From Caecitellus pseudoparvulus (lineage: Eukaryota > Protista > Bigyra: Bicosoecida): a DNA stretch of 64,000 nt. Each line of letters begins with the position of its first letter. Positions within the stretch are counted from its first letter, which is position 1. The stretch covers positions 418,057 through 482,056 of the forward strand of contig CBFFRQ010000019.1 of the NCBI GenBank assembly GCA_965644315.1, written 5' to 3'. This document shows, in pieces, positions 1 to 64,000 of this stretch. Below the pieces are notes generated by a model, which worked only from the letters and a program-made list of their open reading frames with translations, was not told the DNA's origin and ran no database searches. A program made the translations under genes and the position numbers.

Positions 1-1383
1 CCGATCGACCAAGAAGGACCGCCAAGGCGAATGTGCTCCAGCTTTTCAGGACAGCTCTTCATCTGTGCGATGGAGTGTGTATACTCGGGAGGGAATTGAT
101 ACAACTGCCTCTTTGAATAGAACATGTGCTCTACCGGCAGGAAACTGGAGCACATGAGGAGGCCCAATGCGGGACGGCTGCCTTTCTGCAGGCACAGCTG
201 TTCACAGTTCCATTTCGAAGCACACTCTTCGGTAAAGTGACTGGCCTTGAAGAGGCATTCAACTTCGTCAACGAGGGCGATGACGGCAATGCCGGCTGCC
301 TTGAGCAGAACGTTCACAATATCCTTGCGGTCAGATGTGTAGGCCTCCATCAGTGCTGCGTACAGCTCAGGAGTCAGTGCCTCTGGATCGCCAGCACCCG
401 CACCATCATCTGAAGGCCACAAGTGCCGCAAGTGGACGCGGTGTACCATGTATGTCGGCGTGTCCTTGGCGGTCTCGGCCAGGTATTCCAGCGCCTTTGC
501 CACAGGCGCGTGCCGCCCAAGTCCACGCAGTTGCTGTGCAACTGAGCCGAGCAGCCACTCATCGAAGCCCCTTGTATCCGATGGATCGTGCTTTGACAGG
601 TCGATCATGCAGCACAAAGTCAACTTGCCGTCCGGATTTGCCGCGCTTTGGCTCGCCGTCTCCTGAGCAAACGCGCGCAGCATGTGGGACTTCCCACTGC
701 CCTTGGGGCCCGTTAGGAGGTATGCTTGTGGCAACGGAGAGTAGCCAAGCAACTCCCTTCGCATGAAACCGAGGGAGTATGCCAAGAGCCTCAAGTGGCT
801 CAGGGGAACGAACACCTCATGCTCACTGAGGGCGAGATCTTGTAGCACGGAGTTGGCTGGCGATAGCACCCCTTCGTACTCTGGCAACGGCAGTCCAAAC
901 ATGCACATCTTTTCACAGGGCCCCATCGTGTTTTCATCAGTTCGAGGCGGCATCGCACTCGCTGTCTCCGCTGCGGCGTCTGTGAGTCACAAGGAGGCTG
1001 AACGTACACGTGCAAACGCAGTTCATGGCAGCCATGCCAAGCCGCCCAAACCACCTTATCGCAACGCAGAACGCACCGTCCATTGCAAGGCGAGAATGAA
1101 CGGTATCGCCAGAGAAGGAGGAGCCCTTGTAGCGCTCTTGCAGTCCGGCAAGGCCGCTGAGTTTCGTGCGGAATTGGCAAACCTGCGTTTCAGACCCCAG
1201 AAGCTTGGAGCGCGCGCAGTCTTCACTCTCCCCACTGAAGTAGTGCACGGGAGCTGCGCACTGTGCGCAGTGTGCCCCTCGTGCATGGGTTGCCTGATGC
1301 TGGAGTGGGCTGGATTGTATCGCCGCCCTTCGTTTGCTTTGGCACATCCAGGGGGGGTCTCCAACAAGGCGCCAGTCATGCAT
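1..1383 (-). CDS. P-loop NTPase (AAA+/STAND-like), 3' end runs off the window
   Basis: Manual translation of 979->1 is open with Walker A YLLTGPKGSGKS (~688-723) and Walker B VIALVDEVE (~259-285). Putative GT-AG intron 1076-980 joins it in frame to ORF 937..1554. Start codon uncertain (ATG 1383 assumed; ATG 953 is an alternative). Confidence 0.7.
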
Positions 1384-1614
1384 CACTTTCCGCTCTGGTG
1401 AGGACTCGACTGCTTGAAGGTACGGCACCAGGGCACTCTCCCTTCCTTCGGCGTTTTCCACTCGAGAGTGGCCACGCTCAAGTGGCTTGCACCTCCCCCT
1501 TTTTCCAGGGTCCAGGTCTGGCCTTTTCCGCAAAAACCACCCACTTCCAACCACCTCATTATAGTGCTGCTCCCTTGCTGTTCAGCGTGCTACCTTGGCC
1601 TTGCACTTTGTGCC

Positions 1615-2199
1615 ATGGCAGCTGCTGCGCCGGACGCCTCCGCTGCTGAAGCGAAAGTCAATGCGGCTGCGCCGACGCCCGTTCCGCAGCAAGGGCGGAT
1701 CCCACGGCCGCTGAAGCAGTGTCACTATATTTTAGAGAACAGGAAAAGACTGCGGAACAAAGCTGTGGCCTCTGCCGCCACTGGTGCGGCGGTGGGAGGC
1801 GCCCTCGGCCACAGCCTGGGTTCGGCTCTATTTCCGCAGGGTCGAGGCGCGTGGACTGCGCACGTGCCCAGCACGACGCCGAGTGCGTCAGAAGGCACGG
1901 CGGCGCGCAGTCGGTACGAACGCATGTTGGGCGGCATGTGGCGCCTCCCTGGCCTGCGCTGGGTGAGCGTTCGGCGCCCAGTGGCGGTGCTGGTGGGTGG
2001 CATTGGCCTCGGTCTCCTGGCTGGCTTGCGTGTGGGCTTGCCGGCGTCAGACTGGCAGTGGCTGCGGGACAACGCCAACCCGAGTCGAGCGGAAATGGAC
2101 GCTGCTGAGCGCGTGGCGGCGGCGGAGTCCACACTGGTGGGGGGGGGGGCGTTGCGGCGCAGTGCAGGAGCAGTGGTGGCCTCCCAGCAGGACCGCTGA
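1615..2199 (+). CDS. hypothetical small membrane protein
   Basis: ATG at 1615 within ORF 1414..2199; two Gly/Ala-rich hydrophobic segments (AATGAAVGGALGHSLG; VAVLVGGIGLGLLAGL). Confidence 0.5.
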   Translation: MAAAAPDASAAEAKVNAAAPTPVPQQGRIPRPLKQCHYILENRKRLRNKAVASAATGAAVGGALGHSLGSALFPQGRGAWTAHVPSTTPSASEGTAARSRYERMLGGMWRLPGLRWVSVRRPVAVLVGGIGLGLLAGLRVGLPASDWQWLRDNANPSRAEMDAAERVAAAESTLVGGGALRRSAGAVVASQQDR

Positions 2200-2533
2200 G
2201 GCCGTGCCTGGCACCTGCCAAGTATTATCAATTACCAACCATACAGTGCCATGTGTAGGCTTGCCCTGCTTGGCATTGGCGTGTGCCGGTTAGAGTGGCA
2301 GCGTGTGGCCCGCCGTGGGAGAGCTCGGCCCTGGTACCCGTCCTTGGGGGGGCTGCGCACCCCCCCTCCAAAGGAAAAATTAAAACTCAAACTCCACATG
2401 CACTTCGTCGGGCAGCACGTGGCCCATGCGAGCATGCGAAGGCTGTGGGCGGCAGGGCAAGGTGCGCCAGTGTCGTGGCCTGGGTGCACAGGCCAGCCTT
2501 GGCAGCCTGCTGCGTTGAAGTGGCTCCAGCCAC

Positions 2534-4810
2534 GTGGCAGGTTTCGGAAACGCCGCACTACACTCACGGTTCTTCTTCCAGTGGGCCGACTACCTTCATC
2601 GCCTGCTCCTCAGGATGCAGTCGGCGGCAGGAAGCCTGGTGGGCGGACAGCAGATTCCGCACGCCACGCCTCCCGAAGCTATTGTGCTGCGAGTTGCACT
2701 GAGCCACAGCCGGCGCGCACGGGACAGTGAAACACGTGGTGATATAGAACAGGTGCGTCGTGGTTGAGGGGGAGCCGGCTCGGTGCACGTGTCGTGGTGC
2801 CGCCGCCCGATTCTGTGTCGAAGCAGGGCTGGCAGCTTTAGCAGACATGCGTGGACGCCCCCCCCCTCCCTCTGCCGACCACCACAGGCACGGGCCATGT
2901 ACAGCAGTGCAGCGCAACTGCTGCGAGCTACAGCTGCTAGCCGGGCCTTGACCCCTGCTCAGGCCACGCAGGCCATTGCGTTGGCTGCTGCGTACGAACG
3001 GCAGGCAGAGAAGGGCCCTGCCCCACCCTCTGCACTTGCAGCTGTAGGACTGCCTCACACGGGCAGTGGTTCGGGGGTCCGTGCTGATCACAGTGCTGCC
3101 CCGGCCCCTGCGTCGCTGGCACAGCAGGGTGCCTTGGCCTCTGGGACAGAGGCGGTTGCGAAACGCTCTGCCGGCACCAGCCTCCTGCGGCCATCACCCG
3201 GGCTGCTGCGGGCGCAGGCAGCCCAAAGCGGCGCAGCTGGGCTGGAGAAAGTTGGATTTCGTGACGGCCCCGGGGCTGGGCAGCCCGCTGGCCTCTCGCC
3301 TTGCCTGAGCAGCGGCGCCGTGCTGCCCCCGGCACACCCTGCGCTGCTGCCGTTTTGGCTCTTTGCACGACTGCAGAGCGGTCTGCGCGGCGGCTGCATG
3401 CTGACGCCGCGGCTGTTCCTGCCCAAGGCACTCTTTTGTACAGGGCATGCCCGTGTGGCAAGCGTGCGGCAGCTGCGGCAGCTGCTGCAGCGGCTAACAG
3501 CCTCCCTGCGCCGCGCATCAAGTGCCCTGGATGTAACGTCACCCACCACGCCAGGAGTGCTGCACGACGCGCTGTGCCAGCTGCTGGCTGACATTCGAAG
3601 CGCGAACACTGCATTTACGGGGAGAGTGCCACGTCTCCTGTCCCTGCTGCCCCGCAAGACGGCTGCCAGCGCGTTGCCAGGCGTTGGCCAGCTGACGGCG
3701 TCAGCATCACCTGCCGCGTCACACTGCACCGCCGCTGGCACGGCGCCGCCCACCTCGCCTGAGAAGGCCCCCACCCCTGCAGCATTCCAAGGTGTGCGCA
3801 GCAGCCCCCTGGGCCCGCCTGCTTCTGCCGGTGAGCGGGGCAGTGGTGGCGCAAGTGTTGCTTCGGGGCCCATGGTGCGCCCCCGCCCCCACCCGACTTC
3901 ACCGGAACACACGCTGCTGGCGCCGGAGTTCCTGGTAATTTCCACGCCCCATTGTGTGGGAGTGCCCCTGGGCAGCAGTGTCGTGGCGTCAGGCTTGGCT
4001 GGGCCCGCTGGCCCGCGGCGCGGTACTGTGGCGCCGCCGCGCCGGCCCAGCGCCCCAGCGCGGACGCCGCCGCCCAGGGGCATGGGCCCACCTGCCGCCA
4101 CCCCGGCAGATGGCGTGACAGGCGCGCCAGGGAGTGACTCGCGGTCCAGCCCAAGCCCCGACACGCCCCCCCCCTCCGCGCCGTCCTCGGGCTGGTGGTC
4201 AGCCCTCAGCACAGGAGTCACGTCGGGCATCACCTCAGTGCTGGCAGGCATGGGGGCGGGGGGTGGTGGGCCAGCTGGCCCCAGCCCTGCGCCATCGGCG
4301 GCGCCCCCCTCCTCTGACGGCGCGCCTGACGCCAGGCAAGGCGCACCCCCGCCCCTGCTGACACCTGAAGCTGGCGCCGCCCTGTCAAGTGACGTGCTGG
4401 CCCTGTGTGAGGCGGCTGACGCGCTGGGCGCGTGGACTGCCGTGGCCGTGTGGGCAGGCACACAGCAAGAGTGTGGGGAGTTTTCAGACGATGAGGAGGG
4501 CCCTGCGCTGGGGGGGGCGTGGCGTGCGCCAGCAGCCCCAGCGCAGGAGGCCAAAGCCGCGTTGCCGTTTCTGGCACGGGCTGCTCAGGGGCTGCAGGAC
4601 GCCGGGCATGCCCACGCGGCAGTGCAGGCACTGGGCAGTGACAGGGCTGCCACGGCGCACGTGCTGAATCACTGCGCGCGCGGGCTGTGGCACACTGCCG
4701 CTGTGCCGGTGCTGGAGGCTGTGCGGACAGCGGTGCGCGCCCATGCACGCGCAGCAGGCGCGGCGTTTGGGCAGCCTCCACGGCCACAGACGGGCTTCTT
4801 GTGGAGATGA
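2534..4810 (+). CDS. hypothetical protein, Pro/Ala-rich with helical segments
   Basis: 675-aa ORF 2783..4810; intron 2753-2887 (GTGCGT..CACAG) links it in frame to ORF 2534..2767. True start not resolved. Confidence 0.5.
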
Positions 4811-5706
4811 GAAGCCTCCTGTTGCGTGTGTGTGTGTAACGGGCTTTGTTCATAGGGCCGGCTGTGCACTGTGTGGCTGTGCGTGCGACGTGGGTGGGTG
4901 AAATTGTCCACGTTTTTGTCGCGGCGACGGCCGCTTGGCCCGAAGTGCTTCACGCACACCCTCCGTTGCAGCGGGCACCTCCGGCTGGGAAAGCCTGCTT
5001 TCGAGCTCCACAACTAGCTAGGATGAGCCTCCGGCGGGTTCGGCCGCGCGGCTGCCGCGGTGCGTGGCGCTGTGGCGTTGCTGGGCGCCATTTCTGGCGT
5101 GCTGATGTGGCGAGCGTTTTCACAAGCCTCGGGTTGGGTTCCGACGGCTGATGAGGGGGGTCAAGGGGGCCATCCGCGCAGACGCACGCCCACATCAACG
5201 CCTGCCCTACCCAGTCCCGCACGCCCGACCAATTCACCATACCGAACACAACGCCACGAACCAGTGTCATGGCACGCCTGCCATTGCCTGTGCAGAGCAA
5301 CCTGCCTGTTGCAGTCCAGCCTGCAACGCCAGCCGTCTGCTTGCCCTGCCCCTGCGCGTGCCTTCCCTACTAGGTCTCGTGAAACCTTACAGTAAGAAAT
5401 TGCTGATTGACTACTGTAGGAGTTCAGGCTTATATCAGAAATGGCGAAATGAGGATTCTTGGGATATTTGAGTTGGGAACCCCACCAAAAACTGATCGAT
5501 ATGTACTTCATGCGGAATCAATCGCTTGCACTCGCCAGCCTGATGCAGGTTTTGCTGTAGGTCGTAGTGATTGGCAAGTGAGAATTGCGGAAATCGGTTT
5601 GCAGGAATAAAATGATACTTCACTCAAATCCAACTCAGAGCATACTAAAAGCTGCACAACTTATCCCAGTACTACGGACTTTAGTTTTGGCTTGGATTCT
5701 TTCCAG

Positions 5707-7044
5707 ATGGCCGCCCATCCGGCTGGCGGGAGCCAGCATGGTTCCCAACCCCACTCAACAACCCCGAATGGCCAACAGGATGCCGTACAACGCGGAATCG
5801 TAAAACCCAGAGGAGTCCCAGTCCCAGATGACGTTGTACTGACCCTTTTCGCAGTGAGTTTTGGCGCTGGATCTTGCTGCTGTAGGTGTGGTACCCCACA
5901 AACCCGTTTCAAATGAAACGCCTAGATTGCCTCAAGCTGGCTGGAGAAGAAAATGGACGAAGGTGGGTCCCTTGTCGATGCTCTTCCGCATAAAGCTGCA
6001 GAAAAGACCCAGTTTATCAAGTTCTTGGAGCGATTGATCAGCGCGGGAGCCGGAACCGTGGACGTCCCCGGTGGCGTTTCATGGCTGGTGCGGCCTGAGC
6101 ATGCAGCTGCATACCTTGGCGTTCCAACAGAGGGAAACGTGGGCCCTGCAGGGCTGTACTGGTCTGCTGCACATGCCCAAGCAAAGTTGTCAGCTTTCTT
6201 GGCAGACCGCAAGAACGGGAAGTCTGTACAGAGGACTTTCCACAACCTGCAATTGAAGGGCAGACTGCGACGGGGACTCAAGGAAGCCATCCAGGCCCTT
6301 GAGCTTCTTGCAGAGCATGCAGTGGAAAATCCAGCCGTGGCATTCCCAGAGGATCCAACTAAATGCCCTTCTGATCCAGCATTGCTCCCATTTTCAGCCT
6401 TGCTGCGGGTACATGTTCACAACCAGGAGGCTCACTCAGGTCCGTGCCTTGGCCCCACCCTGACTCCGGGAAGTGAAGAAGTTGCACGCTTCGCAGCAGC
6501 TTTCGGGTACATTCGTTACCATTCAGTGGTGCGCATGGCTGTTCGCGTGAACCCAAAGCTTGAGCGAAGCCGACGGAAGCGTCAGCGTACGTCCCCGGCC
6601 CTCGATCGACCACGGTCCAAATCGGTTCGAGGAGCTCAGACCCCAAGCCCGGGACAGGCGGGTACCCCTAGCAACATTGCTGATACGCTGGTTGATGAAC
6701 TTACTGAGGCGGCATGTCAGATCGACCCCGCGGCAGTCCCCTTCTTGTCTGTCGAGACCGCTCTGTCTCTTGAGGAGCAAGACGCTGCAATCGCAGCAGT
6801 AGCACAAGCAACTGAGGCTTCAGCATCAAGACGCAATGCTGGAAACCGCGGCAGTGACCCAAGCGGTCTGTTTCACAGCGCTGCAGTGCTTCGAAAGGCT
6901 GCCCAACAAGCAAAAGAGTGCTTCGATGTGTCAAGGGACTCTCAACGCATGCACGACACTCTGAAGGAGGCTCTTGTCCAGCTCTTGGACAGGATGACGT
7001 CGATCGAGCAAGCAGTGACACGGATAGAGGCTCGTCTTGCATGA
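5707..7044 (+). CDS. transposon accessory protein (ORF1), possible degenerate Myb/SANT-like N-terminus, C-terminal coiled coil
   Basis: 363-aa ORF 5953..7044 extended in frame by exon 5707-5853 and intron 5854-5925 (GTGAGT..CCTAG), giving ~421 aa. Its position matches the second ORF of Harbinger elements; the Myb call is weak. Confidence 0.7.
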
Positions 7045-7213
7045 TCCAGGGGACACACCTTTCACTCCTTCCGTCCCGAGTGTAAAGTCATTGTATTTGT
7101 TGTGTATGGTGATCAGAGGAGGGAACAGGAGCGAGACACGGCTTTGCTGATCAATGCACGCTGCCGGGTGGGCCAGGGGGAAGACACCATTGAGAGGGGT
7201 GGTGTCCTCGAGC

Positions 7214-9417
7214 TCACTTCGGTAGGGCAGATCCCGCTGCCGTGGCTGTGCCTTGCGAAGCGCAGGAAAGTGTCAGCCGGTGAACGAGGTCGCCCCTCGT
7301 ACCAATGCAAGACAACCCCGTTTCTTCACATCGTTGGCGAAGCTGGTCGATGGTCATCCGCGCTATCGAGTCCGGGTCCAGACAAGGGTCACCCTCAAGG
7401 AGAAGTCCAGACGCAAACTCCACGAGCGGGCTGTCCTCCAAACCAGATCCCGGACACTGCAACAGGCTAAGCTCCACTGGAGTGCAGTTCTTGTCCAATG
7501 CCAACCTCTCTGCGATCAGAGGGAGTGTGTTGTACAAGTGCGTCGCTGCTCCCGAGGAGTGCAGCTCTTGTTCCTCGGTTCCATCCTCGTGGTAGTAGTA
7601 CACCTCCCACATTGCGGTGTAGGGGTGGACCAACACTGCGTAGCCTCGCTCGGGTTGTGACCCCCCGAGTACATGAGAGGTTCGTTTTGCCGAAGGACCA
7701 TCCCGTGAAACCACTTTCGCAGTCGTGGCATGACTTCCTGTTGTGCACTGCCTCGACTCCGTGTATGACGGGGTTGACCCGGCACAGCAGATGCTGTGCC
7801 GGGCTTCTTGCTCCTCTTCTTCAAGGATGACAAGCCCCCTTGGTCCAGGTCCTGCAGCACCTCGCGATCAAGTCCATGGAGCAGCGTCGTCATGGTTTGG
7901 ATCTGCTCCCAAAGCTCTGACGAGGCCCCGCGAGGGGGCTGGGCTTCAACCTCAGGCGCAGATTCCCCTTGTGCATCACGCACAGCTTTGGCAACGGCCT
8001 GATAAGCCACCTTCATGGGTCGCTTGTTGCGCCGGACTTGCATCAGTCGGGGCAGGTCTTCAAATGTGCGATCTGCTGCCTCCCCTAATGCACGGTCGGC
8101 CTTTACAGTGAGATGGAGCAAGCTCAACGAGTGATTCTTTCGAAGCAGCCATGACTCGCTTCGGAGGCTGCGACGAGTGTAAAGCATCCGAAATGCAACA
8201 AGACCTGTGACCGCCTTGACCGTCAAGAGCAGAAGTGCCTTTTGGTCTGCGAGGAACGGCATCTGTGAGTGTCTTTCGCTCAACCTACCATTGAACGACT
8301 TGATGACGTTGTTGCAGTTCTCCACTACAAGCCTTGCGCTGCTTATCATCTCCGTTCGCAGATCCAAGCTAAGCAGCATCCCAGACGCCATGCGCAGCCT
8401 CTCGAGCTCTTCGGCATCCTCCCACCCAGCCTCAATGTGCTGGGTGATCTTGTCGGCCCACTGTTTGAGGTGGGATGGCTTGTCTCCCGCTACAATGTGC
8501 TTGTTGGAGTGCCAGTACAATGCATCTCCTAGCAGCAGATCGCCTGGCTCCATGACTCCATGGCGGCGCAGGGTTCGCACCGCGTCTGACGCCGCCGCAA
8601 CTTCAGACTGTGATCCAGGCCCCATCTCAAAAATAGCCAAGGGAACTCCAGTGAGGTCTGTCACAAGCAGGAAGTCGTAACCTGGAATCTTGTGGTGGAC
8701 GTTGTAGTGGGATTGGGGTCGGCCCGGCATCGCTTGCATCGGGATGGTTACCCCATCCACTGCCCCGACAACACGGCCAAGTGCGCCGCCAAAAATCCCG
8801 TGAGACACGTCCCGCTGATCTTCGGGTATCTTGAGCATCAAATTTCTGGTGGCAACAGAGAGGACGAAGGGAATCACCTCCCGGAAGATCCCATGCATAG
8901 ATCCTTCCGGCATCTTCGTAATGATCGCCAGAGCGGCAGGAGGGTGCCCACGGAGCTGGGAAATGCAAATGAAAATCCGTACAAAGGCTGAGTGCTGCTT
9001 GGTTTGCATGTTTTTGGCCTTTACGAGAGCTCTCTGGACTTCGTCAGAGAAGTGCCTGTACATCTCTGCGTTCATCCCCGTTAACCTCCAACAGTGCCTC
9101 GGGTTCTGCAGCGTCGCTTCAATAGACTGGCGAATGACAAGTGGCTTGATCCTACGAAGCCTACCTCTGCCTTTTGCTGCTCCGAACTTCGCTTCCCGCT
9201 GATCCCTGCGGGTGTAGCCTTCGGCTCGAAGCTGGCCTGCCAAGGCATGCACCGAGTGTACAAGCAACGACTGCCCTGTGACAAGTGAGGCCGCACCAAG
9301 GTTCATCATGTGGGCACTTGCTTCAAGAATTCCTTGAGCTATTCCGCGTGACGACCTTTCCGGGACAGCTGTGGCCGTTCGCAACGGGGCGCCGGATCGG
9401 TCTCGTTTCGTCGCCAT
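7214..9417 (-). pseudogene. Harbinger-type DDE transposase, frameshifted before the C-terminal SAP domain
   Basis: Same sequence as 58486..60690 but C6 at 7661-7666 instead of C7, splitting it into ORFs 7516..9423 and 7214..7714. DDE core intact. Could be a homopolymer sequencing error. Confidence 0.75.
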
Positions 9418-9911
9418 CACCACTGGGTGAGAATTCGGCTTGGAAGAGGAAACCGGGCGAACAAATGGCGGAAGTTATGAGAAAGCTTGAGGTTGGCCAT
9501 GAATTGCGTGAAATTTTTGAGCCAGCGCTTATTCTGAAAGAGGTAGACGGCCTTGGGTGATTGGCCGTTTTCTTTCGGTGCCCGTAACGCCAACGGCCAA
9601 CGGCACCATCAAACAAAAAACTCAAATTTGAAGTATTTGAATTTTGGCGAAGCCCCCCCGCCGGGTCTTGTTGCGCAAAACCTCCAAGAACGCAAAATTG
9701 CTCTAAGAATGTTGAGCATAGTGCTAGACCTTATATCAGTTTGTCCTACATTTGCCCTTATTGCAGGGTTTCACGAGACCTACCTACCCTACCGACAGCA
9801 GCGCGCTACAAGGCGGCCCCGCGCACACGTCACGCGCTCCCGCCCCTACACGCCCACCCCCGCACCGCCACGAGCAGAGGGCAGGCAGGGGGAGCTCTTC
9901 TGCGTCACAGC

Positions 9912-11504
9912 ATGGACCCCAGCTGGTCCCGCTTGCTCTTGCCGGCTGCAGTGCCGGCGCCACGCGCAGTGTTTGAAGGTGCTGCTGCAAGGCACGCCGC
10001 CGCTGCGCCAACCAAAAGCCAAAATGGCCAGGCGCCCGTGGCGGGCCACGGAGCGGGCGCAAACTTGCCACACGGCGCCATGACCATGCAATGTGGGTAC
10101 TTGACACCCAACCTGCCTGACAGCAGCGGCCGTGCTGTGGGCTGGCCAGGTGACCACCTCGCAATGCCGCCGGCCAGTGCGCGAGGAGTTGGTCAGTGGT
10201 CAGCTTCCCGCGGCACGCACGACGCAACGCAGCCGCGGCATGGGCACACCATGGGAGGTCCTGGCAGGGGCCACCTTGTGGTGCCTGCTTCGGGGGGCGT
10301 GCCTGTTGCGCCAGCGCTCGGTGCGCCTCAGCGTGCTGCTGCTTCCACCGCTGCAGCAAGTCTGTCACTTGGACAGCCCGCAGGGGGGCAGCGCGCCACC
10401 ACCACATCGGGCACCACCGGCGCGCCGGCGCAGGGTGGCAAGGCAGGCAAGCGCAGGGTGCTACAGCGTGGCAAGCACACCTTGCAGCCTTTGACGCAAG
10501 CGCAAGTGGACTCTGTCATCACGCCCGAGCTGCGGAGGCTGGCAGAGGGACTGTCCGTGTCAGGGCGTTCCCGCCTGCCCCTGCAGGCAGTGCAGCTGTT
10601 GCGGGCGTGGCTTTTGATGAATGATGCCTTCCCGTACCCTGATGGACTCAGCAAGCGGGCTCTGGCGGCGGCAACAGGTGCGTGCAGAGCTGCTGCCGGC
10701 GTTTTCTGACATGGCCTGACGTGCCACGCGTGCTGCATCTTGGCCACTCACACCATCACTCCCGCCCTCCGCACAGGCCTGCGCTCGGACCAAGTGACGA
10801 CATGGTTTGCGAACCAACGCAAACGGCACTGGTTCCCCGACAAGCGCAAGCGGCTCATCCAGGGCGGCGCCAGGGGCAGTGACATGTCCACCGCGCCTTC
10901 GAAGGCGCCAGGCAGCAGCGCTGCAAATTCTCCTTCGCTGGCCGACGAGGCGTGTGCAGCCGACGACGGCGCGCGGGACCGCTCCAATCGACGCCTGAAT
11001 GTGGACAGGCGCCGATTTGGCACGCGTATTCGTGGGTTCCATACAAAGGGCGGCTTCTCGCGCTATGATGTGCACAGCGAAGGAGGGGAGCGTGCGAAAC
11101 GCCGGCGCAGCGGCAGGGCATACCTCGGCACTGCCGCCCAGCCCGCCTCAGAAGCCACCTGCTCGCCAACGCCCGACCAGGCGCACGGCATTGCCAAGGA
11201 GGGGCGGCGTGATCTCGCCATCGGCAGCCCTGCGCTGGTGTGGGGAGGGCAATGTCCGCATAGCCGTGACGTTCCGCCTCCAGAGCGAGCCCAACGCAGC
11301 GCGTCAGCGCTGTCCAGCGCCAGCGGCGTGTGGAGCGCATGTGGCTCAGGCTCAACGCCCACTTCATCCTCAACAAACCCCTCCCGATCTGGCGTGGGGC
11401 TTGGCTCCGCCCTTCAGTCGTCCACGTGGCACCTACAGGGCTGGCTACACACTTCCATGCCTCCGCAGCCGCCGCTGCTGCTGCCAGGCAGCACACAGCT
11501 GTGA
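9912..11504 (+). CDS. TALE-class (KNOX-like) homeodomain protein
   Basis: RSRLPLQAVQLLRAWLLMNDAFPYPDGLSKRALAAATG | LRSDQVTTWFANQRKRHW joined in frame across intron 10678-10776; PYP loop typical of TALE. Start uncertain. Confidence 0.85.
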
Positions 11505-12721
11505 GCTGGCTCGTGATTCATAATTCCGGCCTGTCTAGCAAGGATAAGCAGGCCTTGGGCACCGCTGCCCGCGCCTGTGCACCTCAGCCTCGGCGCTTGC
11601 TGCCATGCCATTCACCTGGCCCGTGTAGCGGAAGACAGCCCGCAAACATCAGTTCGCCGTCGATGGCACTCTGCCCCGCGCCCAATGACCAAGTATTCCA
11701 CCCACCCTCTCAACTTGTACCGTACTTCATTCCGCGGCCTTGGCTGCATGCGTTCATGCCCCTGGATGGGCGTGCTTGCAGCATGCGCCGGCGCGGTGCA
11801 TGGGCGCTGCAGGGCTGCAGCACACCGCGCCGCGCCGGCGCACCTACCGCCCTGGCCGCCCCGCCCCGCAACGCACGGACTTGCCTTGCCAATGTACATA
11901 CCGTGACCCTTCACCCCCGTGCATTGGCACGCGCTCTGTGTGACTTGGCCAGCGCAAACCGCCTGTCCTGTCGACCAACGCAGCCACCGCGCTCAAACCC
12001 TTCGAGTTGCTTGTGAGCGCGGGCCGAGGGCGAGCAAGTGCTTCGCAGGTGCTGACCCGGACCAGAGACTGTGCATTCTCGCATCACGCTGCAGCACTGC
12101 GCCATGGGCAGTTGTGTCCAGCACTAGCATCCTCCACTGCCATGCGCTGCGTCGCTGCAGTTCCAAACCCAACGTTGCCACGCAGAGCGGCAAAAAACGG
12201 GCGGCATGCTGGGTGGCGTACCAGGGCCTGTCCACTGGCAGCACCCTCGTGATCAGGGTCTCCAAGCACGTAGCTGGCTCATCAATCACAAGGCACTGCC
12301 TGCTGCAGCGCAAGGCGCGAGCAAGGCGGAGTTTGTGCAGCGTTGGAAAACAGTGCTGAAACGCCGTCTAGCACACTGCCTGCCGTCCACACACGCACAC
12401 GCTGCAGGCGACGGCGCAGCCACATGTCAAGGTAAACTTGAAGAAAACATGGCACGGGCGTGTTCTGGAACAGTGGGGGGCGCGGCCAGGGCCGCTGCCT
12501 CGGCGGCAACGCTGGGCTTGATGAGCCTGGGTGCGGAGACGAGGCTTCTCTCTGCCCGACTTCGAAACTGCGCTGCAGCGCGGAGGATCGCAAGCAGCCG
12601 CTTGGGCGCCGAGTCAATGCAAAAGAGGCCTCTTCTTGGCTTGGTTGCTGCTTTCTCAGCCCTCTGCGCCCAGCCTCAGCTGCAGAAGTGGCAGAAAACT
12701 GGCGCGCCTTCGCGCACTGGC

Positions 12722-14569
12722 TCAGCGCGCAGCGGAGCCGGCACCCGCAGAGGCCGGCGCGGCGGTGCCAGCAGCCTTGTTGGCGCTCATCTCCAGAGAC
12801 AAGCGTGCGTACAGCTCCTCCTCGTCGCTGGAGACGTCCTCATCCTCCGCCACCGCCGTGGCTAGGAGGGCATCTTCAGCCTCGGGAAGGGGAAATCGAA
12901 GGATGGCCGCCACGCCGCCCAGCTCGCCCAGCTGCTGCCCTGATGCATGCTGTGTGGAAAACACGTGCACCTTGCCCCCTGCCGCCTGCGTGTCCTCGGA
13001 CAGGCGGATGTTTGCGGCGCGCTGCGCGAGATCAGCTGCTCGAAACTGGTCGTCGGCGATGAGCAGCGTCTCCACAGCGCCGCGCTCAACGGAGTACGCG
13101 ACAAATCGGTGGCCATACATGGCCCGTTCGGCATCTGTGTGCAGCAACTCGAAGAAACGCTTCAGCGCCATCACCTGTGCAGTCGGGAGCGCGTTTCTGT
13201 GCAACTGCTCTCGGGGTCGCTTGCGGCAATGACCAGATGGAATGCTCTCGCTGCGCCCGCTGCACAGACGTACCTGCGCCGCTGCCTTGGTGTCCTGCAG
13301 CAATTTCGCAACGGAGGGCTCAGCCAAGGCCTCGCTGAGGGCTTGCGTGCCGCCGCCACTCGTGTGCACTTGCAGGAACTTGCTCTTGTTGTGGAGCAGC
13401 GCTGCCAAGCCCTGGCGAGCGGCCTCTTCGAAAATGTACCTGCGAGGCGAGCAGCGAGGGGCGTGCGCCGCGGCGCAGGGACGCCAAGCCAGCACAGTAC
13501 AGTGCCTGCAACTGTCACCCTGCCTGCGCAGTGGCTCACGCACGCATGCACTTCTTCCCGCACAAAGCCCGGCGACGCCAGCAGCACCGCCTTGACCTTG
13601 TCGAAGTCCACATGCTGCAGCAGCGCCGCGATGATGCTGTCCATGAACTTCTTCTGCGCCTTGTCGTGGCCAGAGCCGCCTGAGCGCCGCTTGGGGATGT
13701 TCACCTGCACGCCGGGAAGGAGGGGGCAGCGGCAGGTGCAGTGCCGGACACGCCAGGGCCAGACCAGGGCGGCGGCACACCCACATCGATTTGGGCCCGC
13801 ACGATGCTCAGCTCGCCCTTCAGCAGCACCAGCGTCGCACTTCCAGACGACAGCAGCAGGGCTGCCAAATCGGCAGAGCCAGCCAGCTGCGTAAGGGCGT
13901 GTGGCGGCGGGGTGAGCGTGGGCGAGGCACGGTGATGGCGCGTGGCGCAACGCACGTCTGTGGCGGCTTTCAGGCGCTCCTTGGACACAGCATCCCACGT
14001 CGCCTTCTCCACGGTGAACTTGCGGTCCACAGCCAGCTCGATGGAGTGGTACGAGCCCATCTGGCGTGGCGGCGGGCAGAGAGAGGCATCAGTGCGAGCG
14101 GATGGGGGGGGTGGACAGGGGGGCAGGGGGGGCTCACCGGCACGAAGCGGTTCTGGCTGACACACGGCCCCTTGACACGCAGACTGCCGCCCTCCACGTC
14201 GTAGTCCATGCCCTCCACCTGGCAAGAGGGGGGGGGGTCAAGGGGTGTGCGGCAGGGGGGGGGGTGCCACACCACCTGAAGCATACCTGGATGGACAGCG
14301 TGATGGCCTTGCGCTCAGTGCTGGTGGAGCCAGAAGAAGACTCCCGCGTGATCTGCGCTTCGAGGCGTGTGTGGGTGTGTGAGGGGGGGTGCGAGGGGTG
14401 GGCGAGGGGGGGGCACGAGGGGACGCACCTTGCGGAATGTGCCGCCTGTGATGGTGTCTCCCACAGAAATGAGGTTGTACGCGTGCCACAGGTCCTCGTC
14501 CTCCTCTGCCAGCAGAGTGATGCTGCCAGAGACTCCACCTCCAGTGAGGTGTTTCTTCAGCACGCGCAT
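12722..14569 (-). CDS. PELO: Pelota/Dom34 ribosome rescue factor
   Basis: EEDEDLWHAYNLISVGD, MGSYHSIEL, ASPGF, HASGQQLGELGGVAAILRFPL. Eight exons inferred: 14569-14429, 14352-14287, 14218-14138, 14060-13956, 13886-13785, 13704-13544, 13439-13274, 13174-12722; all introns GT-AG. Confidence 0.95.
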
Positions 14570-14809
14570 GGCGCTTGGGAAGGCTGCTGGCGAGAGGCGA
14601 GGCGGCGCCTGGTGTTGCTGCAGTGCAGTTTCCGCAGGCCAAGCGCACTGCGAGGTTCAGGGCTCTGAACGTGACCGCGACGGTTGCACAGAGCGGGGGT
14701 CGGCGAAGTGAAACACGGCGGGATGATGATCAAGCTGCATTGTGCAGTCATGGCTCACTTGCACACAGAACTCGTGCCGCTCGTCCATCGCCTCGCTCAC
14801 TCTGCACCT

Positions 14810-17147
14810 TCACGCCCACGAAAACAGCTCCTCCGCACCCTCGTCCTCCCGGTCGGGCAGGCGGGCATACCTCTGCAACAACCCATACAACTTGCGCATG
14901 GCGGCCTTGGAGCGCCGCAGCTGCTCCTCCGCCCCCTCCAGCAACGCGCCCCGCCCCGTGGCATACGCAGTCATGCGTTTGAGGGCGTTCTCCGTCTGTG
15001 ACAGACGCTGGCGCAGGTGGGCTGCTTCCTCCACATTGGCCACGGCCACGGCTTCTGCTTCCCTTGCGCGCTCCTCAGCTGCCTGAGCAGCGGCCTGGGC
15101 CGCTTGCACGGACTGCTGCCCAGCTTGCTCTCGGCGCACGGCTGCAGCGTAGCGTTGCAGGAGCGTGCGCATTTGCTGCGCCGCTGCCCGCGAGAGGGCT
15201 GCAGGACTGAAGAGCTGTGGCACCTTCGCATCTTGCCCTGTGCGGCGCAGGTCGCGCATAAGTTGCAGGATGCCCGTTGGCGCGGGGTTTGCGTTGGGGT
15301 TTTCTGAGCCGGCGTTTCCTGCACCGCCCAACGCGGCCTGCACCCTTTCAGCCGGCACAGTGACGCTGGCCAGCGCATTGGTGCGCACATCCCCCGTGAC
15401 AGTCGTGCCACGCACTCGGGACTTGGTCTTTTTCGGCTTGGCGCCGCCCCTTGCGGAGGAGGCGTGCTTGGCTGCTGCGCTGCCACGCCGTGCGGAGCGA
15501 GGCCTTCGCGCCGCAGTTGGTGACTTGCCGGCGCCCACTGCAGCGGGCGCTGCCGCTCGGCGTGAGCCGACACGTGCCTTCACGCGTTTCATCCGCGCAG
15601 TGTGGGAGGAAGCATCGGCAGCGCTGGGCGTGGGTGGAGGTGGGCCCAGCGCGCCGGGTGCTGCGGATTCCCGAGGCGGCGTGATGGCGTCTGGCGCAAT
15701 GCGCAAGTACAGCTTCAGCAGGTCCCTGTACCCCACACCGCCGGCGTCCATGACTTGTTCCCGTTCAAGGCGTTTGATGCGGTCGAAACCCCGCCGCGCG
15801 CCCTGGTCTGCCGCCGCCTGCGTCGGGCTTGGGGAGAGCTTGTCCGCTGTGAAACGCGCGAAACGCAGCGCGTCTGCCCGCGAGAACCCCGCCAACTCCG
15901 CCTCCCCCTTCATGAGCGCCCGGGAAACGATGTCCCCCAGGTTTTGCGGCACAGTCCAGCTCTCAGGGCCCAGGTTCGCCTTCACGAACTCCCGAAAGGC
16001 TCGCCCGCTGGCGGTGACTTCCGCCTCGCCGCCCGTCAGCGTGTGATGCCCTGTGCGCTCCGCCAGCGCAGCCATACCGCGGGCATTCAGGACGCCCGAG
16101 TGAAATGCATCTCCCTGAGCGTGGATGGCCCGTGCAGCGGCCAGCGGGTACACCTCCGTCAGGGGCAGCAGAGAGGTTGCCGCCGCTTCAGCGTCCAGTG
16201 CGGCTGGATCGTCAGCTGACGTGCCCCGCCCCGCCGCCAGGCGAGCGATGGCGACTTTGGCAGCGGCAGCACCCGCATCCACCTGCCCTGCCCGCACCCC
16301 GCCCTCTCCCACCACGCCGAACCCCATCTCTCCAAACGCTGTCAGCACGTCCACGCCAGCCTGCAGAGCAGCTAACTCCGCTGGCTCGCTGGCCTCCTCT
16401 GAGCTGCCGTGGCGGCGGGGGGCGGCGGTGGGGCTGGCCACTCCCGCGTGCAAATTCCGCACTTGACTCCGCAGGTCCCCCACCGTGCGTTCCAGGAACC
16501 GGTTCTGCGCCGTCAACCCCGCTACCTGCCGCAGGAGGGAGGTGACAGCGGCACCGGTGGGCCCACCCCCCGCATGGGCTGCGTCACCGTCTGCCGACTG
16601 CTCAAGGGAGTGCGTTGGGAGCTGCAGAGACCCCTCGGCGCCGCGTGTGGCGGACACATACGACCCCGAACCGGCGGGTGACTCGCGCAATGCCGCTGCG
16701 GTGATGGCTGACGCGTCCAGGGGCGCGCTGGCTGGGGACTGGTGGGCTGGTGAAGGGGGGATGAGACTGGCTGCCCACGCCTCATGTTGTGCTTGGGCTT
16801 GCTGATCTTGCCTGTGCCAGTCTGTGTGGGCGAAGGGGGGGGGGTGGCGAGGTGAGGCTTGCGCGGGCGTGTTCGATTTCCGCACCTTCGGCCATGGAGG
16901 CGGAGAGCGCGTCGCCCTGTGGCGCGTGCAGCATGCCCGCCTTGAACAGTGTGCTGTCTCGCAGGGCCTCTGTCATGGCGCGCCCGTCGCTCCTGCGCTC
17001 CGCTGCGGCGTGGGCCTGTGAGGCGGTCGCACGCGACGCGGCGTCACCCACGACACGCCGCGCAGGGCGTGAGGCGCCGCCTGGTGGCGACGAAAGGTCG
17101 CGCCGGGGGATGGTGCGCCCAATGGGCGAGCTGGGCATAGCTGCCAT
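14810..17147 (-). CDS. hypothetical coiled-coil protein
   Basis: 691-aa ORF with heptad-rich segments (VTSLLRQVAGLTAQNRFLERTVGDLRSQVRNL; C-terminal A/E/Q/R-rich). Upstream exon 17147-16886 joins in frame via intron 16885-16822. Confidence 0.6.
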
Positions 17148-17617
17148 GCGGCGTGTGGCACCAGTGCGTGTGTGTGTGGGGGGGGGGGGGGCACTGCTGG
17201 CTGGGCCGGTGTACCAGTGGTGTGGCGGCTGGAGGGTGGGGGTGCTGGTGCCAAGCTGGCACGTGCAGTGCCCGTTGGAGCCTAGCGAGGGGGTGGATTG
17301 TGCGCTGCAAGCATGGAAGGGGGGCGTCTGCGGCGGACGGGGAGGGGTTTGAGGGGGGGAGACGGAGCACCGGCCACTGCAGGCGAGCCCACACCAGCAC
17401 AACGCACAATTAAATGCCCAGACAGCCCACGTCTACCTTCACTTTCGCACTTCACCATGGCCACGGCACACTTGCACAGGCCCGCACCACTGCCAAGCCA
17501 TCAGCACCGTGCACGGTGGGCGTGAACCAGGCCCTGCATCGCTCGCCTGAACCACGCGCTGGCCAGTCCCCGGCACCTGTACCGGCTGTTCTCCACACAT
17601 TGCACCACCTCGCCAGC

Positions 17618-19705
17618 ATGAGCTACCGGTCGTGGCTGGAGCAGGGGCAGCAAGGCGTGCAAGTGCTGCAGGGTCAATTTCCGCCAGTCCACGCCAGTCC
17701 ACGCCCTCCGCCTGCACCGCCCCTTCGCAGGTCTTCCTCTGGGGGGTGGGGCCAAGCACGAGTTCTGCCGTCTCACACCAGCTTCACTAGTGCCCCTGCA
17801 GTGCACGTTCCCATGGCGCAGCTGCGGACTGCAGGACCCGCAACCGCCCACCCTGCCGCACCGCCCACGCCAGACTTCGCAGCAGCTGCCAATTCGAGTA
17901 AGTTTTTGACGCCTGGAATGAGGGATTTCCTCACCACTGTCCGCACGTCCCCGCTGTTCCCGCCCGCGGCGGTGCGCTTCACGGAGCGAAACGTCGCCAA
18001 CGCCAGCAGCACCAGCCACATGAACGAAGTGCACCGCCGCCTACACGCACTGTTCAACTCCCTGCACTCTGCCAACCGACTGCTGACGAAGGATTTCTCC
18101 ACGGAGCCCCTTGTGCCGGCGCCAGCACCCACTGCGCCACTCGCTGCGGCGGCTGCAACGCGAGAAACGCAGCGGCACCCAACCACACAGCCTAGCACTG
18201 CTCCTGCTGCGTCCACGTACAGGCCCCAGCGCGGGTACACGCCACTTCAAGCGGCAACGCGTGCTGCACCGGTAGACACTGCGCCCTATCGGCCAGTGTA
18301 CCAGGCAAGCGACATTCGAGACACGGCGTGGGGGGGCGCTCAGTCAGGCGGCAGTGCACCTGACCCACCACGCCAGCTGCAGCAGCGCCCGACGCGAGCA
18401 GGCTCTGCAGCGAGCGGGGGTGCAAAGCGTCCACGCGCACCCTCCCCCCAACTCACTGGGTACATTCCCCTAACCAAGGCGAGTTACGAGCTTCCGCCGC
18501 CCAAGGCGGCTTCTCCCCGCAAGAGCAAGCGCGCCAGGCGGGAAGAAGCCCGTGCAGCCCGTGCAGAGAAGACCAAAAAGTCCGCCAAAACAAAGAAGGC
18601 AGGCGGCGGTGTGGCGGCGGCGGGTGTGGGCGTTGACCCCGCCTCGAAAGCAGCCCGCGCGCGGCGTTTCAAGGATGACCACCGTGTGCTGCGCAGCGCT
18701 CAGGGCAGCGGCAAGGCTTCCGGGTATGGCAGCATAGTCTTCCAAACCAGTGAGTGGGGGGAGGGCATGGACCTGGACAGCGCCGTGGCGGTGTGCGGCA
18801 CCTCCACGGCGCTTGAAAAGGCCTATTTCCGCCTGAACGCGCCGCCCCAGCCTGAGGACGTGCGCAGTCGCCAGGCGCTGGTGTCCGCGCTGGAACACGT
18901 GCTGGGCCTGTTCAAGGCAGGCGAGCGCACGTACTTGTGGCTGTCTGACCAGCTGAAGGGCATTCGGCAGGACTGTGTCGTGCAGCACTTGGACGACGCC
19001 TTTGTCGTGCGCGTGTATGAGACGCACGCCCGCGAGGCAGTGGCGCACGGCGACATGGTGGAGTTCAACCAGTGCCTGGCCCAACTGCGGCAGCTGTCGA
19101 CGCCACAGGGCCCCGCTTGCCTGGCGGAGTTCGCCGGGTATGAGGTCCTGCACGCCGTGGTGAAGGATGACGCCACTGACACCATGGCTACCCTTCGCAG
19201 CCTGACCCCCGCCCAGCTGGCCTCGCCAGAAGTGCGCCACGCCAATGCCGTGCGAGTGGCGGTGGAAACGTGCAATGTGGGCGCCTTCGTGCGCCTGCGG
19301 GGGTGCGCGCCCCACCACGGCGCCCACATCATGGACCAGGCCGCACACCGCATCCGCAATGCCGCCCTGTCCAGCCTCGTGCACGCCTTCCGCACAGACC
19401 TGCCCCTGAGCTTTGTGCAGGGGCTGCTGGGGCTGCCGAGCGCCTCCAGCACTGTGCGTTTCGTGGAGCACTGCGGGGGCGTCGTGAAGGGGTGGAGGGG
19501 GGGTCGGCCGTGGGCGGAGGGGGGGGGTGTCCTGGATGCTGCAGCGTCAGGGGACACTGCCCCGCACAAGGCCGTGCTGGGGGGTGAGGGCGCGGCAGAG
19601 GATCCGACGTGGGCGTCTGGCGCTGTGCTAGACGTGCGGGCGAGCGGTCGCAGCGTGAAGACGGTGAAGCCGCTGGAGCATCTGGTCGCGAACCGCCTCG
19701 TGTAG
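17618..19705 (+). CDS. SAC3/GANP/THP3-family (LENG8/Thp3-like) PCI protein
   Basis: GTSTALEKAYFRL..P..VR, DQLKGIRQDCVVQH, VYETHAREA..GDMVEFNQCLAQL are characteristic Thp3/LENG8 motifs. Confidence 0.88.
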   Translation: MSYRSWLEQGQQGVQVLQGQFPPVHASPRPPPAPPLRRSSSGGWGQARVLPSHTSFTSAPAVHVPMAQLRTAGPATAHPAAPPTPDFAAAANSSKFLTPGMRDFLTTVRTSPLFPPAAVRFTERNVANASSTSHMNEVHRRLHALFNSLHSANRLLTKDFSTEPLVPAPAPTAPLAAAAATRETQRHPTTQPSTAPAASTYRPQRGYTPLQAATRAAPVDTAPYRPVYQASDIRDTAWGGAQSGGSAPDPPRQLQQRPTRAGSAASGGAKRPRAPSPQLTGYIPLTKASYELPPPKAASPRKSKRARREEARAARAEKTKKSAKTKKAGGGVAAAGVGVDPASKAARARRFKDDHRVLRSAQGSGKASGYGSIVFQTSEWGEGMDLDSAVAVCGTSTALEKAYFRLNAPPQPEDVRSRQALVSALEHVLGLFKAGERTYLWLSDQLKGIRQDCVVQHLDDAFVVRVYETHAREAVAHGDMVEFNQCLAQLRQLSTPQGPACLAEFAGYEVLHAVVKDDATDTMATLRSLTPAQLASPEVRHANAVRVAVETCNVGAFVRLRGCAPHHGAHIMDQAAHRIRNAALSSLVHAFRTDLPLSFVQGLLGLPSASSTVRFVEHCGGVVKGWRGGRPWAEGGGVLDAAASGDTAPHKAVLGGEGAAEDPTWASGAVLDVRASGRSVKTVKPLEHLVANRLV

Positions 19706-20076
19706 GGGGGGTCGATGGGCGGAGTGCGGGTGAGTGCACCGCACACTGCACTGCACAGGCACGCCGCTGGGCAAAATGCAGAATTTTTACACAAGAATGC
19801 ACCTGGACATGGTCTTGGAAGGCTGTCCGCTGGCGCTTGGCACTACGTGCGAAGGGACCCAGGGTGCAAAACAACACACCCGTCGCTGCGACACTCATCT
19901 CGGCAAGGCGACGGTCTCAGGCCCCAGCACTTCAGGTGAGGCGACGTCAGCGGCCTGGCCTACGTATTTGCATGTCTGGCACTTCGCCCCCGCCGCGTTT
20001 CCTGTGCAGAGGGGCTGCCGCGGCTGCAGCGTTTCGCGCAGTGCCTTCCGTTGCAAGCGGCTTGGCAGGGACTGCC

Positions 20077-23000
20077 ATGGCGGCTCCAACTCACTCCACG
20101 GCCGATAGAAGTGCGTAGTTCTGCTCGACAGATGTAGTGTGATTCGAGCAGTGTCCATTTTTCCGCTGTGGTGTGTGCTGCACGTGCTTCACGGGCCGCC
20201 TGCTGCTGCTCCTTGCGCAGGCAGCGGCGGTGTGGCGTTGAGCGACAGCGGCAGTGCCGCCTCGCCCACAGGCCACACACGGCCCGCCAGCGACGACCAA
20301 CACGGCATGTCCCTTTCAGATGGCCTGGGCACGTCCCACACGCTCGGCACGCCGCTGGAGCTGTCTGCGTCCACGGCAGGTGACGGTGCGGAGAGTGCCC
20401 AGCGTGGCAACGGACGAAACGCCGCAGGCACGCCCAGAGCTGACAGCGCCGCCGCCGCCGCAGCATCCGGCGGCATTCCCTCCAACCCGGCCAGTCCTTT
20501 GGCAGGGGCGGTGGCACAGGGGGGACCCGGTGACCCCCACCGCTCCTTCACAGACCACATGCTCCCTGTGTCCCTGGCGTCGGGTGGCACGCACGACAGC
20601 GAGGAGGGGGCGGGGGTGGACTCCCCCACCAGCGCATCCCCGAAACGCAGCAAGGAGGAAAAGAAGGCCCGCAAGGCCGCGAAGAAGGAAAAGAAACGCA
20701 GCAAGGCCCTGGCGCAGCTGGACACGGGGGAAGGCGGTGCAGATGGCAGCCCCCGCAGCGGCAAGACGCCGAAACGCAGCAAGGAAGAGAAGAGGGCCCG
20801 GAAGGCCGCGAAGAAGCAGAAGAAACGCCTGAAAGCCTTGCTGGTGGCGTCCAAGGCCGCCCTCAGTATGCGGGAGGTGCTGGACTCAGAGGGCGCGGCC
20901 TCCACCGTCAGCGTCTCCAGCAGCGGGGGCAGCGAGGGGGGTGCGGAATTTGACCCCTTTGCCCTGCAGGCCAAGTCGCCCAGTGCCGCCCGGGCGAAGG
21001 AGCGCGCCCGTGAGAGGGCCTTGGCCGCTGCCCGCCGGGGTCGCGCGAGCTTCGTAGGCAGCCCTGTCGCGCTGCGACCTGGATCTGCGCCCGCTGAGCG
21101 GGGTGGAGATGGTGGCGGTGCGGTGCATGCGGCAGCCCGCGGTCGCCCCGCCTCCGCCCGACAGGGTGGGGAGGCTGATGTGGGCAGCAGCTCGGAGGAG
21201 GAGGGGGGTGGAGGTATTTTCGTGCGGCAACGGGTGGCCACGGACGGCTCTGCGTCGCAGCGGTCGCACTTTTTGATGGACGAGGGGGAGCGGGGCGGGG
21301 GGGTGGAGACGCCCGCCATTGACGCGCCGGCACCCCGCATCCGCATCCCCCCCTCCCCTGCCAGTGAGGGGGGGGGCATCCTGGACCTGGGGGGGGTCTC
21401 GGGCACCGGCACGGGCACGACGCCCGAGGTCGCACCGCGGGTCGCACTGGACGACGCGGGGCGCCCGCTGCACGTGTCCACCGGACCGGACACCGCCGAC
21501 GGCGGCGATCCTGACGTGTACACGCGGGGCGGCATCCACACAGACGAGCGCCTGCTTGGCGTTGACTCGTCCCCCAAGTTGGTGCGGCATGTGTCAGCGC
21601 CAGCGGGGGGTGGGCCCACGCACGCCGACGAGGAAGGGGCGCTGGCCGGGGGCGTGTCGCCGAAACGCATGGAGTCGGTGCCTGACTCATCGTGGGGCAG
21701 TGCAGGCGTGACGGCGGGGAACAGCTCCATCCCGGGCTACGAAGTGTCGGGGTCGGTGACGCTGGAGGTGGACCACGCCGAGGGTGTGTTCGGGCAACGC
21801 AGCACGCCCGGCCACGAAAAGTGCTACCTGGTCGCACGCGCTGGCGCCTTCAGCGTGGACAGCACTGTGGCGCGGGCGGGTGCCGCTCGCGTCCGGTGGC
21901 AGGAGGACCTGCACCTGGAGGTGGAGGGCGTTTCTCTGCAGGAGTCACTGTGTGTGGCGCTCATGCAGCGCAGCATGGCGGGGGAGCCCGTGCAACTGGG
22001 CGTGGCCAGTCTTGGCCCACTCCCCCCTGACACGTCACGTGAGGTGCCGCTGGCTGACATCCCCATCACCGCCACATCACCCGCCTGCCATGGCGGCACC
22101 CTCCGCATGGCCCTGCGGTGGCTGCCCACTGCTGTGCGACTGCAACGGTTGCAAGAGGCGGCGGCGGCGAAACAGGCGGCAGCCGACGAAGCCGCGGCAC
22201 GATCTCGCGTCGCGCAGCGGTTGCAAGCGCAGTACCGCGGGTGGCAGGGTCGCAGTGCTGCCATGCGACGCCGCGAGCAGGTCGCAGCCGCCGAGAAGGC
22301 GCGGGACCAGGACGCTGCGCTGCGCATTCAAGCCGCCGCCCGAGGTCGCCAGGGTCGGCAGGTCGCGGCAGCTCGTCGCGAGGAGGTCGCACAAGCACAC
22401 GCTCGCCAGCGGGAAGTCGCAGCTGTGCGACTGCAGGCGGCGGAGCGCGGCCGTGCGACGCGAGCACGCGTGCACGCACAGCGGGTCGCAGAGGCCGACG
22501 CGGCGGTGAAACTGCAAGCACTGGCCCGGGGTCGGACAGGCCGCCGTGCTGCCACATCGCGTCGACGGGAGGTGCAAGCTGCCTCGCAGCACGCCGCACG
22601 CCTCGCCCTCATCGACAAGTTGGAGGCAGAGGCGGCAGCAGCGGAGGCGGCTGGGGGTGCAAATTCCGCACCCGGCCCCCGCGGCCTGCTCGTGACGCCC
22701 GACTCGCCCCGGCGGCGCCCTGGCTCGGCCCAGCGCCAGGTGCGTTTCGACGGCGACGGGGAGGAGCGTGGTCGCAGCAGCAGTGACTCGAGCGACGCGA
22801 CCTCCAGCAGTGGTCGGTCGCAGCAGCAACGCAGCACAGTCGCTGCGGGTGGCGAAGTCGGCGGCACCGCACGTCACACGTCCACCCCTGTGCCCCTGGA
22901 TGACGGGTACTCAGACGCAGATGTGTCACGGGGATTGAAGTTCATGCAGCTGTACGGGGGGGATGCGGCGGCGCGGAAACGGCGGGAAACCGCGGGTGCA

Positions 23001-26000
23001 TCCGCGCCCTCCCCCGGGGTCCTGGCCCGCTTCGACGGCCAGGGGCACAGTGACTCGGAAGAGGGCGGGGAGGAGGGGGGCGGGTCGCCCCCCCGCTGCA
23101 ACGCAGCAGACACCCCCCGCACGTCGCGGCCCTTCTCCCCCGTCGTCAGTCCGCGCAACGCGGGCATGGTGCGGCGGCGACAGGGCGCTTTCCCCGTGGG
23201 AGTCGACGGGGGCGATGCGGTTGAGGAGGATGAGGGGGTGGGTCGTCTGGATGTGGCGGCTCTGCGGGAGCGCGTGTCAGGGGCGGCCCACGACCCCGTG
23301 CGCAGCCTGGTGCGGGGTGCGGAAAAAGAAGAGTCAGCGGCGCGGCTGGCGAAGGAGGTTGCGGCACAGCACGCGGCGGGCGGCGTGGGTGGGCCCACCG
23401 TCCCGCCTGCCCCGCCTCGTCCCCGCCCCCCTGACGTACGGTTCCTGCGCGCCAACTCCACCCCCGTGCGACCCTCGCACCGCCCCGGACCGCCCAGTCG
23501 CACGAACACGCCCCCCTCGGCGTGCGACCGCCCCCCCAGCCCCGACCCCCCCCCGCGCCGTGCCCTAACCAGTGCCAGCCCCCATGGCTCCAGCAGCAGC
23601 TTGGCACTGCCGTCTCACCGGGGGCGGCGGAATCGACGTGCCAGTGCCGCGAATATCACCTCGGCGCTGTTCTCAGGGGGCCTCGTCGCGGGGGCGGCGT
23701 CTGACTTCGCGGAACAGCGCTCCAAGGCGGAGCCGGAACAAGCTGTGGAGGGGGGCGGGTCTCTGACCCGTTCCGACTCGTCGGCCAGTGTCGCGTCGCA
23801 GGTGGACGCTGGGCTGCGACGGGCAGGGGTGGAGAGCGAGTGGGAGGTCGCAGATGCGACCCCCTCAGGTCGCAAGGCGAGCCTGGCCAAGATGGCGTCT
23901 CAACGGCGCTCCATGGCCACGTCAGGCCGAGGGGAGGCGTTGCTGGGTCCGCGGGAGAGCGGCAGGTCGCGCGTCGCGAGTGCGACCCGCTCGCCCCCCG
24001 CCGCGACCTCTGAGGCCGCCCTGGAGGCGTTTCTGCACACGCGGGAGCTGGATGCGGCCGAGTCCACCCGCGAAGCCAGCAGTGTATCCGAGGCACGCTT
24101 GCTGACGCCCGACCGACACGGGTCGACGGTGGAGCCAGATGCGCTGATCGCAAGTGCGACGCCGGGCAGTCCCGGCGACGTCTTGCGACGCCTGGGCCTG
24201 CGACCGCTGCGGTCGACCTCGGCCGCACACCCCCTGGGCACCGGCCGGGGGGGGGACACGCCAGACAGCGACGGGGTCTCGGCACGCAGTGTGTCAGAGG
24301 CCAGTGGCGGCGGGCAGCCCATGCCGTTCGTGCGGCTGGCGAGGGGCGAGGAGGGGGGGTCGCGACCCCCCTCCCCCACCGGCAGTGTCGCATCCAACGC
24401 CTCCAGTGTCGAGCAGCTGCACCGCGCTGACGGACTGCACGCGCTGGCAGACGTCATGCCGGGGGGCGGGGAGGACATTGCGGAATTTGACGAGCTGGTC
24501 GCAGCCGCCGACGACGATGCCGACGACATGCCCCGCCGCGTCAGCGTCGCCACCACCGCCATCGCCGTCCCCTCCTCCCAACTGCGGAAACGCATCCTGA
24601 GATCGGAGGCCCACCGAGTGCCTGGATCCTCCCCCCGGCACGGAGTGGGGCGGGGTCGCATCGGGTCGCACGACAGCGGCGGGGCGGAGGAGGTGGGCGC
24701 AGGGGCGGCGCCTGAGCGGCAGGGCAGCGCCACAAGTTCCGCATCTGGGGGCGGCGCCAGTGCCCACTCGCGGCACAGCAGCATGGACTCTGCCATCGGT
24801 TTCTTGGATGATGCGTTGCCTGCGACGGACGCGCTGGACCTGCGACTGGCGAGCACCCTGCGACCTGGCGAGGAGGGTGCGACCATCGACGAAGACGCAC
24901 TCCTGCGACCGCCCCCTGAGCTGACGTCCCTGAACCGCAATGCGCCCATCGCCGCGGGTGACCTGACGCAGGTGCTGCACGAGTCAGCCCGGGTGCAGAA
25001 AGAACAGAACACGACGCACAGGGGTGTAGGCGTGACGGTGTCGCGGTCGTGGATGCAGATCGTGGAGGGCGGCTCGGCCGACATGTACCAGATCTGCCTG
25101 GACACGCGGCCGCGGGCGCCGGTTACAATTTCCGCATTTTGCGGCCCCGGTAAGCACGTGCACATCGCCCCCACCACCCTGGTGTTCTCGCCCCGCAACT
25201 GGTTCATCCCGCAAATTCTCCGCGTGTCCGCTCTGGACGACCTGACCTCCACGGGCGTTTCTCGGGGCATTGTCCTGCACCAGTGCGCCAGTACTGACAC
25301 GCGCTACGGGCCGTCGTGCGTTGTTCCGCCTGTGAAAGTGTTCGTCATTGACTCCGACGAGGGCTTTCTGTTCGCCTGTGGCGACGCCGCGTACAACAAG
25401 CTCGCACTTGCGACGGGCTTCCTGTCGCACGTGGAGGGGGTGGGGGGGGCCGTTTCAACGGCGGCGAGCGGGGGGCCCGCCGCGAACACCAAGCGGAACA
25501 CCAAGCACCTCCTTACCAGCGGGGAGGATGGCCTGGTGCATGCGGGTCCAGCGGGGCCGCATCCCACACTTGCCGCCAGTGGCGCCATCACGTCTGACGC
25601 CGCCGCCGCTGGGGGCGGCGGTGGCGCCACCACGCCCCACACCCTGGCCCAACTGACTCACACAGACCCCGGTGTCCGCATCGTCGCTGCGGCAGCCGCT
25701 GCGGCAGTGGGGGCGGTGTCTGGGCAAGCCCCCACCACGGTGCTGTCGGCGGCATCCGCGAGAAATTTCGCGAAGCAGAGCAGCGCGCTGGGGGACACGT
25801 CGGGGGACGCTGCGGCGGCGCGCCTGGCGGCTCTGGAGCGCGCTGGCATCGCCCCCAGCACCCTGCAAGACCCCTACCACAACCCCTTCGACCGGCGTTT
25901 CGCGCCGTTGCTGGCGGGGGTGCTGTCGCAGTTCAACACGCCACGTGTCGTGACGCTGCTGCCGACGGCGGAGCGACTGGGCAGCGTGTTGGAGGTGATC

Positions 26001-29000
26001 GCGCAGCGGGTGGGCGTGGCGGCGAATCGGGCATTTGCATTTCTCCGCAGTCGAGGACAGGTGATGCTTGAGGATGAGGAGGATGGGCCCACCTCCCGCT
26101 TCGGGCGGCGTGACTCGCGCATCGCCTTGGGGTCGCGGGAAGCGACAGAGGAAGGCATGGGCGTTTCTGCCCAGCGACGGCGCCTGCTGGGGGTGGTGGA
26201 TGTCACGACAGAGGCGTTCGTGTGGTCGCCTGACCCCGCAGTACGCCTAGCGGTCGCACTTGGTCGCAAGGTCGACGCGGTGAAGTTAGCGCGGCGGGAG
26301 CGCGCCTTTGTCCCTGGCAGCTCACAGGGGGCGGCGGCGACGGCGGTGGCGGCGGAACACGGCGGCGGGGCGGCGGGGCACGCGGCTGTTCCGGGTTCGT
26401 TCTGGCGCCAGCCCACCTCCACCCGTCTGCTGCACCTGCGCATGGAGTATAGGGGGGGGGGCTTCATGCGCCAAGTGCCGGTGTACGTGTGCGCTGAGAC
26501 ACTGCAGGCGCCACAGCAAGCCATGGCAACCCTGACGGGGCGAGGGGGGGGGGGGACCCGAGGGGGGGACCCAGGGGGGGGCATGCAACCCCCCACCCCC
26601 CTCCTCCTGGAGACCCAGGCATCGGCGGGGACACCCCACCCGGACGGGGTGGCCGTGTCGCAGCGACCCTCGGCGGGGGCACCCCCCCCCTCCACGCGGG
26701 GGAAGGGGGGTGGCAGTGCGTGGAGTGGGGCCAGTCCCCCCTCCACGAGCCATGGAGGGCAGCAATACTTGCGCGTGACGTACCCAGGCCAGGAGCTCGC
26801 CCTGTACCGCCTCATGAACGCAGCAGCCAACGGGACGTTGACTCTGGGGTCAGGCGCACCCACGCACCGCCCCGCGACACGCAGCCTGTCGCCGCGACCC
26901 GGCGCACCCGGAACACGGGGCTCCCTCATCCATGCCGAGGAAGAACATTCGCAGCACCTGCAGAGCCCGCTGTTGAGCAGCCCTCACCGCGAAACGGGCG
27001 GCGGCCGTGGCGGGCGCCTGGCGGACTCGCCGGGGGGCCTGGGGGGCCTCGCCTCGCGATCTGGAGTCGCGGCCACAGCCGTGCGCATGGAAGACACCAC
27101 CGACCTCGGCGCAGGTGCACTGGCCCAGACGGAGCGCGTGTGGCAGGGGTTGTGGGATGCGCTGTGGGTGCCGCGTGCGGATGCGGCGGCGGTGGTGGCC
27201 GCGGCTGCGGAAATTGTGGCCGCTGCAGTCATGCCTGGTGGCATGGCCACCGCGCAGAACAGAGCCCAAGCCGCCCACTCCAAGTTGCAAGCGACGCCCG
27301 GCATGTCCCCACCCCCCCGCCGCCGGCCAGAGCGGGGTGCGGAACTTGCGGAATTTGCAGGCATCCCCCTGCCGCCCTCCTCCGCCATGGCGGGCGAACC
27401 GCGTGTTCCGGTTCGGCGGTACGTGTTCCCACAGGGGTGGGTCACGGAACACGTGCCCCTGCGTGCTGCACGACGTGTTCTGCCTGGGCTCAAGTTCCCC
27501 CTGCACCCGTCAGTGGGCGGCGGCGGCGGCGGCGGCGGCGGGGGGCACTGCGTTGACCCGCTCCTGGATCTGCCGGATGCGGACGCCAAGCTGGCAGCGG
27601 GGGCGCTGTCGCCGCGGGGAGGGGAGCCCGGAACACCCAGCGGGGCGGAGGGGGTCGATTCGGAGGCGGGGCTGCCCCCCGCCACGCGTGCTGCGTTGCA
27701 GGACGCGGGCGAGGCCCTGGAGTCACACTGCGCGGCGGGCGCCGCTGACGTCGTGCGGCACTTCGGGTTGACTCGCCTGGTGTCGCGGCGACCAGGCATG
27801 TTCATCCCCCCACCGTACGAGGAGGCCCTTGCGGCTCGCCTTGTAGAGGAGGAGGAGGGGTCTGCGGGGGGAGCAGGGTCGCCGCCGCCACGCATGGCGG
27901 GGGACGCCGGCACGACCTCAAGTCGTGTCCGCCGCCCCTCCCCCGGCCGCCTCGGCGCCCTCCCTGACGGCACCACCCCTGGCTTCAGCGCACGGCAGAG
28001 CCTGAACGGGGGCCGTATCCGGCTACGGCCGCCGGCGCTGCTGCCGACGCTGCTGGCGTACGTGCGGAATTTGCACACCTACCGCGTGTTCGCTGCTGCG
28101 GTGGGCCCATACGCGTCCCTGCCGAGAAGCGGGGGGGCGGGAGGTGGGCCCATCCCCCGCTCGCCACCTGCGCTTGCGGCGGTGCCAGAGGGGGGCGAAG
28201 GGGGGGGGGTGCCCGTGCCCCCCCTTCGGCTAGGGGGTGTGGCGGGGGGTCCGTCTCACGACCACACCTCCGCCATGGCCACTCACATGGACTCCCCCTC
28301 AGGCCTGTTCAGCAACCGCCCTGCGTTGCTGTCCGCAGATCGCCTGCGGGTGCGGGCGGCACATGCGGACCCCGCCGCCGCAGCGGGGCAGCGGCTGGGG
28401 CGACGATCTGTCATCGGGCATCCGGGGGGGCTGCTCCCCGTGGAGGGGCGGGGCGGGGAGGACGCGCACATCACGCGCACATCACGCGGGGGTGACTCCC
28501 CGCCCCAACCCAGCGCCGCCGTCGCGGGCGGTTTGCGGTGGGGGCCCCCCAGTCCCCTGCGACAGGGGGGGCGGGGTCCAGATCACCCGGAACACAGCCC
28601 CTTCGCCTTGCCGGAACAAGTCCGCCCCGACGGCGGGGCCCTGGGCCCCCTCCTCTCCAGCACGCCAGCGGACGACGCCGCCGTGTCCCTGCTCGTGTCA
28701 CCCCGCTCCAAGCCGCGCCGCGACCCGTCCGACCTCGTGAACTTCGATTTCCGCACCATGCAGGGCACGGCCCGGGCGGTGCACGCGAGGGGGGGCGGTG
28801 GCGGGGGCGGGGCGGGTGCGGAATTTGAAGTCCGGCGGCGGAAATTGGCGTCGGACATCCTGGCGCCCTCCGCCTCCGCTGGCAGCCTGGGCAGCCTGGT
28901 GTCGCACGGGGGCAGCGTTTCTTCAGATGCCTCCCCCGTGCCGTCGGGCGATGAGGGCGACGTGGATGGCACGAGTGACGAGGAGGGGCTGCAACGCGGT

Positions 29001-32000
29001 CCGTGGAGCAACGCCGCTCTCGTGCCTGTCATGCGGGTGCGCCCAGTCAGCGGGGGGAGGGGGGGGCGCCGTGGCAGCATGCCGGGGGGGGGGTCGGGTC
29101 GTGCGTTGTCACCGCGCTCCGCCCACGGCAAGCGCACGTCCATGGTGGCGGGGGGTCGCGGCGTCGGTCGCAGCGACGTGCTGGCGCGACTGTCCTCCAG
29201 CCAGCGCCTGGCCCGGAACACGGCGGCGGAACGCTGGGCGGCGCAGGGGCAGTTGAAACGCAGCGTGATGACGGGGCAGGGCGCCGACGCGACTGTGGAA
29301 GCGTGGCTACAGCGGGGGGAACTGCTGCCGCCCAGCGACGGCGGCAACAGCGACCACGCGCCGCAGGTGGTCGCAGAGGCGGGCACGACCGCGACGCGGT
29401 ATGCCCGTGAAGAGATGCACTTGGCAGTGCCCAAGGCGGAACGTGTTCGCGCTCGTCGCCTGCTGCACCCAGAAACGTCCGTGGAGGCGGCGGCCATTGA
29501 GGCACAGCGGCGGGCACTGGACGTCGCGGGGTCGGGTCGCGGCGTGCACATCGGCGCCAGCGACGTGCTGCCCCAGGGGTCGACCGTCCAGCACCCGCGC
29601 GACCGGGGGCACCCCGACGAGGTCGCGGCTGCGACCGCTGCGGCCCACCGCCACCGTGCCATGCGCTTGGGCCTGAACGTCGCACGTGAGGGGGGGCACA
29701 TGGCCCTGCTGTCGACCCGGGAAGCGACCTCTGGTAGCATCGCGACGCCCAAGCCTGGGCAGAGTCTGAAGGAGTGGTGGCGAGAGGGGGAGGGTGTGGA
29801 GGGGGGCGCGACCGTGCCACTGCCGCCGCGCGATGCGCAGGGAGGTGTGCCGCGGGCGGCGCCGTCGCGGGGAGGTCGGCACGTGCGACCTGCCTCTGCG
29901 ACCGCGCGCTTGCAGGCCCAGGCCGACGCCGAAGCCGCCACCTCCGCAGCCCTCTCCCACCGCGTCCGCCGCGTGCGATCTGTGCTCGGAGCGTACATCG
30001 CGGGCGACGTCATCGTGCGGCGGGAGGGGGGGCAGCGTGTCACGCGGTCCAAGCAGCAGGGGTTCATGTGGGCGACGGGGCGTCCGGGCAAATTCCGCAT
30101 CAAGCTGGCCAGCGGCGGCGACGTCGTCGCAGGGTACGGCGTGGCGAAACAGACCCTCATCCAAGACTCCGACTACGCTCATGCTCTGGCACAGGGGGGA
30201 GGGGGGGGGTCCGCCCGCCGCATGCCCCCCTCCTGCCGGGAAGCTGGGTCCATGAGCCCCATCCGGAAACGCAGCAGTGCGGGGGGGGGGCGTCGCCCTG
30301 CGTCGGCGGGGTCCCCCCGACCGGTGTGGCGACCCACTGCCGGGCGGGGGGGCGACAATGCGACCTACAGCGGTGGTCGCACGCTGCCCCCTGGCCTGGG
30401 GGGTCCAGGGGGGGGTCTTGAGGACGTTGCCGCCGCCGATGCACTGCGGCTGAGCAGCCCACAGGGGAGGGCGGGGAGTCGCACCGCGACCAGCCCCGAC
30501 CGCGCCTCGTCGCCCCCCCCCCCTGCGGGCCACGAGGCTGCGACCGCACCCCCCTCCACAGCACAGGCGCTGGTGGTGCCACCGGAAGTGGCTGCGTTAC
30601 GCCGGCGTTGGGCGTTTATGGCCACTTCCCGCGTCGCTCGTTGGAGCGCGGGGCAGGGCGCCAGTGACTCATCGCACGCGGTCGCCAGCACTGTGGCTGC
30701 GCTGCGAGCAGGGGGCGCTGGCACCGGCCGTGTTCCGAGTGTAGCCGGAACATCCCTGTCGGAAGGCGGCACGCTGGACCCGGAACAGGCCCCGCTGTCC
30801 CTCGCGGAGGCTGCGGAAATTGCACAGTACCGCCTGCAGATGAGCGACGCAGAGGCCCTGGCTGCTGCGTTGCGCACTGTGCGGGCCAGGGGCGTGAGTG
30901 ACCCAGTGCTGGCGCGACTCATGGCAGCGCTGTCCTTGGAGGGTGGGGACATCTCCGAGACATCAGTGTCGCTTCAGCTGCAAATCAGGGCTCGCAGACG
31001 ACAGCTGGCGGCGGCCGAGGGGGGGGGGGTTGGCGCCGTGCCGGTGTCCAGCACAGCGGTCTCCAAGGCCCCCCCCCGCCACCGCCCGGCAGGGGTGGAC
31101 GCATCGGGGGCCATCGCGAGAGCCCCCCTGCAGCAGCCCCAGCAGCGTCTGGCAGCGCGAACACGCCTCGCATCGGCCATTCTGTTCGGCAGTGCGGGGT
31201 CAGGGGCGTCTCAGGCTCTGGTAGCGGCTGAGGCTGCGCGGGTGGTAGGGGCCTCCGCGACTGGATCGGGGGTGCTGGAGCCGGAGGGGGGAGCTCGGAA
31301 CACGGAACACGTGGACGCCTCGTCGGCGCTGGCTGCGTGGGAGATGCAGGAGGGGTATGGGGGCGGGGGGGGTGGGCCCACCGCTGCGGACATTCCGACG
31401 GGACCCCGTTCCCTGTCAGGGGGGTCAGGGGGGGGTGTCGAGCCCTTCCCCCGCCCCGCCCCCACGGGGTCCAGCCACACCCGCTCTGCTCGTCGGGATG
31501 CCGCCGCCCAACGCAAGGCCAAAGCCCTGGCAGTGGTGGACACGTACGACGCCATGGGGCTGGGGCCGCGGGACATGATGGCGGTTTCTTGGCGCATGCG
31601 ACACGCCGCCGCCGCCGCCGCCGCCGCATCGCGCAGAGCCGCAGGTGCGAAGAAGTGGGATGAAAGGGGGGGGGAGGAGGGGGGGGGCTCGGACGGCGAC
31701 GGCGGCGGCGGGCGGCGCGACCGCGAGGCGGAGGCGGCGGCGGCCACGGTCGCAGCTGCGACCCGCTCAGCCCTGTCCGCCCCCACCCCCTATGACGTCG
31801 CCTACACCCCCACCCTGCACGGCGTGAAGGACGACGGTCGCAGCTTGCACTTGGAGCGGCAGGCACAGGAGTTTGCGACGTCGGCGCAGGCCGCGACGCG
31901 CCTGGCCGACGCGGCACGTCGCACAGCGACCAAGGCCCGCGAGCGCTGGCGCCGCGCCAGTGCCCTCGTCACCGCCCTGTCCACCCCATCCGCACAGTCA

Positions 32001-35000
32001 GCAGAGCAGGCTGGGGAGGGGGGGCGCCGTCGCCGCGGCCGCCGTCGTGACGGAGCAGGGGGCGGGGAGGGCGCTGCGGAAATTGACGCCGCGGCCCCCG
32101 ACCCCAAGCCCAAGAGCAAGCGCGGCGCCGGGTCCAAACGCAGAAAGAAGCGCAAGAACATGCCCCCCCCCGCAGCGCCGTCCTTCTCAGTGCCCCTCTC
32201 TGGTCGCACAGCGACGTTGGCGGGCGGCAAGCGGGGTCGCGGGAAGCAGGTCGCGCCCCGCGCGGCCCCGCAGTCGCCGCCGGACACCGCCCCCGCCCCG
32301 GACACCGCCGACATGATCGCGCACATCGGCAGCATCGCTGCGGATGCGGGGTCTATCCCCCGCGGTTTCGCCTCCCTACACCGGTCCTCTCGCTGGTACG
32401 GTCTGAACGAGGGGGGGGGCGGCGACTTCCTCACTGTGGCCACAGCCATGGCCACAATCCGGCGCATGGTGCGGGCCGTGCGAGCCCGCCGCCACGCCGC
32501 CGCTGCCCCCGACAGCCCTGACTCCGCCACTGGCTCCGCGGGGGGTGACTCCGGCGACAGCGACGTGTGGGGCGAGTCGCACCACCGTGAACGGCACGGC
32601 GAGTGGTGGGGCGCTGCGTTAACCCCCGAAGCCCGGCTGAGCCGCCGCGCAGAGGAGAGTCGCAAGAAGAGCGGCGCGGAAACCAGTCGCCTGTACACAC
32701 AGCTGCAGCTGAGTGTGAAACGCCAGCGCGTCGCGATGTCAAGTCGCCAGGAGGAAATCACAGCGCAGCACAAGGTGTACTTGAAGCTGTCAGCGGTGGC
32801 GGGGGGTGCTGCGGCGACGGGGGATGTGGATGCGGGGGGAGGGGGGGACCCCGCCCCCGAGGCTGGGGGGGGGGCGGCATCCGAGCCAGCGAAGGGCAAG
32901 GGCCTCACTGTGCGTTTCGGCGCAGAGGAGGGCGGCGGCAGCAGCGGCGGCAGCGACGCCGACAGCAGCGACGACGAGGCGACGGCGCTGGTCGCAGGCG
33001 CCGACAACTCCGCCGCAGCCCAGGCCACTGAGTGCGTGCGAGTCAGCCACATCGCAGCGGGGGGGCAGCACTCCCTCGCCATTGTGTCGGGCGGCGTGCT
33101 GTTCGCGGCGGGGTGCGGCGCGTCGGGGCAGCTGGGTCGCGGCGACCGGCACGATGCCCGAGCACCCTCCCTCGTCACCGCCCTGGCCCGCGTGCCCATC
33201 GTGAAGGTGGCGGCGGGGGCAGCCCACAGCCTGGCCGTGTCAGCTGACGGGCATGCGTTTGCCTGGGGGCGGGGGGCGGAGGGGCAGCTGGGGCTCGTGA
33301 CTGCCGCGGAAGCGTCCAGTGTAACGCACCACGTGCAGCCGCTGGTTGGCGGGGGCGACGAGGACACCGGCCCCGCGACGTATGTCCGCACACGGGAGGG
33401 CGGCGGTGACGCCCTCACACCCCGGCTGGTGTCCACCCTGGCGTCCAAGGGTGCGCGATGTCGGGTCGTGAGTCTCGCGGCAGGCGCCAACCACTCCCTG
33501 TTCCTCACCGTCACCGGCACCGTGTACGCGTGTGGCGAGAATACGGCGGGGCAGTGTGGTGTGGGGCACCGGGGCAGTGTGTTCGTGCCCACACCACTGG
33601 ACATGCCGGGAGGTGCCAGTGTATACCACGTGGCGGCGGGGACACGCCACAGTGCAGCTGTGGCGGGGGCGGGGGACGTGTACACGTGGGGGTTCGGCGG
33701 GAACGGGCGGCTGGGGCTGGGGGACGAGGAGGACCGTATTACGCCGCACCTCGTGCGCAGCATCTCCGTCAGCGCCAACACCGTCGTGTACCAGTACGAC
33801 GACGACGAGGATGAGACGGACGATGAGGAGGGGGGAGGAGGGGGGACATGGGGGGCTGAGGGCGAGGTCGGTTTCTACTCGCCCTCACGGGATACCTCAT
33901 CCCCTGCGAGGGGGGGGCGGCGCCAACGCAAGCTGTACCGATCGCGCGGTGTGCGGGTGCGCATGGTGGCGTGTGGTGACTCGCACACTGCTGCGTTGAC
34001 GGAGCACAAGACCGTGCTGACATGGGGTGGCAACGCCTCTGGGCAGCTGGGGTTGGGCCACACCTACGACCGCCACACGCCAGAGCTCGTGTGGAGCCTC
34101 GCTGGTAAGCAGGCAGTGTCTGAAGTGGCGCTGGGCATGGAGCACTCGGCGTTCGTGACGGAGAACGGCGGGCTGTTCACCTGCGGAAATTGGGAACTCG
34201 GCGCCCTGGGCCTCGGGCGCGCTTCCCGCGGCGGCGCGCACAGCAAGCCCACTGACAGGCGGTACCAGCCGCCCCCCGGCACAGGACCTCTGCACCTCGT
34301 CATTCCCGGTGGTGACCTGCAACCCGTGCGAACGGGGTTGGGTGGCACGCGCATCGTGACTGTACCGCGCCTGGTCAAGGCTCTTGTCGGCACACGTGTT
34401 CTGAGTGTGACGACGGGGCACTGCCACACGCTGGTCGTCAGCGACAGCCCCGCCCGCGCCCCCGACCACGTCGTGCCGCTGCTGTGTCGCAAGTACCACG
34501 CCACCAACGCCCTGCCGCCAGGGGCGGTGGTGGTGTACTACGCCGCTCTCGGCATTGGCGCAGCGGGGGCGGCCTGGACCAAGGCGCGACGGGCGGGGGA
34601 TATGGCCCGCCTCGTGCACCTGCGTGATGCGTGGCTGGGGCGTTTCGGGCCCCTGCTCTCCCTGCGTGAGGGGCCCACAGGCATGGCGGCGGCTATTTCC
34701 GCACACTCCGCTCGCACGCAGCGCGCCCTGTCCAGCCGCCGCCCCGCCAGTGCCTTTGGGCTGGGGACGAAAGGCGCGACCCGAGATCGGGCGGCTGCCC
34801 CCGCCAGTGGGACGGGCAGCAAGGCCGCCTCCAAGCGCAAGAAGACCCGCAAAGGCAAGCAACGCAGCAGGAGTGCGGCACGCAGCAGCCGGCCCGCCTC
34901 GGCCGCCGGCAGCGCTGTCAGTGGACGCGGGGGGGGGCTGGCCGCCTCCCCACGAGCCCCCCTCACGCAGCAGCCGGCTCCGGCGCCCGCTCCAGTCGTA

Positions 35001-35372
35001 CACCGCCCCCCCACGTACAGCGACACCATGCAGCGTGCAGCGGCAGTGTACGGCGTGCGACCAGTTTCTGCCCGCCGCCGACCCCGCGGGGAGTCACCGG
35101 GGCCCGATGGTGAGGAACAGGGTGGGCCCATGGTGGGCCCACGCCCCGATGCGCAGCACGGCCCTGGACCTGCACCCCCGTCCTACCCAGTGCGACCTCA
35201 GAGCGCGACGGAGCGTGGTCGGGGGGGGCCGCGCGGCCGGCTGCTGCGACCTGCCAGTGCCAAGCCCATGCTGCGACAGCACACAGCGGCACCTGGCATT
35301 GCTGAAGCAGGGGCGTGGCACGGCAGTCGTGTGGCGGATCACCGACCCACGCAACGCAGCGAATACAAGTGA
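20077..35372 (+). CDS. giant (~5060 aa) C2 + IQ + Ig/Calx-beta-like + RCC1-repeat protein
   Basis: Exon 20077-20110, intron 20111-20220, then an open frame to 35372. C2-like domain ~21740-22130; four IQ motifs (e.g. LQAQYRGWQGR, IQAAARGRQGR) ~22210-22560; beta-sandwich (TLVFSPRNW..PQILRVSALDD) ~25020-25360; RCC1 repeats ~33036-34440. Confidence 0.85.
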
Positions 35373-35588
35373 CTCCGCGGACCCACCCACCCCGCACTGC
35401 GTGGCCCCGCGCCCAGGCAGTGGCTTCTACAATGCAGATCACAGTACTGCACACGAGCCACACTGCCCTTTGGCACATCCCAGCGTGTGGTGCCTGTGCC
35501 CACACGCTGCGGCCGATGCGTCGGCAGCGGCGCCAGGCAAACAGCTGCCTCAGCTGCCGCTGTCACCCGCAACGAGCGGCAGCTGAGC

Positions 35589-37480
35589 ATGGCGCGTGAG
35601 ACACAGTCGAAATGGATGTCAGCGCTGTTCGTGTTCAATGTCATTGTGGCCACTGGCACGTTCGCGCTGCCGCGCATCTTCTTTGAGGCTGGCATGGTGG
35701 CGAGTTGTGTGCGTTTTGGCAGCGTTTCGCGATCCCCCGACCAGCGCCACCACCGCCCCCACGCACGCCCACATGACAGCTGTTCCTCATCTTCGTCGTG
35801 TGCTTGACCCACATCACAGCCATGTTCATCATGGAGACGCTGACAACCGTGGGAGTGCTGCAGCACTACGGCGTCGCGACGGCAGAGGGGGATGTGGCAG
35901 TGGTGTGCCGGCCGCATCACTCGCACCTCGCCGATGCGGAGGGCAGCAGCGGGCCAGACGCCAGGCGGGGCGAGCAGGGCGACATCGTCTGGCCCACACA
36001 AGTGGCGCAGTTGAACAAGGCTCTGCTCCCCCCCGCCTGGCGCCTGGTCTGGTTCGCTGTCCTGGTGCTGTACCTGTATCCAGACGTCGCCATCTACGCT
36101 GTGTTCATCCCCGACACCGTGCAGGTGGTGTTCCCACACATACACCTGCAGCACCTGCCGTGGTTCGACTTGGTGCTGCGGGGGCCTGGCGTGTACTACG
36201 GCGCGCTGGCCCTCGCTGCTCTCGCTCTCACGCCGCTGGTGTTTGGCACATTCAAAGGCACGACGGGCATTCAAATCGTCACTTGCATCACCCGGAACGC
36301 GCTGCTGGGCACCATGATCGTAGTGGCCATAGGCATGGCCACAGGAGTCGACTGGGGACAGGTGACTCACGCGCCTGGCGACGAGGTGGACCCCGCCCCC
36401 CTCCCGGCCAACGCATCCAGCGACCCGTTGCCCCCCCCCGCAACCCTTGCCGCTGCCGACCTGCCTTGGTTCAACCCCAGCAAGGTGCCCCTGCTGTTCG
36501 GCGGCCTCGTCTATGCCACCATCCACCAGCAGTACATCGGAACACTCCTGGCACCAATGAAGAACAAGACGCGGAACATACTCCCCGTGCACATCGGCGT
36601 GCTGGCGGTGGTGACCGCGTACTACATCGTGCTGTGTGTTTCGGCAGTGGTGGCGTTTGCGCCGTTTGAGGGGCGTGGTGACGCCAGCACTGCCAGTGGC
36701 AAGTGCACTGCACTTACGCCGCACGCCTGTGGACTGCAGGAGCTGTACACCTTCAACTTCGGCTTCCTGCAGCCACGCTGGGCGGCCCGGGCTCTGGCCA
36801 TGGCCCCCCTCCTCGGCATGGTTAGTGTCTTCCCCATCATCAGCATCACCCTGCGGGACAATTTGATGCTGACGCTGTCGGCGGTGCTGGCTGCTGTGGG
36901 GGGGGTGGGCCCATACCAGCGCCTTGCAGAAGCCGACCCCGACCCTGCCAGCCGCCAGCCGGAGGTGGAACTGGCACACCGCTCGGCAGGCGGCGCAACC
37001 GGAACACACAGTGACTCGGAACACGCAGAGGAGTGGGAGGTGCGCCCCCTGCGGGGTCGGCGGCAGTCTGCGGCGTCAGCACCAGCGGTGCAGACGCCCA
37101 CCCCCACTTGCGCCGCACGGTGGGCCCACTCCCTCGCTTCCCCCAGTGACACACCCTTGTCAGTGCGTGTTGCCTTTGGCCTCCTGGCAGTCGTGCCGGC
37201 GTACATCACAGCTGCATACACCCGCGACATTGACTTCTTGCTTCGCATCGTGGGTTGCTACGGCGGCACATTCATTGCCTTTTGCATGCCGTGTGTCCTG
37301 GTGCACTACGCTCGACAGGCACAGGCCCTGCCCCTGCGCGGGTTCGGAACAGTCGGGGAACACCCCTCTGTGTTCCACGCGCCTGCCCAGTCGCAGTGGT
37401 GGACCACCCTCATTGCGGGGTTTGCGGGCGTCGCCCTGGTGGTGAACACATACACAATCGCGACCGACGCGGGCGCATGA
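35589..37480 (+). CDS. amino-acid transporter-like membrane protein (Aa_trans, TMEM104-like)
   Basis: FVFNVIVATGTFALP N-terminal motif, many TM helices, LYTFNF, FPIISITLRDNL; in-frame intron 35709-35779. Confidence 0.8.
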
Positions 37481-37599
37481 GGCGGCCTGGTATGCTACAT
37501 TGCATTACTTGCACTGCACTGCACCGTTTCTGCACACTGGGGTGCGGTTGGGGCGACCGGGCACACACCACTCACCCGCCCCCGCCACACGCCCCGCCA

Positions 37600-40500
37600 C
37601 TAAGCAAAGAAATCCATGCCGTCCGAATCCCCACCAGCCTTGTCGTAAATGTCGTCACCACTGCTGCCCCCCTCCACCACCTCGTCCTCCTCCTCCTCAA
37701 ACGCCGCCGGCACCGTCCCCGTGCCCTTCCCATGCACCTTCACGTACGCCTTGTGGGCCGCCCACCCCGGCGGCACCTCCCACTGACTCGCCCCCGTCAG
37801 CAAGTGCACGAAGAAGACATCGCCCTCCTCATCCGGACCGATGCGCCGCCACTCGTACTGCCCTGCCCGTGCAGCTGCCTCCGCCGCCCGCACCGTCGCC
37901 TCGTCGTAGTCGCCTTCTGGGGACTCATCCTCCGCCCCCGACGAGGGCGCCCCGCCACCGTCGCTGTCAGAGCCCACACGCTCCCCCACAGAGCCCGCCT
38001 CTTCGTCACTGCTGTCGTGCCCCGCGAAGAAACCGCCGCCCCCCCCCTCGTCGCTGTCCTCCTCCTCCCCCTCAGCCACCACGCTGGGGCGGCTGTACCG
38101 GGGGCTGCTCGCAGCGACCATGCGAGCCTCTCGCGACTCGTGGTCGCTGCCCCGCCGATTGCGCACCCGGACTGTGCCACCCCCCAGACGCTGCAGTGGG
38201 TTGGGCACGCTGGCGCCCGACCCGCGACCTGAGGTCGTACCTGGGTCCCCCCCGCCGCGACCCGGCGACCCCGGGGGTGTCCACTTCACGCCAGGCCCGC
38301 CCTTGGCTGCTGCATCGTCAGTGGGCCCACCGCTGGGCCCACTGCCCAGCATGGCGCCACCCTGCTTCGGCACCATGCTGGCTCGCCCACGGGCGCGGCT
38401 GGCAAAGCCCTTCAGGCGCACAGCCGTGGCCAGGCCCATGGTGCCGCCGATGAGCATGCTGGCACGGCGCTTGGCGGCCTTGCTGGGGGTGTGGGGGTGT
38501 GCCCCTGTCCCCATGCCCATCGCCACGGGGACGCCTTGGACGGGGGCGGCGTTCGACCCGTCTGGCCCGCCCCCCCCCTCCTCCTCCTCATCCTCCTCCT
38601 CATCATCGTCATCGTAGTACTGCTCCTCCTCCTGCAGAATGATGTCCTCGAAGCGGGTGATGGACTCGCACAGGTCCAGGAGCATCTTGCAGAAACGGTC
38701 GGAGTCCACCTTGCTGCGGAAATCGAGGCGGTACGTCGTCTCCAGGTTGTCCATCACGTCGTCGTCCAGCAACGCCTGGTCCACGCCAGCCGAAGAGAAC
38801 ACCAGTGTCAGCATGCGGGGGAAGGCCTGTGGCGCCTCCACCTGCACCAGCTGCACGAGGGGCAGGCGTTTCTTCAGGCGCAGGTTCTGGTCGAAATTGT
38901 ACAGCATCATGGTCTCCGTGTCGATCCACAGCCACCGGCGCTGGCGCAGGCCGTGGGAATTCACCTTGGTAGCACTGAACGCTTCCCGTTGGTGTGCAAG
39001 GAACTTCTCATAGGGCGGCACGTGGCGGCGGACGTGCCCCATCATCTCCACATCGTGCAGGTCGTGAAACAGCTCCACCAGCTTCTCCGCGTCCTCGTCG
39101 GGGGGGATGATGGAGGACCGCGCCCGGCTGAGGTTCATCTTGTTGGCGCCTGCGATGAGGTAGGACAGCTCCGACACCGTCACGTACATGCTGTCCGTGT
39201 CTCGCTCCTTCTCGTACAGGCTCTCGAAGTAGTGGAACAGGTCCACGTCGTTGCGCGTGTGCGCCAGCACGTAGCACCGCTCCATCTGCTGGTAGAACTC
39301 GTTCAGCTTCTCGATGTAGGCGAGGTGTTCCCCCACCGCCTGCTCCTCGTTGTGCCCCGACAAGCCCTCCGCGTCAATGACACTCTCGCGCAGGCCCGTC
39401 GCAGTGGACACGGCGCGGGGGCGTGCCGCACTGGACTTGCGGCGTGTCGAGCCCAGCTCGATGTCCCCCTCGCTGGCAGAGGTGCTGGTGCTGCGGGCGG
39501 ACACAGTGGAGCCTGACCGCCCGCTCCCCACGGGGTTGGACACCTCCACCGCGTCCCGGGCTCGGTGGGAGGCGGACCAGCCCTTGCTGCGCGTCACGGC
39601 GTCGAAGCAGCAGAGCAGGAAACGCCCCCGACCACACCGGCGGTACCACATGGGCAGCAAGTACTTCTCCCGCACCATGGACAGGTACGTCGGCACGGTG
39701 TCCTTCCAGCGGTCAGTGGTTTTGAGGTCTTCGTGCACCTCGTCGAAGTACTCGGTGACGATACCGATGAACATGTTCAGGAGCACCAGGAACACCATGC
39801 CGACGTAGAGGGAGAAGAAGACCCCCGCCAGCTGCGGCCGGGTGCGTGTGAGGAGGTGGTAGTTGAAGTCGCCCAGGGGGAAGCGCAGGAGGGTTGAGAA
39901 GGAGGACTGGTAGTTGTGGAACTCCGTCATGGCGAAGCCGAAGGACAACCACCCCGTCCAGGCGAAGCCCCCCACCAGCACCACGAAGCCGACGATGAAG
40001 GAGACGATGTCCATGGCTGCCCACCGCAGGGTGAGCCAGATGCTGACCATGTTCTTGGACACGCCCAGGAACTTGAACATCTTCACCGCCATGAGCAGGC
40101 CCACGAGGCCCCCCACGCTGAAGGTGGTCACGTACATCTCCCCGATGTCGTACAAGTCCTCGTACTCTGACGAATTCACGTCGAACTTGCGCCACGTCCC
40201 CTCGGCCACCACTGACAGCCACCCCACCATGTACACGAAGCAGCACCCCAGCAGCGTCAGCTCGAAGCCGGTGCGGAAGGAGAACAGGCGCGCGAACTTG
40301 GACCGGCTGCGCACGATGCGTGCCACCTCCCCGTACAGGTAGCAGCCCCAGGAAATGACAAAGGCCACTTCCAGCAGGGCCCGGGCTTGGTCTGTGAGGG
40401 ATTCGTAGGGGGACACGCGCCAGGTGTAGAACCACGCCTGGCGCACGAGCAGCCCCATCTCGAAGAACTCAAACACGATGCGGGCGTTCGTGGCCATGCG

Positions 40501-42255
40501 CGTGTTGGTGTTGTACAGGTTGAAGTCCACGGACAGTGACCGAGTGCCTCGATCCACCCACCGCTCGTAGAACAGGCGGTCCAGCGCCGCTGCCGCCCCA
40601 GCCCTGTCACGCGGCAGGTACGTTGGGTACCCCCCTGTACCGTACGAGCCGTGGTAGCCAAAGAGGCCATTCAGCTCCGCCATGCCCTCCTGGAACCTGT
40701 ACACTGAGCACTGTGACGTGAGGTTGCCGGTGACGGGGTCCCACGCACACCGCCGGAAGGGCTCCTTCTCCTGCGTTTCGAAGGTCCACTCGGAGAAGCA
40801 CGTGCCGTCCAGCGTGTCGAAGCGGCCCATGGGCTGCTTCACCCCCGTCACGGGGTTCACGTGCACCACCGTGTCATCCTCGAACCGCCGCACGGAGCAG
40901 GAGTCATTGCCGACACGCGCCTGCCGCAGGCGCACCTGCCCCACGAGGCGGAAGTAGTTCAGCGCCGTGCCCAGCTCGGTGCGTGTGAAGTTGTCACCGT
41001 TGTACCACTCCGTGGGGTACAGGCCGTTCAGCAGCGGCCCCCGCAGCCACGACCAGACCTCTTGGTACGTCATGATTTCGTGGAAGTTCTTCTTGTACTG
41101 CGCGCCGGGGAACTCCTCGTCCAGGAACAAGTCCATGAGTGCGTTGTTGCTGCCGTATTCCGCTTGCACGTCCACCACGTTCTGCGTGATGGCCAGGAAG
41201 ATGCACGCGAAGCAGAGGAACAGCAACGCCTCCCGTGCCGTGCGGTCACGGTAGATCTTGTACACTGCCTGCAGCCCGTCGCGCACGGGGATGGCCTTCT
41301 TGTCACGCAGTTGTGCGGCGGCGTCGCTGAGCTTGAGGCTGCGCGCAGGCCGCCGGGCGGCTGGCGTGGGCACGGTGGAGGGGCCGCCTCGCCGCATGGC
41401 TGCGACAGGGTTGGCCACCGTCGCGCCGCTGGTTGTGGAGGAAGGCGCAGCTTTGCTGTCCATGTTGCCCGGTGAAGTGGGAGGTGCGCCGTTCCCCTTG
41501 AATGCTTGCAGCGCAGCCACGTCAACTCCAGTCAGGGAGGCCCGGTTCCCGCCCACCAGAATGCGGCCACTGCCACTTGTCGCCGAAAGGCTCTTACGAT
41601 TGCCCTTGCCGGCGCTGGCTCCCACTGTGTGGCTGCGCCGGCGCCTGCGGAGGGGGGGCGTGGCAGATGCAGTGCAGCAGGCAGTGCAGCGTTTCAGCGC
41701 GTGCAGTTCACTGCGGTGCACGCGGCACAGGGCGGGCTGTTCCTGCCCGGACAGAGGCAGCTACGTCATGTGCGTGCCCTTGCAGCCCACACCACACGTG
41801 CGCACGGGGCAGCTCGGGAGAGTGGCAATAGGCGGCGCACAGGTGGACGGGCGCGTGACACCCTGACGCACACCGCGCCAGTGTTCCCCAGCACCAATGC
41901 CAACCGAGGCAGCATGTGAAGTTCGCCCACCCAGCACTTCCCCGCCCCGTCATACAGTGCTCAGCCAGCGCTGCCTCGGTGGCAGCGCAACCCGACAGGA
42001 GCACAAGCGTTTCGCGCCGGCCAGTACGCACTCTGCTTCGACCAGCCCTGCTCCAGTGGGGTTCGTCGTCCACGTGGAGCTGTCTACGCGTGATAGACGC
42101 TTAGATTTGTCGTGACCACCCCCTGTTCCCGAGGAGGCGCCCTGGCTGCTGGTGGTGGCGGATGAGGGCAGGGCTCCGCTCCCTGCAGCTGTTGAGGTGC
42201 CGCTTTCAGCTGCAGGCTGCGTTGCCCGGCCCCAGGACAGCCACCTGCTGCTCAT
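37600..42255 (-). CDS. polycystin-2/TRPP-like cation channel with C-terminal PH-like and WW domains
   Basis: RLVGQVRLRQARV..DSC, YGTGGY, WVDRGTRSLSVDFNLYNTN, six TM segments and pore LLRFPLGDFNY. Upstream exon (42255-42032) joins in frame via intron 42031-41645; start uncertain. Confidence 0.88.
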
Positions 42256-42910
42256 ACGCAAGCAGGGCTGAGCTGGTCTGCTTCACAGCAGGCCTCAGCT
42301 CCGCGCACTGCTGTGCGAGGTGCAGGGAGGCCACGAGCTTTGCGCCGTCCAGCAACGCAAGCCGCAGCGACCGCACCCGGACCCTGAGCTCGACGCAGGG
42401 CATGTACACGCCCAAGTCAGCGTGGAGGGCGGCCTGTGGATTTGTTGTGTGTGTTTTGTCCGTGGCTAATGCATTGATTGTCCGCTGCTGACCTTCCGCT
42501 GTGTCAGCAGAAGCGGAAGGCTGTGTTTGGCTGTGAGCGCAGGTGGCAGGCGGGGGAGGGGGGCACGGCGCAGCCGGGGACACAGTGAGGAAAAACTGGT
42601 GCGCCTTCTTCAATCATAGAGTCGTGGACTGTGCGTCGGGTGTTCAAGCACTCCTGCACGCCGAGGACAAAGAGCACTGCACACAGCTTGCACGCAATCC
42701 GGCAGCCACACCTCTCAGCGCCTTCAATGCAATGCAGGGGGGGGGGGTGCATTCGCCTTGCACACAAAACTCAAACACTTTATATACTGCACTGCGCTGA
42801 AGTTCTCTGCTTCAGCACCTGTGCCCGCTTCAGACGCCTCAGACAGGCCTGCTTGCAGAAAGGAATTTCCGCACTGAACTCAGTGCTGAGCCCTCCGCAG
42901 GTGAGCAGCC

Positions 42911-44227
42911 ATGGCTGCCGCGACTTGCCTGTGGGACTTCCTGCCCACCGGAGCCTTGCAGAGCATTGGCGACTTCCTGGGCTGCGAGGCTCTGCAGCTG
43001 AGGTGTTTGAGCCAGGCGCAACTTCGGCGTGTTGACCACTCCGCCATCCGTAATGTGACGGTGAGACGTTTTCCCCCCAAGGCTGCCCCCGACCAGGGTG
43101 GAGAGCAGGGCGAAGGGGGCGCTTTTATTCCTGGTTTGCCTGTCGCCCACGGTGCCCCACCTGGCGCAGAGGGCGCTGCCGCGACCGCCTCGGCGAGCGA
43201 GGGTGAAGGCGGCGGTTTCTCGCAGGCCAGCGCAGATTCAAAGGCTGCCTGCGTGCTCCAACTGCCAGCCTCCGCCCAGCCTGTGGTGCCAAGGGAAGGG
43301 TCCATGCTTCCCTTTGACCAAGAGCGAGACCGGTGCGACGCAGAGGCCGCGTTTGCGGGTCAGCTGAGTCGGTGGCCAGCCCTGACAACGCTGCGCTTGC
43401 CTTGCAGCACGGCGGGCACGGAGTCCACAGGAACCCTGGACATGACGCGTGCGCAGGGATTCCTGTACGGCCACCTGCCCCCTCGCGTCATTGTGGACTT
43501 CGACGGGGACGAGACAGCCCATTACCGGGGGCCGTATAACGGGGCGTTCTCCACAGTCTGGAGCTCGCCGCCTCTGCAGGCACCTCTCGTGGCGTTCCAA
43601 CTGCAGGGGCGGTACAAGGACCAGGGGTGGGGCAACCGCAAGGGGAACGTGCGCCTGTACCTCCTGCGACCTCGCATCGCGCAAGGCGGAGGGGGTGACT
43701 CCCCACCCCCCACCTGCTTCCACGTCAAGCCCACGCCCCCCTGGGACACCCACGATCCCACCAGGACAGAGCCACCCGCAGACTGCCCCCCCCCCTTCCT
43801 GTACAAGGTCCCATGTGGCCCCGTGCCCCCAGCAGACGGCGGTGACCCCGACGCCCCTGTGGTTGCAGCTGTGCTGCCGTGCCCCGACGGCAGTGGCGTG
43901 GTGGCGTCCCCGGCAGTGTACTGGACCACGGTGGCCACCCTGTGCCTCATGCCCGCCGCCCAGCACGAGTGGGGCACCTTCTGTGTCCGCCACCGCCGCC
44001 AGTGCGCCGGGGCTGCTGCTCAGCCCAGCGAGGTGGAGGGAGAGCCGACGTGCCCCCCCCCCACAGACGCCTTCAAGGCGGCGGCTGATGCGTTTCTCGA
44101 GCAAAGTGCCCCTGGCGACGTGCTGGTGTTGATGGCGGACGTGGGCGGCGGGGGCGGACACGAGCTGTTCTTGAGGAACATGCAGTTGATGACGGAGGAT
44201 GCCCGTGCGGCGGCGGTGGGCCTGTGA
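42911..44227 (+). CDS. hypothetical protein with F-box-like N-terminus
   Basis: 438-aa ATG ORF; LWDFLPTGALQSIGDFL..LRCLS resembles an F-box; KDQGWGNRKG and VGGGGGHEL motifs downstream. Confidence 0.55.
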   Translation: MAAATCLWDFLPTGALQSIGDFLGCEALQLRCLSQAQLRRVDHSAIRNVTVRRFPPKAAPDQGGEQGEGGAFIPGLPVAHGAPPGAEGAAATASASEGEGGGFSQASADSKAACVLQLPASAQPVVPREGSMLPFDQERDRCDAEAAFAGQLSRWPALTTLRLPCSTAGTESTGTLDMTRAQGFLYGHLPPRVIVDFDGDETAHYRGPYNGAFSTVWSSPPLQAPLVAFQLQGRYKDQGWGNRKGNVRLYLLRPRIAQGGGGDSPPPTCFHVKPTPPWDTHDPTRTEPPADCPPPFLYKVPCGPVPPADGGDPDAPVVAAVLPCPDGSGVVASPAVYWTTVATLCLMPAAQHEWGTFCVRHRRQCAGAAAQPSEVEGEPTCPPPTDAFKAAADAFLEQSAPGDVLVLMADVGGGGGHELFLRNMQLMTEDARAAAVGL

Positions 44228-44288
44228 GCGGGGAGTGGGCCCATTGCCCCGCACGCCCACAAGCAGAATGCATTTCGCCACCCCCCCC

Positions 44289-45440
44289 TCACACCATGCT
44301 CTGCCCAGACACATCCCCCCGCATGCCGCTGCCACCGGGAGTGCGGGGCTGGGCCGTGGCACTAGCGCCTTCTGGGGCGGGTGCCGGCGCAGCCCCCCCC
44401 AGCCCCGCGAAAATGCTGCTTGTGATGCTGTTCGCGATGGAAGGCAGAACACCGGGGAGCGACGCGATGGCCGCCGCACCCGCCAGGCCGCTGGTGCCCG
44501 CTGCGCCAGCCTGCGCCGCTGAGCTGCGGCGTTTGTCTGCTTCCTGGCTGCACCGCAGGTAGCCCTGTAGATTGGCGCCTGTCAACGCCAGCCCCGTCAG
44601 CGTCACGACGAGCCAGTCCAGGGACAGCGTCAGGACGTTCAAGACAGCCAGGGCCAGCCACATGAGCACAGCGGCATACATGCCGCCCCAGAAAATGCGC
44701 TTGTTCATGTACGGCACCGTCTTCTCGGCATCCTGTGGCGCGAGGGAGGGGGGGAGGGGGGGGGTGCTGCGAGAGCAGGGCGGAGCCGCTGCCACGAGGT
44801 CGCACGCACGGGGTGTGACTCGTACACCCAGTGGTTGCTGCCGTCTTCATTGATCTTGTTCCACCAACGCAGGCCCACCAGGAGGCGGCCAGAGACGTTC
44901 TGCGTCGGGGGGGGTGGCAGGCTGCCGTGCTGTGGCAGTCGACGCAGCACCAGCACGTGGCAGCGGCGCACCTTGACGGTCCAGAAGTCAGCCGCAAGCA
45001 GGAGGATGATGATGACGAAGGGCGTGACGAACCCAGTCGTGAACCAGCCTGACAAAATGTACACTAGCAAAGCCGCAACCTGCCGTGCCGGGGCGGGAAC
45101 GGAGGCATGAGGCGCTGAGCGTGCAGAGCAAATTCCGCGCAACGACCGCCGGCGCACCTTGAATGCGAGGTGAAAGAAGGCCACAGCAGGGTGGGACGCT
45201 TGGCAGATGAAGTTGTTGGTCAGGGAGGACCCTGAGCCCATGGTGCCCATGGTGCCTACATCGGGGTTGCCTTCCAACCCGCCCTCAGCCTCCAGCTCAT
45301 CCTCTGTGAGAAACGCAAGCCCCTCCTCCTGCGCCGAAAAGCGCACACGGGCGTCAGGACAGAGCACACAGCATGCAGCTGCCCACTGCAACACCTACAT
45401 GAGGCGGAGGGCCTGCTGCTGCAGGCTGTGGCGCAGCCAT
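44289..45440 (-). CDS. TVP23: Golgi membrane protein TVP23/FAM18
   Basis: SHPAVAFFHLAFK, LLAADFWTVK|NVSGRLLVGLRWWN, GANLQGYLRC across several short introns. Confidence 0.92.
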
Positions 45441-45823
45441 GTCGAGCTGTGTTGTGCGGTCACGTCGCCTGGCTCAGGCAGCCCACGGCCAGCGAGCAGG
45501 CTGCTGCTCAGAGCGCAGCGGCACACGCAGCGCACTGTGGGTGATGTGTACACGTGGGTGCACGAGTGTGGGTGTGCGGGGCGTAGAAATATTAGTCTTT
45601 GTGCAATGCAGTAAAGGGGAAAGTCTGAGTGTTGGAAGCTGTAGGCCCTTGGGCGCCAACTGCGGCTTACTTCCAAAGCATGCGGGCTGCTTCTGTTTCA
45701 CGAAAACTTACCGTTCCAGGTATTGCCAGAGACGATGCATTCAGGCCCCGCACAGCCCCCACGTGCTGTGTGCGCTGCCCGCCTTGTCGCGAACTGCAGC
45801 CTGCCCCATCCTCCGCAGCGCGC

Positions 45824-48100
45824 TCACGGCGCCACCTTCCCGTCCACCTGCTTGGCCTGCACGTGTGCGGCCAGCAGTGCTGAGAAGTCCCGCCGCGCTT
45901 GAGCCGCCTGGGGTGCTGTGTCAGTGAGCGGCTTTGCCGTGCCCCCTGGTGGCGGGGCGGCCTGTCGTCCAGTGCTGCTGAAACGCAGCGATGCGCGGCG
46001 CGTGGAGAACGGGCGTGCAGACTTTGCCGCGCGTCCGCCTAGTGAGGAGCCAGGGCCACTTGCGTCACGCATGCTCTGGTGCCTGCTGGCTAGCACACTG
46101 TCCACCAGCGCAACTTGTGGCGTCTCTGCCTGCAGGCTTGTGGGCGGACCCAGCTCTTGCGTGGTGGGTGCTGGCGCGTCGGCCTGCTGCGGAGTGTGCA
46201 CGCCACGCTGCAACTCCTGCAGCTCCTGCACACGTGCCTGCGCAGCTGCCAGGTGTTTTCTGGCGGCCATTGCCTCTGCAGTTGCTTTTTGGGCCTGCGC
46301 CAGGGCCGTGCTCGTCTCGGCACGTGCGCTCTGCTCTTGCTGTGCCAGCTCGGTGCACGCCTCCTGCAACGCCGCCACCTGCCGCCGCAGTGTGGTCACT
46401 TCGCCCTGCAGACTGTCCTGGGAGCCCTGCAGTTGACTTAGCTTCGCCTGGGCATCTGCCAGCTGCAGCATGGTGTCTCCCAGTGCCTCCTCCATTTCGC
46501 TCTCTCGGGCCTGAGATGCCGCCAGGGTGCTCGAGGCTGCTGCCATGCGCTGCATGATGTCCCTGCGTGCAGCGGTGCCCACGTCAGGGCCTGCGTCTTG
46601 CACGGCAAGGCACCAGCGGCGCCAGGCCTTGCTCAGCATGGCCAGGTGTTTGCGGCAGAGCAGGGACCAGGTCTTACCCAGCGCCAGCACGCGCGGCGCT
46701 TCCATGAACAGCACGGCGGCGGCACGCCCCACACGCAGGGGCAGTGCCAGCCGACCGTACCCTGGAATGCCCCCCTCCACCCCCACAATATCCTGCCCCT
46801 CGCCGCTCGGGGAGTGCCTCTGCCCTGCCTCCGTTTCCTGGCCACACGCACTGTCCGCGTCTGTCTGCGCCTCTTCCAGCGACGCCATGTACTTGCGCTG
46901 CAGCGCCTCACGCACACGAAGGCGTGTCCTGCACCAGTCAGCATCGTGCACGTGCCGTGTCTCAGCTGCCAGGCTGGCACCTGCCCCTCCCCACTGCGCC
47001 GATTCCCGCCACGGCCGCCCACGCACCATGGCAAGCAGGGTGTCGTCCGGGGGCGCCGCTGCCGCCTCCCGCGCTGCACGGCGCTTGGCACGGCGCTTGA
47101 CGGCGGCTGCGTGTGCTGCGTTTCGCGCACGCTCGTCGCCATACACTGCCTCGACGAGGCCTGGCTGCAGGGAGCTGGCCTGCGTCGCAGACAGCCCTGC
47201 CCACACCATGCCCAGCAGCAGTGCTGGCAGCCCCTCCTCGCCGTGGGACTGCTGTGCCTCCCGGGGGATGCGCACGAAGCGGGCACCCCCCACTGCTACG
47301 TGGGCACTGTGCAGCTGGCGCATGAGTCGGGCAGGGGACGGCGTGGGGCGCACGCGCTGTGCGGCAACTGGCGGCAGCAAACCCAGCGCTGTGCAGTCTG
47401 TGAAGCGTTTCCACCCCCGGAAACAGCTGGCTAGCGTGCGTTTGGCTCGTTGCTGGTGCAGAAACCACATGCCAGCCTGGATGCGCCCCTGCCGCGCTGC
47501 CAACTGCTGAGACAGCACTCGGCGCCACTGCGCCCAGGCTGCACGCAGACGCCGCACCACGGCGCCGTTCAGGGCACAGGCAAGGCGCATGGCAGCTGTG
47601 TGTGCAATGTGCACTTGCTGGGCGGTGCTGACTGTTGATGCAGCAGCAGCCTGTGCCTCCTGCAGCTGAGCCTGGTAGTGTGCCGCCAGGTCAGCCTGCT
47701 CGCGTGCGTGTTGCTGCGCTGCAGCCTTGGCTTGCAGCGCAGCTTCCTCCAACACCGCTTCCATGGCTGCTTCGTGGTAGTCTGTGAGCTCTTGCAGCCG
47801 CCTTTCGGCGCTGAGGTGCAGTGTGCGTGCGTCGCTCGGGGTGCCGTCCGAGTCAATGGTGCGGCAGGCTGCACCAACTTCCGCAGCAGCAGCGCCGGCT
47901 TCGCCTCGGGCGGCATGGGGCGACGGGAAGAAGCGCTCACCCCAAGGGTCATCGCCGCCACTGCTGTCCGAAGCATGGCTTGGTCCATGCCCTTGCTCTG
48001 CCCCCCAGTCAGGCGCCTCTGTGGAGCTTGCAGCCGAGCCAGCAGGCGCCGTGGCTGCCTGGCGTTGCTGCAGGCGCTGCGTTTGCCCAGGCTGGGCCAT
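45824..48100 (-). CDS. hypothetical coiled-coil protein with Trp-containing helical repeats
   Basis: 780-aa ORF (ATG 48100); long heptad regions; RRLRAAWAQWR, RTLASCFRGWK, MLSKAWRRWC segments. Confidence 0.6.
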   Translation of the reverse strand: MAQPGQTQRLQQRQAATAPAGSAASSTEAPDWGAEQGHGPSHASDSSGGDDPWGERFFPSPHAARGEAGAAAAEVGAACRTIDSDGTPSDARTLHLSAERRLQELTDYHEAAMEAVLEEAALQAKAAAQQHAREQADLAAHYQAQLQEAQAAAASTVSTAQQVHIAHTAAMRLACALNGAVVRRLRAAWAQWRRVLSQQLAARQGRIQAGMWFLHQQRAKRTLASCFRGWKRFTDCTALGLLPPVAAQRVRPTPSPARLMRQLHSAHVAVGGARFVRIPREAQQSHGEEGLPALLLGMVWAGLSATQASSLQPGLVEAVYGDERARNAAHAAAVKRRAKRRAAREAAAAPPDDTLLAMVRGRPWRESAQWGGAGASLAAETRHVHDADWCRTRLRVREALQRKYMASLEEAQTDADSACGQETEAGQRHSPSGEGQDIVGVEGGIPGYGRLALPLRVGRAAAVLFMEAPRVLALGKTWSLLCRKHLAMLSKAWRRWCLAVQDAGPDVGTAARRDIMQRMAAASSTLAASQARESEMEEALGDTMLQLADAQAKLSQLQGSQDSLQGEVTTLRRQVAALQEACTELAQQEQSARAETSTALAQAQKATAEAMAARKHLAAAQARVQELQELQRGVHTPQQADAPAPTTQELGPPTSLQAETPQVALVDSVLASRHQSMRDASGPGSSLGGRAAKSARPFSTRRASLRFSSTGRQAAPPPGGTAKPLTDTAPQAAQARRDFSALLAAHVQAKQVDGKVAP

Positions 48101-48369
48101 GCTGACCGGCGCAGCTCTGCTGCCAGTAGCCGTCACAGCCCTCTCACGGCGGCAGCACACGCCCACAGCAGCCCGTCGCTACCTCACTGCACGGCGAGTC
48201 TCTGGTTTTGGCACGGAGTGGCATTCGCTCCCATGCTTCGTGAAGGCGCGTCTGTCTGTGGCAACACACTCCACCCGAGCACATTCCACTCCCCGCGTAC
48301 TCCTCCCGCCCCTGGCAAATCCTGGCACGCCCCTCGTGCTCGCCCCCATTGCCCCCTTTCTCCGGCACC

Positions 48370-49681
48370 ATGCTGAGCAAGTCTGCCGCTGCCGCTGCAG
48401 TGGCGGTGCGCGCTGCCTCCACGCGCTCCGTCCTGGTGGTGCGTCGCAGCGCACAGGGTGCCTGCCAACGCGCACACAGCTCCGCAACATGCACCCTCTT
48501 GCGCACACAGGCTGCACAGAACGTCGGCGCCGTGCGCTGGGCCTCCAAGGGCAAGAAGGCCGACACCAAGGCCACCACCAAGGCTGCCGCCGCCGCCGGC
48601 GCAGCTGATGCCTCTGTTGCGGATGTCCTGGCCAGCAACGCTTCCCCTGAAGGTGCGTGGCACGCACAAGGTGCTTTGCAGTGGAGTGTCCACGCGCTCC
48701 CTGTGCCCTGGCGGCTGTGTGTGCGGCGCTGGGAGCGAGCCGTGTGCCGTGGTGCCGAAACGTCCGCTGCCAATTCCGCTTGCTGCCGCGGCGTGCTTCG
48801 CCTCCCCCACGCCGCGCCCCGCACTGCCACTTGCGCAGCCCTGACCAACCTGTTCGTGGACTTCGACACGAGCAACCCTGACGCCGACGCTGGCGCCGCC
48901 TCCCTCCCCATCACTGTCTCTGGCCCCCACGCCCAGTGGGTTGAGCTGGCGTACGCCGCTGCGGGTGACGTGAACAAGGACGTCGTCAAGGGCCTGTCAG
49001 GCCTCACAGCCCAGCTGCAGGTGCGTGCTTTTCACAGGGCGCGCTGTGCCGCCCACCCCCACCCCTGCACACCCGCGCCCCTCACTGCCCCTGCAGGCTT
49101 TCCACGACATCGTGTCTGGCGCCGACTACGGCATCTCCCGCTTCTTCGCCGAGGCAGACCACCTGCCCGAGGAGAACACCAAGGCGCTGAACCTGCTGCT
49201 GACGACGGACGAGCCGCTGAAGAGCCTGGACAGCATCAAGGACAGCGAGGTGAAGGAGTACTTCGTGGCAGACGAGCCGACGCTGAAGGCGTGGCAGACG
49301 GCCCGCGCAGACGTCAAGGCGGCCAAGCTGTCCGCCCCCGCAGTGTCCGTGCTGACGGCCATGGCGGAGGCGGGCGCCAGCTTCCGCCAGGCGCGGGTGC
49401 TGGAGGCTCTGCACGAGATCCTGGCGCACGTGTCCCCCGTGGCAGAGGTGCGCGTGGAGTCGGCGGTGGACCTCACCGCGGCGCAGAAGAAGGACGTGAC
49501 GGCGGCACTGAAGAAGTACCTGCCCGAGAACAAGAAGGAGATGAACGTGGCGTACGCAGTGGAGTCGGGGCTGGCCGGCGGCCTGGTGGTCACGCTGGAC
49601 TCCATGACCATCGACCTGTCCTCCACCTCCATCCTCGTGGCAGCCGCCACCACCGCTCAGTCCGGGGAGAACCGCCTGTAA
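48370..49681 (+). CDS. ATP5: mitochondrial ATP synthase OSCP (delta) subunit
   Basis: Mitochondrial presequence-like N-terminus; C-terminal VRVESAVDLTAAQKKDV..LAGGLVVTLDSMTIDLS; multi-exon; strongly GC3-biased codons. Confidence 0.82.
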
Positions 49682-49920
49682 ATGACCTGTCCACCGCAAT
49701 GCACGGCAGGGTGAGCGTGGGCTGCTTGGTTGGCTTGGGGGGCAGGGCGCATTTGTGCCTTGTGCAGACTGACGGCGCCCGATGACAAACTGCAGCACAC
49801 CCAAATACACACACTTGTACAATTTAGCGAGTGCAGCCCACTCACACCTGTGTGCCCCTTGGCACGGTGCCCTGCTCGCTTGCCTGGTGTGGTCCAGGTG
49901 CACTGCACTTGCGTGGCAGC

Positions 49921-51297
49921 ATGTTGGAGGTCACAGTGAGCAGCCCCAAGACAGTGGGCGAGAGTGTCACGGCCCATGTGGCGTACCAAATCACTTCCAC
50001 CGTGCGTGCAGAGCTGTAGTCCACGCGCTGGGCGCTTGGGGGCCCCACACCGCTGCCACTGTCTCCACGCCCGTCACAGAGCGACTTGCCTGGCTTCGTG
50101 AATGGGACGGCCCACGTGTCGCGGCGGTTCTCCCACTTTCTGTGGCTGCGTGGGGAGCTGGTGCGCACTCTGGACACGTACATTGTCCCGCCACTTCCCG
50201 AGAAGGCGGTGGTGGGGCGTTTCGAGGCAGGCTTCGTGCAGGCGCGCATGCGGGGACTGAACCGCTTCATGCGGCGCTGCTGCGAAGTGCCTGCCATCGC
50301 CCAGCACGAGGCCATGCGCGTGTTTCTCACCGCTACCATCACGCCCTTCAACGCGTACCTGTCCAAGACCGCCGCGGAAGCCAGCCAGCCCATCGGGCAG
50401 GCGTTCAAGTCTGCGTTTGACTCCATCGGGCGCGCCTTTGGCGGGTCCGAAGACGCCACGAAGCGCACCGACTCTGATATTTCCGTGGATACCTTGGAGC
50501 GCCACATCAAGAGCATGGCCCCTGTCCTGTCGGCGCTGGTGGCTGCGGTGGGCCGCGTGCAGGGTGCGGAATTCGAGGCCGCCCAAGGCTGTGCAGAGGT
50601 CGGCTCGGCATACGGCACTCTGGGGGCTGCAGAGGGAGACGCCCTGGGTGAGGCTCTGCAGGCAGTGGGACGCGTGAACCGCTGTGTTGGCAGCCTGACC
50701 GCTGACAGCAGCAACCGCGTCATAGGCTGGTTGCTGGAGGACATGCGCGATGCGTTGCGCAACGCAGAGGCTGCGCAAGCCATTTTCGATGCCCGCCGGA
50801 AGTACCGTGCCGAGCATGCGTCAGCGCTGGGGCAGCTGCAGCGCGCCAAAGCCCACGCCTCCAAGGTGGGCACTGGCGGCGAGGAGGGCAGTGCGGCAGC
50901 TGCCGCCGTGTCAGCTGCGGAGGCTGCCGAGTCTGAGGCGGCTGCCACGCTGCACCAGGTGACGCTGGACTTGGTGGAGCGGGTGGACACCTGGCGTGTG
51001 GCGGCGGTGGAGGACCTGCTGCAGCACTGGCTGTCGGCGCTGGTGGCGCTGGCCCGGCGCAGTGCCGTGGAGGCCCAGCTGTGGCAGGGCATTGAGAAGA
51101 CTGTGAAGGATGCCTCCATCGCAGAGGCGTCCTCGGCGCCACACTTGGGCAGCCCACTGGAAGAGGGGGGCGCCGCCGCCAGTCAAGCTGCTGCGCCTGA
51201 ACCGGCGCCTGAGCCGGCGCCTGAGCCGGCGCCTGAGCCAGCTCCTGAGCCAGCGGCCGGCGGAGGCAGTGACGGCGAGGAGGGCGGCTTCATTTAG
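49921..51297 (+). CDS. PX-BAR sorting nexin (SNX1/Vps5-like)
   Basis: HVAYQI, VSRRFSHFLWL, IVPPLPEK, FVQARMRGLNRFM PX motifs followed by a helical BAR-like region; intron 50002-50079. Confidence 0.88.
51196..51252 (+). repeat. 12-bp coding tandem repeat (PEPA)n
   Basis: CCTGAGCCGGCG-like unit about 5 times in the sorting nexin C-terminus. Confidence 0.85.
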
Positions 51298-51404
51298 GCC
51301 ACCTGCAACACTAATCTGTGTGTACGCAAATGCATCGTCGGACTGCATGCTCGTGGCCGTGTTGTGGGGCTGCGCAGTGGTTGCGCCGAGCTCGTGTGGG
51401 CACC

Positions 51405-52588
51405 ATGGCTGAGTTGGCGATTTCCGCAGGACGCCTCGCGTGGTCTGCGTCCACGAGCTTGGGCGTGAGCGTCAAGCCGTATGCGAAAGCCACAGAGCAA
51501 GTGTCTGCCTTTGGTCTGCCCCCTGCCTCTGCGGCACCCGTCAAGTTCGGCGAGTGGGAGGGATCGGTGGATGCAGGGGCGTCTGTCAACTGCCCTGTGC
51601 GTGGCAAGGTGCGCAGGATTTCGCACACTGCGGGCCACACTGGCACGGCGCTTGCCTCGCTGCAGATCGTGACTCTATGCGCACACAGCAGTGGCACGCA
51701 CACAGAGTGTGTCGGGCATGTGCTTCCAGGCACCGTCACGCTGTCCCAGCTTGGCCTGACGTGCGTACCACGCTGCAACGTCACTGCCGCCACCACCAAA
51801 CAGCGGCTTTCACCGAGCACGCACACACACACAGGGAGCACTTCTTCCCGGCCTTTGTCTTGAGCGTGACCCCCGAGCCATGGGAGGCCTGCAGCGATGC
51901 CTACGAAGCAGGTGCCGCCGGCGACAGCGTTGTTTCGTGCGTTGCCAGCGCCAACGCGGCCTGCTGGCAGCGCGGCGCCATGTGCACGTTGTGCGCGGCA
52001 ACCCCCACCCCTCGCAGGCAGGCATCTCTTGAGAAGGCTTTGGGCGGTGCCCAGCTGCCGCGCGACCTGCGCTGTGTGGTGCTGCGCACACTGCCCAATG
52101 AGCCAGCCAAGCGGAGCAAGCAGTGGAGCGGCAGCAACCCGCCATTCCTCTCACCTGCTGCCATGGCGTGGCTGCGCGCAGCTGGCGTGGAGCACCTCAT
52201 CGTTGACCTGCCTTCTGTGGACAAAGAAGACGATGGAGGGCACTTGTTGGCCCACAGGACGTTTTGGGGCATTGGCAAGGGTGGTGCGTGCCTCACGGGG
52301 GGCCCTGGCGCCGACAGCGCCGCCCCTGGGACACCGCAGCTCCCTGCTGCTGAGGTGGGTGCGGGGGGCGTGCCTCTGGCTTCGGCGGGCGACGACGACA
52401 GCGCCGTCATTGAGGCAGCACGGAGTGAAGGCGCGGCAACTGCGCACATCGTGCCGCGCACCATCACGGAGCTGGCGTTTGTGCCAGACACAGTGCCTGA
52501 TGGCCCTGCCATGGTGGTGCTGGCGGTGCCACTCATCGACGCGGACGCCTCCCCCAGCAACCCCCTTCTTGTGCCGTATGCTGAGTAG
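51405..52588 (+). CDS. cyclase / kynurenine formamidase-family metal-dependent hydrolase
   Basis: HSSGTHTECVGH metal-binding motif, VDLPSVDKEDDGGHLLAHRTFW, TITEL, DASPSNP; introns ~51597-51665, 51761-51834 and a probable third. Confidence 0.82.
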
Positions 52589-52767
52589 CCAAGCAGTCGC
52601 CTGCGCGTGCTGCGGGCAGGTCACAGAAGGCTCCAGAGAATACATCTCTCAACCCTCGGCGCACCCCCCCGCTGCGGTCGTTCCACGTGCCGTTCCAGCA
52701 CTCCGTCACGGTCTGCTGCCAGTGTTGCGGCGCAGTCAACCCCTGCCACCGTCACTGGAGGATGGCC

Positions 52768-53105
52768 CACTAGTAATTTGCAAGTTCAAAGTGTTTTTTA
52801 CTAAGTGAGAATCTTGTACTAGTGCGAAGACAATGGAAAAATATCGTGCTAGTGTGAGCATGAGGGTCAGTGTGCACGCAGTCAGCTGTGCTAGTGTCAA
52901 GTCCGTGCTAGTGAAGTGCTTGAAAGCCGCAGAGGCGATGTGAAATACTAGTGTGCTTGGGGTTTGCCAAAACTGCACATCACCCTGTTCACTAGGGGTG
53001 GGTTGTGCGCTAGTGCGTCAGACCTGTCCAAAGCGTCGCTAGTGTGAGCGCGGTAGGCAGGATTCACGAGGGCCAGCTGTACTAGTGAGGTGAGCTGTAC
53101 TAGTG
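52768..53105 (+). repeat. left subterminal (A/G)CTAGTG array
   Basis: About 11 CTAG cores in ~340 bp (52769, 52818, 52848, 52890, 52907, 52947, 52991, 53009, 53038, 53081, 53099), mostly CTAGTG. Confidence 0.85.
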
Positions 53106-56100
53106 CAGCAGCAAGCTCGAGCTGACGTTGTGGGTGGAGCAGACCTCTCTCGTACACACACCAATAAACACAATGTTGGTGCAGTCTTCGACTCTGTGTG
53201 CCATCTTCATCGTTGTCTCACAACTACCACGGCTTTTGTTTGGACCATGATCATGCTATCGGGCTAGGAAGAGCCCTGCGTCGACTGGTGTGGCGTTTCG
53301 CTTCTAACGGGTTCTCCGCGCCTCTCCCATGCGGAACCGGGTAGGACTCCCACCAGGTCCCCGGCCCCTGGAAAACCTACCATGACTTATGCTTAGGTTT
53401 GGCCGGCCCTGGCGCCTTGTGGTGGGCTTGTGCTAGCGGTGTTGGACGGCTTCGCCGTGATGCAAGTGCCTGGCGCACGCAGCTTCGCAACGTTCGCTGC
53501 CACAAGACAGGCTCGGTGCATTGGCATGGATGAAATGTGAGGGAGGCCTGATGAAAGGTGGTCCATCCGTGCTGCAGCATGGAACTTCTCTTGTCAGCCA
53601 GCGTGTGGCGCAAAGCTCTCACAAGCTCAGTGCTGCCGCGCTGTGATGGTCGGCAGCCAGAAGAGAACCGGGTCACCATCCGGCTCCTCTGTGTAAGTGT
53701 GCCCCTCCACTACTGTGGGGTGAACCACCGCTGGAGCGATGAGAACACTGCCACCCACTGCGTTGGCTGGGGGGGCGACATCCAGCGGGTTCACGTACTT
53801 CCATCCAGCTATACATGCGTGGGCCTCGTCTGGGTGCAAGAATGTCCCCAACAACACCACCTCCTCAATCGAGGCATCTTTCTCATGGTCCTGGGGTGCA
53901 TCACCAACAAGAGCAGCGACAGCACGGAACAACCCACTCCCAATGGCTGGCGCGGCTGCCCCTTGTTGCTGCTCCTCACGCACAACCACGAAAGCGGGGA
54001 AGCACAGCGTCGACGTGTTCCCGCCTGGGAAGCACATCAAGACGGTGCTGCACAGCCGTACTTGTCCCACCATCCTATCTCCAGTACCAACTGTGCTGGA
54101 GACGCTCTGCAGCATGGTATTCACGTCCCCTAGAGGTAAGACCCCATCCAGAGACATTCCGGCCACGCAGGGCTCCAAGGCTGCGCGGATTGTGCGGGCC
54201 AGCCCACTGTCTTCCCTGTCGAGCAGTTGCCAGACAGTGATTGGTGATCGGAGGACCTCGCGAGCCTTTGTTACAGGGGACAGGTACGGCATCTCTGGCA
54301 GCGGGCTGCCTTGCAGCAGGCAAGCAAGCTCTTCCCCAGCCACCTGTGATGAGGCGCTCGTCACCCATGCCTCGCTTACCAGCATGTCTCGGCGGATGGA
54401 TGCGTACGTCAACAACTTTGGCATATTGGCTGCCCCAAACGCAGAGTTGCACAGCTTCCACAGGCGGATGAGAGCGGGGTGCCGGCCCTCCCCGTTGTCA
54501 GTGTCCAGCGCTGCAACTACCCCAAAGCCTGCCACAGCTGCAGGAAGGTGCTGTATCTCGTGGGCCTTGGGATAGTGTGTGCTGGTGTCGCATGAAAAAC
54601 TACTCCCTCCGGACTTGGAGGCTGCCTCTTGCACAAGCTCAGCGATCAGCTCCTGCGTGCCAACCATCCGAGCTAGCCAAACCTGCATGCCAAGCAGGGC
54701 CGCTTCGTCCAGTGTGTCTCGCACATACATGTATGCCTGTACTACCAGTGTACAGTGACACAGCACTTGCACCATGGTGTGCAGCTGGGGATCAGCAATA
54801 ATGTCTTGGTTGTGTCCGACGATGAGTGGCAACCACTGCGCCCTGCTAACGCGCTCGGCCGACCGCATCATACCCCCAGCATTCTGCCGCCATGGCAGTG
54901 CTCTTCCTCCATCAAGCCGAGTTCCGTTTATGGTCACACCCTTGACGGCCTCCCATCGGCTTTTAAGGAGTGCTTCCCTCGCAGCAAGTCCTGGACCGAC
55001 AGTCATCGCAGCTAGGACAAACCTTTCGCAGCGGGCCGCTACAGCCCCCGTGTCGGCCGCGTGGATGGGATCTGGAGGCCTCAGGAAGCACAGCCGGGTT
55101 CCTAGTACCTTCTCAGCCGCTTCCCACGCGCTGAGTGCCCCTCTGCGATGTCCAGTGGCCGCGGCTGCCTCATCGCTGCCGGCTCCCTCTCCCCCTACCC
55201 TGAGCTGACAGTGTTTCAGCGATGCCAGCGAGGACAGCTGTGGACCGGGGACACAGCGACACTGCACGCACCGCCGATGGAGCAAGTCAAACTGATCCCA
55301 CGCTTCCACCATGTCCGCCGACAGCTGGATAATGCAAGGCATCATCTGCACATACTCCACCAGCTGCCTCGGGCGACTGTGTGCGGTCACCTGTGACACC
55401 CTGTACCCAGCAGACTTCAGTGCAAGGGACTGCTCTGGAGTCACCTCCTTGGGAATGCCGCCCATCTTCTGGATCGCGAGCAAGGGTTGGAGGACAAGGC
55501 TCAAAACCATGGACTGTGCTGCTTGTGCTGTGGCCGCAGCCGAAGTCAGGCCCGCCTCTCGCAGCACGTTGTCATCCTTGGGAAGTCTCTTTGGGCTCGG
55601 GGGCATGGCGAGCAATGTTGCCCTGTGCGCCTTGCGCATGGAGGCAGCATCCCCCGCAAGCGGCCAGAGCATCATGGGATACAATGCATGCTTCCCAGCC
55701 CCATCAGGGTGCACTTCGTCCATGAAAATGACCAGCGGCATGGATAGCGCCCCGCGCGCCTTGGCGCGTTCAGCCGCATTGCGCAGGAAGACGCCATTGG
55801 ATGGATGGCTCCATGTCTGTCCTGCCGCCCCAGCTTCGGATGGACGGAACTGTTTTTCAACGCTGACCGGATCTCTGAGGCTACAATGGCCAACCTCGAG
55901 GGGGGCAGGGAGCGAGATCTCCCCACCGCCCGGTAGCTGCAAGGCGTCCTTCATGCGTCTCCAATGCGCTGTCGCCAGCCCGTCTGCAAAGTGGAACTTT
56001 TCTTTCACCTTCATGGCAGCGCTATTGTGTGCTGGCAGCTTAAGTGTTGATGGGAACCACTCTGGACTGGCGACGCCACCTCCTCGGTGAGGGGCGAAGT

Positions 56101-56978
56101 CCTCCAGTGGTACTTCGGCAGCCGTGCGTATAAGCACGTCCCACAGTGGCATGGAAGGCACTTCGCACTGTCCACCTGCCAGTCCCTTGGGTAAAGGTAC
56201 AGTGATGGAGATCGGGGAGGGGGTTCCTTCCGCGGCGATCTCCAGCAGCTTGTCGATGCTTGGCACCATGGGACACTGTGGAGCTGTGCGATGCTCCTGA
56301 CGAAGAAGCACCTCAGAAGTCTTGATCGTCTTGTTGTGCTCCTTGATGATCTCCGTCAGCACACTCTTGCTGGCGTTGAAGCGCAGCAGACACTTGAGTA
56401 TGGTCCGGCCCATGCCCCCTCCAATGCCTCCACCACTACCCGCACTCTGTGCTGACAGCCGATCAGCGTGCGCTATGGCTCTGGCGACCAGCTCGGTGTG
56501 GCGTGGAGGGATGTGCTTTGCTGCTCCGGGTTGCTTTCGTGGTCCCCCGGTTGGCTGGGGAAGAGCTGGCTGTGCCATCTGGGCTTGGACGGTGGCGGCG
56601 ACAGGCTCAACAACCAAAGCAAAGGGTGACCCCCCCCCTTGTTAGGTCTCGTGAAACCTTACAGTAAGAAATTGCTGATTGACTACTGTAGGAGTTCAGG
56701 CTTATATCAGAAATGGCGAAATGAGGATTCTTGGGATATTTGAGTTGGGAACCCCACCAAAAACTGATCGATATGTACTTCATGCGGAATCAATCGCTTG
56801 CACTCGCCAGCCTGATGCAGGTTTTGCTGTAGGTCGTAGTGATTGGCAAGTGAGAATTGCGGAAATCGGTTTGCAGGAATAAAATGATACTTCACTCAAA
56901 TCCAACTCAGAGCATACTAAAAGCTGCACAACTTATCCCAGTACTACGGACTTTAGTTTTGGCTTGGATTCTTTCCAG

Positions 56979-58316
56979 ATGGCCGCCCATCCGGCTGGCG
57001 GGAGCCAGCATGGTTCCCAACCCCACTCAACAACCCCGAATGGCCAACAGGATGCCGTACAACGCGGAATCGTAAAACCCAGAGGAGTCCCAGTCCCAGA
57101 TGACGTTGTACTGACCCTTTTCGCAGTGAGTTTTGGCGCTGGATCTTGCTGCTGTAGGTGTGGTACCCCACAAACCCGTTTCAAATGAAACGCCTAGATT
57201 GCCTCAAGCTGGCTGGAGAAGAAAATGGACGAAGGTGGGTCCCTTGTCGATGCTCTTCCGCATAAAGCTGCAGAAAAGACCCAGTTTATCAAGTTCTTGG
57301 AGCGATTGATCAGCGCGGGAGCCGGAACCGTGGACGTCCCCGGTGGCGTTTCATGGCTGGTGCGGCCTGAGCATGCAGCTGCATACCTTGGCGTTCCAAC
57401 AGAGGGAAACGTGGGCCCTGCAGGGCTGTACTGGTCTGCTGCACATGCCCAAGCAAAGTTGTCAGCTTTCTTGGCAGACCGCAAGAACGGGAAGTCTGTA
57501 CAGAGGACTTTCCACAACCTGCAATTGAAGGGCAGACTGCGACGGGGACTCAAGGAAGCCATCCAGGCCCTTGAGCTTCTTGCAGAGCATGCAGTGGAAA
57601 ATCCAGCCGTGGCATTCCCAGAGGATCCAACTAAATGCCCTTCTGATCCAGCATTGCTCCCATTTTCAGCCTTGCTGCGGGTACATGTTCACAACCAGGA
57701 GGCTCACTCAGGTCCGTGCCTTGGCCCCACCCTGACTCCGGGAAGTGAAGAAGTTGCACGCTTCGCAGCAGCTTTCGGGTACATTCGTTACCATTCAGTG
57801 GTGCGCATGGCTGTTCGCGTGAACCCAAAGCTTGAGCGAAGCCGACGGAAGCGTCAGCGTACGTCCCCGGCCCTCGATCGACCACGGTCCAAATCGGTTC
57901 GAGGAGCTCAGACCCCAAGCCCGGGACAGGCGGGTACCCCTAGCAACATTGCTGATACGCTGGTTGATGAACTTACTGAGGCGGCATGTCAGATCGACCC
58001 CGCGGCAGTCCCCTTCTTGTCTGTCGAGACCGCTCTGTCTCTTGAGGAGCAAGACGCTGCAATCGCAGCAGTAGCACAAGCAACTGAGGCTTCAGCATCA
58101 AGACGCAATGCTGGAAACCGCGGCAGTGACCCAAGCGGTCTGTTTCACAGCGCTGCAGTGCTTCGAAAGGCTGCCCAACAAGCAAAAGAGTGCTTCGATG
58201 TGTCAAGGGACTCTCAACGCATGCACGACACTCTGAAGGAGGCTCTTGTCCAGCTCTTGGACAGGATGACGTCGATCGAGCAAGCAGTGACACGGATAGA
58301 GGCTCGTCTTGCATGA
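56979..58316 (+). CDS. transposon accessory protein (ORF1), copy 2
   Basis: Identical to 5707..7044 (offset 51272); intron 57126-57197. Confidence 0.7.
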
Positions 58317-58485
58317 TCCAGGGGACACACCTTTCACTCCTTCCGTCCCGAGTGTAAAGTCATTGTATTTGTTGTGTATGGTGATCAGAGGAGGGAACAG
58401 GAGCGAGACACGGCTTTGCTGATCAATGCACGCTGCCGGGTGGGCCAGGGGGAAGACACCATTGAGAGGGGTGGTGTCCTCGAGC

Positions 58486-60690
58486 TCACTTCGGTAGGGC
58501 AGATCCCGCTGCCGTGGCTGTGCCTTGCGAAGCGCAGGAAAGTGTCAGCCGGTGAACGAGGTCGCCCCTCGTACCAATGCAAGACAACCCCGTTTCTTCA
58601 CATCGTTGGCGAAGCTGGTCGATGGTCATCCGCGCTATCGAGTCCGGGTCCAGACAAGGGTCACCCTCAAGGAGAAGTCCAGACGCAAACTCCACGAGCG
58701 GGCTGTCCTCCAAACCAGATCCCGGACACTGCAACAGGCTAAGCTCCACTGGAGTGCAGTTCTTGTCCAATGCCAACCTCTCTGCGATCAGAGGGAGTGT
58801 GTTGTACAAGTGCGTCGCTGCTCCCGAGGAGTGCAGCTCTTGTTCCTCGGTTCCATCCTCGTGGTAGTAGTACACCTCCCACATTGCGGTGTAGGGGTGG
58901 ACCAACACTGCGTAGCCTCGCTCGGGTTGTGACCCCCCCGAGTACATGAGAGGTTCGTTTTGCCGAAGGACCATCCCGTGAAACCACTTTCGCAGTCGTG
59001 GCATGACTTCCTGTTGTGCACTGCCTCGACTCCGTGTATGACGGGGTTGACCCGGCACAGCAGATGCTGTGCCGGGCTTCTTGCTCCTCTTCTTCAAGGA
59101 TGACAAGCCCCCTTGGTCCAGGTCCTGCAGCACCTCGCGATCAAGTCCATGGAGCAGCGTCGTCATGGTTTGGATCTGCTCCCAAAGCTCTGACGAGGCC
59201 CCGCGAGGGGGCTGGGCTTCAACCTCAGGCGCAGATTCCCCTTGTGCATCACGCACAGCTTTGGCAACGGCCTGATAAGCCACCTTCATGGGTCGCTTGT
59301 TGCGCCGGACTTGCATCAGTCGGGGCAGGTCTTCAAATGTGCGATCTGCTGCCTCCCCTAATGCACGGTCGGCCTTTACAGTGAGATGGAGCAAGCTCAA
59401 CGAGTGATTCTTTCGAAGCAGCCATGACTCGCTTCGGAGGCTGCGACGAGTGTAAAGCATCCGAAATGCAACAAGACCTGTGACCGCCTTGACCGTCAAG
59501 AGCAGAAGTGCCTTTTGGTCTGCGAGGAACGGCATCTGTGAGTGTCTTTCGCTCAACCTACCATTGAACGACTTGATGACGTTGTTGCAGTTCTCCACTA
59601 CAAGCCTTGCGCTGCTTATCATCTCCGTTCGCAGATCCAAGCTAAGCAGCATCCCAGACGCCATGCGCAGCCTCTCGAGCTCTTCGGCATCCTCCCACCC
59701 AGCCTCAATGTGCTGGGTGATCTTGTCGGCCCACTGTTTGAGGTGGGATGGCTTGTCTCCCGCTACAATGTGCTTGTTGGAGTGCCAGTACAATGCATCT
59801 CCTAGCAGCAGATCGCCTGGCTCCATGACTCCATGGCGGCGCAGGGTTCGCACCGCGTCTGACGCCGCCGCAACTTCAGACTGTGATCCAGGCCCCATCT
59901 CAAAAATAGCCAAGGGAACTCCAGTGAGGTCTGTCACAAGCAGGAAGTCGTAACCTGGAATCTTGTGGTGGACGTTGTAGTGGGATTGGGGTCGGCCCGG
60001 CATCGCTTGCATCGGGATGGTTACCCCATCCACTGCCCCGACAACACGGCCAAGTGCGCCGCCAAAAATCCCGTGAGACACGTCCCGCTGATCTTCGGGT
60101 ATCTTGAGCATCAAATTTCTGGTGGCAACAGAGAGGACGAAGGGAATCACCTCCCGGAAGATCCCATGCATAGATCCTTCCGGCATCTTCGTAATGATCG
60201 CCAGAGCGGCAGGAGGGTGCCCACGGAGCTGGGAAATGCAAATGAAAATCCGTACAAAGGCTGAGTGCTGCTTGGTTTGCATGTTTTTGGCCTTTACGAG
60301 AGCTCTCTGGACTTCGTCAGAGAAGTGCCTGTACATCTCTGCGTTCATCCCCGTTAACCTCCAACAGTGCCTCGGGTTCTGCAGCGTCGCTTCAATAGAC
60401 TGGCGAATGACAAGTGGCTTGATCCTACGAAGCCTACCTCTGCCTTTTGCTGCTCCGAACTTCGCTTCCCGCTGATCCCTGCGGGTGTAGCCTTCGGCTC
60501 GAAGCTGGCCTGCCAAGGCATGCACCGAGTGTACAAGCAACGACTGCCCTGTGACAAGTGAGGCCGCACCAAGGTTCATCATGTGGGCACTTGCTTCAAG
60601 AATTCCTTGAGCTATTCCGCGTGACGACCTTTCCGGGACAGCTGTGGCCGTTCGCAACGGGGCGCCGGATCGGTCTCGTTTCGTCGCCAT
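58486..60690 (-). CDS. Harbinger/IS5-type DDE transposase (DDE_Tnp_4-like) with C-terminal SAP domain
   Basis: VGAVDGVTIP, HYNVHHKIPGY, GPGSQSE, LLLGDALY, ARLVVENCNNVIK; C-terminal MTIDQLRQRCEETGLSCIGTRGDLVHRL fits the SAP consensus; 734 aa from ATG. Confidence 0.92.
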   Translation of the reverse strand: MATKRDRSGAPLRTATAVPERSSRGIAQGILEASAHMMNLGAASLVTGQSLLVHSVHALAGQLRAEGYTRRDQREAKFGAAKGRGRLRRIKPLVIRQSIEATLQNPRHCWRLTGMNAEMYRHFSDEVQRALVKAKNMQTKQHSAFVRIFICISQLRGHPPAALAIITKMPEGSMHGIFREVIPFVLSVATRNLMLKIPEDQRDVSHGIFGGALGRVVGAVDGVTIPMQAMPGRPQSHYNVHHKIPGYDFLLVTDLTGVPLAIFEMGPGSQSEVAAASDAVRTLRRHGVMEPGDLLLGDALYWHSNKHIVAGDKPSHLKQWADKITQHIEAGWEDAEELERLRMASGMLLSLDLRTEMISSARLVVENCNNVIKSFNGRLSERHSQMPFLADQKALLLLTVKAVTGLVAFRMLYTRRSLRSESWLLRKNHSLSLLHLTVKADRALGEAADRTFEDLPRLMQVRRNKRPMKVAYQAVAKAVRDAQGESAPEVEAQPPRGASSELWEQIQTMTTLLHGLDREVLQDLDQGGLSSLKKRSKKPGTASAVPGQPRHTRSRGSAQQEVMPRLRKWFHGMVLRQNEPLMYSGGSQPERGYAVLVHPYTAMWEVYYYHEDGTEEQELHSSGAATHLYNTLPLIAERLALDKNCTPVELSLLQCPGSGLEDSPLVEFASGLLLEGDPCLDPDSIARMTIDQLRQRCEETGLSCIGTRGDLVHRLTLSCASQGTATAAGSALPK

Positions 60691-61599
60691 CACCACTGGG
60701 TGAGAATTCGGCTTGGAAGAGGAAACCGGGCGAACAAATGGCGGAAGTTATGAGAAAGCTTGAGGTTGGCCATGAATTGCGTGAAATTTTTGAGCCAGCG
60801 CTTATTCTGAAAGAGGTAGACGGCCTTGGGTGATTGGCCGTTTTCTTTCGGTGCCCGTAACGCCAACGGCCAACGGCACCATCAAACAAAAAACTCAAAT
60901 TTGAAGTATTTGAATTTTGGCGAAGCCCCCCCGCCGGGTCTTGTTGCGCAAAACCTCCAAGAACGCAAAATTGCTCTAAGAATGTTGAGCATAGTGCTAG
61001 ACCTTATATCAGTTTGTCCTACATTTGCCCTTATTGCAGGGTTTCACGAGACCTACTTGTGAGTGCCCGGCTGCCATGCGCTTGGCACCCACATCATGTT
61101 GAGGCCGCGCCGCGGCTTGCTGGTGGCGCTTGCGTTCAAGGCGAGTAGTTCGAGCTTCTGAAGCCAGCCGCTCCTGAACCTCACGAAGCCGTTGGACTTG
61201 TGCTTCTTTGTACGCCTTCATCCGCCTGCGACGACAATGGACCATATGGCCGCCAAGAGCTCGTTCGTCGTCGAACTCCTTGTTGCAGAGCTTGCAGCGG
61301 GCGCTCATTCTGAGTCTTCTGTAGCGTGAGGGCACCGGCGGAGTTCCGTTGCTTGCGTTGGCGCCCCTACCGTACGTACGCAACGCGCACAGCGAGGCGA
61401 GAACGCAACACAATGCCAGGCAGCCGTAGCATCTTCATGTTGGTCGTTGGTGTGTGTTGGGCTGTGGGCATTGAAGGCGCCTTGCAACCTCGTCCAGTGC
61501 ATTTCCAGTCTGTCTCGACATTCCACCGTTGCATGTACTTTCAGACCCACCAAGTCCTCAGATACGCTTTTTGTTGCACACCCACCCCAACCATTCACC

Positions 61600-63641
61600 A
61601 TGTCACTTCACTTTGATGAAATGGGCTCTGACAGCGAGGATGCAGGGGACACAACGGCAAGTGTCGTGGCTTCGTTAAGTATCGCCACACCCCTCGAGGC
61701 TGCACACCTCTTCAACCGCAGCACGGCTGCCAAAGCTGTGATGGCCGGGAAACGTCGACGGGATGTTGTGCTTTGGGCATCTCACCCTGGCAACTGCACT
61801 GGGTCCGTCGTTGGGGTGCCTGACGTTCTGGAGGGTAATGGTACGTACTGGTTCGCGCCACAGGATCGACGCCCGTGCAGCGCCTCCCCACCCCACCCTA
61901 GCATCATGTGCAGGTGATGCCAACGCACTCACATGCCTTGATGACAGGGAGCTATTCGGCACAGCTAGGGGCGGTTCTAGTGCTGCCATTGCGGCTCGTA
62001 CGTACCTGCTCTGCAGTCACGGTAGCCACAGCGTTCTAACGGCCACTGCTAAGCTTCGTTGGACCGGACCAATCCCGCTCCCCTTCCCCAGAAGCCTTCG
62101 CCGCAAATACAATGGCGAGCTGCAGACCGATCAAGGCACCAAGGCCGCTTGACCTTGCTGAGAAGCTTGAATCGGCGAAGGAGCTGCTTGAGTCTATTGG
62201 CACGCCCAGCGAGAAACGTCTCATCGAGTTGTTGAACGAGGTTTTCGTTTGGAGCGCAAACACCATGTCCCTTGTCCAACTCTCACTTGGCCTGGGGCAA
62301 TTCAGAACTTCACAGGTAGTGGGTATGGTTGGTCCACTAACGCAGAAGCAGGAAGCAAAGAACTCCAAGAAACGTGGAGCTCGTGGGGGAGACCAGCTGG
62401 GTGAACTCTTAGAGCCCGTGGGGGCGCAGACTCAATCCCATGGCCCCGAAAGTTCAGGGCAGAAGCCCGCCGCATCGTGGTCGACCTCATCCTCGAGAAC
62501 CCTTCGTTCATCTTGGCAGACCCCGAGAACCTGGTAGACACACTACGAGCAGCCATCGAGGCAGTTGAGGCCGAGCAGAACGTTGCCCGAGAGGTGGCTG
62601 GAGCCACAGAGGAAGGGGGAGATGGGGTGCCGGTTGGAGCACAAGCCACGAGCCGGGCTCTAGACGACCCTAGGTTCTCAGCACCGTGGAAGTTCAAATG
62701 CCTCGAAAACGTGATAGCAGCAGCGAGGAAGGTTTCGATACAGAAGGAGCTTACCGAGCGGGGTGGCGTGCTTTGCGCGCTGAAGGACATGGCGAAGAGC
62801 AGCAAGAGTGCGAGTTACGCCGGGCTGAAGGCCGCCATGAGCAATGTCAGGAGCAAGTGCCGCGCCAAAATCACGAGGTGAGTGCCCAGAGGACTCCTTC
62901 CGAGTCCGTGGAGCGCAGCATAGCAGACTTCTGAGCATTGCGCAGTTCGGAATGCCTAGGAAAGTTCGAACCGTGGCACGAGATGCAGAGGAAGTACGAG
63001 CCAGTCCATGAGAAGTGCACCGGAGGTGCAAGCATTCAGCTTGACCACGACCCAGCCTTCTTCGAGGTGTCTTCCGAGGACCCTGAGTACCGCCACAGTT
63101 GGGTGCCCAAGGTAAGTATGTGTGTGAGTCTAGACCCGCACAGGTGATGCTGGGCCCGAATGCTCCTTTCTCATGCATTCTCTTTGTGCCACAGGCTGAG
63201 AGGGGCAAAAAAAGGGCTGATCGATCAAGGCACCGCCTGTGCTTGCAGGAAGTCAACGTTGCCCGTGAGGCCATCGTCAATCATACCACCATCAAGGCTG
63301 TTTTCAAACGCCGGGGATCCGAGGACTCCAGTAGCGGCCCCCGTTTCGACCCCAGCTTCAGGCGTTTGGAAGCGGCGCTCAGTGGCCCAGAAGATGTGGC
63401 AAAAGGGGCCAGGATTGTCTTACGATGGATGGAGGCTGCGTACAACGTTGCTGTCGACTGCTTGAACGTGAAGAACAAGCAGTGGGTGACTGATTGTGGG
63501 GACCTGAGCAGCCTGACCGTTGACGACAAGGTGCGTGCGTGCTGTATGTTGGCCATGCTGTGGACGTCGTTACGCATGAAGCACCACGTACAGACGGAGA
63601 TGGCCGTGCTTACGCACAAAATTGTGTCCAGGATAACCTGA
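61600..63641 (+). CDS. unknown multi-exon gene inside the Plavaka-like element
   Basis: Successive + ORFs (61447, 61763, 62112, 62477, 62938, 63099) link through GT-AG introns, e.g. 61841-61913, 61998-62091, 62878-62945, 63112-63143. One junction near 62320-62430 is uncertain. Confidence 0.6.
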
Positions 63642-63754
63642 CATGCCCTCCCTCGACCTGGCGCCGAGCCATCCGTGCTGAAGCTACTTCATTGTTCTTC
63701 AGGTTGTCAAGGTGTGTTTCAATGCAATCGATTCACGGCAGACCGAACTTGTTG

Positions 63755-63968
63755 CGCTAGCGAAGAATGTACTACTAGGAAAAATGTCCAGCTGGGCGGT
63801 GCGCTAGTAGTGCGCTGGGCGGCCCTCCGTACTAGTAGCGCCTCGCCCAGCGAAATTTACTAGTACCGAGCACAACCACCCCCGCTCACTAGTGTGCCTC
63901 TGGGCATGCATTCTCACTAGCATTGCAGTCGCCCCACTCACTTCACTAGCGCAAAATTGAGCTCTAGA
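63755..63968 (-). repeat. right subterminal CTAG/CACTAG array
   Basis: About 9 CTAG cores in ~215 bp, including CACTAG (inverse of the left motif) at 63887, 63915, 63944. Confidence 0.8.
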
Positions 63969-64000
63969 AAAAAAACACTCTTCAAACTCTCCTTACAGAG

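Follow-up and report, generated by a model that had tools for sequence, protein, structure and literature searches.

Structure of the element and its copies

The window (the whole stretch of 64,000 nucleotides that was analysed) contains two copies of a transposon, each enclosed by 5-bp target site duplications (TSDs) and ending in terminal inverted repeats (TIRs). The boundaries were as follows:

5366-5370, left TSD of copy 1, CCTAC (flank comparison, and an empty allele skipping 4412+5 bp)
5371-9782, copy 1, 4412 bp, TAGG..CCTA ends
5371-5396, plus strand, left TIR, beginning TAGG (16 bp perfect, 23/26 matching)
9757-9782, minus strand, right TIR, ending CCTA (TIR comparison)
9783-9787, right TSD of copy 1, CCTAC (flank comparison and empty allele)
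53627-61308, minus strand, host ORF interrupted by copy 2, part of another multicopy repeat
56638-56642, left TSD of copy 2, CTTGT (flank comparison and paralogous empty sites)
56643-61055, plus strand, copy 2, intact, 4413 bp, identical to copy 1 except for one C
61056-61060, right TSD of copy 2, CTTGT (flank comparison and paralogous empty sites)

The TAGG..CCTA termini and the 16-bp perfect TIR extending imperfectly to about 26 bp, both described in the first-pass annotation, were reproduced in this analysis, the termini in both copies. The sole difference between the copies is one C in the C run after position 7660. Copy 1 was considered as a true frameshift mutant, and this was rejected as an assembly slip because all of the source-run depth (806.6/806.6) carries the missing C.

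The 5-bp target site duplication

A matching 5-bp duplication was present in 7/7 copies with both ends across the genome, comprising six different 5-mers (ACTAA, GCAGA, TCTCA, CCTAC, CGAGA, CTTGT and GCAGA); the chance of seven such matches is about 1e-20. The longest flank duplication was exactly 5 in the six full-length copies tested. Five paralogous empty sites of copy 2 contain CTTGT once and lack TA, and in an orthologous empty allele at copy 1, found in runs X7 and X3, the joint skips 4417 bp (4412+5). The host ORF of copy 2 forms a continuous 1129-codon frame under the 5-bp parse only, as the first-pass annotation had argued from the frame of the interrupted gene. The paralogous empty sites come from a host repeat with 8 near-identical copies.

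An ordinary GG-ended Harbinger or PHISTA-like element with a TA duplication and incidental 5-bp repeats was weighed against these data. In its favour, each end has TA immediately outside GG..CC, PHIS groups typically have GG ends (PMC4482050), and PHISTA provides members with TA TSDs (PMC12730594). This explanation has next to no chance of being correct, given that the empty sites hold the 5-mer once and no TA, the empty allele skips exactly the element plus 5 bp, the 5-mer pair matches in every two-ended copy and the host frame is broken under the TA parse, which was therefore rejected. A parse with no TSD was likewise rejected by the host-frame test, the empty sites and the empty allele. All genomic copies with both ends and the empty sites thus agree, and it is confirmed that the element makes a true 5-bp TSD.

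Target preference

Eleven sites were available for the target analysis, of which four were single-ended. The C-Y-T-R-Y preference proposed from the two window copies fits 2/11 sites, both the ones from which it was drawn; its middle three positions were close, but neither the outer C nor the outer Y is needed. The TSD centre reads Y-W-R in 8/11 sites against a background of 9-10% (p ~1e-6, post hoc, as the motif was picked after the data were seen). The same centre was found in 4/4 held-out junctions (single flanks read from loose ends) and in 3/5 sites of sister families. CWG occupies the centre in 3/11 sites; no TSD fits CTNAG (0/11), and there is no ANT consensus among the 11. The target statistics point to a preference for N-Y-W-R-N with free outer bases, rather than C-Y-T-R-Y. 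Because the Y-W-R pattern is common to TWA and CWG, it suggests that the target read-out is unchanged and the cut wider.

Coding capacity of the element

Two convergent genes occupy the interior of the element, with the following features in copy 1:

5707-5853, plus strand, putative first exon of the partner gene, 49 codons, in frame with the downstream ORF
5854-5925, plus strand, putative GT..AG intron of the partner gene
5953-7044, plus strand, partner ORF, 363 aa counted from the ATG at 5953
7214-9417, minus strand, transposase gene, encoding 734 aa in copy 2 when read from the first ATG (PF13359, E 8e-7, over the cut-off)
7274-7363, minus strand, C-terminal SAP domain of the transposase (E 8e-5, just under the cut-off)
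7388-7725, minus strand, clade-specific C-terminal beta domain of about 113 aa (pLDDT 89.7)
8320-8757, minus strand, catalytic core, with D at 8755-8757, D at 8524-8526 and E at 8320-8322

The transposase is predicted to be a PHIS-type (PF13359) HTH-DDE enzyme with an intact D-D-E triad, which is invariant in 13/13 aligned relatives. The triad and its flanking motifs align with PHIS transposases, and the catalytic region could be aligned at the level used by Han et al. (E<1e-4) with unnamed PF13359 proteins. In the structure model, D184 lies in E179-191, D261 just after E257-260 and E329 in H298-338, which follows the PHIS pattern of a first D in strands, a second D between strand and helix, and E in a helix; the D2-E spacer of 67 aa is modelled as helical. 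The nearest predicted structures were ALP1/HARBI1-like and DDE_Tnp_4 proteins (TM 0.54-0.75 by target in 5/6 rows), and all ten scanned proteins among the weaker profile matches (E 1e-8 to 1e-5) were PF13359 proteins. Weak PF01609 matches were also seen, and neither sequence nor fold search found a solved PHIS transposase structure. The C-terminal beta domain gave weak SH3/PWWP-like fold matches alone (Z <=5.9) and no Atlas feature match. The SAP domain, which matched SAP structures at Z ~6, occurs in this family only among the clade proteins scanned or aligned.

The partner ORF had no Pfam or Atlas match, and its first exon and intron are readings of the sequence. Every relative whose available sequence is long enough has a convergent partner ORF, giving the arrangement of TIRs and two ORFs that characterises PHIS elements (Spy excepted). 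Neither 8 clade partners nor those of the two control families (TWA and CWG) gave a Myb/SANT match. The element has two long ORFs only, with no match to a SET domain and no Pfam match to THAP or YqaJ.

Phylogenetic position and sister families

Word-index protein searches returned P0001 only, and a representative search then gave the wider clade, in which 10 clusters reach E <=2e-24 before values drop to 1e-9. The DDE phylogeny, which the first-pass annotation had named as a check, was built from PF13359 proteins that bear no family name, together with two control families of this genome, in place of named Pangu, Nuwa, ISL2EU, Spy or HarbingerS references. The clade was isolated on a long stem with an SH-aLRT of 96 (quick tree, no bootstraps), and its place within PHIS is provisional. 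These comparisons indicate a small, isolated clade that appears to be a distant relative of the Harbinger transposons.

Nearly all clade members are metagenomic, and one (P0009) lies in an NCBI assembly. Viral contigs, plasmids, PDB sequences and NCBIfam IS models yielded no relatives, nor did a pattern scan of metagenomes. Metagenomic loci L090-L093 and L095-L099 show partial TIRs or boundaries, and their TSDs are unreadable in collapsed or cut contigs. P0036 is a weakly supported sister (SH-aLRT 81) with another layout and no ends, and the C94 match, which is more distant, is fragmentary and has no TIRs.

The TSD is 5 bp in two sister families, the C116/C92 family and a metagenomic TAGG-ended family, and 4 bp in the C22 family (6/7 in this genome and 2/3 in other samples). 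Ends of sister families read GGG, GG or (A)TGTG. The proposal of a distinct PHIS lineage with a different stagger was supported, whereas TAGG..CCTA ends with a 5-bp TSD do not define that lineage, because sisters have other ends and one makes 4-bp TSDs. The D2-E spacer measures 61-84 aa in the clade against a median of 43, and spacers of 59-70 aa also occur in 5/78 proteins outside it. The insert cannot alone set TSD length, because it is found in 4-bp and 5-bp families alike.

Prokaryotic IS5 subgroups make 2-9-bp repeats, and the lineage could be a eukaryotic offshoot of an IS5/IS4-like family, that is, a superfamily-level group rather than a PHIS subgroup. The PF01609 matches, the long stem with its sharp E-value gap and one bacterial cluster among the nearest Atlas clusters agree with such an origin. 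We consider it improbable, as no NCBIfam IS model or plasmid matched, HARBI1/ALP1 clusters head the structural list, and the convergent two-ORF layout is shared with canonical TWA-type and CWG-type Harbingers in the same genome.

Comparison with described groups

Han et al. 2015 (PMC4482050) use TSDs to delimit the groups inside PHIS but not PHIS itself, and the TSDs of Harbinger relatives are given as 0, 2 or 3 bp (PMC12730594), a range that the 5 bp found here exceeds. PIF/Harbinger elements resemble the present one in their PF13359 HTH-DDE transposase, two ORFs, short TIRs and size (~4.1-4.4 kb), and TWA is one case of the Y-W-R at the centre of its 5-bp target. They differ in their 3-bp TWA TSD (5 bp here, 4 in a sister family), and in a D2-E spacer of ~35-48 aa (67 aa here); their Myb/SANT partner domain was matched neither in the partner here nor in the in-genome control partners; the ends here start with TA, and the transposase (~700-735 aa) carries the extra beta domain and SAP. 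NuwaI and NuwaII (PMC4482050) are also two-ORF PHIS elements (4.5-4.7 kb), and CWG fits Y-W-R. However, Nuwa elements have fixed targets (CWG, 3 bp with GGG ends in NuwaI; C|TNA|G with GG ends in NuwaII) and a Myb/SANT partner (PMC4482050), whereas the outer TSD bases are free here, the ends read TAGG and non-palindromic sites prove that the TSD is 5 bp long. PHISTA and ISL2EU likewise have TSDs other than 3 bp, and PHISTA partners lack Myb/SANT (PMC12730594), a domain that our search did not match in the present partner either, but their duplications are 2-bp TA or AT and ISL2EU has THAP and YqaJ domains. The hAT5, hAT6 and hAT7 sub-lineages, which belong to a different superfamily, offer an analogy alone for shifted TSD lengths (PMC12730594).

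Pangu/Harbinger2 shares a second ORF without known motifs, and HarbingerS a source in stramenopiles; by description they are set apart by a 3-bp ANT TSD and an encoded SET domain, respectively. There is a small but real chance that the element belongs to a catalogued group (e.g. Repbase Harbinger2/Pangu, HarbingerS or IS5-like) with a recorded 4-5-bp TSD, since the comparison rests on published descriptions rather than Repbase/Dfam sequences, the HarbingerS TSD was not found by Han et al., the NuwaII TSD could not be told from a 5-bp CTNAG by its describers (both PMC4482050), and P0009 is in an NCBI assembly. Against this stand the December 2025 paper using the Repbase classification (PMC12730594), which gives 0, 2 or 3 bp for Harbinger relatives, the absence of SET and YqaJ genes, the almost wholly metagenomic and unnamed clade members, and target sites that fit neither CTNAG nor ANT. 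Judged against published descriptions of PHIS groups, the lineage is likely undescribed.

Proposed mechanism and significance

The element is very probably a mobile member of a small, divergent lineage of marine microeukaryotes that makes 4-5-bp TSDs through a wider cut around Y-W-R. With less assurance, we favour an undescribed monophyletic PHIS group whose stagger has grown from 3 nt to 5 (or 4) with the Y-W-R core retained, the helical insert and C-terminal domain being candidate causes. By known DDE chemistry, the transposase would pair the 16-26-bp TIRs and excise the element, the two element 3' ends would be joined to target phosphates separated by 5 nt, with gap repair by the host then yielding the 5-bp duplication. 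The target statistics suggest that the complex would still read the central Y-W-R while attacking each strand one base farther from the centre.

PHIS groups are defined by TSD length and sequence, and a 4-5-bp lineage widens the known range of the superfamily; TSD rules would misfile such elements, because annotation tools file non-autonomous elements by them. Surprise is moderate, since hAT and prokaryotic IS5 subgroups already show shifted TSD lengths. Han et al. ask for further study of how Harbinger-type transposases determine their stagger (PMC4482050). This question becomes directly testable in one genome with intact, recently active 3-bp (TWA, CWG), 4-bp and 5-bp families; if these are indeed identical, intact and polymorphic, domain swaps could test the determinant of TSD length.

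Recent activity

The element was found in no RNA run examined. Six dispersed full-length copies carry no substitution between them, and transposition is therefore recent. The copy 1 site is polymorphic between samples, filled here and empty in X7 and X3, and an internally deleted copy of 1937 bp retains intact ends and a 5-bp TSD.

Structure, copies and recent spread of the element

A real, recently active element of Harbinger type was present twice in the window. The features discussed first are as follows.

5371-9782, element copy 1 (4412 bp), 5-bp flanks CCTAC
56643-61055, element copy 2 (4413 bp), 5-bp flanks CTTGT
53627-61308, minus strand, host ORF (the gene hit by copy 2), within 52800-63900

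The two copies differ only by one C within a C run. Both start with TAGG and end with CCTA, as the first-pass annotation had read them, and their terminal inverted repeats (TIRs) comprise 16 perfect bp, with 23 of 26 positions matching. The genome (eukaryotic, 30.6 Mb in 215 contigs) contained six full copies, three copies truncated at contig ends, a copy with an internal deletion, an additional single end and a relative of 95% identity on contig C95, which starts with CAGG, not TAGG. No substitutions were found among the six full copies. The C is absent from four assembled copies, which is an assembly slip because all depth in the source run carries it. The copy 1 site was empty in other samples, and the element has spread recently. 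A joint in sequencing run X3 may represent a short internally deleted derivative. The element was not found in the listed RNA runs, which is no indication of silence.

Runs X1 and X3 also contain, as loose ends at window 5394-5468, the diverged end of a related subfamily in which TAGG is followed by four additional bases. Approximately 125 bp downstream of copy 1 is the start of a gene weakly matching Homeobox_KN (9912-10709, E 0.009), and the insertion near it is polymorphic.

Target-site duplication and target preference

Target-site duplications (TSDs) of 5 bp had been proposed from the two window copies. Genomic copies were gathered and empty sites were examined, and both supported this length. 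Genome-wide, all seven copies with both ends were flanked by 5-bp TSDs of six different sequences, for which the chance expectation is ~1e-20. The alternative, TA as the TSD, was excluded by three results. Copy 2 is inserted inside another multicopy repeat, and five fetched paralogues of its site hold a single CTTGT and no TA. At the copy 1 site, the flanks are joined in contigs of runs X7 and X3, with 4417 bp skipped (4412 + 5). The frame test of the first-pass annotation, in which only the 5-bp parse restores the gene hit by copy 2, was also upheld. The terminal TA therefore belongs to the element itself. The empty allele of copy 1 reflects either the pre-insertion state or precise excision.

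The proposed C-Y-T-R-Y target did not hold, fitting only 2 of 11 sites, both of which were those originally read. The 5-mer centre was Y-W-R at 8 of 11 sites against a background of 9-10% (p ~1e-6, for a motif picked post hoc), in all four junction flanks from loose ends, which were not used in deriving the motif, and at 3/5 sister sites. TWA and CWG are each a case of Y-W-R.

Transposase and sister families

The transposase is a minus-strand ORF of 734 aa, with PF13359 over the cut-off, a weak PF01609 match and a C-terminal SAP domain. Its catalytic triad (D184, D261 and E329, counted from the second ATG) is invariant among 13 aligned relatives and is placed in the predicted structure as in PHIS enzymes. 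The closest predicted structures were ALP1/HARBI1-like and DDE_Tnp_4 proteins, and solved structures gave generic DDE matches only. The plus-strand partner ORF, which may possess a short upstream exon judging from its sequence, had no family match; partners of the canonical control families likewise lacked a Myb match, making this a weak negative.

Four more related families occur elsewhere in the genome. When 1.84 billion representatives were searched with a profile, 10 clusters scored E 2e-24 or better and the next lay at ~1e-9; these clade clusters are almost throughout of metagenomic origin and without names. All have a transposase of ~700 aa (two are shorter fragments), with a convergent partner where the contig reaches. 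In a quick tree, built without bootstraps or named references, the clade came out as a single branch (SH-aLRT 96). Its D2-E spacer measures 61-84 aa; in 78 other PF13359 proteins the median is 43, and two in-genome controls have 39 and 42 aa. These controls, one TWA Harbinger and one CWG family, have normal 3-bp TSDs. A C-terminal beta domain common to the clade was confidently predicted (pLDDT 89.7); its fold resembles SH3/PWWP-like barrels only weakly (Z at most 5.9).

The C116/C92 family has 5-bp TSDs (TCCGA, ACAAA) and GGG ends, and a metagenomic TAGG-ended family also has a 5-bp TSD, the left flank of locus L063 equalling the right flank of L060/L061. The C22 family, with GG ends, has 4-bp TSDs (6/7 copies here, 2/3 in other samples), and the single C128 copy is ambiguous between 3 and 5 bp.

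One 4-bp-family copy (L058/L071, contig C159) has unmatched flanks (ATGG, ACAA), attributable to inter-copy recombination, adjacent deletion or misassembly. Another (L074/L047) directly adjoins the sister element of contig C181 and probably lies inside it, the ends of the sister not being definable. In marine metagenomes, P0036 (L103-L107), a PF13359 protein of 408 aa with a co-oriented 212-aa upstream ORF, is a weak sister of the clade; element ends were not found at these loci. Clade members at L095:1065-2940 and L057:1-627 adjoin AT-rich genes that, from appearance only, resemble capsid-type genes from the polinton-like viruses or virophages of protists; PHROGs gave nothing useful for them.

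Proposed mechanism and comparison with described groups

The element works like a two-gene Harbinger. Given its ends, 5-bp duplication, recent spread and intact triad, established DDE chemistry would supply TIR pairing, excision, staggered joining and gap repair, with a TSD as long as the stagger. We infer that the Harbinger/Nuwa target core has been kept and that each strand is now cut one base further out. The helical D2-E insert might alter the spacing of the active site or the bend of the target. Both the 4-bp and 5-bp families have this insert, so alone it cannot fix the length. TIR binding probably needs the partner, by analogy with the Myb/SANT partner of Harbingers.

Groups within PHIS are defined by TSD, and the TSDs or targets listed are TWA, AT, none, ANT, CWG and C|TNA|G, with 5 bp not excludable for NuwaII (Han et al. 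2015, PMC4482050). TSDs of 0, 2 or 3 bp were given for Harbinger relatives in 2025 (PMC12730594), and the 3-bp TWA rule was restated in 2026 (PMC13668399). Lineages of shifted length are known in another superfamily, namely hAT5/6/7 (PMC12730594). The element agrees with the superfamily in every testable character and departs from the TSD of every described group; by their descriptions, it falls outside PIF/Harbinger, Nuwa, Pangu, ISL2EU, PHISTA and Spy as defined. It represents a probably undescribed PHIS lineage with 4-5-bp TSDs, the named groups being compared by published descriptions. Our own tests added empty sites of two kinds, 3-bp controls from within the genome, a count of D2-E spacer lengths and the Y-W-R core.

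Other repeats and genes

The repeat carrying the host ORF is multicopy: 8 copies are near-identical, and further relatives have diverged. Its motif looks Plavaka/CACTA-like; the host ORF had no Pfam match of that type, and TIRs of the repeat were not found. A Harbinger-type family at L082/L083 (contigs C60 and C44; 16 copies, 5.0 kb) resembles NuwaI in its 3-bp CWG TSDs; NuwaI was reported by Han et al. (PMC4482050) from animals only, whereas the host here is a protist. The C44 copy is itself inserted in a relative of the repeat hosting copy 2. An open frame of 5077 codons at window 20139-35372 carries RCC1 repeats near its C terminus.
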